A model generated the notes under the pieces. It was not told the origin of the DNA. It worked only from the letters and a program-made list of their open reading frames with translations, and made no database searches. Below, piece by piece: positions 1 through 64,000 of a DNA stretch of 64,000 bases. The position numbers were made by a program, and so were the translations under genes. The DNA is from a virus: IMG/VR virus record IMGVR_UViG_3300023184_000034, positions 97,030 through 161,029 of that record. One strand, 5' to 3'. How positions within the stretch are numbered: position 1 is the first letter of the stretch; each line of letters begins with the position of its first letter.

Positions 1-198
1 TAACCTGTTAAGGTTAGGCATACCAAATGTGCCTTCAAAGTCCTCTACTGGTGCTTTGGCTTTTGCTGTTAAGATAACGCTACGGTCTTCAGCCATTGAT
101 TCGATCACCGCTTCTTTTTCTGTTGCACTAATTTTAACCAACGGCAAAAAGCCCAAGTTATGTGTATGTGCCACTAGGTCTTGTAAAAAGTCTTTCAT
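1..198 (-). CDS. Sliding clamp / processivity factor (gp45-like), N-terminal part; runs off the window
   Basis: Not in the ORF track. Manual translation from ATG 198: MKDFLQDLVAHTHNLGFLPLVKISATEKEAVIESMAEDRSVILTAKAKAPVEDFEGTFGMPNLNRL. Preceded by GGAG SD and a sigma70 promoter, close to PolB. Family assignment is from recollection of jumbo-phage clamps. Confidence 0.6.
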   Translation of the reverse strand, partial: MKDFLQDLVAHTHNLGFLPLVKISATEKEAVIESMAEDRSVILTAKAKAPVEDFEGTFGMPNLNRL

Positions 199-216
199 AT
201 TATTCTCCATCTTTGT

Positions 217-245
217 AGTATATAGGTTTTGTGTGACTATGTCAA
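217..245 (-). promoter_or_regulatory. sigma70-type promoter TTGACA-17-TATACT
   Basis: Reverse complement reads TTGACA tagtcacacaaaaccta TATACT upstream of ATG 198. Confidence 0.85.
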
Positions 246-1016
246 TTATTTTCTAACTCTTTTATTATATTTTATTGCCGATTCTAAAATACTTACTGAT
301 GTACTCAGTCGGTCGGAATACCATACAAACGCATTTGTGTCTTTGGAAAAACAAGATCCTCCAAAACCACGAAGCCCATCTGGACCAGGCACTTGCATGT
401 GACTTGATCCAATCCTGTTGTCAAGTTTAAGTAAACTGATCACAGTATCAAAATCAACGTTATTAGCAATACACATATCATGCAATTGATTAAAAAATGC
501 CACTTTGACACTTAGAAAACAATTGGTTGCATATTTGACCATGCTGGCTTCTGCAACAGTACAGTGGAAAGATGATTTGAGTTTTGGCAATGACTCAAAA
601 AAGAGATCTCGCCACATAACTGTATCAATATTTTCTCCACCCAGTATCATGTATGTTTGATTTTTAAAGTCTTCATCTGCAGTAGAGGCTCTTAAAAATT
701 CTGGACTATAGCAAATACCATGTTTGGGATAAGATGCCATTAGCTTATTTAGGTAATCTGGTACAATTGTGCATTTAATCAACACTGGCATTGTTTCAGG
801 AATAGTATCCATCACACTGTGTACTTGACTAACATCGCAATCACCCAGTATAGTTGCAGGAGTTCCCACGCAAATAATTACGCCATCTGCATTTTTATAA
901 TCGGACACTATACTATTGTTGATCTGTGGATCAACGATGTGTATAAAATTTTTATCTTTAATAGCGTTGGTAACAGCCTTGCCAACAAATCCATACCCTG
1001 CAATTATAATTTTCAT
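246..1016 (-). CDS. UDP-glucose/GDP-mannose dehydrogenase family protein (short form lacking the C-terminal UDP-binding domain)
   Basis: GYGFVG Rossmann motif, CVGTP, YSPEFLR, KYATN, GFGGSCFSKD catalytic Cys motif; 256 aa. Confidence 0.85.
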   Translation of the reverse strand: MKIIIAGYGFVGKAVTNAIKDKNFIHIVDPQINNSIVSDYKNADGVIICVGTPATILGDCDVSQVHSVMDTIPETMPVLIKCTIVPDYLNKLMASYPKHGICYSPEFLRASTADEDFKNQTYMILGGENIDTVMWRDLFFESLPKLKSSFHCTVAEASMVKYATNCFLSVKVAFFNQLHDMCIANNVDFDTVISLLKLDNRIGSSHMQVPGPDGLRGFGGSCFSKDTNAFVWYSDRLSTSVSILESAIKYNKRVRK

Positions 1017-1017
1017 A

Positions 1018-3687
1018 TTAAAACTCGAATAAACTGTTAAATGTATTTTTTTCTTCTGTGCTGTTGATATCCCAATTCAACACACCGATCAAGTTGTCTA
1101 ATTTGTTATCAATAATTGTTTGTTCCATTTCCGCATGGTCAAACGGAAGATCTTTAAACCATTGTGGCAATCTCAGTTCATCAACTGGATATGCAACTGA
1201 CGTGAACTCTAACGGATTGGGTTTGAGTTTACACACAATAACCTTGGCACCGTCGGTTATGTTCATTGAGTATTTGTCGTTGTACATGCGTTTGAGCGTG
1301 TTCCAATTAATACTGGCTCTAACATGACCGGGCATATTGGCCTTGCCAGCTTTCTTTTCCTTTGCTTGATAGTCTGTGATGTTGTTGGCACGTTTGGGGC
1401 TTCCTTTTTCCCAACCAGGTCTAGCTTTGAATCGAATACGAAATTCGCTGATATGATCCAACACTTGTTGTTCTGGTTTACCCATGAGAACCATTTCAAG
1501 AACATCACTTAAAAAGTTTTGAATAAATTCTGGAGTATCACTGCGTTTGAGATCCAATCCCATGGCCTTGATCTTGCCAGCTTTGCCATCTGTGTCCGTG
1601 CGTTTGCCTTCTTTGTCATAGTACAACACTGCGTAACGCTTCTTGGTAATAAACAAACTTTTACTACCAACAATCTCACGACCTGCTTTGATAACTTCGC
1701 CGCGAGATTTGGGACAATGGAATGTGTCCAACATAAACTGTGGAAATGTGGTATTGACTTCTTCTGCTATTTGGTCGTATAAACCAATCACAGTTTCTCT
1801 AGTCCAAGGAATAGCACCTTTATCAATGTCCTTTTGCAATGTTTTGTAAGCACTGAAATAACACGAGTCTGTATCACCGTAAATAATGGCCTTGCCTCTG
1901 TGGTCATACTCACCTGTGATAATCTCATTTACCTTTGATGCCATGTGTTTGACAATTTGTCGACCACTCAATGTGGTTGATTGCCCGATACGCTTGTCAA
2001 AAAACCTACAACCGTTGTTGAGAATAGCACCATACAGACTGTTAAGATTAATCTTCTTGACCAGTTGACGCTTGTCCCAGTATTCTTCTTCAACTTTGTT
2101 ACCACTTTTAATACATTCTTTCAGTTTGGCCTGCATCTCTTTACGTTCACTGTACCAACGTTTTAACAAGCCTGGAATGATACCTTCTTTTTCGTAAGTG
2201 AAGATTGTGCCGTTGGCACTGAGCATCCACGGCTGATTACTTTCAAATATTAATCTGTATACTTCTGCAGCACTTAACACATCGCTGGACTTGTCTTCCC
2301 AGTCGATGGTGATGTCAGTACCTATTTCTTGTGACATAACAGCTTCAAACTCGTCACAACCAAACTTGCCTTCCCAAGCAGCCGCAAACGATTTGCCTTT
2401 GGCCAGCTGTAATTCAATGAATTCTTCTGTGCGTGTTTGACGCAGTTGTCCAATGATGGTTTCCGGACCCATATTGAGTGCTCTAATTGCACTGGGATAT
2501 AGGCTGTTGATGTCCAATGACCCAACCCAGTCCTGTATACCTTCTTTGGGCACAGCAACATACGCACCTGCGGCCGCAGTATTTTCTTCACGGTCGTCTT
2601 TCTTAACGCGATTAGGCACTTGAAACCCACGACGATGTGCTTCGTTAATGATGGCCTGTTCAGTAACAGCCACAGCACCCATTGTGGTCTGTAGCAACAC
2701 TGTGTTTTCATGTGCCAGTGTGTTGGCTAGATCCAAAAACTTCAGTTTCTTGTCTAGTCTGTCCAACAGTGATGTATCTTGTCTGTTGTATTCAATAAAC
2801 GTTTTAAAATCATTGTTGTACAACTGATCCAGTGTGCCTTCGTACTGTGTTTTACGTTCGCCCAGTTCGTATTCAGCAATGGCATCCAGTCTGTATGTGT
2901 GACGTTCTTCATACGTGTATTTGCGATACAGTTCAAGACTGTCCAAGTGTACACGACCAATAAAGTCATATGTAACTGATTGACGTCCAAACTTTTCGTA
3001 TTCTCTGCGTTTGGGAAACTGATCAAACAAACAAAAGCGACGAGTGTCATCTTTGCTCAACACCTTGGTCACACGGTTAACAGTGTATGGAATATCATAA
3101 CCTTCACTGTTCCAACCAGTCAGTATGTCAGCATCTTGAATTAGATCTAAAAATGCATCCAACATTTCACCTTCTGTTTTAAACAGCACAGTGTTGGGGA
3201 ATTCCTTAATTTCTTCTTGTGCTTGTTCCCAAGTCAATGTCTTGGGAGGCACAGCAAAACAAATTAATGTTTCCAACCATTGTAGGTGAACAGCAATTGA
3301 GGTAATGGGCATGAACGCATCATCTGGTGTGCTGTAGCCACGTTCTGGATCAAAGTCCACTTCGATGTCAAAAAACGCCACATTGAGTTTTGGAGGATCT
3401 TGATTTAAATAATGTTCACTAAGTGTAACAAAGATTGGATTAATGTCGCTTTCAAACAGTTCTTTACTGCTGTTGATAGCTTGTTCTTTGCGTAGTTCTT
3501 TGGTGTTCTTACAGACAATGCGTGTTAATGCATCTCCGTAGATTGATTGATGTTTGCCCTTGGGGTCTTTTACATAAAAAGTATGTTTGACAGGAATGTC
3601 TCGGAACTCACGTTCACCTTTCTTGTTGCGTTCAACCACTCGAATAACATCATTCTCGCGATCAAACCATGCATCCACATAGCTCAT
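1018..3687 (-). CDS. Family B DNA polymerase (gp43-like)
   Basis: Exo I DIE, DINSLYP, KKINLNSLYG, YGDTDS, KKRY; C-terminal clamp-binding-like NSLFEF. Start reassigned to ATG 3687 behind SD AAGGAGA. Confidence 0.97.
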   Translation of the reverse strand: MSYVDAWFDRENDVIRVVERNKKGEREFRDIPVKHTFYVKDPKGKHQSIYGDALTRIVCKNTKELRKEQAINSSKELFESDINPIFVTLSEHYLNQDPPKLNVAFFDIEVDFDPERGYSTPDDAFMPITSIAVHLQWLETLICFAVPPKTLTWEQAQEEIKEFPNTVLFKTEGEMLDAFLDLIQDADILTGWNSEGYDIPYTVNRVTKVLSKDDTRRFCLFDQFPKRREYEKFGRQSVTYDFIGRVHLDSLELYRKYTYEERHTYRLDAIAEYELGERKTQYEGTLDQLYNNDFKTFIEYNRQDTSLLDRLDKKLKFLDLANTLAHENTVLLQTTMGAVAVTEQAIINEAHRRGFQVPNRVKKDDREENTAAAGAYVAVPKEGIQDWVGSLDINSLYPSAIRALNMGPETIIGQLRQTRTEEFIELQLAKGKSFAAAWEGKFGCDEFEAVMSQEIGTDITIDWEDKSSDVLSAAEVYRLIFESNQPWMLSANGTIFTYEKEGIIPGLLKRWYSERKEMQAKLKECIKSGNKVEEEYWDKRQLVKKINLNSLYGAILNNGCRFFDKRIGQSTTLSGRQIVKHMASKVNEIITGEYDHRGKAIIYGDTDSCYFSAYKTLQKDIDKGAIPWTRETVIGLYDQIAEEVNTTFPQFMLDTFHCPKSRGEVIKAGREIVGSKSLFITKKRYAVLYYDKEGKRTDTDGKAGKIKAMGLDLKRSDTPEFIQNFLSDVLEMVLMGKPEQQVLDHISEFRIRFKARPGWEKGSPKRANNITDYQAKEKKAGKANMPGHVRASINWNTLKRMYNDKYSMNITDGAKVIVCKLKPNPLEFTSVAYPVDELRLPQWFKDLPFDHAEMEQTIIDNKLDNLIGVLNWDINSTEEKNTFNSLFEF

Positions 3688-3698
3688 AATTCTCCTTA

Positions 3699-3744
3699 TG
3701 TCATTTAGGGCTGACAAACACCTTACATGCGGTTTATGGCCCGC
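3699..3744 (-). promoter_or_regulatory. Tandem hairpins (GCCnUAAA loops) directly 5' of the polymerase SD; putative translational operator
   Basis: GCGG-GCCAUAAA-CCGC and UGUCA-GCCCUAAA-UGACA, then UAAGGAGA. Confidence 0.55.
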
Positions 3745-3766
3745 TGACCCTTGCTAGCAATACTTA

Positions 3767-4024
3767 TTAGATACGCTTGGTGATATCCAAAATTGCTTCA
3801 ATCTCTTCCCAATCTGCATTATGCGCACTCCAATCACCCTTGTGAGCAATTTTGATAGCTTTGTTAATGACACTGGGTTTTACTTGTAATTCTTCAGCAA
3901 CTGCTTTGACTGTTTCTTTCAAACCTTCTGATAGATCTTCAATTTCACGCAGCACTGTGCTGCCTTCTGAAATCAAACGCTCTAATTTTGCCTTTTCTTC
4001 TGGACCATATGAACGACCTGACAT
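3767..4024 (-). CDS. Small dsDNA-binding protein (T4 DsbA/GapR-like)
   Basis: 85 aa coiled-coil followed by 'LKETVKAVAEELQVKPSVINKAIKIAHK'; SD AGGAG; upstream of PolB. Confidence 0.6.
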   Translation of the reverse strand: MSGRSYGPEEKAKLERLISEGSTVLREIEDLSEGLKETVKAVAEELQVKPSVINKAIKIAHKGDWSAHNADWEEIEAILDITKRI

Positions 4025-4047
4025 GCTGTCTCCTAATGTATATGCCT

Positions 4048-4076
4048 ATTATACTTTACTTATCCAGCTAATGCAA
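4048..4076 (-). promoter_or_regulatory. sigma70-type promoter TTGCAT-17-TATAAT
   Basis: TTGCAT tagctggataagtaaag TATAAT; the spacer holds a TAAGTA late-like box. Confidence 0.8.
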
Positions 4077-4098
4077 GCGGTTAGATATTTTAGAGGTG

Positions 4099-4125
4099 AA
4101 AATGGCAGAATAAATCTGCCATTTT
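4099..4125 (-). terminator. Intrinsic terminator
   Basis: AAAATGGCAGA-ataaa-TCTGCCATTTT inverted repeat just after the 985-aa gene stop. Confidence 0.8.
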
Positions 4126-4130
4126 ATTGA

Positions 4131-7088
4131 TTAACCGCGGGCTATTCTCAACCAGCGAGCCAATTCGTTATCGCTTTCTGTAACAGGTTCGAATTGTTTT
4201 GTTGCTGGATTTTGTTTATACTCTTTACCAGACACATCTCGATTTACACCCTTGCTGTCTTTATATAGATCTCCGGGTTTAACACTTGCGGACTTGGGCT
4301 GCGCGGCAATACCACCTGCCTTCTTCTCGCTTGCCGTTGCAATAGCTGCAGCTTCCGCTTGTTTTCTTTTTTCAGCTTTATCTAAAACAGCTTGTGCAGC
4401 CATTGTTGAGTTGAGCCAATCTTTATCGTCGCCCCAATCGTTACGCATCAGCTCGCGGATTTTTTTGATTAAGTCTTTTTGTTCTGGAGTTAATTCGCTT
4501 GTGGTGGTATTAGTCGGTGATGCCGCAACATCTGAACCCGTTGTTGTTGGCTCGTGTGCTGGATCAGTTGCTGGCCCGTTTGCTGTATCAGGTTTTCTCT
4601 CATCGTCAAAACCTCCCAATGCTGCCACTGTTCCTGCACCAATTGCTGCAGCTCCGGCCAAGCCCAATGCAGCAGCCAGCTTGGGATTAGCCTTTATCCA
4701 ACCTGTTAATCTACCGGATCGTTTGGCGGCCCGGGCTTCTGCAGATGCAGCAGCTCTTTCGGCAGCACTGAGTTCCTTACCAGCAACACCTGCAACATCG
4801 TCTGCAGATTTGGATAAGGCCGCACCAGCGCCTCGCACAGCATCGTCTGCAGCATTGGCACCTGCCTTGGCACCTGCACCTACAACATCGTCTGCAGATT
4901 TGGATAAGGCCGCACCAGCGCCTCGCACAGCATCGTCTGCAGCATTGGCAACATTATCGCTGCCTCTGACCACGGCGTTCATTGTGCCACCTAATTCTTT
5001 ACTTGCGGCCCTGCCCGCATTCACCGCGTCATTTGCAGCGGCCTGCGCTCTAGCAGCCGCAATGCTGCCACCACCTAATTCTCCAGGCTTTGTGATTGCA
5101 TTGCCGGCGAGGTCTTTGGTTACAGCAGGTGCCTTTGGTAATTCAGCTCTTGCTGCATTGGCGTTGTTGGCGGTGCGTGTATAAACGGTACCAGCAGGAG
5201 TACTAGCTGGTGGCTTTGTAGCAACTTGCGCTGCTTTCTTTTCACCTGCGCCAAACAGTTTTCCAGCTGCACCTTTAATGGCGTCATATCCTTTGCCTAG
5301 ATATTTTGCACCGTAATCAAATTCTGCTAAAAATTTTGGATCCCATTGAATATTTTCAAGCAATTCGTCATCTGTAATCAACACGCCGTTGTCATCGATA
5401 ACAGTATTGTCAGGTCTTAACCACACACGATACACTGTATCTTCTTCCAAACTCCATTGACCACTTTCAATCATGGCCAATTTTTGTTGCATTGATCTGA
5501 TATCTTCTGCCACTGTGTGTACACGATTTTCTGCAATGCCTGCTTTGGACATTGTGGCTGGATCTGCTTTGCCTGTAACAGGTAGTCCTTGAGCTTTCTG
5601 ATAAGCCATTAGAGCTTTTGCAGTGTTTGGACCCATCTTTCCATCAATTTGAGCACCAACTAAACCAATTGCTTGTTGCAATGCTCCAATACGTTTGTCT
5701 CCGCCTGGCCCAACAAATGTATTAATATCGGATTTTTGAGCAGCAAGGTTGGCACCCACTATTCCTGCTACTTTTGCACCACCTTGCGCAAGTTTACCCG
5801 TTGCCCCAATAGTTTTTGCTGCACCCATTGCAGCTCGACCAGCAAGCGCACCAGGAACTGGCACAGCCAATGAACCTGCCACATTGCCAGCACCATACAA
5901 CCATGGACTACGTGTTTCTGCTTCTTTGCTTGCTGCGGCCTGTTGCGCCAATTCGTCTTTGTATGTGCCAGGACCAAATGCACTCTTGACACCAGCAGCA
6001 ATGTTGTCTCCTGCGCCCAGTGTCACACCATTCCACATACCACGACCAAAATCGCCTGCATCTTTACCAAACTGGCTCATGCTGTATTCATCCAATTGGT
6101 CATCTTGAAATTCGTAACCAAGACTTTCAGTCAGTGATCGAGCAATACTTGAATTGTATTGGATGCCTTCTTGTAAAGCATTCACTCCCATTGCGCCAGC
6201 GGCGCCGCCTGTGAGTCCAGCAAGGCCTTGACCTACCACACCAGCTCCCGCTCTTCTAGCCAATTTCCACGCAGCCAATGCACCAGCAGCTCCGCCAGCG
6301 CCAATACCAACTTTCTGTGCTGTGGTTTTTTCTGGGCTTTGTAGTGGTTTAACGAAAGGACCAGTATTTGGACTTGGCGCAGGAATTGGTTGTGGAGCAA
6401 CATCTCCACCCAGTGATGCATCCAATCGTGCAACCAATGCATTTAATTGTGCAACATCTTGTCCGGAACCTGTGTCTTGTCCAGGCAATCGTGGTCGAGT
6501 TGTTGTTCCTGGTGGAATTCTTGTTGATGGGTTTACTACTTCTCCAGCATTAGGGTCAACAGTTCCAATAGGTAGTGGTGAGTTTACCGGACCGGTAACC
6601 GGACCGGGTGGTTTAACAGCAGGCTCAGTAGTAACAGCAGATGGAAGTTTACCCTGTTGTAATAATTTTACTTGATCTAATGGAACTGAAGCATTTCCAG
6701 CACCGTAACTTGTAAATTTATTCCAGCCGCTGCCTGTTGCTGCCGCTGACGGAACAATACTTACGCCTGCACTGTCTAATAACTGTTTAATATCTTTGTG
6801 TAAATTGGTTATCTGATCCATTCGCACAGGCTCGGGTCTAGGCGTCTCACCACCATATGGAGTTGACCAAAATATAATACCATTTTTTGGATCAATGGTG
6901 TGCCCTGCACCTCTGGCACTTGGATCTTCTTGACCTTTAATCATTGCTTGAATTTTTTGAGCCAATGCTGATTTGGCTTTTACATCTTCTTGTTTTTTTA
7001 TATACGCAGCAAATCTAGCTTCTTCATCACCACTTGCGTCTGCTTCTGCAATAGTGTCCAGCTTGTTCATTAGGTCTCTTAAGTTCAT
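4131..7088 (-). CDS. Large Gly/Ala-rich putative internal virion/ejection protein with a peptidoglycan-binding domain
   Basis: PG_binding_1-like segment ALQQAIG..IDGKMGPNTAKALMAYQKAQGLPVTG (about 5545-5705), glycine-zipper hydrophobic helices, many (I/L/V)xE sites; TAAATA at 7110-7115. Confidence 0.6.
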   Translation of the reverse strand: MNLRDLMNKLDTIAEADASGDEEARFAAYIKKQEDVKAKSALAQKIQAMIKGQEDPSARGAGHTIDPKNGIIFWSTPYGGETPRPEPVRMDQITNLHKDIKQLLDSAGVSIVPSAAATGSGWNKFTSYGAGNASVPLDQVKLLQQGKLPSAVTTEPAVKPPGPVTGPVNSPLPIGTVDPNAGEVVNPSTRIPPGTTTRPRLPGQDTGSGQDVAQLNALVARLDASLGGDVAPQPIPAPSPNTGPFVKPLQSPEKTTAQKVGIGAGGAAGALAAWKLARRAGAGVVGQGLAGLTGGAAGAMGVNALQEGIQYNSSIARSLTESLGYEFQDDQLDEYSMSQFGKDAGDFGRGMWNGVTLGAGDNIAAGVKSAFGPGTYKDELAQQAAASKEAETRSPWLYGAGNVAGSLAVPVPGALAGRAAMGAAKTIGATGKLAQGGAKVAGIVGANLAAQKSDINTFVGPGGDKRIGALQQAIGLVGAQIDGKMGPNTAKALMAYQKAQGLPVTGKADPATMSKAGIAENRVHTVAEDIRSMQQKLAMIESGQWSLEEDTVYRVWLRPDNTVIDDNGVLITDDELLENIQWDPKFLAEFDYGAKYLGKGYDAIKGAAGKLFGAGEKKAAQVATKPPASTPAGTVYTRTANNANAARAELPKAPAVTKDLAGNAITKPGELGGGSIAAARAQAAANDAVNAGRAASKELGGTMNAVVRGSDNVANAADDAVRGAGAALSKSADDVVGAGAKAGANAADDAVRGAGAALSKSADDVAGVAGKELSAAERAAASAEARAAKRSGRLTGWIKANPKLAAALGLAGAAAIGAGTVAALGGFDDERKPDTANGPATDPAHEPTTTGSDVAASPTNTTTSELTPEQKDLIKKIRELMRNDWGDDKDWLNSTMAAQAVLDKAEKRKQAEAAAIATASEKKAGGIAAQPKSASVKPGDLYKDSKGVNRDVSGKEYKQNPATKQFEPVTESDNELARWLRIARG
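4793..4950. repeat. Exact 68-bp direct repeat (two copies, period 90 bp), in frame
   Basis: 4793-4860 equals 4883-4950; encodes ANAADDAVRGAGAALSKSADDV. Confidence 0.95.
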
Positions 7089-7112
7089 TGTGTTCCCCGA
7101 ATTAATATGTAT

Positions 7113-8873
7113 TTATTTCACAGAGCATTTGGGAACAGACATTCCGTTCTTGGTTTGCATACCTGTTTGTGTTTGCCCAGTTCGACAAACACTTGTTTTT
7201 GTTCTGGGTTTGATTGTTTTGGGCCTGGTTGATTTAACCGGCTGCAACATCTCTTCTTTTGTTAGTCTGGCCAGTTTGTTGGCTTCTTTGATTGGATTTT
7301 TTTCTTGAGATTGTTTCTCTTGTTTTTCTTTCCATTCTTTTTCAAATTCTGCTTTGGCTTGTCTAGCACGTTCAGCACTGGCTGTTGATTTGGCCTGCTC
7401 ACGATCCCACGCACGGCTCAGTTTCACCTGTGCAGACATGCCTTCGTTGGGCATGATACCAGGCGCACCTGCTCCTGGTTTGAATCCCATGCTGTGTCCG
7501 GGAATTTCATTCTCTGCTACACTTTTCTTTTTCTTCTTGGCAATAGCAATGGCAGCTTGTTGTGCAGGATTGGCCGCTTCTTTCATCATCACACGTTCAG
7601 CAATCACAGTGGCATATTGATTGATCAAGTTGCGTTTTTGTACATGTTGTTCTGCAATCTCAGATTCCACTTGGTGAAAGTACTTGCCCAAGATGTTTTC
7701 ACGTTCAATTGGTTCAAATACATGTGGTGTTTCTTCTTGGGGTGTTTGATAGTGTTGCATGGCCATTTGTACTGGCAGTGTGACTTTGTGTGGACTTTTG
7801 CCTTCTTTTAAAATACCAACATTATTCTTATTTACAATAGATAAAAACTTATTTAGATTGTTTTCCTGTACAGGAACAGTCTGTTGTGCTTTTTGTTTTT
7901 GTAATTCTGCTTGTGCTGGAGTCATTCTTAGTTTTTGATCATATTTCCAACCAGGAGTAAATATTCCGTCAGGTTGTTGCATGAATCTAGCGTTAGCTTG
8001 TTTTTCAAATTCTTTATGTTGAGCACGATTAAATTCCGCGTCTGGGGATTTGTCATCGATGTTTGATAGACCAATTGATTGATCAATTGCATATTCTTTA
8101 CCTTCTGGGGTTCCTAACATACGTTGAATTAGTTCCCAGTCATCTTTAACAAATGCAGGTTGTTTAAAATTAGGATCAGCTTGTCTTGCTTGATAGTAAG
8201 AACCACTTAATGCCATCATCAAATCAGCAAAGTCACTACCACCTTTCCATGCACCGATGCGTGTTGGGTCTGACGTAGAAGGATGTGCCCCATCAATAAT
8301 GTCTGCAGGATGTTTGTAATTCTTTTTAAAGAAATCAATACTTGGTACTTGATATTTTGCTGGATCAACTTGTGGCGTAGTAGGTGCTGCTGTAGCAGGC
8401 GCTGCAGGTTGATTTATTTCAGCTTCTTTAACAATTTGAAGTAAATTTCTCATCCCAACATCTTCTAAATATTTTTTAGCAAGCTCTGCGTGTGGCGTTC
8501 CGCCTGCTACTAAATCGGCATGCTCTTTTTGTCTTGCCTGTTCCCACGCTTGTAAGTTAGGTCCTGCTAGTTTTTCAGCAGCCGCTTTTAGCTTATCAAT
8601 CTCGGTCCTAGCGTCTGCACTAACACCGACCTCGACTGGAACAAGATTGCCGGAGCCCGTTGCTTCTTTTTCTAGGAAATCATACTTCCCCATTAGTTCT
8701 TGATACCTTTCCCAGTTAGGATTCGAGTAGTTAGGACCAGTTGGATCTGCTTGGGGTGGTTGATTTAACTCAGCTTCTTGAACCACTTGAAGAAATTTCC
8801 TCATACTGTTGGCATCAACTGCTGGGTTAGCAGCCACACTGTCCAACTTCTGAAGTAATTTCGCCATGTCCAT
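7113..8873 (-). CDS. Putative internal head protein
   Basis: 586 aa; repeated amphipathic motif ending in E (RKFLQVVQE/AE, RNLLQIVKE/AE, GILKE/G). Confidence 0.5.
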   Translation of the reverse strand: MDMAKLLQKLDSVAANPAVDANSMRKFLQVVQEAELNQPPQADPTGPNYSNPNWERYQELMGKYDFLEKEATGSGNLVPVEVGVSADARTEIDKLKAAAEKLAGPNLQAWEQARQKEHADLVAGGTPHAELAKKYLEDVGMRNLLQIVKEAEINQPAAPATAAPTTPQVDPAKYQVPSIDFFKKNYKHPADIIDGAHPSTSDPTRIGAWKGGSDFADLMMALSGSYYQARQADPNFKQPAFVKDDWELIQRMLGTPEGKEYAIDQSIGLSNIDDKSPDAEFNRAQHKEFEKQANARFMQQPDGIFTPGWKYDQKLRMTPAQAELQKQKAQQTVPVQENNLNKFLSIVNKNNVGILKEGKSPHKVTLPVQMAMQHYQTPQEETPHVFEPIERENILGKYFHQVESEIAEQHVQKRNLINQYATVIAERVMMKEAANPAQQAAIAIAKKKKKSVAENEIPGHSMGFKPGAGAPGIMPNEGMSAQVKLSRAWDREQAKSTASAERARQAKAEFEKEWKEKQEKQSQEKNPIKEANKLARLTKEEMLQPVKSTRPKTIKPRTKTSVCRTGQTQTGMQTKNGMSVPKCSVK

Positions 8874-8877
8874 GTTG

Positions 8878-10905
8878 TTAGCCTTTTACCGGTGTAAGTG
8901 ATCCGGATATACTCTGTAGAATTTGAGGGCCGATATTACCAGCACCTGTACTGGTATTTACAACCACTACCAAGATCATGTCATTGACATTGAAACTTTG
9001 ATTGGCCGAAAAAACTGTACCGTTTTTTGATGGTATACGTTCGTTGCTGGTCTTTATTCCAGGATGATTCCAAGTTCTGTAGTGTCTGCCTGTACTGAGT
9101 TTTGTGTTGTAGTACAACTGGGGGGCAATCAAAATAAAATCCTTACTGAGCATGCCTTGTTTGCGATAAGCATAGACCCAATCCATATTTACATTTACTG
9201 CGCCTTCGTCTCCATTTTTACTGAATTGACTAGCATCTACTTGTTTGTATCCTGGTATTGTAGGAGCCCCATCAGGCAGTTTTATAGATTTTTGTTGTTC
9301 AACAGCACAACCACCGTTACTAATAAATTTACTCTCTATCTTTTGTAACTTTATCAGCATTGGCCTTGTTAACTGCTGACGGAGTTGCGCTGGAATTATC
9401 CAATTGCCAACTCCATTTCTTACGTGAAACGGTGTGGGAATCCACATACCGTTGGGATCTAGATAGCCAAAGTCCGGTGCAGGTTTGACACCCGCCGGCC
9501 ATGTTTTAGGATCTTCAGGGTCAGAATTAGGACCAGCGGTTGATCCAGTTTGACCACCGGCGGCGCCAGCGGCGCCAGCGGCACCTACAGCACCCACGAT
9601 TGCTGGCAATTGACCAGACATGGCCTTGTCTTTAAGATCTTCTATACCGTCTATTGTTGCTTTTATATCTAATTTTAAATCGGCACTGGTGGTAGTTAGT
9701 CCGAAATAACGCACAAGTACGGGCAGTTGTTTTTTGATTGTATCAACATCTTCTTTTGATAAAACTCCAGACTGTATGGCTTGAGCAACGCCGCCGCCAT
9801 CTGCACCTGCACCTGCACCTGCCTCGGCGCCACCGTCGAATCCCGCCACGCCTCCGGTGGGTTTATCTTCTGGTTTTTCTTCTGTGTTATTCCACCAGTC
9901 CCATAATGCTTTACCACCTTCATATGCTCCCCATCCGGTCAATGCTGCACCGCCAATCTTGGGCAAGGCAGCACGAATTGGATTACGGGCTTTAAACGCA
10001 AGTGATCGTCTAGCCAGTGACTGGGCTGTTGTTCTGGCTGCTGTTCTAGCGCCTGCTGTGGCACCCGGACCCATTCTGAACATTCTACCAAGTCCCTTTA
10101 TTAACGGAGCAATAAATTCATTCAGTTGTTCTGGCTTGTTTTCAACTAAAATAGTAAAAATTCTAATTTGTTCAGCAGGTGAAAATTCATGTAGGTTCTC
10201 AGATATCATCCTACGTTTGAGATTATTTCTACTTTCTGTTGTTACATTATATTTTTTAAGAATATTTTTTAATTGAGTTAATGCCGTGGCTAATTCAGCT
10301 GGTGGACCAATATCTTTTTCTGGATCTCCTGTTTTTCCTCGAAGCTTGGCATCTGCAGCACCAATATCTTTTTCTGGATCTCCTGATTTACCCCAAGGTT
10401 TGACACCTGCAGCACCAATATCTTTTTCTGGATCTCCTGATTTACCCCAAGGTTTGACATCTGCAGCACCAATATCTTTTTCTGGATCTCCTGATTTACC
10501 CCAAGGTTTGTCGCCCATGTTTGATGGCTTGTTAGTACTGGTGGGAAGTTCTTCTGCCATAGGGTGTTGTGGTGGGATACCAAATCCCACTTCACCGTCT
10601 GTGGCACCTGCATCACTGGTTTTAGTTGCGGATAATTTTTGAAAATCTTTAGGACTTACAATTATTTTACCACCGCCTTCTAAACCAGCAATAATACTAC
10701 CAGCTGATGAGATGCTTATTTTTCTAAATCCTTGAGATAGAGCCTTTGTTTCAACATCTGGGGTAAGTTCAAACCATAGTTTACTTGGTTCAACTGGAGT
10801 TAAGCCGTTGCCACTTTTGACCATGGGCTTGCCGCCCTGCATGGTTATGTAGTAAGGAGCCTCTCCTTCAGCTATGAATTTAGAAACAATATCTTTTACA
10901 CGCAT
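8878..10905 (-). CDS. Putative internal head protein with 18-aa tandem repeat
   Basis: 675 aa; N-terminus MRVKDIVSKFIAE; KPWGKSGDPEKDIGAADV repeats; hydrophobic Gly-rich helix. Confidence 0.5.
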   Translation of the reverse strand: MRVKDIVSKFIAEGEAPYYITMQGGKPMVKSGNGLTPVEPSKLWFELTPDVETKALSQGFRKISISSAGSIIAGLEGGGKIIVSPKDFQKLSATKTSDAGATDGEVGFGIPPQHPMAEELPTSTNKPSNMGDKPWGKSGDPEKDIGAADVKPWGKSGDPEKDIGAAGVKPWGKSGDPEKDIGAADAKLRGKTGDPEKDIGPPAELATALTQLKNILKKYNVTTESRNNLKRRMISENLHEFSPAEQIRIFTILVENKPEQLNEFIAPLIKGLGRMFRMGPGATAGARTAARTTAQSLARRSLAFKARNPIRAALPKIGGAALTGWGAYEGGKALWDWWNNTEEKPEDKPTGGVAGFDGGAEAGAGAGADGGGVAQAIQSGVLSKEDVDTIKKQLPVLVRYFGLTTTSADLKLDIKATIDGIEDLKDKAMSGQLPAIVGAVGAAGAAGAAGGQTGSTAGPNSDPEDPKTWPAGVKPAPDFGYLDPNGMWIPTPFHVRNGVGNWIIPAQLRQQLTRPMLIKLQKIESKFISNGGCAVEQQKSIKLPDGAPTIPGYKQVDASQFSKNGDEGAVNVNMDWVYAYRKQGMLSKDFILIAPQLYYNTKLSTGRHYRTWNHPGIKTSNERIPSKNGTVFSANQSFNVNDMILVVVVNTSTGAGNIGPQILQSISGSLTPVKG
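10306..10510. repeat. 54-bp coding tandem repeat, about 4 copies
   Basis: ACCAATATCTTTTTCTGGATCTCCTG starts at 10306, 10360, 10414 and 10468. Confidence 0.95.
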
Positions 10906-10909
10906 AATA

Positions 10910-12523
10910 TTATCCTAATAAACGTTTTGTCAATGCACGAATTTGATCAACTTCACGATTCTCAACCAGTGCTGGCTGTTCAGTACGATTCAAACGACCA
11001 GTAAGTTCACGCATGCGAGCCAAATCATTTCCTTCGCTGATAGGATCTTTTTTGCCTGCTGGTGCTGGCATCATTGCACCTAATTTTTTAGCTTCTTCTG
11101 CATCTTTGGCACCCGATGGATTTGGCACAACAACTAAATTCTCATCAGTTACTTTTTCTTTCTTCTTTCTTTCTGCCATGTAAGCAGTAGTTTCTTTCAT
11201 GTTCCGCCAAATGGCTGCTGCTACCATCTTGTCATCTGTTTCCTTAACAGTTTGCTTTTTATGACCCTTGGCCGCACGACTCATAGTTTGTTTGGCAGCT
11301 TCTTTAACACCCACTGCCTTCATAGCTCCATACGTCATTGCGGCATTCTTTAAACCTGGCACCATTGCTGATCCCAGAGACTTTGTTTTTTCCCAAGCAC
11401 TCATTGGTGCTGGAGCACCCGCAGCGGTAGGAGTATCTTCTTTAACTTTCTTGCCGCCTTTTTCATCTTTGCCAATGCGCCCGGCGATAACATCACCGCG
11501 TGTTACTTTGTCATAAGGTTTGGCATTGTTGGCCAAGTTACCGTCGCCTTTCTTTTTGGCTTCGTACATGCCACATTCTTTTAAACCGTGTACTGGACAC
11601 TTTTTATCTTTTGGTGTGTGATTGCATTTGCCTTCACCCATTGCTGCACTTGCTCCAGCTTTCTTTAGATCAGCACCAGTGGCTCTCATGCCTGGCACTG
11701 TGGTTGTTGCGGTTGTGGGAATTCCAGATTTTTGTGGTGCACCACTTATTGCGGTTTCTTTAACACCACCGCGCAACTTCTTAAAATCATCTCCGTCTAA
11801 TTTGCCGTTATGATTCTTGTCCAGTTTCTTCTTACCACCTTTGAGTGCTTCGTCAACTTTCTTGCCGTCTTTCACACGAGTCACTGAATCTTTACCAAAA
11901 CGTTTTTCCCAGTTTTTGCCTTCTTTCTCTTCAGCTTTGTCAGCAGCTTTGTTGCCTTCCTTGTCTGCAGCTGATTGTGATTTGGCATTTGATTTGGGCT
12001 CAGTATGCTCTTCATCACTGAATCTGTTGGGATTCTCTTTGTGTTTAGTTACACCTTTGGTTGAACGGTCAATTTCGCCACCTGTGGATGATTTTTCTTC
12101 AGAAACTTTTTCAGCTTGAGCTTTCTTGAGTTCTTTCACTTTTGATTTTGCTTCTGATAATAATTCTTTGATTCTCATTTTTTGTCCTTCGCTCAGTGTA
12201 TCACTGTTGTCCAAGTGGTGACCGTATTCGCTGAATTTCATTTCATATTCTAAATAGTGATATACTGATGCAATATAGTCAGCAGCCTTGGTAATTTTGG
12301 CCTGTACCCATGATTCCAATTGGTCATTGTCTTCCAACTGTTGATACAGCTTGTGTGCGTAGTTGGCTATTTTGAACAAATCAGCTTTGGCCATGGCACC
12401 TTCGCGGTCAGTCTCGCCACCGTGTAAGCCTATGGTGCCGCCCACTGGTTCTGAATCCATTTCTGGCTGATCCATCTCAGGTTGGTCCATTTCTGAGTCA
12501 ATGTTATCTAATTCTGCTGGCAT
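10910..12523 (-). CDS. Putative internal head/scaffold-like protein
   Basis: 537 aa; conserved-looking 'LESWVQAKITKAADYIASVYHYLEYE' domain, K/E-rich, many VKE/LSE/ISE sites; TAAATA at 12547-12552. Confidence 0.5.
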   Translation of the reverse strand: MPAELDNIDSEMDQPEMDQPEMDSEPVGGTIGLHGGETDREGAMAKADLFKIANYAHKLYQQLEDNDQLESWVQAKITKAADYIASVYHYLEYEMKFSEYGHHLDNSDTLSEGQKMRIKELLSEAKSKVKELKKAQAEKVSEEKSSTGGEIDRSTKGVTKHKENPNRFSDEEHTEPKSNAKSQSAADKEGNKAADKAEEKEGKNWEKRFGKDSVTRVKDGKKVDEALKGGKKKLDKNHNGKLDGDDFKKLRGGVKETAISGAPQKSGIPTTATTTVPGMRATGADLKKAGASAAMGEGKCNHTPKDKKCPVHGLKECGMYEAKKKGDGNLANNAKPYDKVTRGDVIAGRIGKDEKGGKKVKEDTPTAAGAPAPMSAWEKTKSLGSAMVPGLKNAAMTYGAMKAVGVKEAAKQTMSRAAKGHKKQTVKETDDKMVAAAIWRNMKETTAYMAERKKKEKVTDENLVVVPNPSGAKDAEEAKKLGAMMPAPAGKKDPISEGNDLARMRELTGRLNRTEQPALVENREVDQIRALTKRLLG

Positions 12524-12549
12524 GAGTATACTCCGTTGTCTTTATGTAT

Positions 12550-13566
12550 TTAGCGTCGTTTGATAGGCGGCCCACCAAATAAGCTAGCGCCTTTGATGTC
12601 CAAGCCGTTCTTGGCTGTGCCGTCTTTGTTTTTGGGTTGATTAACTTTGGGTTGCGGTGGTGCCTTGCTGCCTGATTTGCCAGGACTACCAATATAACTC
12701 TTTTTACCACGTGCTTTGCCAGGGCTCAAATGCGGTGCATCTACCGTGCCAATGTTAGCAGCACTGGTTGCACCCACGGTGGCTGACTCACCCATTGGTT
12801 TGCCTTCCGCCACACCTTGCTCTTTACTTTTCTTCAGTATATCAGGATGTGCGAAACCTTTTTTGACTTGTTCTGCCGGACTCATCTTATCAACTAACTT
12901 ACCAAGTTTAGGATCAACATCATGCCAAGTCTTTGGATAGGGCTTTTTATCACCTCCCGCCACACCTTTGTTTCCTTTTGCCATTTTCAATGAGGTTTTT
13001 AGTGCTGCCGTTTTTCCTCTAGGAGTTTTAGCATCATTTGCGGTATCTGCTCTGCGTTGAAGTGGATCGTACCCAAACTTTGGGCTATTAGGATTGCGCG
13101 GTGTTTTGTTGCCTTCGTCATCTACATCATACGCATCTGGATCGCTACGCCATTTAGCAGCCTCCGCCACACCTTGCTCACCATGCTTTTTAGCACGACG
13201 AATTCTATTTGCTAAATGATGTAATCCAGACTCCATACTACGTGCTTTACGCTCTCCAGCAGATAAATTTTGCTCACGATCCGCATATTGCCAATCTGAT
13301 CCACCTAATGCTTCGTATTCTTTTTTCATTTTTGCATATTCAGCTTCGAGGTGCGGAAGATCTGCGTGGTCCTGTGCTTGGTCATCTTGAGATTTTTGAT
13401 GTGCTACTGCTCTATCTGTTTCACGTTTTTCAGAATCTTGTCTGCGTAACTCATCGTGCTCTGGATCACCGTGGATACGTAGATTTTTAAATTTAGGATT
13501 ATTTTTTTGTAAATCTTTAAGAAACGAAGACATATCGTTTTCTTGTACTAACTCATTTATTTTCAT
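12550..13566 (-). CDS. Putative internal head protein with QGVAE-delimited modules
   Basis: 338 aa; starts MKINELVQE; EQGVAE occurs twice. Confidence 0.5.
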   Translation of the reverse strand: MKINELVQENDMSSFLKDLQKNNPKFKNLRIHGDPEHDELRRQDSEKRETDRAVAHQKSQDDQAQDHADLPHLEAEYAKMKKEYEALGGSDWQYADREQNLSAGERKARSMESGLHHLANRIRRAKKHGEQGVAEAAKWRSDPDAYDVDDEGNKTPRNPNSPKFGYDPLQRRADTANDAKTPRGKTAALKTSLKMAKGNKGVAGGDKKPYPKTWHDVDPKLGKLVDKMSPAEQVKKGFAHPDILKKSKEQGVAEGKPMGESATVGATSAANIGTVDAPHLSPGKARGKKSYIGSPGKSGSKAPPQPKVNQPKNKDGTAKNGLDIKGASLFGGPPIKRR

Positions 13567-13793
13567 TTTTTAATTCCTCTAAATCCTGTGCCTACAGCAA
13601 CTTCACCACCCATGAACTTGGGCAAACTAAACCATAACTTAAACCATTCTTCGGTTCCGGGTTTGATATTCTGCTCACGCATTATAACTGCTTTTTCAGT
13701 ACCAGTTACACTGATGTTGCTTCCGTCATAAGGTTGCAGGCCTTTAAATTCCTTAATGCCTGCTAACTTTTTAAGACGTGCTAATTCATCCAT
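13563..13793 (-). CDS. Hypothetical phage protein
   Basis: 76 aa; MDELARLKKLAGIKE; IKPGTEEWFKLWF; translationally coupled to neighbours. Confidence 0.7.
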   Translation of the reverse strand: MDELARLKKLAGIKEFKGLQPYDGSNISVTGTEKAVIMREQNIKPGTEEWFKLWFSLPKFMGGEVAVGTGFRGIKK

Positions 13794-14230
13794 TATTTCA
13801 AACTGGACCTTAACATCCAGCTGTGCTTTTTATGTGCATCTTGGCGATCTGCTAAAAAGTTACTCAACCCATGATCTCCAGCTTGTTCAGCCATGTCAAA
13901 TGTGATGCGGAATATATTAGCCATACGCTCGCTATCTTCTAACAACTCACTCAGCATGCCACTCCAATCAGGCACAGCGTTTTCATCTTCAACTTTGGTA
14001 AGCATACTGAACTTGGCTAGGCTTGCTGGTGTGTAAATCTGTAATGCACGTAGGTGTTCCGCAAATGGATCCACAGCACCATATACTTCTTCATATATGG
14101 TTTGAAATAAGTTGTGCAGTTGAGCAAACAACGGACCCTCCACATTCCAATGGAAATTATGTGCTTTTAAATAAAAACTAAATTCGCTGGCAAACGCTGT
14201 TTTCAATGCCAAGTGATATTTCTCGTCCAT
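13793..14230 (-). CDS. dps: Dps/ferritin-like DNA starvation protein
   Basis: KAHNFHWNVEG..FAQLH..F..IYEE ferroxidase signature; HKKHSWML C-terminus. Confidence 0.92.
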   Translation of the reverse strand: MDEKYHLALKTAFASEFSFYLKAHNFHWNVEGPLFAQLHNLFQTIYEEVYGAVDPFAEHLRALQIYTPASLAKFSMLTKVEDENAVPDWSGMLSELLEDSERMANIFRITFDMAEQAGDHGLSNFLADRQDAHKKHSWMLRSSLK

Positions 14231-14232
14231 GA

Positions 14233-15303
14233 TTAAATTCCGTATTTGTTCTTTTTAATTTTTGCCACTGCACTGGTTTTATTAACATCAGCAGTTTCTA
14301 AACTTCGATTGTTACTCCATGTCTGTCGCTTACCGCCACCTACTTGTTTAGCGGCAGCATTGATCATATCGTTTTCTTCTTCAGTGTAGGGTGCTAGTAA
14401 TGGATCTCCACCGATCCAATTGTCTGCTTCAATTTTTGTGGGATAATCAGGAGCACCTGCCAATGCAATACCCATCCTGTACCCCATATATGCACTACCA
14501 GTACTTTGATTCATTGAAGGAAATGTTGTTGCATTTTTAATTGCGGCCTTATGATGTCCGTGCATCTTTTGTGTGCCACCGTGACCTTCTCTTAATGATC
14601 TTGCCAACGCATTGGCTTCCTTCAAAGATACATCTGGTTCGGCTTTTTCTTTTTTTGCTCGCACCTTGGGCTTGCTGAAATCTTGCATGCGTGTTTGTGC
14701 TTTTTGCATCAAATCTCTTACTTCGTCATCATCCAGTTCGGGGTTCATTGCATCACGCCAAACAGCAAACTTTTCGTCATCACTCTTGCTTGGATCCATT
14801 AACACATCTCGCATGGGCGTGGCACGTGGCCCTTCTTGTTCACGACTTGGATCGTTGGTTTCTTGACGAGCAATCACATTTAAACTGTTAAAACTAAACG
14901 GAATTCTGCCAGCTTTGTCTGGAACTCCGTTATACTGCTTGACATAACTTAAACCTTTGACTTGATCTTCTCCCACTACCACAGTTACATCAGTATAACC
15001 GTGATGGTCGAGTTTTGTTAACACACGAGTTAAATCAGGCATATCATCTGTGGCAGTGTGAAAAATATGTCCGTGAGCTGGAAATACTTTTTTATAAATC
15101 TGCATTTTTTCTTCTGGCTTGATTGGATCGTCTTTGCCCACTGTGCGGCTAACAACAAAGTAAGGATCAGCACCTTGTTCGTCTGCTTGTGTGATAACAC
15201 TGCTGGCCAGATACATGTGACCTTTGTGACCCATGCCACGCCCCCAGCCCACCACAGCAGCTTTGCCTTCCCCAGTGCGATTAAGAAATTCACGTAACAA
15301 CAT
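14233..15303 (-). CDS. HxGH (cytidylyltransferase-like) nucleotidyltransferase plus a separate C-terminal domain
   Basis: VVGWGRGMGHKGH, VVVGED, RATPMR (SAT.vR-like); C-terminal domain follows SLKE/SLRE sites. Confidence 0.7.
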   Translation of the reverse strand: MLLREFLNRTGEGKAAVVGWGRGMGHKGHMYLASSVITQADEQGADPYFVVSRTVGKDDPIKPEEKMQIYKKVFPAHGHIFHTATDDMPDLTRVLTKLDHHGYTDVTVVVGEDQVKGLSYVKQYNGVPDKAGRIPFSFNSLNVIARQETNDPSREQEGPRATPMRDVLMDPSKSDDEKFAVWRDAMNPELDDDEVRDLMQKAQTRMQDFSKPKVRAKKEKAEPDVSLKEANALARSLREGHGGTQKMHGHHKAAIKNATTFPSMNQSTGSAYMGYRMGIALAGAPDYPTKIEADNWIGGDPLLAPYTEEENDMINAAAKQVGGGKRQTWSNNRSLETADVNKTSAVAKIKKNKYGI

Positions 15304-17201
15304 TAGTCTTTCCTCGGAGCCCAGTTGGCCTGGTCAATGGTTTTTACAAACTGTCCAGGCAAATCATTTTTAAATTTACCACCCGGATGTGCTTGTACAT
15401 ATCCTTCTGGTTTTGTTTGACGAATACCGCCGTGTGTGCCTGAACTCAATGTGTTGATAACTTTCATCTTTTCGTGTGTTAGTAATTCAACAGCACTCAA
15501 CACAGCATCTAATCCAGGATGACTCAACACTTTTTGTGCTTGTGTATTGCTTAGTTTTGCAGTGGCCCATTCTCTAAATTTCTGTTTAACACCAGCCACA
15601 CGTAAATTTTGATTAAAGAAACTGTACAACACATCGCCAGGTTTGCTTAGTCCAGGCTGACCCGCAATAAAGCTATCTATAGCAGCCTTGTTTTGTTTGA
15701 TGTATGACTCGGCGTGTTTTAATCCAGTGTTGTCAACTTTGGGTGCATTTTCAACATATGTTGTGCCTTGTACAATAACATCACCGTTGGATAATTTTTC
15801 AGCATTGGGATAACGTGTTTCATCTGCACCAATGTGTGTGTAGTAACCAGTTGCAGCCACCATAACTTTTGATCTAGAAATTTTCTTACCCAGTGCGCTG
15901 CCTACTGGAATATGGAAACTTGTTATGTTGGGAGTGAAATCATATTCATTGGTACTGGGATTTAACACAGCTGGCTTTAAAGGACTAAACAGTATCCCAC
16001 CTTCGATATATCCTGATTTGGGACTGATGCTTTCAAAGTAAGGCCATAGGTCTGCAAGTCCTTGAGCAAATGCTTTGCGTTGATCTTCTTGTCCGGGTTG
16101 TGCTGTGCCTGTGCCCAACACAAACATGGCCACATCGTCCGGGTCGTTCATCATGGTGGTAACACCACTCTTGGTATGAGTGGTGCCGCGCTTCATGTAG
16201 TCCCATGCGTTCTTTGGAAACATGTGAAATTTGCCATGCTCGTCTCGACCCCAGTATACCACAGGACTTCCGTCCCATTTTAATTCTATACCTTTGCCTT
16301 TGGCAGTCATGTCACGCAGTCGTTCAACTGCATGTAAACCACCCACACTGCCATCAGTGAAAACCAAATCTTCAATGTGTTGATACTTGCGGCCCACAGC
16401 TGCTTCCAACAATGATGTGGCTGGACCACGTAACGGAGCAGCTGACCAACTGGACCCAGATGTTGCAGCATCATGTACTTGTTGTTTTAATGCAGGATCT
16501 TTAATTGCTGACATGATACTTTCTGCACTGCCAAGATCATTACCAGTGTGTCCAGGCCCTAATAATAGTGTGGCTATTTCATCCCAACTATCGGACAACA
16601 AGTCTGCTTTCTTTCTAGCAGCATCTCTTGCGTACAGTCCTTCGTCTGGGCTCCACAGCATGTTCTTAGCACTGGCCAACGCACTCATCACCACTTGCTT
16701 GTGTACACCCTTGTATGGACTACCCTTGGGTATCTGATGTTGATGGAACTTGGATACTTTCTCAGCTTTACGAACAACTTTGATATCACACTGATAAAAT
16801 TGTCCGTTGTATGGAAATTTAATGTGTACAGTTACCCCAGCTTTATAAGTTGCTGGAACACCATTGTCTAATAAAAATTGTTCCAGAGCGTTTCTAGCGG
16901 CCTTGTCATCGTCAGCCAACTTCTTGCTCTGAGGAATTTTAAAATATTGTTTAACTTGATCCATGTCGCAGCTAACATCCAAGTCACCTGTTGGATGTTC
17001 TGGTGTAGGGTCTGTGTTGGCACCACTGCCTTGTACATACAACGGAAAACCTGCTTTGCGAAGATACTTCTTAACTTGCGATAACAGTGCTTGTACTATA
17101 TCCGGAGTAGGATAAAACTCCACAGTTTCAGGCCAGATGTTGCCACCACCTTCTTTGAGAATAGGCTTTCTAACATTAGAAAATAATTCACGTAGTAACA
17201 T
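15303..17201 (-). CDS. Fusion of a Pol-beta-type nucleotidyltransferase and an ATP-dependent (RNA) ligase-like domain (DUF6267-like)
   Basis: N-terminal GSG..TGDLDV...QCD; C-terminal KWDG (16269-16280), IEGGIL, KPEGYV, FVK. Start reassigned to ATG 17201 (TAATG overlap with upstream stop). Confidence 0.65.
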   Translation of the reverse strand: MLLRELFSNVRKPILKEGGGNIWPETVEFYPTPDIVQALLSQVKKYLRKAGFPLYVQGSGANTDPTPEHPTGDLDVSCDMDQVKQYFKIPQSKKLADDDKAARNALEQFLLDNGVPATYKAGVTVHIKFPYNGQFYQCDIKVVRKAEKVSKFHQHQIPKGSPYKGVHKQVVMSALASAKNMLWSPDEGLYARDAARKKADLLSDSWDEIATLLLGPGHTGNDLGSAESIMSAIKDPALKQQVHDAATSGSSWSAAPLRGPATSLLEAAVGRKYQHIEDLVFTDGSVGGLHAVERLRDMTAKGKGIELKWDGSPVVYWGRDEHGKFHMFPKNAWDYMKRGTTHTKSGVTTMMNDPDDVAMFVLGTGTAQPGQEDQRKAFAQGLADLWPYFESISPKSGYIEGGILFSPLKPAVLNPSTNEYDFTPNITSFHIPVGSALGKKISRSKVMVAATGYYTHIGADETRYPNAEKLSNGDVIVQGTTYVENAPKVDNTGLKHAESYIKQNKAAIDSFIAGQPGLSKPGDVLYSFFNQNLRVAGVKQKFREWATAKLSNTQAQKVLSHPGLDAVLSAVELLTHEKMKVINTLSSGTHGGIRQTKPEGYVQAHPGGKFKNDLPGQFVKTIDQANWAPRKD

Positions 17202-17575
17202 TATATACCCTTGTACTTGCCAGCTTGTATGTGTTCTTGTATATCGTCGTGCATTTTGGAACAAGCTTCTTTGCACATCTTTTCTTCTAATTCATCGGGC
17301 AATTCACGTATGGGGAATTTTTCTTTGTACTGTTTATAGCATTCTTTTATGGCTTCGGCAAACATGGTGGCTTGTACCGGCTTCTTGGCATTGACCAAAT
17401 CTAAACATTTAACTAAAACTGGAAAAACGTGACGACGGTATATATGGTCGTCGTTGTGCATGAAATGCAACAAGTCTTCTATTAGATCGTAGTCTAACTC
17501 ACGTTTATCGCCATGTTGTTTAACATATGCTAATTCTTTAAAATTAGCGTTTTCTAATAACTCTTTTATAAGCAT
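17201..17575 (-). CDS. Hypothetical phage protein (putative head cargo)
   Basis: Starts MLIKELLE at ATG 17575; late box TAAATA at 17609-17614. Confidence 0.7.
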   Translation of the reverse strand: MLIKELLENANFKELAYVKQHGDKRELDYDLIEDLLHFMHNDDHIYRRHVFPVLVKCLDLVNAKKPVQATMFAEAIKECYKQYKEKFPIRELPDELEEKMCKEACSKMHDDIQEHIQAGKYKGI

Positions 17576-17634
17576 TTTTATTCCCAACAGAATACTCTGG
17601 ATTTAGAGTATTTATCGCTTTTACGATCATTAGG

Positions 17635-18258
17635 CTATGCTTTGATAATGCGAGAAACCTTGGATATACTACCGCCAAGGTGCATTTTTGACATGAGTAA
17701 GTTGTTATCACCTGTTACATAGAAGTGTGTACCGCCCCAACTGCGATTCCTTGTCAAGGCTGCTATACAACTCTTTGTTAGTTTGAGTTTTTTATTACAT
17801 GATGCCCATGATATAAATGCACTGTGTTCCTGTGTAGTTTTACCCAGCGTCACTCGGAAATCGTAGTTCATCTTGGGCATAATCACAGTATCAGAACTCA
17901 GTGACACATTGGCCGGCGGCGCACAAACATACTTGACCCTGTTGCTGTCCAACTTTGCTAAATCATCTATATGACTTTTATTATTTGTGTACACAGTAAT
18001 CCATGGGTTTTCTATCCTGATATTTAAATCAACCGATATAGACAACACTTTATACAGAGACAACGCATAGTCCTTGTCTTCAAAACTTTTAAAACTTAGA
18101 GATCCAGGCCGAGAACTTGGAGAAATGCTACTTTTTTGCAACATGTTCAAACAGTGTTGCCAATCACCGTTGCGAAAGAAGTGTGCATTGGAACACACCA
18201 ACACTATCTTGTATTGGTATATCCCCATGAACAACTTGCTAGTGGTTTTAACTAACAT
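17635..18258 (-). CDS. Hypothetical protein
   Basis: 207-aa ORF overlapping the clpA stop. Confidence 0.7.
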   Translation of the reverse strand: MLVKTTSKLFMGIYQYKIVLVCSNAHFFRNGDWQHCLNMLQKSSISPSSRPGSLSFKSFEDKDYALSLYKVLSISVDLNIRIENPWITVYTNNKSHIDDLAKLDSNRVKYVCAPPANVSLSSDTVIMPKMNYDFRVTLGKTTQEHSAFISWASCNKKLKLTKSCIAALTRNRSWGGTHFYVTGDNNLLMSKMHLGGSISKVSRIIKA

Positions 18259-20527
18259 TCATCTCAACCAACGAAGTAGTGGAATCCACTGTTAGCAACG
18301 GCGTTTTTGATTCCTTGGGAGTTGACAACAACACCAACTTGTCGTCTTGAACTGTGATGTTTAGTACTCCGCCGTTCTTTAAATTACCAAACAACATGAG
18401 CTTTGCCATCGGACGTTTGATTTCCTTGTCAATCACACGTTGTAACGGACGTGCGCCCATCTTGGGATCAAAACCTTTGGTAATAAGCCAGTTAGTACTT
18501 TCCTTATCTAACTTGATACGAATGCCTTTTTCTTTAACTTGAGCACGTAACTCATCCATAAATTTAACAATAACCTTGGTCATAGACTCTTTGCCCAACT
18601 TGTTAAAAGTCATAATACCATCCAATCGATTACGGAACTCTGGTGTAAAGAATTTCTTCAAATCTGCATCACTGTAATCTTTTTCCTGTGCGCCAAAACC
18701 AATGGCATTCTTTTCCGCAGATTGTGCGCCAGCATTGGTAGTGAGGATAAGAATCAAATTACGGCAATCTGCTTGTTTGCCATTTGACCCTGTGACAAAA
18801 CCGTTATCCATCATTTGCAACAACACAGTTGTGACATCTGGATGCGATTTTTCAACTTCATCAAACAACAACACTGCATTTGGATTCTCTTGAATCTGTG
18901 TGATTAGCAATCCAGCGTTCTCCTCAAACCCCACATAGCCAGGAGGACTACCGATCAGTTTGGAAATGCTGTGCTTTTCTTGGTATTCTGACATGTCAAA
19001 TCTCAACAACTTGACACTCAAGTGCTTGGCCAGTGATTTGGCAGTTTCGGTCTTGCCGCAACCCGTGGGCCCCATGAACACAAATGATCCAATGGGTTTA
19101 TTTTCTGATTTTAATCCAGCCTGCGCCACCATGATCTTATCCACAACTTCTGTAAGAGCAAGATCTTGCCCGTAAACTTCACGTTGCAAGTTTTCTTGTA
19201 GCATGGAAAGATTGCTGGATTCTGTTTCCATGATCTTTTCTTCAGGCATTTGAATCATCTTGGCCAGTTCAAACTGAATTTCACGCTCGCCAATGATTCG
19301 ATCATCTGCAAGTTTGAGATTAAAACGACTACATGCCAAATCGATCAAGTCAATTGCTTTGTCTGGCAACTTCTTGTCTGTTTGATATTTGACTGACAAT
19401 TTAATAGCAGCATCCAGTGCATCATCACGTATTTTAACCTTGTGGAAACCTTCGTAGTATTTCTTAATACCTTTGAGGATTTGTTTGGTAACTTCCACGG
19501 TGGGCTCGTCAACTGTGATGCGTTGAAACCTGCGCATCAGCGCACGATCCTTTTCAAAGTGCTTGCGATATTCTTCCCATGTGGTTGATGCAATGACTTT
19601 GATGTTGCCTTTGCTCAGTGCAGGTTTCATCATGTTGGCAAGGTCGTTTGAACTGTTGCCACCTGCGCCAGCACCACTAATCATGTGAGCTTCGTCGATA
19701 AACAACACAGTTTTGCCTTTCTTCTGCAATGCCTTAATAACATGCTTGAATCTTTCTTCAAAGTCTCCACGATACTTGCTGCCAGCCAGCATAGCACTGA
19801 TATCTAAACTGTAAACTTTGTATTCTTTGAGAAATTCTGGAACAGCACCATTCACAATATTGTGTGCAAGGCCTTCAGCAATAGCAGTCTTGCCCACGCC
19901 AGGATCACCAACTAAAATCACATTATTTTTATTGCGACGACCCAATGCCAGTGCAATATTTTCTAATTCGTCAATACGACCAATAACTGGATCAATCTTT
20001 TGTTTTTCAACCATGTCGTTTAGATTGGTTGTAAACGCACGAAGTGCTCTGTCGCTTTGATTGTCTGTGCCAGATTCTTCTTCAGATTCTTCAGAATTGC
20101 TGTTATTAACAAAGTCATTGAACTTGTCTTTATCGATTTTGGCCTTTTGGATGTAATAATGTGCCCAGCTGCGTTTTTCACCAATCATGCTCATGAACAC
20201 ATCAGTGGGTTCAATACGTTGCCTACCGTTAAACAACACTTGTGTAAATGCACGATTAAGCACACGCTCTACACTTTGAGTTTTCTTTGGTTTAACAACC
20301 ACATCAGTGATGGTGATTTCTTGACACTTGTTGTGCAAATAATCTGTTAGATCATTTTTAAGTTCGTCAAGATTTGCGCCAAATCCTGTGATCACGTTTC
20401 CAAATGGTTCCTCCAACAACATGGCATACAATAAATGTTCTATTGTAAGATACTCGTGATGAAGTTTTTTAGCTGTATCAATTGCTTTTTCAAATACCGC
20501 TTGTAGGTTATCACTTGGTTCAACCAT
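18248..20527 (-). CDS. clpA: ATP-dependent Clp protease ATPase subunit ClpA
   Basis: Clp-N domain (HEYLTIEHLL), two AAA+ modules (GDPGVGKT, GPTGCGKT), IGF ClpP-docking loop, GARPL; no ClpB coiled-coil middle domain. Confidence 0.93.
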   Translation of the reverse strand: MVEPSDNLQAVFEKAIDTAKKLHHEYLTIEHLLYAMLLEEPFGNVITGFGANLDELKNDLTDYLHNKCQEITITDVVVKPKKTQSVERVLNRAFTQVLFNGRQRIEPTDVFMSMIGEKRSWAHYYIQKAKIDKDKFNDFVNNSNSEESEEESGTDNQSDRALRAFTTNLNDMVEKQKIDPVIGRIDELENIALALGRRNKNNVILVGDPGVGKTAIAEGLAHNIVNGAVPEFLKEYKVYSLDISAMLAGSKYRGDFEERFKHVIKALQKKGKTVLFIDEAHMISGAGAGGNSSNDLANMMKPALSKGNIKVIASTTWEEYRKHFEKDRALMRRFQRITVDEPTVEVTKQILKGIKKYYEGFHKVKIRDDALDAAIKLSVKYQTDKKLPDKAIDLIDLACSRFNLKLADDRIIGEREIQFELAKMIQMPEEKIMETESSNLSMLQENLQREVYGQDLALTEVVDKIMVAQAGLKSENKPIGSFVFMGPTGCGKTETAKSLAKHLSVKLLRFDMSEYQEKHSISKLIGSPPGYVGFEENAGLLITQIQENPNAVLLFDEVEKSHPDVTTVLLQMMDNGFVTGSNGKQADCRNLILILTTNAGAQSAEKNAIGFGAQEKDYSDADLKKFFTPEFRNRLDGIMTFNKLGKESMTKVIVKFMDELRAQVKEKGIRIKLDKESTNWLITKGFDPKMGARPLQRVIDKEIKRPMAKLMLFGNLKNGGVLNITVQDDKLVLLSTPKESKTPLLTVDSTTSLVEMNVS

Positions 20528-21020
20528 TACGTTTTCCTTTTCTCTTTAATAATTTCTTTTTAGCTAATGACAATTTTAATGGACTAATATTGTCTATAAA
20601 ACAAACACCATCCAAGTGGTCTAGTTCATGTTGAAAACATCTTGAATCTATTCCAGTTAGTTCTATTATACATTCTTTGTTTTGTCTGTCAATGTATCTG
20701 ACTGTAATATTGTTATGTCTGGGTACTTTTAAAATTAGTCCAGGAAAGCTCAAGCATCCTTCTTCTCCAGTGACCATATTGTTATCTCCCCACAATATCG
20801 ATGGATTGAACATACAAAACGGTACTTGATTTGTCAAGTGTATGGCAAAAACTCGTTTAAGTAAACCAACTTGATTGGCCGCTAATCCCCTGCCGTGACT
20901 CACAACCATAAGTTGAACCATGTCAACTTCTAAATTGGCCGGGTTCTGATCTTTTTCAAAATCCCAACGTTCTGCAGTTTGTTTTAGAATAAGATCAGAC
21001 GACTCTATTAATTTCAGCAT
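20520..21020 (-). CDS. def: Peptide deformylase
   Basis: GLAANQVG, EGCLS, QHELDHLDG. Confidence 0.96.
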   Translation of the reverse strand: MLKLIESSDLILKQTAERWDFEKDQNPANLEVDMVQLMVVSHGRGLAANQVGLLKRVFAIHLTNQVPFCMFNPSILWGDNNMVTGEEGCLSFPGLILKVPRHNNITVRYIDRQNKECIIELTGIDSRCFQHELDHLDGVCFIDNISPLKLSLAKKKLLKRKGKRNG

Positions 21021-21855
21021 CCAGCGCCCTTAGTTTTGCTATTAAATTTTGGTCAGTAATTATTGGTGTTTTAATTTTGACCACACTGACAAATCTTCCC
21101 TTTCCTCCATTATTTACATTTGTGAAGCCAGTTCCGTGGCTAGCAAACTCAACTCCAGTTTCTACGCCTGCACGTATATCGATCTCCATGCGGTCACCTG
21201 ATATATTACTAACAGTTTTTTTACAACCCAGCATGGCTTCAATGGGAGATATTTCTATGTTGGTATACAAATCATCGCCTCGACGTTCAAACTTGGGATC
21301 TGCTTGCACTAAAATTGTCACGTTAAGGTTACCACGTTGCATTTGAGGAATGGAATCGTCTCCTAGCCCGTTGTATCTAATGGTGTCGCCGTTGGTGATT
21401 CCAGGCGGCACATTGATCTTAACTGACTGATTACGGCCACTGGGTAATTGGAAATTAGCTTCAAGTTGTTTGCCAAGATATGAATCTACCAAGCTAACTT
21501 GACACTGGATGTTTAAATCTCGATTTTTCCTTACTCCTCGCATTTGCCCAAATATATCTCCAAACGGATGGCCAGCCCCGCCAAACATTTGTCCAAAAGG
21601 ATCCTGACCACCTCCAAACGGATTTCCAGTATGAAAGTGGAATTGTGGTTGATCACCGTACATACGTTTTTGGTCGTATTCGGTTTTTTTGTTAGCATCG
21701 CTCAATGTGTCGTATGCCACACTGATATCTTTGAATTTGGCTTGGTCGCCGCCCTTGTCCGGATGGTGCTTGTTGGCCAGGCTTCGATATGCTTTTTTAA
21801 TTTGTTCTGGGTCAGCGTCTGCGCCAACACCTAGTGTTTGGTAATAGTCAGTCAT
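20995..21855 (-). CDS. Class B DnaJ/CbpA-like co-chaperone
   Basis: J domain with HPD, G/F linker, C-terminal substrate-binding domains, no Zn finger. Confidence 0.92.
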   Translation of the reverse strand: MTDYYQTLGVGADADPEQIKKAYRSLANKHHPDKGGDQAKFKDISVAYDTLSDANKKTEYDQKRMYGDQPQFHFHTGNPFGGGQDPFGQMFGGAGHPFGDIFGQMRGVRKNRDLNIQCQVSLVDSYLGKQLEANFQLPSGRNQSVKINVPPGITNGDTIRYNGLGDDSIPQMQRGNLNVTILVQADPKFERRGDDLYTNIEISPIEAMLGCKKTVSNISGDRMEIDIRAGVETGVEFASHGTGFTNVNNGGKGRFVSVVKIKTPIITDQNLIAKLRALDAEINRVV

Positions 21856-21861
21856 AGTCGT

Positions 21862-21915
21862 AAAAAAGGCTCCATTAATAGTATTAATTATACTATCTTA
21901 AATGGAGCCTGTCAA
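21862..21915 (-). promoter_or_regulatory. Perfect sigma70 promoter (TTGACA-17-TATAAT) nested within an intrinsic terminator hairpin
   Basis: -35 at 21910-21915, -10 at 21887-21892; arms AGGCTCCATT/AATGGAGCCT followed by a T-run. Confidence 0.8.
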
Positions 21916-21923
21916 TGATTTGA

Positions 21924-22133
21924 TTATTTCTTTTCTGGAACCTTGTCACCTTCTACTTTCTTGTGAACTTTGATTTTTTTACAATCTTCGGCTTGCTTAC
22001 CAGTCTTCTTGTTCATCACAGCTTTGCCTTCTTTGTCAACTCGCGGTGTGCAAACTTCTTTAGTTTCCCCGCCAGCAACTGCTGGGCTAGACAATACCAA
22101 ACATAAACCTGCTACAAATATAACATTTTTCAT
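21924..22133 (-). CDS. Small secreted protein (signal peptide, two further Cys)
   Basis: MKNVIFVAGLCLVLSSPAVA signal-like N-terminus; GAGG SD. Confidence 0.65.
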   Translation of the reverse strand: MKNVIFVAGLCLVLSSPAVAGGETKEVCTPRVDKEGKAVMNKKTGKQAEDCKKIKVHKKVEGDKVPEKK

Positions 22134-22270
22134 TTTTATGATCCTCTCTTAGCTATTATAGCTTGAATTTTTTCTTGGATGATCTTTGCCCAAACCGGTT
22201 GTGGCAAATTCCAACCAACAAATGCTCCCACTGCTATCCAAAATAATATATCTAACATATGCTGTTTCCT

Positions 22271-22885
22271 TTATAGAACTGGTTGGTCAAAATCTGGAAC
22301 GATTTTTTTACCACTTGCTGTTGTAGTTATTGCGGTTGCCCCACCAAACCCTGCGTTTGGAGATGAGCCTCCAAAGCCGCCTCCGCTAAAGCTACTCGGT
22401 GTTGGTGAACTAAAACCACCGGAGTTGCCGAAGCCTCCTGATTGCGGTTGGCCAAATGTTGATGACACGCCCTGAAATCCTGTTGTTGCTGTGCCTGACC
22501 CGCCATAGTTGTTTCCTCCAAAACTGCCTTGTTGTCCACTACCAAAACCACCAGCAACATTACCGGCCATGTTGTTAGTTACTGTTTGACTCGTAGAAGT
22601 TGGGTTTGCCGCTGTGCCTGCTAGTTTTTCTTGTGTACGGCCAAACGCCGCAATGCCTAAAACTGCGCCCATTGCAATGTGGAACAGGCCAGCACCTTGA
22701 AGTGTTAAAGGATTCCATTGTGTAATTGGCATGTGCATAAATGCTTGTAGTAACGACCAGCAAACTGGGAATATAGCCATGTCTAACAAACATATTAACA
22801 TGTACATCCAGCCCATAGCTGGACGCCACAATTTCTGCATCCAATCACTACTGCTACTGCTATCTTTTTCTTTATCTGCCATCAC
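22271..22885 (-). CDS. Holin (3TM-holin-like) with Gly/Ser-rich tail
   Basis: WRPAMGWMY motif, TM helices, GRTQEK; lies in the lysis cassette. Confidence 0.75.
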   Translation of the reverse strand: MMADKEKDSSSSSDWMQKLWRPAMGWMYMLICLLDMAIFPVCWSLLQAFMHMPITQWNPLTLQGAGLFHIAMGAVLGIAAFGRTQEKLAGTAANPTSTSQTVTNNMAGNVAGGFGSGQQGSFGGNNYGGSGTATTGFQGVSSTFGQPQSGGFGNSGGFSSPTPSSFSGGGFGGSSPNAGFGGATAITTTASGKKIVPDFDQPVL

Positions 22886-22893
22886 CAGCTCCT

Positions 22894-23172
22894 TTAAAGC
22901 ATGTTATCATTTAGAGGTGTTAATACTTGTTCGTTCATAACCCCCAACGCTAGCTCAGCCCGCGCCGCATGCAACTTGTGTGCTGACTCATGTTGTGCCT
23001 GTTGTTCTGGTGTTAACGCTTGAAATTCCGCTAAGATGCGGGTTGTTTGTGCTGCATCGTGCTCTGCCCGTTGCTCTGTGGTCATTGCCACATATGCTTC
23101 AACAGCTGCTACGCAAGCAGATTTTGCAGCTTCCATTGCTGCTTCATTGTTTAAAATAATATCGTCCGCCAT
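22894..23172 (-). CDS. Hypothetical protein
   Basis: 92 aa; AGGAG SD; TAAATA at 23196-23201. Confidence 0.65.
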   Translation of the reverse strand: MADDIILNNEAAMEAAKSACVAAVEAYVAMTTEQRAEHDAAQTTRILAEFQALTPEQQAQHESAHKLHAARAELALGVMNEQVLTPLNDNML

Positions 23173-23194
23173 TGCGTACTCCTTTGTAATACAG

Positions 23195-23473
23195 TTATTT
23201 ATCTATCAAACTTGCTTGGTATTTCGCACGTTCTTCTGCTGATTTTACTTCTATCAGCAATTCAGCAGCAACTGTTTGTGCTTTTTGTGCTGCATCCATT
23301 GCTGCTTTATGTGCAAGGTCAGTAGCTTCTGCCGCCCGAATCTTTGCATCAATTAGTGACTTTTCAGCACGTTCCAAATCTTCCACAGCAGAATCTGCAT
23401 AGTTTTTGGCACTCAAAAACAACTTTTTAAGTTTTTTTGCGGCCGATTCTTCCACCCGTCTAATAAAACTCAT
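23195..23473 (-). CDS. Hypothetical coiled-coil protein
   Basis: 92-aa Ala/Glu/Lys helical ORF. Confidence 0.65.
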   Translation of the reverse strand: MSFIRRVEESAAKKLKKLFLSAKNYADSAVEDLERAEKSLIDAKIRAAEATDLAHKAAMDAAQKAQTVAAELLIEVKSAEERAKYQASLIDK

Positions 23474-23475
23474 GA

Positions 23476-23745
23476 TTATTTTCCATTGTGTATTTTTTGT
23501 TGACCGTTATACCACACAATCCAGTCGTCTACTTTGGCTTTACAATCATAGTACAGAGCGTAGTTATCGCTCACAACATCTATGATGTCACTTAGTTTGT
23601 TAACCTTGGGATCCATTTGTTTCAAGTCTGGACACGCTTCCAGCAACTCTTTGGGAACAGTGGGCCATGCTTGTTTAATAGGCACAGTATCTTTTAAACA
23701 ACCAGTTAGCAGCAACACAGGAATTAATAAAAACAATCGTTTCAT
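23476..23745 (-). CDS. o-spanin lipoprotein (Rz1-like)
   Basis: Lipobox LLTGC, Pro-rich segment, YYDC; overlaps the i-spanin stop. Confidence 0.8.
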   Translation of the reverse strand: MKRLFLLIPVLLLTGCLKDTVPIKQAWPTVPKELLEACPDLKQMDPKVNKLSDIIDVVSDNYALYYDCKAKVDDWIVWYNGQQKIHNGK

Positions 23746-24200
23746 TTATTTTCTCCTGCTGGGTTTCTTGCAGCTTTATTAAGCAGTTCAGGAACTTTGG
23801 GATCAATTTCGCACTTGCTGTTGATTACTTTTTCTACTTCTTTAATTTCAGTCTTGACTGTGTTGTAGTATTCCACACGAACTTTTTGTTTCTTTTTACG
23901 TTCTTCGTCCAGCTTCTTGCTGAATTCTTCAGATTCTTTTGCTTTGCGATCTGCTTCTGCTTGAGCTATTTGTACCTTTTCTTCCCATATTGCCTGTACA
24001 CCAGCGCCGCCATACATGAATACACAAGCCAATGTAAGTATGCCAGCCACTGGTTTAAGGAATTTAGCATATATGCCAACTGCGGGGAAATGTACCAATA
24101 TGCCACTAAGAAAAAATACTGCAAGAGATGCCCCTGCACCAACTAACCAAAACCAGGATGGAATACTACTTAATACAAAGTCGATCATCCAGATGAACAT
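23742..24200 (-). CDS. i-spanin (Rz-like)
   Basis: N-terminal TM helices, periplasmic coiled coil, C-terminal Cys; follows the endolysin. Confidence 0.75.
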   Translation of the reverse strand: MFIWMIDFVLSSIPSWFWLVGAGASLAVFFLSGILVHFPAVGIYAKFLKPVAGILTLACVFMYGGAGVQAIWEEKVQIAQAEADRKAKESEEFSKKLDEERKKKQKVRVEYYNTVKTEIKEVEKVINSKCEIDPKVPELLNKAARNPAGENK

Positions 24201-24203
24201 GAC

Positions 24204-24830
24204 TTATCCTTCTAGAACGTGAATAGCATGGCCGTAGTGCTTTTGACGGTCAGCTAGTCCCAATGTTCCACCGTTAATCTTTTTGGTTAATGTGAGAATG
24301 TCGCCTGTGTCTGCCCACTGATTCAAGTTGTTGGCTTCCCAGAACCATGCAGCACTTTGTACACAACCTTCAAATGTGGTCAAATGCTCGCTGGCTTCGT
24401 CTAAGCTAATTTCTAAACTCTGTGCATATCGTTCGTAATTGCTTTTGCCAGTCAATTGAATCAGTCCACGACCGCAGAACTTCCAACCATCACCGGATTC
24501 TTCTGGGCCGTTGCCCATGCGATTTGCATAAGCTCTGTTGGCAATGCGCTCTGGTTGCTGTGCATATTGGCGAGCAATATCAATGCTGGGGAAATATCTC
24601 GGCCACACTTTGCATAGACTTTCTGCTCGATAGTTTAGGTTTTCTTTAATAGCACGATAGTTACCAGACTCATGTGCAGTTTGTGCTATAAAAGCAGCAA
24701 CACGGGGCACAGTATGAATATCGTAATCGGGTAGTATTTGCACCAGTGCCTCATACCATTGTTCAGTATACGGGTTCTTACCGATGATTGCTTCTAACTT
24801 ACTTTGTGTAAAATCAAATTCAAAACTCAT
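24204..24830 (-). CDS. Endolysin, glycoside hydrolase family 19
   Basis: AAFIAQTAHESG, ENLNY, GRGLIQLTG, SAAWFW, TKKINGG. Confidence 0.93.
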   Translation of the reverse strand: MSFEFDFTQSKLEAIIGKNPYTEQWYEALVQILPDYDIHTVPRVAAFIAQTAHESGNYRAIKENLNYRAESLCKVWPRYFPSIDIARQYAQQPERIANRAYANRMGNGPEESGDGWKFCGRGLIQLTGKSNYERYAQSLEISLDEASEHLTTFEGCVQSAAWFWEANNLNQWADTGDILTLTKKINGGTLGLADRQKHYGHAIHVLEG

Positions 24831-24832
24831 TG

Positions 24833-25564
24833 TTATTTCCTTTTCAGTGCAACAGCCCAGTTTTTGTTTTCAAATATAAAAGTGTCACTGATTTTTGTTA
24901 TGTTATAGTTGCCTATAACTTTGGTTAAAAACATGACTTCTGCCATGTCTTTACTTTCCAAAACAATTGGCCCTTTGATATTGTTGTATATATCTTGTTT
25001 GGCGCCGCTTGCAACAATATCAAAAGATACCGGGCCACTGTAAGCACGTTTAAATGTTATGCTTTCATCTACTACATTTAAATTCTCAGCATAGCTGTTA
25101 CTAAAAAAATTACTAAAATTATCTAGACTATTTTTTTCTGTAGCTATGTTGTATGTGTTTTTATCTATGGGGACAATTGTTTCCAACTCTTCCAATGTGG
25201 CAGGGTGACTTTTAAAACTCTTAAAGTATCTAAAACGCATGTTATCCAAACCAGATACTTTTTTAACACCCTCGATTAGTTCAAAAATTTGTTCAGCTGT
25301 GTCACGCCCTCTCTCCAGCTCTACAAAAACTGTGTAATTGCCCTCGTCGGTTTCTCCAGGAGTGCAATCTGCATCAAGAATAAAGTTATAACCCATCTCA
25401 AAGAAATTTTCCAAATCGTGAGCAGGGTCTTCGTGATCAACGGTGAAACTCAACACCACAATATCTTCATCGTCGCCAATTTTACTTTTATAGCTGTCGA
25501 TCTCAAAAACTTTTTGTACCAAGTTACGAAGATCTGCATTGCGTAATGCTTCGTTCAAGCTCAT
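24833..25564 (-). CDS. Conserved hypothetical phage protein
   Basis: 243 aa; MSLNE start; coupled to the upstream gene. Confidence 0.7.
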
Positions 25565-26115
25565 ACTGGTGCTCCTGGTGCTCCTGGTGCTCCTGGTGCT
25601 GCTGGTGCAGCTGGTGCAGCTGGTGCTGCTGCACCGCCGGGTGCTGGTGCAGAATCAGTCAATGCACCTTCTTCGGATTTGTAATCTTTCTTCATCTTGT
25701 CCATGTAACCTTTGTATATATCAAATGCTATTTTCTTGGGCATTTGAATTTCAACAATCCATATGGGCTTGCGATCTAACTGACCTTTCTTAGAACCAGG
25801 ACGAATGTCTTCGTGTGTGCGAATTTTTCGAGGTTCAATCAAATGACTCTTTTGATATATAACTTTGCAACCCAGCTCTGTTAAACGTTTTCCTGCTATG
25901 GGATTAGGCATCTTTTTTTCCGGCCACATAAAACCTACTGTGATCCAATGACGATCCACTTTGGGACCATAGGCCAACTCACCGTTCTCCCAGTTTTCAT
26001 ACACATACATGTCAGTTTCTTCTAAAACACGTTCAAAGTCCTTCAATACAGCAAGGCTGCTGTTGTTTTCATATAGTTCTTCTATGTTGCGTATAACGTC
26101 TAATATATCGTGCAT
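25561..26115 (-). CDS. Conserved hypothetical phage protein with Ala/Pro-rich tail
   Basis: 184 aa; DFERVL..MYVYENW; TAAATA at 26141-26146. Confidence 0.7.
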
Positions 26116-26193
26116 GATTAATCCTAGAATTCACTGTACTTATTTAGCTGGTTCAAAATCATATAGTATCAGTTTGTTATTCTGTGTATCTGT

Positions 26194-26266
26194 TAAATAA
26201 TAGTGTAGGACCTCTGTAGTTATCGAGGCGGTCACTACAAGTCCTGCTTAACCAGTAAAGTAGGAG
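26194..26266 (+). promoter_or_regulatory. Late promoter plus structured 5' leader of phoH
   Basis: TAAATA at 26194-26199; hairpin GTAGGAC..TGTAGT..ACTACA..GTCCTGC (26205-26247); alternative pairing with the SD. Confidence 0.55.
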
Positions 26267-26276
26267 CACAACTTAG

Positions 26277-26999
26277 ATGAGAAAAAACACAAGAGTGAAA
26301 AAGCGTTTTACATCAGAAGTTAACATAATTGATTTCCAGCCATATCTTCCGGCAAAAAAGCAACGTGTGATTATAAATGCACGTAATGCTAATCAGAAAT
26401 CTTATCTCAGCAAATTGTATTCAGAAACCACAAGCATTGTGTTTGCTATTGGTCCTGCGGGCACGGGTAAAACCATGCTGGCTGTGCAATATGGGATCAA
26501 GCTGTTTCAGGAAGGTGTAGTTGACAAAATTGTTGTGACAAGACCCGCCGTTAGTGTAGACGAAGATTTGGGATTTTTACCAGGTACATTGAATGAAAAA
26601 ATGGCACCTTGGACCCGTCCTATATTTGATGTGTTTGCAGAGTATTATCAAGCCAAAGACATTGCAAAAATGCTGGAGGATGGAACTATTGAAATAAGCC
26701 CACTTGCCTACATGCGAGGTAGAACCTTTAAAAATGCATATATTATTGCAGATGAGTGTCAAAATACCACTGTTAATCAGATGAAGATGCTGTTGACCCG
26801 TTTGGGGGAAGGATCTAAGATGGTAGTTACAGGGGATCTAGCACAGGCAGACCGATTGAGCGATAATGGTCTGATTGATTTTTGCAACCTACTTGAACAA
26901 AAGGAATATTTGGAACATATCGATATCATACGATTTGACCACAAGGACATCGAACGCCATAATGCCGTGAAGGAGGTGTTAGCGGTTTATGGAGAATAA
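26277..26999 (+). CDS. phoH: PhoH-family ATPase
   Basis: GPAGTGKT, LGFLPG, YMRGRT, DECQN, TGDLAQ. Confidence 0.96.
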   Translation: MRKNTRVKKRFTSEVNIIDFQPYLPAKKQRVIINARNANQKSYLSKLYSETTSIVFAIGPAGTGKTMLAVQYGIKLFQEGVVDKIVVTRPAVSVDEDLGFLPGTLNEKMAPWTRPIFDVFAEYYQAKDIAKMLEDGTIEISPLAYMRGRTFKNAYIIADECQNTTVNQMKMLLTRLGEGSKMVVTGDLAQADRLSDNGLIDFCNLLEQKEYLEHIDIIRFDHKDIERHNAVKEVLAVYGE

Positions 27000-27023
27000 C
27001 GCATACTGCGTTAGATAGTCAAG

Positions 27024-27047
27024 AAAAGGGCCTACGGGCCCTTTTTT
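27024..27047. terminator. Bidirectional intrinsic terminator
   Basis: AAAAGGGCC-TACG-GGCCCTTTTTT between convergent phoH and dCMP deaminase. Confidence 0.88.
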
Positions 27048-27490
27048 ACTTGTGTAACAGTTACGCCCGACTTTTCAAGAAACGCAACACCACTAGTATC
27101 CCTGTAAGCGTCCCGATATAAAACACTGCTAATACCGCTTTGGTATATAAGTTTGGCACAGTCCAAACATGGAGCATGGGTAATAAACATAGTAGCACCC
27201 ATACCAGATTCGTTAGATTTAGCCAACTTAGCGATTGCATTAGTTTCGGCATGAAGTACCTCTGGTTTAGTTTTTAATCTAATTTCAACAACATTTTCAT
27301 CAACGTCTAGCACATGTCCAATCTCATCTTCGCAGTTGTTGTCCCAACCTGCCGGCATACCATTGTAGCCAATTGAAATAATTCTATCATCTTTCACCAC
27401 AATAGCACCCACATGTAATCTGCGAGCATGACTGAGTTCTGCAAATGTCTCTGCAGTAGTCATGTATGCATCGATCAGTCGTTGTTTCAT
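27032..27490 (-). CDS. dCMP deaminase
   Basis: SIGYNG, HAETNAI, PCLDC. Confidence 0.93.
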   Translation of the reverse strand: MKQRLIDAYMTTAETFAELSHARRLHVGAIVVKDDRIISIGYNGMPAGWDNNCEDEIGHVLDVDENVVEIRLKTKPEVLHAETNAIAKLAKSNESGMGATMFITHAPCLDCAKLIYQSGISSVLYRDAYRDTSGVAFLEKSGVTVTQVKKGP

Positions 27491-28404
27491 TGCAAATAGC
27501 TTAATCTAATAAGTGTTGCAGCCAAGTTGATCTCAGGATCAATCACCAATGCATGATCCACAAGGCCCTGTTTAATCACAAGAATAGCTTTGTTTTGTTT
27601 TTCTTCCTCGCCAAAGATTTCTATGTTGTCATACAACCAGCGATAGATTTCATCCATTTCTTCTGGACGAGCTTGGCTACACACCAGTTTTCGACCTTCG
27701 TTAATTTTACCAGCCTTGAACAGTTCAACCATCTTGAACTTGTAGTCAGCTTCTCCTGTGTCACCACGCTGAGGAGTTTTCAACACATTTTCGCCACAGT
27801 TCATCTGCACAGTATTGATGCACTTGCGCAAATCCGGATATGTGGCTTTGACAAATGTATCCAGTGTGTCAATATCAAATTCTACACCTTCGCTGATAAG
27901 TATCTCGGCCATGCGAGCTGTGAACTCTGTTTGGTCTGTCTTTTCAATATGAAATCCTTGGCATCGACTGTGTAGCGCAGGAATAATTTTATGTGGATAA
28001 TTACAAGTTAAAATAAATCTAGCGGTTGTGTGATATTCCTCCATAACACCCCGAAGTGCGGCTTGTGCGCTGGGACTCAAGTAGTCTGCTTCGTCCAGCA
28101 ACACAACTTTGAAGTCACCAAACGGAATCATCTGCACAAAGTTGATAATTTTATCTCTAACATCATCAACTGAGTTGGTTCGACTTGCATTGATCTCTAA
28201 CAAATCCAAATCGTTTACTTCTAGTTCGTTGAACAGAATTTTAGCCAAGGTAGTTTTTCCAATACCAGCACTGCCGCTGAACAACAGGTGTGGGATTGAT
28301 TTTTCTTTGATCCAAGTTTTAACTTGTTCTCGTTGATGACTATCTCTAAACACGTATCCTTCGATAGTGCTTGGCCGATACTTTTCTACCCACAATTCTT
28401 TCAT
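27487..28404 (-). CDS. Clamp loader ATPase subunit (gp44/RFC-small-like)
   Basis: LWVEKYRP, GSAGIGKT, LDEAD, SRC. Confidence 0.93.
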   Translation of the reverse strand: MKELWVEKYRPSTIEGYVFRDSHQREQVKTWIKEKSIPHLLFSGSAGIGKTTLAKILFNELEVNDLDLLEINASRTNSVDDVRDKIINFVQMIPFGDFKVVLLDEADYLSPSAQAALRGVMEEYHTTARFILTCNYPHKIIPALHSRCQGFHIEKTDQTEFTARMAEILISEGVEFDIDTLDTFVKATYPDLRKCINTVQMNCGENVLKTPQRGDTGEADYKFKMVELFKAGKINEGRKLVCSQARPEEMDEIYRWLYDNIEIFGEEEKQNKAILVIKQGLVDHALVIDPEINLAATLIRLSYLQ

Positions 28405-28431
28405 TGCAGTTCCTTATTGATATATGTGTTT

Positions 28432-28470
28432 ATTATACAGGTGAAAACAGGCCTTGTCTAGAGGCCTGTT
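28432..28470 (-). promoter_or_regulatory. sigma70 promoter (TAGACA-17-TATAAT) whose -35 forms the loop of a terminator hairpin
   Basis: AACAGGCCT-CTAGACA-AGGCCTGTT-TT; -10 at 28432-28437. Confidence 0.75.
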
Positions 28471-28475
28471 GTTCT

Positions 28476-28877
28476 TTATTGCTCGAAGCTGGGACGAGAA
28501 AATGTAGCTGGATCGAATTCTGCGTGATTTACTTTGCTGTGTGAACCAAAGGTGTTGTCACCCGGCTCTTCGTCCGTTACTGCCAAAATTGCTTTGGTGT
28601 CAGCCCGGCGAATTGTGATCTCTTCACCGTTGTTGTCTATCACTTTAACACCGCGAGTCCATCTGCCGTGCTCCAACAAAATCCACTCCCCAACACAAAC
28701 ATCAATTTGTTTTGGACCAACTTTCCAAACACGGGCCCAACGATGGCGCACACCTTCGCTTTTGCCGTCATCGCTGGGTAACACAATACCACCCGCAGAT
28801 ACTCGGGCATCAAAATTCATACCAGTAACAAGAATATTATCGTTGAGCGGCTTGAGTGTGCCAGTGATCACAGCCAT
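28476..28877 (-). CDS. Co-chaperonin GroES-like
   Basis: LKPLNDNILV..SAGGIVLP..VGP; start reassigned to ATG 28877. Confidence 0.85.
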   Translation of the reverse strand: MAVITGTLKPLNDNILVTGMNFDARVSAGGIVLPSDDGKSEGVRHRWARVWKVGPKQIDVCVGEWILLEHGRWTRGVKVIDNNGEEITIRRADTKAILAVTDEEPGDNTFGSHSKVNHAEFDPATFSRPSFEQ

Positions 28878-28878
28878 G

Positions 28879-29160
28879 TTATTCGTTGCCTTCCGGATCT
28901 TGATTACCAATGTCTTTTTTGGATAAAGCTGCTGGCGCTGCTCGAACATTGATTTGATTAGGGATAGTAACAGGCTGTGGAGTCATTTCCTCACGACGTT
29001 TAATGATTTTACCACCTTCGCCTAATTTATCGCCTCGTGCGTTAACTTTGGCGTTGCCCACAGCAGGTACCAATTCATTTTGATTAATCAGTTTACCCAA
29101 ATCAATTTCTATACCCTTTGCAGTGCGGTAAACCATACGTTGTTGTTCTTTCATTGGCAT
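28879..29160 (-). CDS. Conserved hypothetical phage protein
   Basis: 93 aa; AVGNAKVNARGDKLG; GGAGG SD; TAAGTA at 29185-29190. Confidence 0.7.
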   Translation of the reverse strand: MPMKEQQRMVYRTAKGIEIDLGKLINQNELVPAVGNAKVNARGDKLGEGGKIIKRREEMTPQPVTIPNQINVRAAPAALSKKDIGNQDPEGNE

Positions 29161-29187
29161 ATTAGCCTCCTTGAATTATACTATTAC

Positions 29188-29697
29188 TTATCTCAGGAAC
29201 TCCTGCCAGTCTAAATTATATTTTATCGAATCAATTTGATGCACACCCAACAAATATAACACAAAACTGGCCACACTGGATCCTCGACCCACACCCCAAA
29301 CAATGCCATTCTCGTTGCAAGTATCCACAAAATGTTTGGTCCATTGCAATAACGGAATCATTTTGCGATTGCGATATGCTTCCATTTCATCGTAAACACG
29401 TTCTTTTTGTTGCTTTGTGGTACAACGATTGACACACCATTCTTCTACATCAAATTCTTTGTATTCTTCTGGCATAAACCAGTCGCTTTGCAGTGCTTGG
29501 TCAAAATCTTCTATACTAATAGAATCCAATTGATCATTAAATCTTGAAAATGTAAATCCTGCAACTTGCTCTAACTTTTCAATATCTTCAGTGTAATCAA
29601 CTGTGAGATCTTTGAGGTTGGTCAGCTTTCCTTGGTACAGAAACTTGAATATGTCTTGTGTGTTAAAAATAGGATTTCCAAATTTATCTAGGCGCAT
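29188..29697 (-). CDS. Stand-alone DnaE (Pol III alpha) NTPase-domain fragment protein
   Basis: GIVWGVGRGSSVASFVLYLLGV..ID.IKYNL; ends before the catalytic PDxD. Confidence 0.8.
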   Translation of the reverse strand: MRLDKFGNPIFNTQDIFKFLYQGKLTNLKDLTVDYTEDIEKLEQVAGFTFSRFNDQLDSISIEDFDQALQSDWFMPEEYKEFDVEEWCVNRCTTKQQKERVYDEMEAYRNRKMIPLLQWTKHFVDTCNENGIVWGVGRGSSVASFVLYLLGVHQIDSIKYNLDWQEFLR

Positions 29698-29704
29698 AGC
29701 CTAT

Positions 29705-29733
29705 AGTTTAGTTGACTTTGATCAGATTGTCAA
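29705..29733 (-). promoter_or_regulatory. sigma70 promoter TTGACA-17-TAAACT, probably giving a leaderless mRNA
   Basis: -10 is 7 nt from ATG 29697; no SD. Confidence 0.7.
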
Positions 29734-29938
29734 GGCTTTTTTCACTATTTTTCGCCAATTGTTCCAACGCAGCTTGTCTTCGACTGCCTAATTCCATTTT
29801 ATATGTTTCTAACAACATGCCAATTTGAGTTTTGACATCGGTGTTATGAGTCATAAAGTATTTTCGAGTAAGGTCGCTAATCTTACTTTCTAGCTCGCTG
29901 TCTTTAACGCCAGTAAAATCACCTGCTAATGGATGCAT
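29708..29938 (-). CDS. Hypothetical protein
   Basis: Likely start ATG 29938 (MHPLAGD...), 76 aa, helical. Confidence 0.65.
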   Translation of the reverse strand: MHPLAGDFTGVKDSELESKISDLTRKYFMTHNTDVKTQIGMLLETYKMELGSRRQAALEQLAKNSEKSLDNLIKVN

Positions 29939-29939
29939 A

Positions 29940-30824
29940 TTAACCTGCGGTGTATTGTCCGTCAAGTTTGAAATACACGTTGGTACCGCCATCAATGGTC
30001 CATGCTTCGAGAATTTCAAAATGATTTTCTCGATCCAAGGTTATAAATGCTGTTGTTAAAGATGGCCCACCCACCAGTGCCGATGAAGTGTAAGTTAAAC
30101 CGCTCGGTGTGCCCGCAGTGGTTGTAATTGCTGCACCGCCTCTGGCTGCGCTAAGTGTAAATGTAGTTGAGCCATTGGTTGCAATAACGTAGTATGTAAC
30201 TGGCGCACCGGCTGAACTGGAGTATCCACTGATGCTGCCAGAACCGCTGTTGGTGCCAGTAATACTAATCAATTGACCCACTGATAATGCTGCTGCATTA
30301 CAACTAAATTGTCCACCTGTTCCGGTGATAGCAACAGCAGTCAGGGTGGGCGTGGTTGCTAATTTTAATTTACCAGTGCCACTTGTTAAGGTAACTATAT
30401 ATTTTGAACTTTGATCACCTATCAACATCAATCTCATCACACTGTATTTTCCAGTAGTGGGCCATGATATAAAATTTAATGTTGCATTGGCGGTTAAAAT
30501 TGCAGACTGCATGGGTCCGTTGCTGATATTAATGTCAGCCCCAGAATTGCCTACACTGCTCAGTGGATATACAACGCCATTAAACTGACTGTACAATCCG
30601 TTGCTGATAGTGCTTTCGAGTAAATTGTTTACTACTTTTACTGAACTGGTTGCAACATCCCGTACCAGTACTGAATTTTGTTGCAACGCAGATATTTCTA
30701 TTGCTGCCCTGGCTAATCCAGCTTGTATAGCTGTAAAATTATTTCTGAATCCCTGGCTGTTATTATCAACACCTGCTACTGGGTAAGATACATTAATTGC
30801 AGAAGAGTTTATTGCACTTGTCAT
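29940..30824 (-). CDS. Tail/baseplate-associated structural protein
   Basis: YPVAGVDNNSQGFRNNF N-terminus; carries a beta module shared with the 4710-aa fibre. Confidence 0.65.
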   Translation of the reverse strand: MTSAINSSAINVSYPVAGVDNNSQGFRNNFTAIQAGLARAAIEISALQQNSVLVRDVATSSVKVVNNLLESTISNGLYSQFNGVVYPLSSVGNSGADINISNGPMQSAILTANATLNFISWPTTGKYSVMRLMLIGDQSSKYIVTLTSGTGKLKLATTPTLTAVAITGTGGQFSCNAAALSVGQLISITGTNSGSGSISGYSSSAGAPVTYYVIATNGSTTFTLSAARGGAAITTTAGTPSGLTYTSSALVGGPSLTTAFITLDRENHFEILEAWTIDGGTNVYFKLDGQYTAG

Positions 30825-33478
30825 ACGGTTATCCTATTATTTTTGAATATTAAATATTTATCGTCAGCATAACCACCTGCGGAAGATAATGTGTATCTAT
30901 CTATTGTGTAATCCAACGAATTAAAATCAAAGTTGTTGAATTTGATATTTCTCAATATAGTATCGGCTGTTTCTGGCTTGCAGAAACACAGTGGTATTGC
31001 TAGTATATAGTCCAATTCGGCTTTGTTACCTGGCTGAATACTACGCATCCAAAGTGGCAAATAGTTGCGTTCAGTTGCTCCAACAGCACCCAATCTAGTT
31101 TGCCAATTTGTTATGCTGTTTGGAAAATACACACTGGGTCTTGGATTGCTGGCGCTGTATCCAGTACTGTCAACAGTGACATTGAAATTGGGTCTGTCAT
31201 TGTACAAACTATTGGCATTGAGGGCGGACAACTGAGTACTGTAAAAATCCAAATTACTATCAACACTGATGTCTTGTGATATTGAACTTTTTGTTTTTAT
31301 GCTCAATGCTTTATGTTGACCGTTTGGTTCCGCCGGATCTATCATTTGTATATACACTACTTCGTACATTTGCTCGCCTGTAACAGTGTCCGTGGCCACA
31401 GCCTTTTTGAGACTACTAAACTGAAATCTTTTCTTTTTGTTGTTCAGACCCATTGCGCCTATGTAGGCAGCTGCATTTGTAGTTTGTATTCCCGCATACA
31501 CCAACATGGTCAAACTAGTTTGAACTCCAAAATTTGGATCGTTTGATCTATATATGCTGCCTGGTGAAAAAACAGATGCATTGTTTATGAAATTATTCCA
31601 TGCGGATCGTTGTGCTGGCACCAAGAACGGTCTAGCAACAATGTTGCTGTAAAACATGGTGTTGGGTGTAGTAACTGCAATATTAAAAGTTTGTGCAATT
31701 GCACTATAGCCATATTGATCATATGCTTTAACTGTGAAAAAGTAACTGCGGTCAAACAAACCAGCGGAACGGTCAAAGGTTGTTTGCCCACCATCGAATC
31801 GGATCAACCCTGAAGTTTGAGTAATGTTGTTGTAGAACTGATTAACTGTGCCAATTATTTCGCCATCCCCGTTGAGTTCAAGTCCCGGAGGCAACTGACT
31901 CAGACTACCGTCTGGATTAACATCGTTTAACTCGTATGATACCACAGCACCTGTTACAGAAGTTTCAGCAACAATTTTTAGTGTACACAAAAAATCTGCT
32001 GGAATTGATCCCAGCTTGGTTGGCGTGATCCATGTGATAACACTGTTGATGCTGCCCAAAATAGTTATATTGAATTTACGACTGGCATTGCTGATTTCGT
32101 CTAAATTATCTCCAGGTCTGCTGGCGGTGAGTGTGAACACATACTGTGTTGTGACTGCTGGTTGATATGGAATTATTCCATACAGGTCACCATCCAGCTC
32201 ATCAAACTGAACACCGGGTGGAAGTTTGCTCAGTGTTCCTGTATAAAACACAGTGCTGTTTGGTATGTCCACAATTAGTGGAGATGTCACGGTTAATCGA
32301 TATCTAGTGGGTGTCAATTGCTGTACATTTGATATTGTGTAAATTTTATCAGTTGCGTTATCCAAGTAATAATTTAACGTAAAATATTGACCAATTTGCG
32401 GAACTGTTGTGTTGTTTGCAGTATTTACAGTGACAAACACACTGCCAGCAACATTGTCTGTGGATGACAATTTATAAGCCACCACATACACTTCTTCGTT
32501 GGTGGCTGATATTCTAAAACTCACATCAGTATTATCATACAGTGCAACGGGCACAGTCAAATAATTGTTAGATCTAAACAGTCCTAAATTACCATCAGTG
32601 ATCCAAACTGGTTTTCTAACATATGTTGAGTCTGCTGTGAAACTGCCTGCTGAGTTGCCCAGTGTGGTGCTGTCTGCTCTAAACTCGTCAGACCCAGTTA
32701 CAAATATTTTAAAAATGCGCTGTGCGTAATTGACGCCGTCAGTAACAGTGACTTTGAATTGATAGTTTAAACTTAGAGTTTGTACAACTTTAGTTTTTAT
32801 AGAATAATCAAATATCACATTGTCGTAGTGGTAAGTGTCAAAACCATTGGTTGGACGTAATCCAAAATCAAACACCGCTACATCAAACCCCTGTTCATCA
32901 TAATTACCCACTCCATCGTTGACGGTTATTCTCGGAGCAGGTTTTACATAGCCACTGATAACACCATCTCGGCTTAGTGATAAGCCTGGCGGAAGTGTGC
33001 CGTCACCATCTGCAATGAAAAATTTCAAAGCCTGGCCAATGGCTATGTCTAAGTCAGTGACTTCCAGTGCATAAGATATGTACGTTTGATCAACGGTGTA
33101 ATATTGTTTGTTGTCTCCGACTGGCAATAATCCTGCAGGTGTAACAAACACAGGGGGATTAAATCCACTTATGATTATGCCAAATGTTCTGTCAGCAATG
33201 TCAGTTCTGAGATATTTGGGAGGAACAACACTGGTATTGTAAATATCTTTACTGGCTCGAATACAAAATTTATAGTTGGTGGTGTTGGCCACAATGTAAG
33301 GACTGCCTATGATACTACTGCCAACAATTGACAATCCGCTGGGTAATTCTCCGCTGATAACTTTAAAAGCTACACCTGTGATATCACCAGTCAATGGCAA
33401 TGGTATACTCACTGTTATTTGTTCAGGAAAGGTGCCTAATGAATATCCACTAGGTTGAGTCCAGATGCTTAAGGCCAT
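30821..33478 (-). CDS. Baseplate wedge-like protein with putative Ig (He_PIG-like) repeats
   Basis: Four G.LP.GL.L-type motifs (GELPSGLSI, GTLPPGLSL, LPPGVQFD, LPPGLELN). Confidence 0.65.
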   Translation of the reverse strand: MALSIWTQPSGYSLGTFPEQITVSIPLPLTGDITGVAFKVISGELPSGLSIVGSSIIGSPYIVANTTNYKFCIRASKDIYNTSVVPPKYLRTDIADRTFGIIISGFNPPVFVTPAGLLPVGDNKQYYTVDQTYISYALEVTDLDIAIGQALKFFIADGDGTLPPGLSLSRDGVISGYVKPAPRITVNDGVGNYDEQGFDVAVFDFGLRPTNGFDTYHYDNVIFDYSIKTKVVQTLSLNYQFKVTVTDGVNYAQRIFKIFVTGSDEFRADSTTLGNSAGSFTADSTYVRKPVWITDGNLGLFRSNNYLTVPVALYDNTDVSFRISATNEEVYVVAYKLSSTDNVAGSVFVTVNTANNTTVPQIGQYFTLNYYLDNATDKIYTISNVQQLTPTRYRLTVTSPLIVDIPNSTVFYTGTLSKLPPGVQFDELDGDLYGIIPYQPAVTTQYVFTLTASRPGDNLDEISNASRKFNITILGSINSVITWITPTKLGSIPADFLCTLKIVAETSVTGAVVSYELNDVNPDGSLSQLPPGLELNGDGEIIGTVNQFYNNITQTSGLIRFDGGQTTFDRSAGLFDRSYFFTVKAYDQYGYSAIAQTFNIAVTTPNTMFYSNIVARPFLVPAQRSAWNNFINNASVFSPGSIYRSNDPNFGVQTSLTMLVYAGIQTTNAAAYIGAMGLNNKKKRFQFSSLKKAVATDTVTGEQMYEVVYIQMIDPAEPNGQHKALSIKTKSSISQDISVDSNLDFYSTQLSALNANSLYNDRPNFNVTVDSTGYSASNPRPSVYFPNSITNWQTRLGAVGATERNYLPLWMRSIQPGNKAELDYILAIPLCFCKPETADTILRNIKFNNFDFNSLDYTIDRYTLSSAGGYADDKYLIFKNNRITV

Positions 33479-33491
33479 TAATCAGACTCCA

Positions 33492-34808
33492 TTATTGTAT
33501 TCTATACCATGTGGTATTGCTTGTTCTGTATATGTATTGGTATGTTGCATATGGTGCTATTACACCAGCAGCAAGTGCGCCTAACAATGTGGGTCCTGCA
33601 GTTAATGCAAGCGTAACTGTGTTATCATGTATCACAAATCTCACCACCTGCCCGTCTGTGGGTGCGGGCGGAAATGTCAACGTTGCTGTGTAACCAGATG
33701 CAGTCACTAACAAAATATTATTGACAACTGTGGTGCTCAGTGCATACACAGCAGTTGAACTCACAGTGATATAATTTGCCCCCTGTAACCCAATTGATTG
33801 CACAGTGCCAGATACTGTTAAATTGCCAATCACAGACAAATTGTTTTTGACAGTGGTGGTGCCTGTGACAGCGCCAATTGACAGTGTGGTGGCCGAACCA
33901 CCAAACGCAATGGTGGTTGCTGTGGTATTAACTAAATTAAACACTGTTTGTGCAGTTGATATTTGGCTGGCTGTGGCGTTGCCAATATTAGGAGTGACCA
34001 GGGTTGGGCCAGTGGCAAACACCAAAGAACCCGAGCCTGTTTCGTCACTGATAACACTGCGTAATTGTATGCTGCTGGTCAATGCAAATTGATCTAATCT
34101 GCCAGTGGATGTGGCCAACACACCCGAAGTGGGCAATGTTAGATTGGTAATTCCTGTGGACGTCAGTGTGATATTGCCAGCGCCGGTTGCTGTTAAATTT
34201 GTACCCAGGGACAGTATGTTCCCGCTTACTTTTATACCAGGTTCAGCCACGGCACCAAAATCATAATCGTTTGCCAAGGGTGTGGTAAATCCGCTGCCAG
34301 TGCCAGTGCCATTGAGGTCCACAGTAAATCCCTTGGCAAATCGTTGCCACCCAGTTGGTCGGGTTATTGTGCCAAAGTCTGCATTGATGTTTGGAGTTGT
34401 GGACATGGCCACTGAAAACAAGCTGTTGCTGACATTTGGATCAATTCCATAAATTGTGGTTTGTGTGTCCCCGCCGTAGATGTAACGACTGTTTAGGTTT
34501 AAATTTCCAGCCAAGGTTGGAGTTGTGTCACGGGACAATGTGGTTGTGCCTTGTAAATTCACAGTGTTGGCTGTGTTGGTGATAACAACTGAGCTGTCAG
34601 TACTGGTTAATGTTTTAAATTCTAGAAGGGTAGCAGCCTTGGTTTTAAAAACGCCCGTGCCACCGCCCACGTTAGCACCAGTTGAAATGCCAACTTCTAT
34701 GTTTAATGCAGCAAAATTTGCATTTACTTTGATAAATGCTGTGCGTAAATCGTCGCCAGTACCGTCATTTGCGTAGCTACCTAAGAATATTTCTTGTATT
34801 GTTGACAT
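33492..34808 (-). CDS. Tail fibre/baseplate protein with gp9/gp10-like N-terminus
   Basis: NDGTGDDLRTAFIKVNANF; Thr/Gly-rich; TAAATA at 34827-34832. Confidence 0.7.
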   Translation of the reverse strand: MSTIQEIFLGSYANDGTGDDLRTAFIKVNANFAALNIEVGISTGANVGGGTGVFKTKAATLLEFKTLTSTDSSVVITNTANTVNLQGTTTLSRDTTPTLAGNLNLNSRYIYGGDTQTTIYGIDPNVSNSLFSVAMSTTPNINADFGTITRPTGWQRFAKGFTVDLNGTGTGSGFTTPLANDYDFGAVAEPGIKVSGNILSLGTNLTATGAGNITLTSTGITNLTLPTSGVLATSTGRLDQFALTSSIQLRSVISDETGSGSLVFATGPTLVTPNIGNATASQISTAQTVFNLVNTTATTIAFGGSATTLSIGAVTGTTTVKNNLSVIGNLTVSGTVQSIGLQGANYITVSSTAVYALSTTVVNNILLVTASGYTATLTFPPAPTDGQVVRFVIHDNTVTLALTAGPTLLGALAAGVIAPYATYQYIYRTSNTTWYRIQ

Positions 34809-34821
34809 AATCTGTTCCGTT

Positions 34822-35601
34822 TTATATATTTACCGTTTCTAGGAACTCTAAAGTCTTGATGAGTTCAGCATACTTCTTAGGGCTCAAATAGGGCGCCAAT
34901 GCCATGCGATTGTGTCCCGGCACATACTGATTCAAGTTGCTGGTGCTACTGAGCTGTTTGACACCGTTGTCAATGTAAGTTTGATTCATTGTGACCACAG
35001 TCACAGTGGTGGCTTTGATATCCACAAGATTGCGACCAATATGCACATCGGTTGGCGCGGCTCCTATTTTGCGGGCAAACTGCACTAATTCCAATGCGGC
35101 ATTGGGTTTGATAATGTATCCGTAGGCACCCCAGATAAACTCTCCTACACCGTGCCAAGTGCCTTTGGCAGGTTGATGCCAAACTCCCACAGGTTCGTTC
35201 ATATGTTTTTGAACGTTTTCAGTATAGATTTCCGTGGTGTCAAACACATCAAATGGATCCAGTTTCAGTACACCGTCAAACTGATCCAGTATGTCTTCGG
35301 GCAGTGGTCGAACAAACACGCCATCATGTTCCAAGATAATAATGGGTTCATTCAACTTCACACACTTCATCCACAGTTCAAAGTGACTGAGAAAGCAACC
35401 TTGATGTCCTGGATTGTCAATGATGTCTCTAGTTATAAAACGTGTGATGCCATACTTGGCAAACAGTTCAGGCGCATCATATCCCAGTACCGCATTGTGT
35501 ACTTGGGGCTCAATGCCAAACTTGTGCGCAGCCTCAATGGCTTCTGCACCAACCTTACGGCTGTGTTTACTTTGTTGTAGAATAATAACAAATGCTTGCA
35601 T
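34822..35601 (-). CDS. Glycosyltransferase family 25
   Basis: GCFLSHFELW, IIILEHDG, GAYGYII. Confidence 0.82.
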   Translation of the reverse strand: MQAFVIILQQSKHSRKVGAEAIEAAHKFGIEPQVHNAVLGYDAPELFAKYGITRFITRDIIDNPGHQGCFLSHFELWMKCVKLNEPIIILEHDGVFVRPLPEDILDQFDGVLKLDPFDVFDTTEIYTENVQKHMNEPVGVWHQPAKGTWHGVGEFIWGAYGYIIKPNAALELVQFARKIGAAPTDVHIGRNLVDIKATTVTVVTMNQTYIDNGVKQLSSTSNLNQYVPGHNRMALAPYLSPKKYAELIKTLEFLETVNI

Positions 35602-38041
35602 TACATTAATTCTTCAATAATGCAATAGACACTACCCAGTTGATATTGTGTTGGCGTATCTCTCATCATAGCAGTTACTCTATACACTTTATGATAACTA
35701 TGATCTGATATAACCATCTCAGCTTTGTCCCCAACATGTTCAAACACTACGGGATTAAATTGTTGCCAGCCAATGGCAGCACCGGTTGTTGAATATCCAA
35801 ATATATTTGTACCGTTGTTGGCAGATATTGTTACGTTTGCACCATTTATTCCAATGTAACGAAATTCTACGTTTATACTGCCCGCGGTGGGCGAGACTGC
35901 TCTAATGGATAAACGATCTCTGTTCACAACATTAGTATTAACGGTTAACATTGTTGTGTTGGTGGTTGACGTGTTGGTTATTCTATTAACATATGCGGTG
36001 GATTGTACGGTAGTATCTGGGAAGGTTAATGAACCGTTAGTGCCAAATGTAAAGTCTTTATTAGAATATGTTCCTATTCCGGGAGGACTTGTTACCACAG
36101 CATATCTAGTACGGATAACTAAATTTTCTTCTGGATCAGTTTGAATGATGTTGGGAACAATCAGTTTACCATTGCTCATCAAGGTCACTGATTCACTGCC
36201 TGATGTGATTTTCACACTGGTCAACAATGCTTGCCAAGTGGCGTAGCTGTCTCGAACAACTATCAATGCACTTCTAAGTTCATTATACGCTGAGGTTGTG
36301 ATAGGAGGCTGAAATATCAGCGGCAGTGGTGGACTGGATGGTGATTGTTGTATTTGATAAGCTGTTAACAGCTGAGCTATCAACCCAGCGGCAGTTGGGC
36401 CAGTTGCCTGCCATGCTATAAATGGCCAATTAGAAGATGTAAGACCAAGATTATTGGCCTGTGCCTGATAACTGGCTCGTACAGCTTCCCAAGCAGTCAA
36501 GCTATCGGTATAGGCTGTGGCAGCGGCAGTAATTTCAACATCACTTGCTTGACCAATAACAGCTGAGTTGGGCAATGATAAATTACCATCTGTGCTAAAG
36601 TTCCAAGCCGCGTGGGCTGAGAAATTTGCAGTGGAGGCTTGTACTTGTACATTGCCACTGTTGACCAATCTAACATATTGAGTATCAGTGCCTAGATATA
36701 GTTCAGTGGTGCCACCGGCTGATGCCAAATGTATGTGATCACCTTCAGCGGCTGTGGGATAAATTAATAATGCTTGATAAGCATTGGCACCGCTTGCGGG
36801 TTTGAGTTTCATAGCAAGCGGATCAAAAGTGCTGCCTTCGGTAATAACGCCACCACTAGGTAATGTTAATGCACCATCTGTGCCAAAACTCCACTCTTTT
36901 CTGCCACCAGAAGTTTGTGTTGCAACTTGTAAAATTTTGTTAAGATCAGCGGTAATGTTAGAATAACTTGAGCTTAATCTATGTAAGGTAAGCCCTGATG
37001 GAAAAGTTGTTGTACCAGTTGTGCCAAATTGCCATAGTCTGCCAGCACTGGCAGTCCCTGTTTCAATCTGAAACTCTTTATCAACACTACAGGTAAAGTT
37101 AACTGTGTTTGGACCTCTTGGTGCCCCCAGTACAAGCCCTGTTGGGAATGTGGTGTTACCAGTTGAGCCAAGACTCAGTGTGTGAACACCGTTGACCAAA
37201 CTACTTACACTGCCAGCGGCCGCGTAGGTAACTTCTTTAGTTGTGGTGTTGTAATATAACACATTGGATGTTGCTGTGGCAGTTCTAATCGGTGCCACAT
37301 AGAAACTATCTGTTTGAGCTGCAACGCCATTGACTGCTGAGCCAGTGGCATTTAGTATGATTGTGTTGGCCGCTTGGCTGGTAGCACCCGCATTGGCGCC
37401 AACTGCTATAGATTGGGCACCTTGATTTTGATTCCCGGCCTGGTAACCAACGGCCACGGCATTTGCGCCTTGTGAGCCATTGGCAGAACCAGCACCAACT
37501 GCCACTGCACCACTACCTTGACCCGTATACCCTGAGAGATAGCCAACGGCCACGCCATAGGTACCTTGTGCGTTATAACCTGCGGCGCTGCCAACAGCAG
37601 TTGCCCAACCGCCTTGATTTTGATTGCCTGCATTCATGCCAATGGCTACAGCAATCTGACCCTGATTGGTTACACCAGCAATATTTCCAATAGCAACTGC
37701 ACCAGCGGCTTGTGAAGTCAGTCCAGCATTAGCGCCAATTGCTATTTTAGTTGGACCACTTGCACCAGCTGTGTTGACCACTGGCCAAACGGCCGGAGCC
37801 GCCCCAGTTAATAATATTTTGTTATTGGCATCGTCATAGGTCACTGTGATGTTGGTGTGACTGGCATGATTGAACAAGGGTGCCGCATAGTCCTGCGCCA
37901 ACTCTCTCAAGTCTGCCGCAGTGCCACCTGTCAAGGTATACAGTTCAGTGAAGTTTGCATTGGCTTTTACAAATGCATTACGTAGTGTATCACCTGTTTT
38001 GTCGTTAGCACTTGCACCAACTAGGATATTTTGTTTAGCCA

Positions 38042-38042
<1 letters not shown>
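35601..38042 (-). CDS. Tail fibre with YadA-head-like repeats
   Basis: NDKTGDTLRNAFVKANANF; about 9 A(V/I)A(I/V)G..AG...QG repeats; W.F..DG.L.LP repeats. Confidence 0.75.
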
Positions 38043-52174
<14,132 letters not shown>

Positions 52175-52177
52175 TTA

Positions 52178-52504
52178 TTAAACTCCGAAGCTGGAACCGC
52201 AACCGCATGTTGATTTTGCGTTGGGATTTGTTATACTGAATGTGCTGCCTTGTAGATCTTCTTTGTAATCTATTTCTGCGCCTGTGAGATATTGCATGCT
52301 CATTGCGTCTACCAATACCTTAACATCGCTGGTTAGTGGAATCTCAAAATCATCTTCGTTCATCATTTCATCAAATGTGAATCCGTAACTGAATCCACTA
52401 CACCCGCCGCCTTGAACAAATGTACGTAAAGACAGGTTTGGATTGTTTTCTTCTAGTAGAAGATCTAGTATTTTTAGTTTGGCAGAATTGGAAATAGTGA
52501 TCAT
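52178..52504 (-). CDS. A-type Fe-S carrier (ErpA/IscA)
   Basis: [16 protein letters not shown]; start ATG 52504 behind AAGGA; TAAATA at 52522-52527. Confidence 0.93.
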
Positions 52505-52558
52505 AGTGTTCCTTGATATAGTATTTATCAAAGGTTTTTATAACCTTAATGTAAATAC

Positions 52559-52849
52559 ATGATGTTCATTGGTACAGAATTTCGTCAAACACAATATGTT
52601 CGCAGCAGCAATCGCGGCAAGCACCACACCTATGTTAGAAACAAAACTGTGGTGGTTTTAAAGTGTGATGCGTGTAATACTATTTTTACAAGAGACAAGG
52701 GCAACATGGACCCAAACAGATTATCAAACAATTTCTATCATGTTTGTGAGCACTGTGATGCCAAGAAGTTTGCTCAATTAAAAGGCGTTGAAAGCAGGAA
52801 TGTGTGGAGTATGCCTGCCAGTAGCCTCAAGACACTAGACCAACTCTAG
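52559..52849 (+). CDS. Small Zn-ribbon protein
   Basis: CDAC...CEHC; TAAATA at 52552-52557. Confidence 0.65.
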   Translation: MMFIGTEFRQTQYVRSSNRGKHHTYVRNKTVVVLKCDACNTIFTRDKGNMDPNRLSNNFYHVCEHCDAKKFAQLKGVESRNVWSMPASSLKTLDQL

Positions 52850-53387
52850 CACTGATAACGTTCCAGTTCATGATTTTCCATTGATTGGCAAGATAGCTTT
52901 TTTTATCAGCTTGGTAGTCAAGAGCCCAGGCGTGTTCCCAAAAATCCACTAGCAACACAATATCCATCCTGATTTCGTGATTTTTAATAGTTTTGACGGA
53001 ACCATCTCGTGCCAAGTATGCCCATCCCGATCCTTGTATCTTCATGGCTGTTTTTTCAAATTCTTCTTTGAATTTGTCAAATGTTTTGAAATGTTTGGTA
53101 ATAAACTCACCAGCTGATCCACTGGGTTCATTTGATGCAGTGGGTTTTTGAAACTGAGTAAAGTACAAGTCGTGTAAAAATGCTCCTGCTTCATTGAAGT
53201 CAGCATCGCCTTCTCCGTCGTTGAACCTAGTCACATACGCCTTGTATAACTTGCCATAGTGATATTTGATGGTGTCTTCACTTTTACTGGGCTCCAATTC
53301 GTCCTTGGCGTACGGCAGCTTTGTCTGCACCAATGTCTTGGGTGTTTTACCCTCGTTCATGGTGATATGTCGTATAAAATTGTACAT
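52827..53387 (-). CDS. Fe/Mn superoxide dismutase
   Basis: LPYAKDELEP, YHYGK, LHDLYF, GSGW, DFWEHA; all four metal ligands present; start ATG 53387. Confidence 0.9.
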   Translation of the reverse strand: MYNFIRHITMNEGKTPKTLVQTKLPYAKDELEPSKSEDTIKYHYGKLYKAYVTRFNDGEGDADFNEAGAFLHDLYFTQFQKPTASNEPSGSAGEFITKHFKTFDKFKEEFEKTAMKIQGSGWAYLARDGSVKTIKNHEIRMDIVLLVDFWEHAWALDYQADKKSYLANQWKIMNWNVISARVGLVS

Positions 53388-53429
53388 AACCATATTTAGC
53401 GATATAAATACTCTGGAGGATAATATACC

Positions 53430-53720
53430 ATGTTAAACGCAATTAAAAAATTATTTGGAATCAACCCATCAGATGCTGCTGTACAAGTAGAGCCAGCGGC
53501 TCCTTACAAGATCGATCCATTACCTGCTGGTACTGAAGCAGCCATTATAACTACTCCTAATACTGAAGCAGTGGTAGTTGTAGCAGATGCTGTTGTACCA
53601 GCTGAGGTTGTTAAGGCAACGCCTGCTAAACGCGGTCCAGCTAAGCCAAAAGCAGTTAAACCAGCTGTTGTAAAAGCACCAGCGGCTCCTAAAAAGCCAC
53701 GTGCTCCTAAAGCAGTTTAA
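53430..53720 (+). CDS. Small protein with Lys/Ala/Pro-rich histone-like tail
   Basis: TATAAATA at 53403-53410; GGAGG SD; PAKRGPAKPKAVK. Confidence 0.65.
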   Translation: MLNAIKKLFGINPSDAAVQVEPAAPYKIDPLPAGTEAAIITTPNTEAVVVVADAVVPAEVVKATPAKRGPAKPKAVKPAVVKAPAAPKKPRAPKAV

Positions 53721-54729
53721 GTTCTACAGCCCGGTTGTACACTTGGGCACTGGATAAATTCTTGCCCTTGCTTTCGCACATGATGTCAAAGTGTTCCCAG
53801 AAGCTGAGAGCCCAGTCAGTCACAGGTTGATTCCAATACCAGTCACTGTGTGCCCGCATCTTTTGTTTTTTGTAGCCTGCAGCCAGCAGTGCCGCATGGT
53901 CTGGTAACACATCAACGGGATGATCAATCAGCACATCTTCTCTACTCACACTGTAATGGCACACTGGCCTTACACCGCGCCACGAATCAATAATACGTTT
54001 GACTCTATCGTCTGTGGGGTGAATATATTCCCCAGTGCGAATCCAGTGATGGTGAATATCCAACACTAGCGCACAATGATCCACTAGCTCAATGCTGCTA
54101 TCCACACCCCAACAATTTTCATCATTCTCGATGGTAATACAATTACGAGCTTCTGGACTCAGTTTGGTTAGCGTTTCTTTGATTCCTTCTGGACCACGCT
54201 TGCCTGAGATATGCACATTGATCTTCATGTCTTGGAATGTTTTGCCAAATCCCATCCAACGGGCCATGTCAGCATGATATTCAAATTCTTCAATGCTACG
54301 TTCCACAATGCCGGGATTTTCACTGGCCAACACACAGAACTGTCCAGGATGAAAACTGATACGCACATCATGTTTGCGAGCAGCTTCGCCCACTGGGGCA
54401 AATATCCGTTCGCAATGCCGTTGTTGGTCTGGCTGTTGCCACCATGTAATCCAATCTTTTTCTGTGTATCCACTCAGCATTTCTGATCCAATACGCATCA
54501 TTCTGCGTTCAGCAGGCAACTGTGCCACACGTTCAATCATCTTCACAGCGGCGCTGGTGTTGTGATTCATCAGGTCATATTGACGCTGTTCAGCTTCCAG
54601 CGGATGTTCACGAAGCCACCGCATGGTGGTACTGCGACCATTCAGCACCCTGTTGTCGGCATTTACTTTCATACCTCGTACTTCGGAGGCATCATCTAGC
54701 CATTTACAAGCGTAACCAATTCGTTTCAT
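53707..54729 (-). CDS. uvsE: UV damage endonuclease UvsE/UVDE
   Basis: RIGYAC, RISFHPGQF, NVHI, IENDE, LDIHHH, RAHSD, MCESK. Confidence 0.92.
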   Translation of the reverse strand: MKRIGYACKWLDDASEVRGMKVNADNRVLNGRSTTMRWLREHPLEAEQRQYDLMNHNTSAAVKMIERVAQLPAERRMMRIGSEMLSGYTEKDWITWWQQPDQQRHCERIFAPVGEAARKHDVRISFHPGQFCVLASENPGIVERSIEEFEYHADMARWMGFGKTFQDMKINVHISGKRGPEGIKETLTKLSPEARNCITIENDENCWGVDSSIELVDHCALVLDIHHHWIRTGEYIHPTDDRVKRIIDSWRGVRPVCHYSVSREDVLIDHPVDVLPDHAALLAAGYKKQKMRAHSDWYWNQPVTDWALSFWEHFDIMCESKGKNLSSAQVYNRAVELKLL

Positions 54730-54743
54730 AATACACAATCAAT

Positions 54744-54789
54744 AAAAATAGACATGTTATATTATAACACCATGTCCATCCACAGTCAA
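54744..54789 (-). promoter_or_regulatory. sigma70 promoter TTGACT-17-TATAAT with -10 inside a hairpin followed by a T-tract
   Basis: GACATG..TTATA-A-TATAA-CATGTC-TATTTTT; -10 at 54761-54766, -35 at 54784-54789. Confidence 0.7.
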
Positions 54790-54797
54790 CTTGTTGT

Positions 54798-54989
54798 TCA
54801 CCAATGTCTAATCACGTTTGCAATAATAAAACAACAGGTAACACTGTGAAGTAACACCCAAAAAGTTTTAAGGAATAATGCAATCCTTGCTTCTCTCAAA
54901 GTAAGAATTGGCACGTCTGGTCGATCACTGTCCGAGCTTCCCATCAAATGACCAGTTGCTCTGGCCCAAACTCGTTCTAAACTATTCAA
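54798..54989 (-). CDS. Small membrane protein
   Basis: 63 aa with C-terminal hydrophobic helix; overlaps the queD stop. Confidence 0.6.
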   Translation of the reverse strand: MNSLERVWARATGHLMGSSDSDRPDVPILTLREARIALFLKTFWVLLHSVTCCFIIANVIRHW

Positions 54990-55492
54990 CTTAGCAAATC
55001 CTCATTCCACTCTCTGTGTCCTTCACGGAATGCCATATTGGCCTGTGTCTCACGTACTTCTACCTTGTAACACCAAAGACGAGCTGCTTCTCCTGGTCCC
55101 CACATTTCTGGAATGTAAACACCATTCACATACTTGTACAGCATGTCGCTGAGTCCTTCACAACCCAAACGTGGCAGTATTACTACCTTGGCCATTTTCT
55201 TTTCTTGTAGCAGTTTATATGTGGCCATTTCTGGATCATCTTCTGCCACAATAAGTGTGTGGTCAAATTGATCTTCCAGTGTCTTTTTGAGTTCTTTTAG
55301 GCCACCATAATCAGCAGCCCAATTACGAACATCTAAGTCGTTTGTTCCAAAATAGAACTTCATGCTGAAGCTGTAGCCATGAATTAGATTACAGTGGCTA
55401 TCACTACGCCATTGTCTGTAAGCACATGGAAATGCGTCCACGTATTCTTTTGTGCTTTGATACTTGTATACTACTGGTTGTAAATTTGCCAT
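54986..55492 (-). CDS. queD: 6-pyruvoyl-tetrahydropterin synthase / QueD-family protein
   Basis: CAYRQW..SHCNLIHGY, DYGGLKELK, FDH, EVRET; AGGAG SD. Confidence 0.8.
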   Translation of the reverse strand: MANLQPVVYKYQSTKEYVDAFPCAYRQWRSDSHCNLIHGYSFSMKFYFGTNDLDVRNWAADYGGLKELKKTLEDQFDHTLIVAEDDPEMATYKLLQEKKMAKVVILPRLGCEGLSDMLYKYVNGVYIPEMWGPGEAARLWCYKVEVRETQANMAFREGHREWNEDLLS

Positions 55493-55516
55493 TGTTATCT
55501 CCTAAGATTAAGCAAT

Positions 55517-55560
55517 GGCATGCAGAGTTTATATTGCGGGATGAATGCCTAAGTCCGCAT
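55517..55560 (-). ncRNA. Candidate preQ1-I-like riboswitch pseudoknot in the queD 5' UTR
   Basis: P1 UGCGG/CCGCA, loop ending CAUC, A-rich tail AUAUAAACU, P2 GGCAU/AUGCC; begins at the predicted +1. Confidence 0.5.
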
Positions 55561-55566
55561 AAGTTA

Positions 55567-55595
55567 ATTGTATAGATTTATTTAGACAAAGTCAA
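55567..55595 (-). promoter_or_regulatory. sigma70 promoter TTGACT-17-TACAAT (late box TAAATA in the spacer)
   Basis: TTGACT ttgtctaaataaatcta TACAAT. Confidence 0.8.
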
Positions 55596-55597
55596 TG

Positions 55598-57094
55598 TTA
55601 TTGGCTACCAATCCGACCAAACCCTGCCCATTGTCCGGGTGTGCCTTCTGTCACGCACACCCATCCGATATAACTGTCTGTGCCAGGATTTGTATTCCAG
55701 CAAATGTCACCCTTGTTGAAATAATGATGAGCCTCAGTGGGCGCACTGTGTCCTGAAGTAAATCGTTTACCTCCAATGCTGACATCACCGTTCACACTGA
55801 ATTGTAAACTTGGATCTGGATTATTGATGTTCACACTCAACGGACCAAAAACTTTTACAGGTTTTGATTGCGCCAGTTTTGTTCCTATTGTGATCTGCGT
55901 TGAATCTCCAAATAAGATTGGAACTTCACCAACTCCAACAGTCATCTCTGTTGAGTTGTATAATCCGTTTGGCATCAAACGAGTAGTACCAACTTGAACG
56001 CCAGCCGTAAAAGATCCACGCTCCGCATCAAGCGAATTGGTTATGGTATTACCTGAAACTGTTACATTATCTAATACACCCACTGATGTTAAACTACTAT
56101 GTGTTACAGATGCACCTAGTGTGTTTTCACTCAGCGCAAGAGCATTATTGATATAATAAGATTTACCAGAGCCTAAGTCTAAGTTTTCACTGGACCACAA
56201 TCGAGTTGGCCCGCTCATCATTACAAGTTGTGCAGAAAATGTTGGGTCTGTCCAAGCCAACCCCAAACCAAACGCACTCGTGTCTCTAGTACCTGAGAAC
56301 TGTAGCGGATGTGTTCTATCAATTCTGTTGTCTGTCACAACACTTCCGGCATTGATGACACCATACACATTCAACACGCCGCCGCCGTGTACCGGATCTC
56401 CAACGTTGACTTCCCCACTGTTTTTAATAGTGACACGGGGAATGTTGTCTGTGGTAATGGTTAAGTCATGGCAACTGACAGTTCCAAAACTACCAACGCC
56501 AATGCTAGGACTACCAATGCCAAGTTCAACGTTATTTTCAATAATGGTAATAGCTGAGCTGGGATCTTCTGTACCTATTCCTAACTTATTGAAATTGGTG
56601 TTAAAAAATGCAAATTCACCAATGCTTACATCACCGGAAACATTTAGTTTTGACAGTGTACCCACGCTGGTTAAACGACTGCTGGTGATGCCGCCGCCCA
56701 ATGCTGTTGCACTGATTACTGGAATATTATCAATGCTATAAGTGGAATTTGCAGAAATATCCAGATTGGCATTTGTCCATAGACGGTTTCCTAACCGGTA
56801 CGCCAGTTGTGTTTGTCCAACACCGTGAGTCCAGCTGAAACCCTTTCCGTTTAATTCGCTTTCGGTGTTGTAAATCCAATCACCAACACTGGCTAGATTG
56901 CCGTTATCTGTAACTAAATTCTTAACATTGATAGTTTCAGCTTCAATAGTTCCAGCAACTGATAAGTTCTGGTTTATGCGAACATTGCCTGCAACGTTGA
57001 TTGCGCCGGCATGTTGTACATCTCCGCGGGTGTTTAACAGCGTTAAATCTGCTATTGCAACGGTTGTATCTTGGATATCAAATAGTTTAGACAT
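55598..57094 (-). CDS. Tail fibre-like structural protein
   Basis: SSLTSVG.L..L.V repeats; C-terminus KGDICWN..GWVC...GTPGQW; likely start ATG 57094. Confidence 0.65.
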   Translation of the reverse strand: MSKLFDIQDTTVAIADLTLLNTRGDVQHAGAINVAGNVRINQNLSVAGTIEAETINVKNLVTDNGNLASVGDWIYNTESELNGKGFSWTHGVGQTQLAYRLGNRLWTNANLDISANSTYSIDNIPVISATALGGGITSSRLTSVGTLSKLNVSGDVSIGEFAFFNTNFNKLGIGTEDPSSAITIIENNVELGIGSPSIGVGSFGTVSCHDLTITTDNIPRVTIKNSGEVNVGDPVHGGGVLNVYGVINAGSVVTDNRIDRTHPLQFSGTRDTSAFGLGLAWTDPTFSAQLVMMSGPTRLWSSENLDLGSGKSYYINNALALSENTLGASVTHSSLTSVGVLDNVTVSGNTITNSLDAERGSFTAGVQVGTTRLMPNGLYNSTEMTVGVGEVPILFGDSTQITIGTKLAQSKPVKVFGPLSVNINNPDPSLQFSVNGDVSIGGKRFTSGHSAPTEAHHYFNKGDICWNTNPGTDSYIGWVCVTEGTPGQWAGFGRIGSQ

Positions 57095-57129
57095 GGATAA
57101 AGTACTCTCTTTGGAGTATTTATCCATGT
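57091..57129 (-). promoter_or_regulatory. Late promoter inside a start-codon-sequestering hairpin
   Basis: ACATGGATAAATACTC-caaaga-GAGTACTTTATCCATGT; TAAATA in the 5' arm, ATG in the 3' arm. Confidence 0.7.
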
Positions 57130-57138
57130 TTTGATTGC

Positions 57139-58338
57139 TTACTGTACTTTAAGTAGGATTGTGTCTTCACCAATACGCCCATTCATCTTGGTGTCTGTGG
57201 CATTGATATCCTCTAAGAACTTGCGTAGAGCAATCTTGCCTGCTGACTTGAACTCTTTGAGTTTGTCTTCTGGCTTGCGAATAGTCTTTTGCACACTTTT
57301 AAACTCGTCAAAGTTGGTAATTGTGGTGCCTTTGACATTCAGCGTGTTGAACTCACTGGCCACGTACTTGCCCAACTTGCGGGTTTTGGTGTTGAAAATC
57401 CACAATTCTCCAGCACCAATGATATCAGTAGGGTTAATACTCACAAGTTTTAGAGGCTCGTTGGTTTTCATAAACTTGAGTTTGGCCACAAGTTTTTCCT
57501 TGCTCACAGCTTTGGTCTTACGTGGAGCACGATTAACTTTGGCTTCTTGAGCCAGCATGTCGCAAGCCATTGCAATTTCTTGATAGAACACAATCATATT
57601 TTTAACTTGCTTACGGCTGCGGTGACTGTAGCCTTCTCGCAATTGCTCGTCAGCTTTGCCACTAGCAAGTTCCAACAGCTCATTCAAATCACGCTCGTAA
57701 AAACCTTTGATAATACGTGCATGAGCAGCTTTAACTTCTTTGCCTTTCAGCAAGTTCAGCATCTTAAATGCTTTTGGATCAAAGTTTTCTGGATCAGTTT
57801 GAAAACTTTCAATAGCGTCTTCAATTTCCTCAGTCATACGCATTGCACTTTCGCGCACACGCTCTTGAATAGTTGGCTGAACCGCTGTACTTTTAACTTC
57901 CACAACCGCAGCTTCGTCTATGTCGTCTTTGCCTTGCTCAACAATTTGAACAATTTCATTACGCAACCAAGCAGTGGTATCACGGCCCTTGTTAAAATCT
58001 TCACGCACAGCTGGCATACCACGCAGCAAACAACTTGCAATGGCACCCATGGTGATGTTGGTACGATTATCTTTGGTACGTTTGTAAGCAGCAATGTCTT
58101 CTTTGGTGCAACCAATATTAGTCATCCACTTGACAACTGCTGGCTTCAAATCCTTACCGCTGAACTCCATGCGGTAGTAGCTCATGGCACTGTGAAAGTG
58201 ACGCAAGAATTGGTCAGTGTTCATATCTTCGCAAGTGTCCCATTTTGGACTGTAGTCCTTTTTGGCATTCTCGCGAATAGTCACACTGGTGACTTTTTTT
58301 GCTTTGGGTTTGATCTTTACGCCTGCTACTGTGGCCAT
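57139..58338 (-). CDS. Conserved hypothetical protein of T4-like phages
   Basis: C-terminus LVSINPTDIIGA.ELWIFNTKTRKL..KGTTI..KTIRKP..NGRI; AGGAG SD. Confidence 0.75.
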   Translation of the reverse strand: MATVAGVKIKPKAKKVTSVTIRENAKKDYSPKWDTCEDMNTDQFLRHFHSAMSYYRMEFSGKDLKPAVVKWMTNIGCTKEDIAAYKRTKDNRTNITMGAIASCLLRGMPAVREDFNKGRDTTAWLRNEIVQIVEQGKDDIDEAAVVEVKSTAVQPTIQERVRESAMRMTEEIEDAIESFQTDPENFDPKAFKMLNLLKGKEVKAAHARIIKGFYERDLNELLELASGKADEQLREGYSHRSRKQVKNMIVFYQEIAMACDMLAQEAKVNRAPRKTKAVSKEKLVAKLKFMKTNEPLKLVSINPTDIIGAGELWIFNTKTRKLGKYVASEFNTLNVKGTTITNFDEFKSVQKTIRKPEDKLKEFKSAGKIALRKFLEDINATDTKMNGRIGEDTILLKVQ

Positions 58339-58369
58339 TTTCTGCTCCTAGTTTGTTAAACAATAATGT

Positions 58370-58398
58370 ATTATAGCACCTATTTACATTCAAGTCAA
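58370..58398 (-). promoter_or_regulatory. sigma70 promoter TTGACT-17-(TG)TATAAT (late box in the spacer)
   Basis: TTGACT tgaatgtaaataggtgc TATAAT. Confidence 0.82.
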
Positions 58399-58453
58399 AT
58401 ATTTTTGGCTAACCAAAATACTGATTAAATACTGTTATAATTTAAGGAACGTG

Positions 58454-59371
58454 ATGAAGAAAGTTCTCATAACAGGATTGACAGGATTCATTGGCGGTTA
58501 TCTCCAAAATCGTTTAGAAAACCAATATCAAATTTTTGATTTGGCATGTGACTTGTTGGACAAGGAAGCAATTGACAAGCGATTAACTGAAGTTGATCCA
58601 GAGTTCATCATCCATTTGGCTGCACGAACTGAAGTGGAAAAGAGCTTTTATGAGCAAACAACTTTTAGCCAAATCAATTATGTTGGTACTGTGAACATGA
58701 TTGAATCAGCTAGGCATTTGAAAAATCTCAAACTGTTTGTGTTTAGCAGCACAATGGAAACGTATGGTTGGCAACCTGAAAGCAATTTGATTCGTGACGG
58801 TAAACCGTTTACTTTGCCAGTGTTTGATGAGTCAACTAAACAATATCCCAATGCACCCTATGCTGTAGCCAAAGTTGGGTGCGAACTTTATTTAGAATAT
58901 GCTCACCGCTCGTTTGATTTTCCATTCTGTGCGTTTAGACAAACCAACACATATGGTAGACATGACAACGACTTCTTTGTGGTGGAACAAATTATTTCAC
59001 AAATGTTAAAGAACCCCAATGAAATCAATCTAGGCTACGGCAAACCATACCGAAACTTCTTGTGGATTGATGACCTAATTGAATTGTACGCAACTGTACT
59101 AACAAAACCAGAACAAGCCAACGGAGAAATTTTCTGTGTTGGTCCCGACAATGCACTTACTATTGAAAGTTTAGTTGAAAAAATAGCTGACAAGATGAAC
59201 TGGAATGGCACAGTTAACTGGAATACCAAACCCAACCGCGACGGTGAAATTTACGTATTAAATTCCACAGCCGCAAAAGCAGAACGATTGTTGGGTTGGA
59301 AGCCAACTGTGGATTTAGACACTGGACTAGATCGTGTTATTCAGCTTTGGAAAGATAAAATAACACGATGA
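58454..59371 (+). CDS. NAD-dependent nucleotide-sugar dehydratase/epimerase
   Basis: TGLTGFIG, HLAA, SSTMETYG, YAVAK; TAAATA at 58426-58431. Confidence 0.9.
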   Translation: MKKVLITGLTGFIGGYLQNRLENQYQIFDLACDLLDKEAIDKRLTEVDPEFIIHLAARTEVEKSFYEQTTFSQINYVGTVNMIESARHLKNLKLFVFSSTMETYGWQPESNLIRDGKPFTLPVFDESTKQYPNAPYAVAKVGCELYLEYAHRSFDFPFCAFRQTNTYGRHDNDFFVVEQIISQMLKNPNEINLGYGKPYRNFLWIDDLIELYATVLTKPEQANGEIFCVGPDNALTIESLVEKIADKMNWNGTVNWNTKPNRDGEIYVLNSTAAKAERLLGWKPTVDLDTGLDRVIQLWKDKITR

Positions 59372-59390
59372 TTAATAATAATTAATTAAC

Positions 59391-62093
59391 TCAATTAATT
59401 CTAAATATTTCGCTAGTTTTTGTTGATATGTAACCAGATTCGTCGGAAATTCTAGTTATTGAACCTTTTACCATAAAATAATTTATAGCAAATTTAATCG
59501 GAGGATGTTGAGTATCATCGACAAGCAACATACTTCCGGACTTGGCAAATCTTAATACGTTTGTAAGATCGGACATGATAACTTTAAAGTCATGGCCACC
59601 GTCTATTATATAACCATCAAATGAATTATTATTTTTCAATAGGTGTGGTAACACAGTTACCGAATCTCCAATTTCCATTGTTAATCGATCTCTAAAAATG
59701 CCTTTAAGGTACTCAAAACATCTTATAGTATAAGGATGATGATTAATATCAACAGCAGTGTATTGCAATGTTTGATTTGCAGTTAACCCTAGCAATGTTG
59801 AATGCCCTGCATTAAATCCTATTGCTAATATAGATTGTCGAGTTAATGCAAACATTATTAAGTTTAATCGGTGAGATTGGAACTCCGAACATGGGTAGTT
59901 GTTAGGATATGTATTGTGCATACTAAAACAGTTACCTTCAATTTCTAACTCAGAATACTCAGTTAAAATATTTTTAATCTTATCTGAGTGAGAAATATAT
60001 AAATCAATCAACGGCTCACTTTTATTTTTAAACTTATCAACAATCTCTCGTTGCATAATAACAGGTTTAAAAACTGTATCTTCAATAAACTGAGTTAGTT
60101 CTCGAAATTCCAACAAGTTCTGGTCGGAGAGACCTCTGTGAAAAGCCAACATTAATATTGCGGGATCAGTATGTATTTCTAATATTTCTTCTGTTGTAGG
60201 GAACGCTTTATCAGGCCAAAAAGTTTTATAAAAAGCTGTAACATTTACTGGTTCAGGTGAAAATAAACAATATAAGTTAAATTCACTTATTTTTTCATAA
60301 CCCTTGTTAAATTTAAAAAACATATCAGTAAGGTCACATGTATTAACAATTTCTTTAACTACAGACGTTCTAAATACAAAAGGAGTATGTGCCAGTGAAA
60401 AACTACTAGGAACTGGCTTGTTTAAACTGTCCGACATGTATTTTATAAAATCATACCACTTGTTTTCAGTATTAATTTCATTTGTCATGCCGTTGCCTTC
60501 AATCACAGGCCATTCATTTAGAGAAACATTTTTTATAAAAAAGTTTTTACTATCCAGTATCAAATACTGTTCAGTAGTAATCTTTGATACAATATATAAT
60601 TTTAAAAGTTGTTGTATCACCCAACCGGCAGCAATATTTCTCAGTTCTTCAAAATCTATACCAAAGTCATAGGTTGTTAGTAATATTAATTTGTGTTTTG
60701 TATAAAATGGCTGAAGCGATGATTGCCATGTGTCGATACTGATATCAGAATCTTCGATTACAACATAATGTGTGCATTTTTCTTTTACAAATAAATTGAT
60801 GCTTCGAGACTGCCTTTTCATTTCTTCAAAGTCTCTAGAGCAGGTGATTGTTACAATTTCTTGTTTTTTAGAGTACCACGGAATATAATCTGTTGTTTTT
60901 GTATTTCTATACTGGTCTTGTTTCTCAACAAATGCGTTAAATTTTTCTGTATCAAGTTGATTGTTTAACATAAATGTTATATTGGAATTAAGCTGTGCTA
61001 TTTTTGAGTTTACATTTTCTTGATTTTCATATCTGTCTCTATACTTGATTATAGCGTTTTCTATATTTTTGGCAATTTCTTTTTTATCAGAATATGGTAA
61101 TATTGCAGGACATGCATATTCAGGACCGTCAACATAGATAAAAAATGGAAAGTTAAAAAAATTAGGCTTGTTAAACTTAGAAAAATATTCCAACATATCT
61201 GGAATCGCATGTACATTAAACGAAGAAAATACAGTGTGTATCTCTACTTGAAGATTTTCAAGTCTTGTATCTGCATGCAGTAGATTTAAATTATTTTCAA
61301 TTTTTGACCATTTTCCCGGATATCTGATATACTCGTAGTCTTTACCAACCCCGTCAATGCTTGCATGCAGGTCGATGAATTTAAACTCTTTAAATAGATC
61401 GATCCACTTATCAAGAGATGTATTAAGATTTGTATGAAAACTTAAATGAATATTCTTAGATAGGCCTTTGTCTATGAGATATAAACAGAATCTTTCAAAT
61501 TCTGGATTTATTAAAGGTTCGCCCCCAGTTACTAGAATATTTGTTGTATCGGAAATCATTGATTCTACTACTAACTGTAATTTATCAAATTCCCAACTAT
61601 CATTGATAGAGGTATGTTTTTTTACAGAATCTTTACTTATAAACAACAGTTCAGAAAACTCTTTGATCAGCTGATTACTAAGGCCAGGCCCACACATTTT
61701 GCATTGAAGATTACATTTATTTCCCCAAGCAAAATCTATGTACTTTACATCGGCTTTTAGAAGCTCCCCGGTTTCTGTATTGGTATTTGATAAAAAATCA
61801 ACATTTTTAAATTGCCAAGTAAACGCTGATCGCATGCTGACTCCTCCAGCATCTTCAGTAGCATAACATTTGCTACATATATTTGGTTTTTCTCCCGCTA
61901 TCATTTTTTGACGAATATCTTTGTAAATAGGCAAATTGAAATATTCTAAAGGGTTTGTTATTTCAGATAGATATACTTTATTTCCATCTTTAGTTATACT
62001 TCCTCCATTATCTGTATTACAACATAGTCGCATTGCTGTGTCAGCTTGTGCTGATAAATGTAACCACGGCAACGGGCAAATGGTATTACTCAT
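59391..62093 (-). CDS. Multidomain radical SAM (Twitch/SPASM N-terminus) + GT-like (DUF6492-like) + class I methyltransferase fusion
   Basis: CPLPW..CC..CSKC; CNLQCKMC; GGEP; ILDSKNFFI; IGFNAGHS..IDGGH. Confidence 0.75.
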   Translation of the reverse strand: MSNTICPLPWLHLSAQADTAMRLCCNTDNGGSITKDGNKVYLSEITNPLEYFNLPIYKDIRQKMIAGEKPNICSKCYATEDAGGVSMRSAFTWQFKNVDFLSNTNTETGELLKADVKYIDFAWGNKCNLQCKMCGPGLSNQLIKEFSELLFISKDSVKKHTSINDSWEFDKLQLVVESMISDTTNILVTGGEPLINPEFERFCLYLIDKGLSKNIHLSFHTNLNTSLDKWIDLFKEFKFIDLHASIDGVGKDYEYIRYPGKWSKIENNLNLLHADTRLENLQVEIHTVFSSFNVHAIPDMLEYFSKFNKPNFFNFPFFIYVDGPEYACPAILPYSDKKEIAKNIENAIIKYRDRYENQENVNSKIAQLNSNITFMLNNQLDTEKFNAFVEKQDQYRNTKTTDYIPWYSKKQEIVTITCSRDFEEMKRQSRSINLFVKEKCTHYVVIEDSDISIDTWQSSLQPFYTKHKLILLTTYDFGIDFEELRNIAAGWVIQQLLKLYIVSKITTEQYLILDSKNFFIKNVSLNEWPVIEGNGMTNEINTENKWYDFIKYMSDSLNKPVPSSFSLAHTPFVFRTSVVKEIVNTCDLTDMFFKFNKGYEKISEFNLYCLFSPEPVNVTAFYKTFWPDKAFPTTEEILEIHTDPAILMLAFHRGLSDQNLLEFRELTQFIEDTVFKPVIMQREIVDKFKNKSEPLIDLYISHSDKIKNILTEYSELEIEGNCFSMHNTYPNNYPCSEFQSHRLNLIMFALTRQSILAIGFNAGHSTLLGLTANQTLQYTAVDINHHPYTIRCFEYLKGIFRDRLTMEIGDSVTVLPHLLKNNNSFDGYIIDGGHDFKVIMSDLTNVLRFAKSGSMLLVDDTQHPPIKFAINYFMVKGSITRISDESGYISTKTSEIFRIN

Positions 62094-63465
62094 AGTAAAC
62101 AGATCCTAATTCTGGAATATACTCATTTACACTTGCTCCTCGATGAGTATCTAATGTTTGCAATATAGATCCAAATCTTTTAATTCCGTGTTCGATATCC
62201 ATGTCATTAATTTCTTTACTTTGTAATTGATTTATTACAACATCTACTATTCCGTGCATTTCTACAAACTCTTTTAAAACTGTACTTGTTTCTTTGTACT
62301 TTCTCAGTCTTTGAATTGCTTCAAGTTTAATATGATCTGGCAGATATTCAATTCGTTGATAGTAAGGAGTCCATAACAGATTTAAATTATATGGCCAGTA
62401 GTTAAAATACGGTGCAGTATTTGCCTGCTCATCAACCCAGTATAAAAGTTTATCTAAATTAAGCACGTTTAGTGCAGTTACTGTGATATTCATTACTATT
62501 TTAACATTCGGATGAATAGTATACTGTTTAGCTCGAATATAGTTTTTCTTAATAGCCTCCCACTTGCTTGGAAATCTAGTATACTCTTGAACTTTTTCAA
62601 AACCGTCAATACTTGCAATGAGTTCAAATCGTTTGTAATGTGGCATTAATTCGAGGAAATTTTTATTGAGATTTGTATAATTGCTTGAGCAAAATACAAC
62701 AATGTTTTTTGCATAATTGTTTTCAACACAATATCGTAATGCCCTTAAAACAAATTCAGACAATGTAGGCTCGCCGCCTGCAAAACTCAATGTTTTTAAT
62801 GTAGGCGCCATTGCAATAAAGCTATCCCAAACACCTGGATTGTCAGAGTAATCAGTTAATGGCACTTCTATATATGCTTCATTTTCTTCAATGATGCCTG
62901 TCTTGTATTTATTAATAGAGTCAAACCTTCCTGCAACCACATTAATTCCTTTGAATTTTTTTGACATGTCTACTAGTTCTTTTCCTATCTGACTACTGTC
63001 ATATGAATTACATATTATACATTTAAGATTGCATAAATTTGAAGGTTTTAGTTCTAGACGAATTGGTAAATGTTTTACTTTAAAATTATTATTAATTGTG
63101 TTATCGACTAGTTGCAATACTTCTCTATCGTTTTTATATTCTTTTACGGACCGAGATCTCATGCTTGCATTACCGTCTCTTTTGCAGATATCGCATTCTT
63201 TGGGCAATTTCCCCTTCCACATGGATCTACGAAGTTCTTGTAAATTTTCAGTTTCCCAGATTTTTTCAAAAGTGGCGCCAGGGTCATGTATTGACAATAC
63301 GTTTTTCAAACTTATTTTATCCGAACCGTCAGGGTACAAGTACCCATCGTAATAACAGCATGGACGAGTATGCCCTGCAGGATTTGTACTTAATTCTAAA
63401 TACGGGTGGAAACAAAATGTTTCGCTTTCAATAATTTGTTTTCGTAAATTGTCTAATTCATCCAT
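62086..63465 (-). CDS. Radical SAM protein with Twitch/SPASM-like N-terminus
   Basis: CFHPY..PCC..CDIC; CNLKCIIC; GGEP; ASIDG. Confidence 0.88.
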   Translation of the reverse strand: MDELDNLRKQIIESETFCFHPYLELSTNPAGHTRPCCYYDGYLYPDGSDKISLKNVLSIHDPGATFEKIWETENLQELRRSMWKGKLPKECDICKRDGNASMRSRSVKEYKNDREVLQLVDNTINNNFKVKHLPIRLELKPSNLCNLKCIICNSYDSSQIGKELVDMSKKFKGINVVAGRFDSINKYKTGIIEENEAYIEVPLTDYSDNPGVWDSFIAMAPTLKTLSFAGGEPTLSEFVLRALRYCVENNYAKNIVVFCSSNYTNLNKNFLELMPHYKRFELIASIDGFEKVQEYTRFPSKWEAIKKNYIRAKQYTIHPNVKIVMNITVTALNVLNLDKLLYWVDEQANTAPYFNYWPYNLNLLWTPYYQRIEYLPDHIKLEAIQRLRKYKETSTVLKEFVEMHGIVDVVINQLQSKEINDMDIEHGIKRFGSILQTLDTHRGASVNEYIPELGSVYYE

Positions 63466-64000
63466 TTAGATTATCTCCTAAAAATAATGCAGATTTTATT
63501 TTATTCATTTCGGGAATGGTAACAAATGTATTTTCATCTCGTATGCGATCCAACTGTCGAGTAATTTCTACAAACTCCTTTGCAGATTCCTTGTCAAAGG
63601 GTGTTGCAAGTTCATGAAGTATGTATGAGAATCTACTTGACACATCAGTGTCATACTTGTTGTTAAATTCAACAACAAAGTTTTCTAATTTTTCAATTAT
63701 CTTTTTCTTAAAATCGTTAGGCAATATACGCACATGATAATGTTTTGGATCCATCAGCATGTTGACAAAAAAGTTATCGTAATTAATTCCAAATTCTTTT
63801 TTAGATTTGATCACGCCAATGTTGATCAACTCGGTGATTATTTCAGGTAATCTGCACACATTCCAGGCACCGACAGTCATGCCAGGACGCACAATGATGT
63901 TGTCTAATTCCATCATGGCTTTGAGGTTTGCTTCTACCTTACTCCACACTGTGCCAGCACGTATTAGTTCAGCACGAGCTCCATTTCGTCAATACTGGGC
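63458..64000 (-). CDS. Radical SAM protein, C-terminal part (frameshift near 63983)
   Basis: PSIDE / GARAELIRAGTVWSKV motif split across frames; C-terminus LDRIRDE resembles the neighbouring radical SAM C-termini. Confidence 0.6.

What the first reader, a model, noticed from the sequence alone, without database searches (positions are those of the whole stretch)
14233..17201. Three nucleotidyltransferase folds in one coupled gene pair: candidate virion-delivered RNA-repair or anti-defence system
Seen: the 632-aa gene has an N-terminal Pol-beta NTase signature (GS..GDLD, later QCD) and a C-terminal domain with covalent-NTase/ligase motifs I (KWDG), III-like (IEGGIL), IV (EGYV) and V (FVK). The two domains are separated by SLLE/AA, a predicted head-protease site. 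It is TAATG-coupled to an HxGH NTase, and both begin MLLRE. Known: Pol-beta NTases include CCA-adding enzymes and CD-NTases, KxDG enzymes include Rnl1/Rnl2, and HxGH enzymes include NMNAT. Inference: a pre-packaged kit that heals and seals tRNA cut by defence nucleases, regenerates NAD+, or makes a nucleotide signal before phage genes are expressed.
Basis: partly seen in the sequence, partly recalled or inferred. Interest (0 to 1): 0.8.

Follow-up and report, generated by a model that had tools for sequence, protein, structure and literature searches.

The report
Head-tagged PolX, ligase-like, HxGH enzyme trio
Two overlapping late genes of an uncultured giant T4-related phage encode a miniature repair-type DNA polymerase joined to an uncharacterised ligase-like enzyme, plus an NMNAT-like nucleotidyltransferase. 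The three always travel together, and they carry T4-style head-loading leaders, so the phage probably injects a ready-made fill-and-seal repair kit with its DNA.

Summary
Gene A (15303-17201, minus strand, 632 aa) and gene B (14233-15303, 356 aa) overlap in TAATG, and both start MLLRE.

- **Gene A, N half:** a confident model matches family X DNA polymerases, closest to the minimal ASFV Pol X. It does not resemble CCA-adding enzymes or CD-NTases beyond the palm.
- **Gene A, C half (Pfam DUF6267):** it has a ligase-type nucleotidyltransferase fold with invariant KxDG, EG and K, and no OB domain.
- **Gene B:** an HxGH/CTP_transf_like enzyme, nearest to NMNAT/PPAT.

The three domains form one module. 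B follows A in 67 of 67 related loci, and relatives encode N|C|B, NC|B, CB, NCB, BNC and CN arrangements.

DUF6267 plus the HxGH gene is near-universal in T4-like cyanophages, which lack gp30 ligase. That favours DNA nick sealing.

Virion delivery is plausible but unproven. The support is a T4 CTS-like leader, [LIVF]xE|A sites in disordered linkers, a gp21-type protease in the genome, and a late-promoter-like motif heading the operon.

The choice between RNA and DNA substrate, and the role of B, remain open.

The scan met the same module before on other genomes (e1-5389743, e1-5389747), with the same reading.

The parts
17609..17616 (-). Late-promoter-like motif GATAAATA, 41 nt upstream of the first gene of the operon
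   Evidence: NATAAATA occurs 23 times in the 161-kb record. Fourteen copies lie 25-46 nt upstream of a same-strand start codon, where about 0.2 are expected. Genes preceded include a baseplate hub and a tape-measure-like protein. The T4 late promoter consensus TATAAATA is established knowledge.
17201..17575 (-). 124-aa gene of unknown function with the leader MLIKELLEN. It is the first gene of the operon, and its stop overlaps the gene A start.
   Evidence: A syntenic 124-aa gene (MLLNEFF...) precedes the module in L004.
15303..17201 (-). Gene A, 632 aa: leader, Pol X-like domain, linker and DUF6267 ligase-like domain
17151..17201 (-). N-terminal leader MLLRELFSNVRKPILKE|GG (residues 1-17), T4-CTS-like and predicted disordered
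   Evidence: Mean pLDDT is 49 and 56 for the first two 10-residue blocks. Untagged stand-alone homologs start at ...LNEGGN. The T4 CTS is MKTYQEFIAE (PMC8442874).
16434..17150 (-). Pol X-like nucleotidyltransferase domain (residues 18-256): G58-S59, D73, D75, D139
   Evidence: AF2 pLDDT 89.6. Foldseek finds Pol lambda and Pol beta at E 1e-6. VIA gives Pol beta Z 11.7 with 176 residues aligned, and ASFV Pol X Z 10.8 with 162 of 176 residues.
16398..16415 (-). Inter-domain linker with SLLE|AA (residues 263-268), a candidate prohead-protease site
   Evidence: pLDDT is below 50 at residues 262-266 and 268-270. [LIVFMA]xE[AGSNTV] lies within 16 aa upstream of the GRxxQHxED core in 144 of 183 sequences, against 8% of background windows. 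In relatives the gene is split at this point.
15306..16403 (-). DUF6267 ligase-like covalent nucleotidyltransferase domain (residues 267-632): H275, E277, K308-x-D310-G311, K578, E599-G600, K620. It has no OB domain.
   Evidence: Pfam PF19782. AF2 pLDDT 93.7. The top 17 VIA hits are all RNA or DNA ligases, Z 7.0-5.0.
15301..15305 (-). TAATG stop/start overlap coupling gene A to gene B
14233..15303 (-). Gene B, 356 aa. It has an HxGH (cytidylyltransferase-like) domain at residues 1-215 (14659-15303), with H26/H29 and GPRATPMR at 158-165. A variable C-terminal region (14236-14658) ends in the conserved tail ...KKNKYGI.
   Evidence: PHROG 3041 and 395 'cytidyltransferase', best E 3e-22. Homologs pass PF01467. 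The nearest NCBIfam models are NMNAT and PPAT, far below their cut-offs. ESM Atlas neighbours carry PF01467.
13793..14230 (-). Context: a Dps/ferritin-like DNA-binding protein gene, 2 nt downstream of gene B in the same operon
   Evidence: Pfam Ferritin E 6.6e-22; PHROG 3636 'DNA binding protein'.

Best explanation
The pair encodes a three-enzyme polynucleotide break-mending module.
- A minimal family-X-type polymerase (palm plus fingers, like ASFV Pol X) fills short gaps or adds a nucleotide at a 3'-OH.
- The fused DUF6267 domain is a divergent ligase. It would be adenylylated on Lys308 of KWDG and seal the resulting nick.
- The HxGH enzyme (gene B) is the ligase domain's constant partner. 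It most likely makes or recycles an adenylylated small-molecule cofactor, with NMNAT as its nearest relatives.

The preferred substrate is probably DNA. In this jumbo-phage lineage the genes sit in a late operon. The proteins carry T4 capsid-targeting-like leaders and [LIVF]xE|A sites at the leader ends and at the domain junction. They are therefore probably loaded into the prohead, cut into separate enzymes by the gp21-type protease, and injected with the genome to mend nicks and gaps on entry.

Shown here: the folds, the motifs, the linkage and fusions, the protease gene and the promoter motif. Inferred: catalysis, substrate, processing, packaging and the role of B.
For: **Folds.**
- The N domain model (pLDDT 89.6) matches Pol lambda and Pol beta by Foldseek at E 1e-6 and probability 1.0.
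- By VIA its top eight hits are all family X polymerases over 162-192 residues. Other NTases align over only about 100 palm residues.
- The C domain model (pLDDT 93.7) has only ligases as its top 17 VIA hits: NgrRnl Z 7.0, REL1 6.1, Rnl2 5.8, Trl1 5.7, Chlorella virus ligase 5.4 and T4 DNA ligase 5.3.
- KxDG, EG and K are invariant in the C domain.
- Gene B has an invariant HxGH and a RATPMR motif. Its homologs pass PF01467.

**One module.**
- B follows A in 67 of 67 IMG/VR loci that have room for it, and is fused to it in 4 of them.
- Fusions and splits occur in many orders: N-C 128, C-B at least 8, N-C-B at least 12, C-N 3, and HxGH-N-C.

**Lean towards DNA.**
- DUF6267 is found in 469 phage records. 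These include 369 Synechococcus-phage and 61 'Cyanophage' records, against 377 and 61 that have the T4-type PolB.
- Cyanomyoviruses lack g30 ligase (PMC2984593 and PMC1079782). P-HM1 has no PF01068 hit. There DUF6267 lies beside gp41 and MazG.
- A Dps-like gene sits in the same operon.
- P0261 adds a DxDxT HAD phosphatase to the module.

**Packaging.**
- Stand-alone C-domain proteins mostly start M-[KR]-x-x-[ED]-[FLI]-[LI]-x-E-[AS]. Others, including the cyanophage proteins, start directly at the core.
- The T4 CTS is MKTYQEFIAE and is cut once after it. gp21 cuts after Glu.
- The junction motif is enriched, 144 of 183 against 8%.
- The leader and the linker are predicted disordered.
- A Peptidase_S77/gp21-type protease gene lies next to the portal and major capsid genes.
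- A leader regex matches 7 of 125 ORFs, and 6 of them are in this block.
- A late-promoter-like motif heads the operon.
Against: - No enzyme activity or virion proteomics exists for any member.
- The ligase-fold Z scores are middling (7 or less). There is no OB domain, and the best hits are RNA ligases within a tie. The motif III acidic residue is not fixed.
- Sequence profiles do not place the N domain in any Pol X Pfam family. Only 2 of 32 members reach E 0.083.
- Gene B itself hits no Pfam model, and its NMNAT likeness is far below the cut-offs.
- A near-complete relative (G001, 94% complete) already has a canonical ATP-dependent DNA ligase and no Rnl1 or Rnl2. DUF6267 could therefore be its RNA ligase.
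- The leader of gene B is only 5 residues long before the Glu, and the leader pattern was defined after seeing it.
- Junction conservation could reflect common descent.
- Cyanophage homologs lack leaders, so the enzymes need no packaging to work.
Confidence: 0.45

Rival explanations
1. RNA (tRNA) repair kit. The Pol-beta-type domain restores nucleotides lost from a cleaved RNA 3' end, as RlaP does. The DUF6267 domain is an RNA ligase that reseals the break. Together they counter anticodon nucleases.
For: - The top ligase-fold hits are RNA ligases (NgrRnl, REL1, Rnl2, Trl1), there is no OB domain, and motif IV reads EGYV.
- Pol-beta NTases (RlaP) are known partners of RNA ligases in jumbo phages, together with HAD phosphatases (PMC7824862). 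RlaP adds 1-2 NMPs to RNA 3' ends (PMC12776372).
- P0261 carries a HAD phosphatase.
- The near-complete relative G001 has a canonical DNA ligase but no Rnl1 or Rnl2.
Against: - The N domain matches Pol X over palm plus fingers. It hits neither PF10127 (RlaP) nor any CCA-adding enzyme. RlaP has an all-helical second domain.
- Z differences between RNA and DNA ligases are at most 1.6 and mostly ties.
- DUF6267 is core to cyanomyoviruses that lack a DNA ligase, and it lies by replication genes.
- No polynucleotide kinase is seen next to the module. No tRNA genes are in the window.
Confidence: 0.25
2. The same fill-and-seal enzymes, but cytoplasmic. They are late-expressed to mend nicks and gaps in replicated concatemers before packaging. 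The MLLRE-type leaders are not targeting signals.
For: - Cyanophage homologs have no leader and lie among replication genes.
- The module is about 90 kb from the head genes.
- No virion data exist.
- Stand-alone N-domain proteins often lack the long leader.
Against: - The leader is an optional add-on that ends in [LI]xE[AS], like the T4 CTS, and it recurs on unrelated neighbouring proteins.
- The same site is kept at the internal junctions of fused forms, including IQE|N between C and B.
- The leader and linker are disordered.
- A gp21-type protease is present.
Confidence: 0.2
3. Anti-defence nucleotide metabolism. The HxGH enzyme is an NMNAT that rebuilds NAD+ after NADase defences, or the Pol-beta domain makes a nucleotide signal. 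The ligase-like domain would play an accessory role.
For: - The nearest NCBIfam models for B-type domains are NMN/NaMN adenylyltransferases.
- Jumbo phages are known to carry NAD+ salvage genes with HIGH-type NTases (PMC7824862).
Against: - No Nampt/NAPRTase is found in the 161-kb record or in the 94%-complete relative.
- CD-NTases match only the palm, at Z 8 or less, against 11.7 for Pol X.
- The tight fusion of B with a ligase-fold domain is not explained.
Confidence: 0.07

Closest known systems
African swine fever virus base-excision-repair set (Pol X, 174 aa, plus AsfvLIG)
   Same: A minimal family X polymerase with only palm and fingers subdomains. ASFV Pol X aligns over 162 of its 176 residues, Z 10.8, rmsd 3.2. 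It works with a virus-encoded ligase, and AsfvLIG is among the fold hits. The logic is fill, then seal.
   Different: Here the polymerase and the ligase-like domain are one polypeptide or adjacent genes. The ligase domain lacks an OB domain and a DNA-binding domain and belongs to the uncharacterised DUF6267. A third, HxGH enzyme is always attached. The proteins carry head-targeting-like leaders.
T4 internal proteins IPI-III and Alt (CTS cargo processed by gp21 and injected)
   Same: A short N-terminal leader of similar pattern: MKTYQEFIAE in T4, against MKIRELLSE|A and MLLRELF... here. The predicted cut is after Glu. A gp21-type protease is in the genome. The promoter motif is late-type.
   Different: The cargo here would be multi-domain nucleic-acid enzymes with internal sites. 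Nothing is shown experimentally. The leader of gene B is very short.
RlaP plus Rnl1/Rnl2 RNA-repair pairs of jumbo phages and bacteria
   Same: A Pol-beta-superfamily NTase is genomically coupled to a ligase of the covalent NTase superfamily. HAD phosphatases are sometimes attached.
   Different: There is no PF10127 match in any of 32 members. The second subdomain is Pol X fingers-like rather than the helical domain of RlaP. The ligase belongs to DUF6267, not to Rnl1 or Rnl2.
Bacterial LigD (NHEJ ligase, polymerase and phosphoesterase in one protein)
   Same: A repair polymerase fused to a ligase, with an end-cleaning phosphoesterase in some members. P0261 has a HAD phosphatase.
   Different: The LigD polymerase is an archaeo-eukaryotic primase fold, not Pol X. 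The LigD ligase has an OB domain. No Ku partner was looked for or seen here.
Cyanomyovirus 'T4-GC 71 hypothetical protein plus cytitidyltransferase' gene pair (e.g. P-HM1 PHM1_161/162; S-PM2 fused 591-aa protein)
   Same: True homologs of the C domain and of gene B: local HMMs give E 4.6e-35 and 1.5e-18, and Pfam DUF6267 gives E 6e-137. They are adjacent or overlapping, or fused.
   Different: There is no Pol X domain and no leader. The pair lies among replication genes. It was never assigned a function.

Membership tests
Family X DNA polymerase (Pol-beta NTase superfamily) | hG[GS] ... DxD ... third Asp catalytic signature | tested here: met
   D139 is invariant, and G58, S59, D73 and D75 are at least 90% conserved in 32 sequences.
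Family X DNA polymerase (Pol-beta NTase superfamily) | Palm plus fingers (nascent base-pair binding) subdomains | tested here: met
   The VIA top 8 are all Pol X enzymes with 162-192 aligned residues, Z 10.6-11.7. Other NTases align over about 100 residues only. Foldseek E 1e-6.
Family X DNA polymerase (Pol-beta NTase superfamily) | 8-kDa lyase domain and HhH thumb of canonical Pol beta and Pol lambda | tested here: not met
   The domain is about 240 aa, and alignment starts at Pol beta residue 133. ASFV Pol X lacks them too.
Family X DNA polymerase (Pol-beta NTase superfamily) | Match to the Pfam Pol X models (PF14792 and others) | tested here: inconclusive
   Only 2 of 32 members match, at E 0.083. 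A profile search against PDB gives Tailor TUTase at E 0.04.
ATP/NAD+-dependent polynucleotide ligase (covalent nucleotidyltransferase superfamily) | Motif I KxDG with the catalytic Lys | tested here: met
   K308, D310 and G311 are invariant in 43 sequences.
ATP/NAD+-dependent polynucleotide ligase (covalent nucleotidyltransferase superfamily) | Motifs IV (EG) and V (Lys) | tested here: met
   E599, G600 and K620 are invariant.
ATP/NAD+-dependent polynucleotide ligase (covalent nucleotidyltransferase superfamily) | Motif III acidic residue | tested here: inconclusive
   IEGGIL here against GDLL in most relatives. The acidic position shifts.
ATP/NAD+-dependent polynucleotide ligase (covalent nucleotidyltransferase superfamily) | Nucleotidyltransferase-domain fold | tested here: met
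   The top 17 VIA hits are all ligases, Z 7.0-5.0, with 159-198 residues aligned. Foldseek top hits are ligases but weak, E at least 0.026.
ATP/NAD+-dependent polynucleotide ligase (covalent nucleotidyltransferase superfamily) | OB domain after motif V (DNA ligases and capping enzymes) | tested here: not met
   The protein ends 12 residues after K620. Rnl1, Rnl2, Rnl3 and Rnl5 also lack a C-terminal OB domain (established knowledge).
ATP/NAD+-dependent polynucleotide ligase (covalent nucleotidyltransferase superfamily) | Formation of a Lys-AMP adduct and strand joining | not testable with these tools
   Needs biochemistry.
HxGH (cytidylyltransferase-like, PF01467) nucleotidyltransferase | HxGH motif after strand 1, and the C-terminal ISxTxxR-type motif | tested here: met
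   H26 and H29 are invariant. G158-P-R-A-T-P-M-R165 is invariant. Its equivalence to ISSTxxR is my reading.
HxGH (cytidylyltransferase-like, PF01467) nucleotidyltransferase | Pfam PF01467 match above the gathering score | tested here: inconclusive
   Gene B itself has no hit. Its homologs PHM1_162 (22.6 bits against 21) and P0303 (32.6 bits) pass. PHROG 'cytidyltransferase' E 3e-22.
NMN adenylyltransferase (NMNAT) | Score above the NCBIfam equivalog cut-offs | tested here: not met
   The best score is 31.8 bits against a cut-off of 127, over about 70 residues only. PPAT scores nearly the same.
T4-type capsid-targeted, gp21-processed head cargo | N-terminal CTS-like leader ending in [LI]xE | tested here: met
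   by sequence pattern only.
T4-type capsid-targeted, gp21-processed head cargo | gp21-type prohead protease in the same genome | tested here: met
   PF03420 at 89.5 bits and PHROG 207 at E 1.6e-56, lying between the portal gene and the major capsid gene.
T4-type capsid-targeted, gp21-processed head cargo | Presence of the processed protein in virions | not testable with these tools
   No cultured close relative with proteomics was found.
RlaP (PF10127) | Match to PF10127 | tested here: not met
   No hit at E up to 1 for gene A or for any of the 32 N-domain homologs.

The most novel reading that the evidence does not exclude
DUF6267 together with its obligate HxGH partner is a previously unrecognised two-component ligase system. 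The HxGH enzyme would supply or recycle the ligase's nucleotide donor, for example NMN plus ATP giving NAD+. Alternatively it would reverse abortive 5'-adenylylated ends. This system would be the long-missing replicative ligase of marine T4-like cyanophages. In giant phages it would be fused to a mini Pol X, loaded into the capsid on a T4-type address tag, cut apart by the head protease, and injected to mend the genome on arrival.
Probability: 0.2. Interest if true: 0.85.

Novelty: new variant of a known kind. Interest (0 to 1): 0.68.

Why it matters
- **A function for DUF6267.** The family has no assigned function, and no paper in the searched library mentions it. It occurs in about 470 sequenced phages and hundreds of metagenomic clusters. 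Here it gets a testable assignment as a ligase-type adenylyltransferase.
- **An old gap in cyanophage biology.** T4-like cyanophages have no recognisable g30 ligase (PMC2984593). DUF6267 could explain that.
- **Injected repair enzymes.** If packaging holds, these would be the first phage-injected polymerase and ligase. That would be a bacterial-virus counterpart of the ASFV repair set, and an example of enzyme polyproteins matured by a head protease.
- **An unexplained partnership.** The fixed pairing of a ligase fold with an HxGH nucleotidyltransferase has no described precedent that I know of. It may point to new ligase chemistry.

Tried and rejected
- **Complex prediction**, C domain against gene B: no verdict, score 0.00. 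This is evidence neither for nor against binding.
- **megablast against phages**: no close cultured relative.
- **Sequence searches of the PDB**, with single proteins and with profiles: only weak or chance hits, namely P68 lower collar E 0.006, Tailor E 0.04 and ribosomal protein L5.
- **Neighbouring genes in other phages:** the gene next to the B homolog in Vibrio phage 2.275.O, and P-HM1 PHM1_163 ('possible cytitidyltransferase'), are not related to the C domain or to gene B.
- **The search for related loci with alignment A2** failed for lack of a conserved stretch. It was rerun with the single protein.
- **Other ligases and Nampt in the 161-kb record:** no PF01068, PF09414, PF01653 or PF04095. 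The record is only 44% complete, so this is uninformative. The PF09511 search rang nowhere, including the controls.
- **Exact TATAAATA** is rare in the window, 1 copy. The relaxed NATAAATA is the informative motif.
- **CD-NTase, CCA-adding and TUTase readings of the N domain** were set aside because these enzymes match the palm only.
- **Capping-enzyme reading of the C domain** was not pursued. No capping enzyme is among the listed hits, which is inconclusive.
- **Literature searches** for DUF6267 and for 'cytitidyltransferase cyanophage' found nothing.

Full report
**Source and setting.** The window is bases 97030-161029 of a 161-kb IMG/VR viral contig that CheckV rates 44% complete. The phage is therefore a jumbo phage of roughly 350 kb. 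Its family B DNA polymerase is closest to those of Atu_ph07, Phosso, the Rak2-like coliphages and Vibrio phage 2.275.O, at 42-48% identity. The contig holds a T4-type head module: portal, a Peptidase_S77/gp21-type protease, a scaffold-like gene and the major capsid protein.

- Gene A (632 aa) starts at the ATG at 17201, which overlaps the stop of a 124-aa gene. Gene B (356 aa) starts inside the TAATG at 15305-15301.
- Both begin MLLRE.
- All quoted motifs are present.
- Nearly all of them are invariant or almost invariant in diverse homologs. The exception is the 'motif III-like' IEGGIL.

**What the domains are.**
- A search of 1.8 billion representatives found 489 relatives. The two halves of gene A turn out to be separable modules with a boundary at residues 256-268. 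N-only proteins run about 230-260 aa, C-only proteins about 350-390 aa, and many combinations exist.
- I folded each half with its own alignment. The N domain reached pLDDT 89.6 and the C domain 93.7.
- The N domain hits human Pol lambda and Pol beta by Foldseek at E about 1e-6.
- In an all-against-representatives VIA search, its top eight hits are all family X polymerases: Pol beta Z 11.7, ASFV Pol X Z 10.8 over 162 of 176 residues, TdT, Leishmania Pol beta, Thermus PolX and Pol lambda. TUTases, Trf4, CD-NTases and poly(A) polymerases align over only about 100 palm residues. The N domain is thus a minimal Pol X-like enzyme, palm plus fingers, without the lyase domain or the HhH thumb.
- The C domain is Pfam DUF6267. 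Its Foldseek hits are weak but almost all ligases. The 17 best VIA hits are all RNA or DNA ligases, Z 7.0-5.0.
- Taken with the invariant KxDG, EG and Lys, this is good evidence for a ligase-type covalent nucleotidyltransferase. It carries an inserted helical bundle and has no OB domain.
- Gene B has no Pfam hit of its own. It matches PHROG 'cytidyltransferase' families at E 3e-22, and it has an invariant HxGH and a GPRATPMR motif.
- Gene B is homologous to proteins that pass PF01467. The nearest curated models are NMNAT and PPAT, far below their cut-offs.

**One module.**
- In 67 of 67 related IMG/VR loci with room downstream, a B homolog directly follows A, and in four of them it is fused.
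- Across the fetched proteins every arrangement occurs: three separate overlapping genes in a syntenic contig (L004), N-C, C-B, N-C-B, C-N and HxGH-N-C. One protein has the order HxGH, DxDxT HAD phosphatase, N, C.
- T4-like cyanophages carry C plus B without N. The two are adjacent in P-HM1 next to gp41 and MazG, and fused in S-PM2.

**DNA or RNA?** This is not settled.
- *For DNA:* the N domain is Pol X-like over both subdomains. A Dps-like DNA-binding protein gene sits 2 nt downstream in the same operon.
- DUF6267 is present in 469 phage records. That is essentially every T4-like cyanophage: 369 and 61 records, against 377 and 61 with the T4-type polymerase.
- The cyanophage group has long been noted to lack g30 ligase (PMC2984593 and PMC1079782). 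P-HM1 has no PF01068 hit.
- *For RNA:* there is no OB domain, and RNA ligases score marginally best. A known Pol-beta NTase (RlaP) partners RNA ligase in jumbo phages (PMC7824862 and PMC12776372).
- A 94%-complete relative has a canonical DNA ligase but no Rnl1 or Rnl2.
- The N domain is not an RlaP family member by sequence.

**Packaging.**
- Most stand-alone C-domain proteins begin M-[KR]-x-x-[ED]-[FLI]-[LI]-x-E-[AS], followed by ...GRxxQHxEDL. Others, including all the cyanophage proteins, begin directly at the core. The leader is therefore an optional add-on.
- It resembles the T4 capsid targeting sequence MKTYQEFIAE, which is cut once by gp21 after Glu (PMC8442874 and PMC5694885).
- The window's internal SLLE|AAVGRKYQ is homologous to the end of that leader.
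- A [LIVFMA]xE[AGSNTV] site lies just upstream of the core in 144 of 183 dereplicated sequences, against 8% of control windows.
- The site falls in a segment with pLDDT below 50.
- Fused N-C-B proteins keep IQE|N where gene B here has MLLRE|F.
- A leader regex matches 7 of 125 ORFs in the contig, and six of them lie in the block 4131-17575.
- The motif NATAAATA occurs 23 times, 14 of them 25-46 nt before a start codon. Genes preceded include the baseplate hub, a tape-measure-like gene, the 124-aa gene that heads this operon, and the 985-aa gene.
- Together these make late expression and T4-style head loading and processing the most economical reading, but nothing here shows it directly.

**Role of gene B.** This is open. 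No Nampt accompanies it. Its constant bond is with the ligase domain, since C-B pairs exist without N. I therefore favour a cofactor-supplying or cofactor-recycling role, or an intermediate-editing role, for the ligase. This is inference only.

**Earlier notes of this scan.** Follow-ups e1-5389743 and e1-5389747 describe the same module on other genomes with the same reading. I reached the fold, fusion and leader results independently here.

**Verdict.** The fold assignments are well supported. Fill-and-seal repair with probable capsid delivery is the best explanation at moderate confidence. tRNA repair and a purely cytoplasmic role remain live rivals.

Noticed in passing
window 4131-17575 (minus strand): Most proteins of this late block share an N-terminal pattern M-x-[LIV]-[RK]-[DE]-[LIF]: MNLRDLMNK in the 985-aa protein, MRVKDIVSKFIAE|G in the 675-aa protein, MKINELVQE in the 338-aa protein, and MLIKELLEN in the 124-aa protein. 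The 985-aa protein also has a peptidoglycan-binding domain.
   Followed up: partly
window 4131-7088 and 10910-12523 C-termini; 13563-13793 N-terminus; proteins P0268-P0270, P0308, P0309, P0244: A second recurring terminal motif, E-L-x-x-[ML]-L-x-I-A-R-L-R/G, ends unrelated proteins. These include N-domain-plus-extension homologs (…ELTAMLTIARLR) and the window's 985-aa protein (…ELARWLRIARG). Its function is unknown.
   Followed up: no
window 14236-14283 (gene B C-terminus): The extreme C-terminal tail of gene B, N-K-x-S-x-V-A-K-x-K-K-N-K-Y-G-I, is almost invariant, although the 100 residues before it vary and come in two alternative versions. It is possibly a docking peptide.
   Followed up: no
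window 13793-14230: A Dps/ferritin-like gene (Pfam Ferritin E 6.6e-22) sits inside the same tightly coupled late operon. It has no leader.
   Followed up: partly
window 18248-21855: A chaperone and protein-quality cluster lies upstream: a ClpA/B-like double AAA+ ATPase (759 aa), then genes of 166 aa and 286 aa. Their syntenic counterparts in L004 carry peptide deformylase and DnaJ domains.
   Followed up: partly
window 38042-52174; also G000:C1:43290-58709: Two giant ORFs of 4710 aa and 5139 aa. The 4710-aa ORF and its neighbours (33492-34808, 35601-38042) share an N-terminal motif, ...G-x-x-A/G-N-D-G-T-G-D-x-L-R-x-A/S-F-x-K-x-N-x-N-F, and look like fibre proteins.
   Followed up: no
G000:C1:16474-17646 (major capsid protein): The major capsid protein starts MSELLNGRWAETKEALLE|GLQG, so it has an LLE|G site like those in genes A and B. 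This is consistent with a T4-like propeptide cut.
   Followed up: no
protein P0261 (1144 aa, metagenomic): This protein fuses four domains in the order HxGH NTase, HAD phosphatase (FDLDDTL...YDDS), Pol X-like, DUF6267. It has a weak hit to the DNA 3'-phosphatase model TIGR01664 (E 0.049). It hints at end-healing chemistry.
   Followed up: partly

Follow-up and report, generated by a model that had tools for sequence, protein, structure and literature searches.

Comparison of related loci shows that the leader of a queD-like gene in an uncultured phage is built to form a conserved H-type pseudoknot, which is predicted to compete with a second helix for control of the translation start region. 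The motif matches no catalogued RNA family. It is absent from Rfam and is abundant, being present in all (about 77) of the best 80 loci (of at least 594) with enough upstream DNA and at no fewer than 119 further sites collected by pattern. We cautiously favour the reading that the element is a ligand-binding ON riboswitch in the 5' leader of a queD-like (CPH4 synthase-type) gene. The analysis started from a stretch of 64,000 nucleotides, referred to here as the window, which covers positions 97,030 to 161,029 of the IMG/VR record IMGVR_UViG_3300023184_000034.

Results

Architecture of the queD leader

The minus strand carries the whole feature, from a promoter-like sequence through the pseudoknot, the Shine-Dalgarno (SD) sequence and the AUG to the queD-like gene. 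Flanked by a 509-aa virion or fibre-like gene (55598-57127) on one side and the 168-aa queD-like gene (54986-55492) on the other, the leader fills a gap of 105 nt, and its parts are the following:

55567-55595, minus strand: sigma-70-like promoter, TTGACT (55595-55590), 17-nt spacer, TACAAT (55572-55567); 10 of 12 matches, a prediction
55555-55559, minus strand: P1 5' strand UGCGG, pairs with 55535-55539
55550-55554, minus strand: L1 ACUUA, consensus N-C-U-U...; C and U invariant in 155 of 155
55545-55549, minus strand: P2 5' strand GGCAU, the pseudoknot strand within the P1 loop, pairs with 55517-55521
55540-55544, minus strand: L2 UCAUC, its last C conserved and directly 5' of the P1 3' strand
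55535-55539, minus strand: P1 3' strand CCGCA, covariation in both locus sets
55522-55534, minus strand: L3 AUAUAAACUCUGC, consensus WUANAAAYUCUGC, 13 nt, fixed length with invariant bases
55517-55521, minus strand: P2 3' strand AUGCC, covariation including G-U pairs
55513-55520, minus strand: 5' strand of the alternative (sequestering) helix, UGCCAUUG, overlapping the P2 3' strand; from the constrained MFE fold without the knot, with compensating variants
55499-55503, minus strand: SD AGGAG, in the alternative-helix loop in the window's clade
55487-55494, minus strand: 3' strand of the alternative helix, CAAUGGCA, containing the start codon (55492-55490); constrained MFE, with compensating variants
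54986-55492, minus strand: queD-like (PTPS-fold) gene, 168 aa, C-x3-H-G-Y motif; Pfam PTPS, phrog_2389

A sequence-only reading of this DNA had proposed a promoter TTGACT-17-TACAAT with a +1 at about 55560, followed by a 5-bp P1, a loop ending in CAUC, an A-rich tail, a 5-bp pseudoknot GGCAU/AUGCC, an SD and an AUG. All of these elements are present as listed, the +1 near 55560 being a prediction from the position of the promoter. In related loci the -10 element is either TATAAT-like or a T4-late-like (T)ATAAATA just 5' of P1. The P1 loop of the window instance comprises 15 nt (ACUUAGGCAUUCAUC), and the SD lies at least 13 nt downstream of P2. Folded alone and without pseudoknots, the window's leader did no better than shuffled sequences (MFE -9.8 kcal/mol, z 0.55); the case for more than a chance structure therefore rests on the comparison of related loci.

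Related loci and distribution of the motif

Two locus sets were collected by different routes. A protein-based scan of IMG/VR with the queD-like gene confirmed at least 594 relatives, from which the best 80 loci were kept. The second set came from a scan for the L2-L3 core pattern, independent of the protein, which yielded the additional sites mentioned above. Among the 119 pattern matches listed, 106 directly precede a queD-like ORF; the remaining ones stand before a cupin, methyltransferase or canonical PTPS gene that itself precedes the queD-like gene, save for four that are chance matches in coding sequence. Second regex matches at four loci (L057, L058, L070 and L081) likewise lie in coding sequence and were discarded as spurious.

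In the 161-kb record, which is about 44% complete by CheckV, the covariance model found a single copy, at 76.6 bits with the next best match at 12.8 bits, and no second copy, for instance before folE or queE. The motif was found in uncultured phage contigs only. A blastn search of the locus gave no match in cultured phages, and the loci of the QueD homologues of the cultured phages ACP17, X1, R5C and Iggy have neither leader nor motif. When the motif pattern was scanned against one prokaryotic genome per species, at least 120 matches were returned, about the number expected by chance; 80 of these bacterial or archaeal matches were checked, and they contained the pattern core alone and no real instance. 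Three of them (L212, L222 and L233) were rejected as motif instances on finding P1 and P2 absent. Records bearing the motif reach 354 kb and many have (T)ATAAATA just upstream of P1, and the phages look like large T4-like phages. Our literature searches found no description of the motif.

Covariation of P1 and P2

A first MAFFT alignment (A1) placed P2 out of register. We instead used a covariance model built from ten gap-free instances, with P2 as its only structure, to align the remaining loci; the counts for P1 are unbiased by this procedure, as P1 is absent from the model. In the protein-selected set (54 distinct rows), 96.4% of cells pair, compared to 85.1 +/- 0.7% in shuffled alignments, none of 500 of which reached the observed value; in the pattern-selected set (84 distinct rows) the figure is 97.1%. 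Eight of the ten pairs changed on both sides in either set. The covariation score was 0.258 versus 0.078 after shuffling (0 of 500) for the protein-selected loci and 0.334 versus 0.101 for the pattern-selected loci. Sliding the 3' partners by one to three columns left 38-53% of cells paired and scores of 0.02-0.06 in the protein-selected set, and scores of at most 0.068 in the other. Across the two sets, P1 cells are paired at 99.6-99.8%, and P2 cells, in alignments that the covariance model had fitted to P2, at 93-94%, with all five P2 pairs changed on both sides.

P1 occurs in six compensated types (UGCGG/CCGCA, AGCGG/CCGCU, AGUGG/CCACU, AGAGG/CCUCU, ACCGG/CCGGU and AUCGG/CCGAU) and one wobble (G-U) variant. 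P2 ranges from 4 to 7 bp, with GGCAU/AUGCC, GGCAU/AUGUC, GACGC/GUGUC, GACGU/AUGUC, GGCG/CGCC, GGCU/AGCC, GACA/UGUC and ACGUCAU/AUGUCGU among its types; a minority of instances retain only the three pairs of GGC/GCC plus a mismatch. The G-U pairs, as in GGCAU/AUGUC, indicate that it is the sense RNA that folds, rather than the DNA or the antisense strand. The covariation of P1 and P2 in queD leaders, named by the sequence-only reading as a check on its proposal, is thus seen in both helices and in two differently collected sets of loci.

A possible CA/UG extension of P2 is invariant on both sides. Pairing of the CUGC of L3 with the P1 5' strand was also considered and was rejected, since CUGC is invariant while P1 varies.

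Conserved unpaired bases

L1 reads N-C-U-(U), with its C and U present in 155 of 155 distinct instances at positions that were part of no search pattern. L2 reads (U)UCAUC; its last C occurs in all 155 instances and the U before it in 147. L3 is 13 nt long in 154 of the 155, with the consensus WUANAAAYUCUGC. Conservation of L2 and L3 in the pattern-selected set is partly forced by the search pattern, but the protein-selected set has the same invariants, including the A, A, A, U, C, G and C of L3. In total, about 16 unpaired bases are nearly invariant, and they are held while flanks, spacers, promoter types and downstream proteins diverge. Such constraint on unpaired bases amid diverging surroundings looks like that of riboswitch aptamers.

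A competing helix over the start region

The P2 3' strand has a second potential partner. Together with the bases that follow it, it forms UGCCAUUG (55520-55513), which is perfectly complementary to CAAUGGCA (55494-55487), a segment spanning the start codon, and the MFE fold computed with P1 formed and the knot absent uses exactly this helix. Complementarity of the P2 3' strand to the start-codon or SD region recurs in 153 of 155 distinct instances. Over the start region, compensating variants include AUUG/CAAU, AUC/GAU, GUCUU/AAGAU and AUUGUU/AACAAU, as well as UGUCAUC/GAUGACA, in which codon 2 is ACA. In the SD-masking clade the variants are CCUAUG/CAUAGG, CCUAUA/UAUAGG and CUCUAUU/AAUAGAG; the hairpin CCUAUG/CAUAGG, with the SD inside it, belongs to a clade other than that of the window. 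Among 39 distinct non-hairpin combinations, the mean length of the alternative helix is 7.05, compared to 6.2 when tails were permuted against start regions (maximum 6.6 in 2000 permutations). The compensating changes in the knot and in the alternative helix thus point to selection on each of two helices that exclude one another.

Calculated energies for the window are about -9.0 kcal/mol for the alternative fold and -6.9 kcal/mol for the bare P2 duplex, so that the masked state should be the default and a knot stabilized further should expose the start site. The medians across instances are -5.1 kcal/mol for the alternative fold and -5.5 kcal/mol for P2. Blocking L3 and the P2 3' strand raised mean SD accessibility from 0.38 to 0.68 and, in the window's clade, AUG accessibility from 0.00 to 0.35-0.67, gains that are partly built into the constraint used. 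As the P2 3' strand is an anti-start-codon or anti-SD strand, formation of the knot should switch translation on. We infer that the wiring in vivo should follow an ON logic, the opposite of feedback repression. The feedback control by a phage metabolite that had been read from the sequence would thus be reversed at the level of the expression platform, with the knot freeing the start site. The logic is less clean in the CCUAUGCU clade, in which 38 instances can pair UAUGCU/AGCAUG over the start codon even with the knot formed.

The queD-like gene and its pathway

The product of the downstream gene matches Pfam PTPS (E 1.9e-14) and the PHROG family phrog_2389, 'QueD-like' (E 1.5e-34), and scores far under the NCBIfam cut-off for QueD (33 versus 89 bits). 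Among proteins of solved structure, a CPH4 synthase (PDB 7v0f, E 1e-4) is the closest to it. Cultured phages, Iggy and ACP17 among them, have proteins annotated as QueD, PTPS or CPH4 synthase to which it is 38-52% identical, with about 44% identity to the annotated QueD of Iggy.

About 55-70 kb upstream in the same record lie a FolE gene and a gene for a QueE-like radical SAM protein (phrog_2076, 7e-51), in a cluster that also contains PRTase, cupin and dehydrogenase genes. The same region encodes a 565-aa ORF that matched nothing in Pfam and PHROG searches. In the ESM Atlas, the named clusters closest to it are TGT-like (0.92) and DpdA (0.88), and its structural model, of low confidence (pLDDT 53), aligned with four TGT-family structures at Z 11.5-12.4, compared to about 9 for generic TIM barrels. 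These four include DpdA, the DNA preQ0 insertase. With this moderate support, the ORF is probably a TGT/DpdA-fold protein. PDB sequence searches with it and with a 363-aa ORF returned nothing useful.

Sequence searches of five partial genomes gave no convincing match to QueC (PF06508, Iggy QueC), QueF (PF14489), DpdA (PF23859, Iggy DpdA) or TGT (PF01702), and without QueC and QueF a route to preQ0 or preQ1 is not visible in them. Of the four genes that had been suggested as companions of queD elsewhere in the genome (folE, queC, queE and dpdA), the search thus recovered FolE, a QueE-like gene and, as a probable TGT/DpdA-fold ORF, a possible counterpart of the last, and neither QueC nor a DpdA detectable by sequence.

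Some related leaders head operons that start with a cupin, methyltransferase or canonical CxxxHGH PTPS gene, with the queD-like gene after it, and FolE2 or PRTase genes lie downstream in some related loci. This operon make-up indicates that the regulated function belongs to 7-deazaguanine/pterin metabolism.

Comparison with preQ1-I and other RNA families

Searched at gathering score over the whole window, Rfam placed no family at the site, and at E<=10 short stretches gave only chance snoRNA or miRNA rows. The sequence-only reading had named the Rfam PreQ1 model as the search to run on its putative preQ-class aptamer; that model, RF00522 (gathering score 39 bits), gave no match at the site at E<=10 in 501 nt, nor in 81 nt of the most Bsu-like instance, and its matches in the whole record at E<=10 (weakest listed 8.5 bits) do not include the queD leader. 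At the same threshold preQ1-II (RF01054) had no match in the record, and the one match of preQ1-III (RF02680), at 10.6 bits, lies elsewhere in it.

For a reciprocal comparison, genuine preQ1-I RNAs were taken from a class-wide sample of Clostridia; five Bacillota genomes reached through pattern loci contained no preQ1-I. The covariance model of the phage motif scored at most 5.3 bits on the genuine sites. The best genuine preQ1-I (53 bits) reads AGAGG-UUCGAAGACCAUC-CCUCU-AUAAAAAACUAGG, and others have the form GUGAG-UUCGAAACCAUC-CUCAC-...AAAACAAAACUAAGGAG. One phage instance (L024) has AGAGG...CAUC-CCUCUAUAAAAA in common with the 53-bit RNA.

The likeness extends to the general layout. Both are small H-type pseudoknots with a 5-bp P1 that has G-C pairs by the pocket, in both, P1 is followed by an A-rich L3 of the sort that can occupy the minor groove of P1 (in the phage motif WUANAAA, three of its A being invariant), and both precede genes of the 7-deazaguanine pathway. 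In preQ1-I, the specificity C immediately precedes the P1 3' strand and is itself preceded by U in type I and by A in types II and III (PMC11625349); the type I signature ...CAUC|CC..., with UC before the P1 3' strand, also appears in the phage motif. L1 is N-C-U-U with a variable first base in the phage motif, and UU(C) in preQ1-I (UUCG or UCGC in the examples fetched). P2 of the phage motif is longer, at 4-7 bp, and lies deeper in the loop. The length of its L3 is fixed at 13 nt, and this loop includes a further six invariant bases (YUCUGC) that are absent from genuine preQ1-I. The P2 3' strand or tail of preQ1-I overlaps the SD or a terminator forms, whereas that of the phage motif is an anti-start-codon or anti-SD strand; every preQ1 riboswitch that has been described acts by hiding the SD or by terminating transcription (PMC11625349). 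Given the missing RF00522 match, the low reciprocal score and the differences in L1, P2, L3 and SD, we class the motif as a variant that resembles preQ1-I but stands outside the family. From the preQ-class assignment, then, the H-type pseudoknot, 5-bp P1, CAUC and A-rich L3 hold, while membership in RF00522, RF01054 or RF02680 and the details of L1, P2 and L3 do not.

Discussion

The leader has generic riboswitch features, namely a covarying structure with conserved unpaired bases and a helix mutually exclusive with the putative aptamer. In the ON riboswitch that we favour, the longer alternative helix would win in the absence of a stabilizer and mask the start codon or SD; binding of a small ligand in the knot would lock P2, free the start site and turn QueD synthesis on. 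The invariant C next to the P1 3' strand and the A-rich L3 are reminiscent of the pocket of preQ1-I, and for this reason the ligand would most likely be a heterocycle of the pathway with a guanine-like face. Dihydroneopterin triphosphate, GTP and guanine are candidates that would act by feed-forward, and CDG, preQ0 and 7-deazaguanine are further candidates. It is unusual for a biosynthetic gene to be controlled by an ON switch, and this counts against the reading, as does the mode of action of the described preQ1 riboswitches. A more specific proposal, to which we give just short of an even chance, is that the motif represents a new riboswitch class confined to phages, derived from or convergent with preQ1-I, that senses a precursor or intermediate in 7-deazaguanine synthesis by the phage, such as dihydroneopterin triphosphate, CDG or preQ0, and in response activates translation of the CPH4 synthase.

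A divergent but true preQ1-I riboswitch, which would bind preQ1 or preQ0 and repress queD by feedback, appears very improbable. The 5-bp P1 with its G-C top, the UC before the P1 3' strand (type I, PMC11625349), the A-rich L3, the likeness of one phage instance to the 53-bit RNA and the queuosine/7-deazaguanine gene context would all suit it. Against these stand the failure of RF00522 to match at E 10 in 81-501 nt or at the site in the whole record, the reciprocal ceiling of 5.3 bits, the N-C-U-U of L1, the six extra invariant L3 bases, a P2 3' strand without SD and the ON wiring; moreover, with QueC and QueF not found in the five partial genomes, the phages would have no route to preQ0 or preQ1. 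A switch that operates without any ligand, with the balance between knot and hairpin set by folding kinetics, temperature, ribosome standby or transcript processing, would account for compensating changes in both mutually exclusive helices, and the close median energies (-5.1 versus -5.5 kcal/mol) would allow small changes in conditions to shift the balance. Competition between helices, however, does not call for about 16 nearly invariant unpaired bases and an L3 fixed at 13 nt, and we regard such a switch as rather improbable.

In T4-like phages, pseudoknots and hairpins of mRNAs are known to serve proteins as operators (gene 32, gene 43, regA). The knot might likewise be bound by a protein of the phage or the host, such as the QueD-like hexamer or a translational regulator of the T4 type, which would shift it against the masking helix with no small ligand involved, an arrangement that we consider unlikely. 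Besides these precedents and the T4-late-like promoters of the motif phages, conserved single-stranded bases would also suit a protein site, and the motif occurs once per genome, before the queD operon only, as an autoregulatory site would. An autoregulatory operator, however, serves a nucleic-acid-binding product, and the product here is an enzyme of the PTPS fold, which has no known RNA-binding role. That the motif also heads operons with other first genes argues against simple autoregulation by the first product, and the compact knot, the fixed A-rich L3 and the C before P1 copy the layout of the preQ1-I ligand pocket (PMC11625349).

Phages seldom carry riboswitches, and those known from them belong to classes borrowed from bacteria; the glutamine riboswitches of pelagiphages and cyanophages, for instance, belong to a class common with bacteria and were found by standard scanners (PMC9004378). 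They resemble the queD leader motif in being riboswitch-type RNAs of T4-like aquatic phages, and differ from it in that the motif has no catalogued family. If the motif binds a metabolite, phages would sense their own nucleotide-modification metabolism by RNA, an activating relative would be added to a family known for repression only, and a natural 43-nt ON switch for a guanine-like compound would be at hand. Should it prove to be a phage-only class of the kind proposed, it would be the first RNA to control DNA hypermodification in a phage by sensing a metabolite, and it would give the preQ1 family its first relative of the ON type. The identity of the ligand would indicate which intermediate limits 7-deazaguanine synthesis in infection.

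The ON logic proposed for the queD leader has a counterpart in the adenine (add) riboswitch, an ON-type translational switch in which formation of the aptamer withdraws a strand that masks the SD or start codon; the strand withdrawal is alike, while the fold is a three-way junction there and a minimal pseudoknot here. Like the queD leader, the leader of T4 gene 32 belongs to an mRNA of a T4-like phage, has an H-type pseudoknot at its 5' end and is tied to control at the level of translation. The gene 32 pseudoknot nucleates binding of its own single-stranded DNA-binding product and has no competing start-codon helix, whereas the queD leader precedes the gene of a PTPS-fold enzyme and its knot competes directly with the masking helix.

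Zinc-ligand motif of the queD-like proteins

In every queD-like protein inspected behind the leader (ten loci), as in that of the window (54986-55492, minus strand), the motif C-x3-H-G-Y stands in place of the C-x3-H-G-H of canonical QueD, with tyrosine at the position of the third zinc-binding residue. At the related locus L147, which forms one contig with L059, the leader is followed by a canonical PTPS gene and then by the queD-like gene:

L147:6750-7172, canonical PTPS, motif CAHLHGHNY, Pfam score 95 bits

The canonical PTPS and the queD-like protein may thus differ in activity.

Operons behind the leader and a candidate transglycosylase

Downstream of the queD-like gene, gene content varies among the operons behind the leader (loci L135, L190, L199 and L094), which encode a KDO8P/DAHP-synthase-family enzyme, DOPA 4,5-dioxygenase-family proteins, methyltransferases and an epimerase/dehydratase-like protein; an 'ILLPTRGR' protein of ~270 aa recurs in this set. 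Such family assignments are a hint that tailoring reactions, of sugars or of another kind, are tied to the pathway.

Upstream of the window, the record from which the window comes contains a long ORF:

L205:15800-17497 (genome 94799-96496), minus strand, 565-aa ORF shortly before the window

Sequence searches of Pfam, PHROG and PDB returned no match for this ORF, and it has more than 7,700 homologues without annotation. Its ESM Atlas features led to TGT-like and DpdA clusters, and archaeosine TGT, QTRT2, DpdA and bacterial TGT took the top ranks for a low-confidence model of the protein (Z 11.5-12.4). The ORF probably encodes a very divergent DpdA-type transglycosylase.

A partial copy of the element

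At two further related loci, ORFs resembling one another accompany the element:

L073:760-1400, second, partial copy of the pseudoknot element with ORF; the complete copy follows ~640 nt downstream
L185:4829-5800, ORF resembling that of L073, starting 84 nt past the full motif

The partial copy keeps the promoter, P1, L1, the P2 5' strand and L2, while its L3 is unrelated, and drives a 183-aa ORF (protein N-terminus MIYLYIKQHTITGLKYFGK) with a weak NUMOD3 match (21 bits); a Pfam match was absent for the L185 ORF. By appearance, the L073 ORF is a homing endonuclease of the Seg type that inserted into the leader and duplicated the leader's 5' half.

Other features of the window

The second-best match of our pseudoknot covariance model shows a P2-like hairpin together with the 5' part of P1:

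59306-59343, plus strand, 12.8 bits, E 0.86

L2 and L3 are missing, and it is most likely a chance match.

A further promoter-like sequence lies between the 63-aa ORF following queD and the UvdE-like endonuclease gene; it and other minus-strand features are:

54761-54789, minus strand, near-consensus sigma-70-like promoter, TTGACT-17-TATAAT with TG extension, 11/12 matches
53707-54738, minus strand, UvdE-type UV endonuclease gene
52827-53393, minus strand, Fe/Mn superoxide dismutase gene
38042-52174, minus strand, one uninterrupted 4,710-aa open reading frame
18248-20527, minus strand, ATP-dependent (Lon-like) protease, 759 aa, phrog_4871
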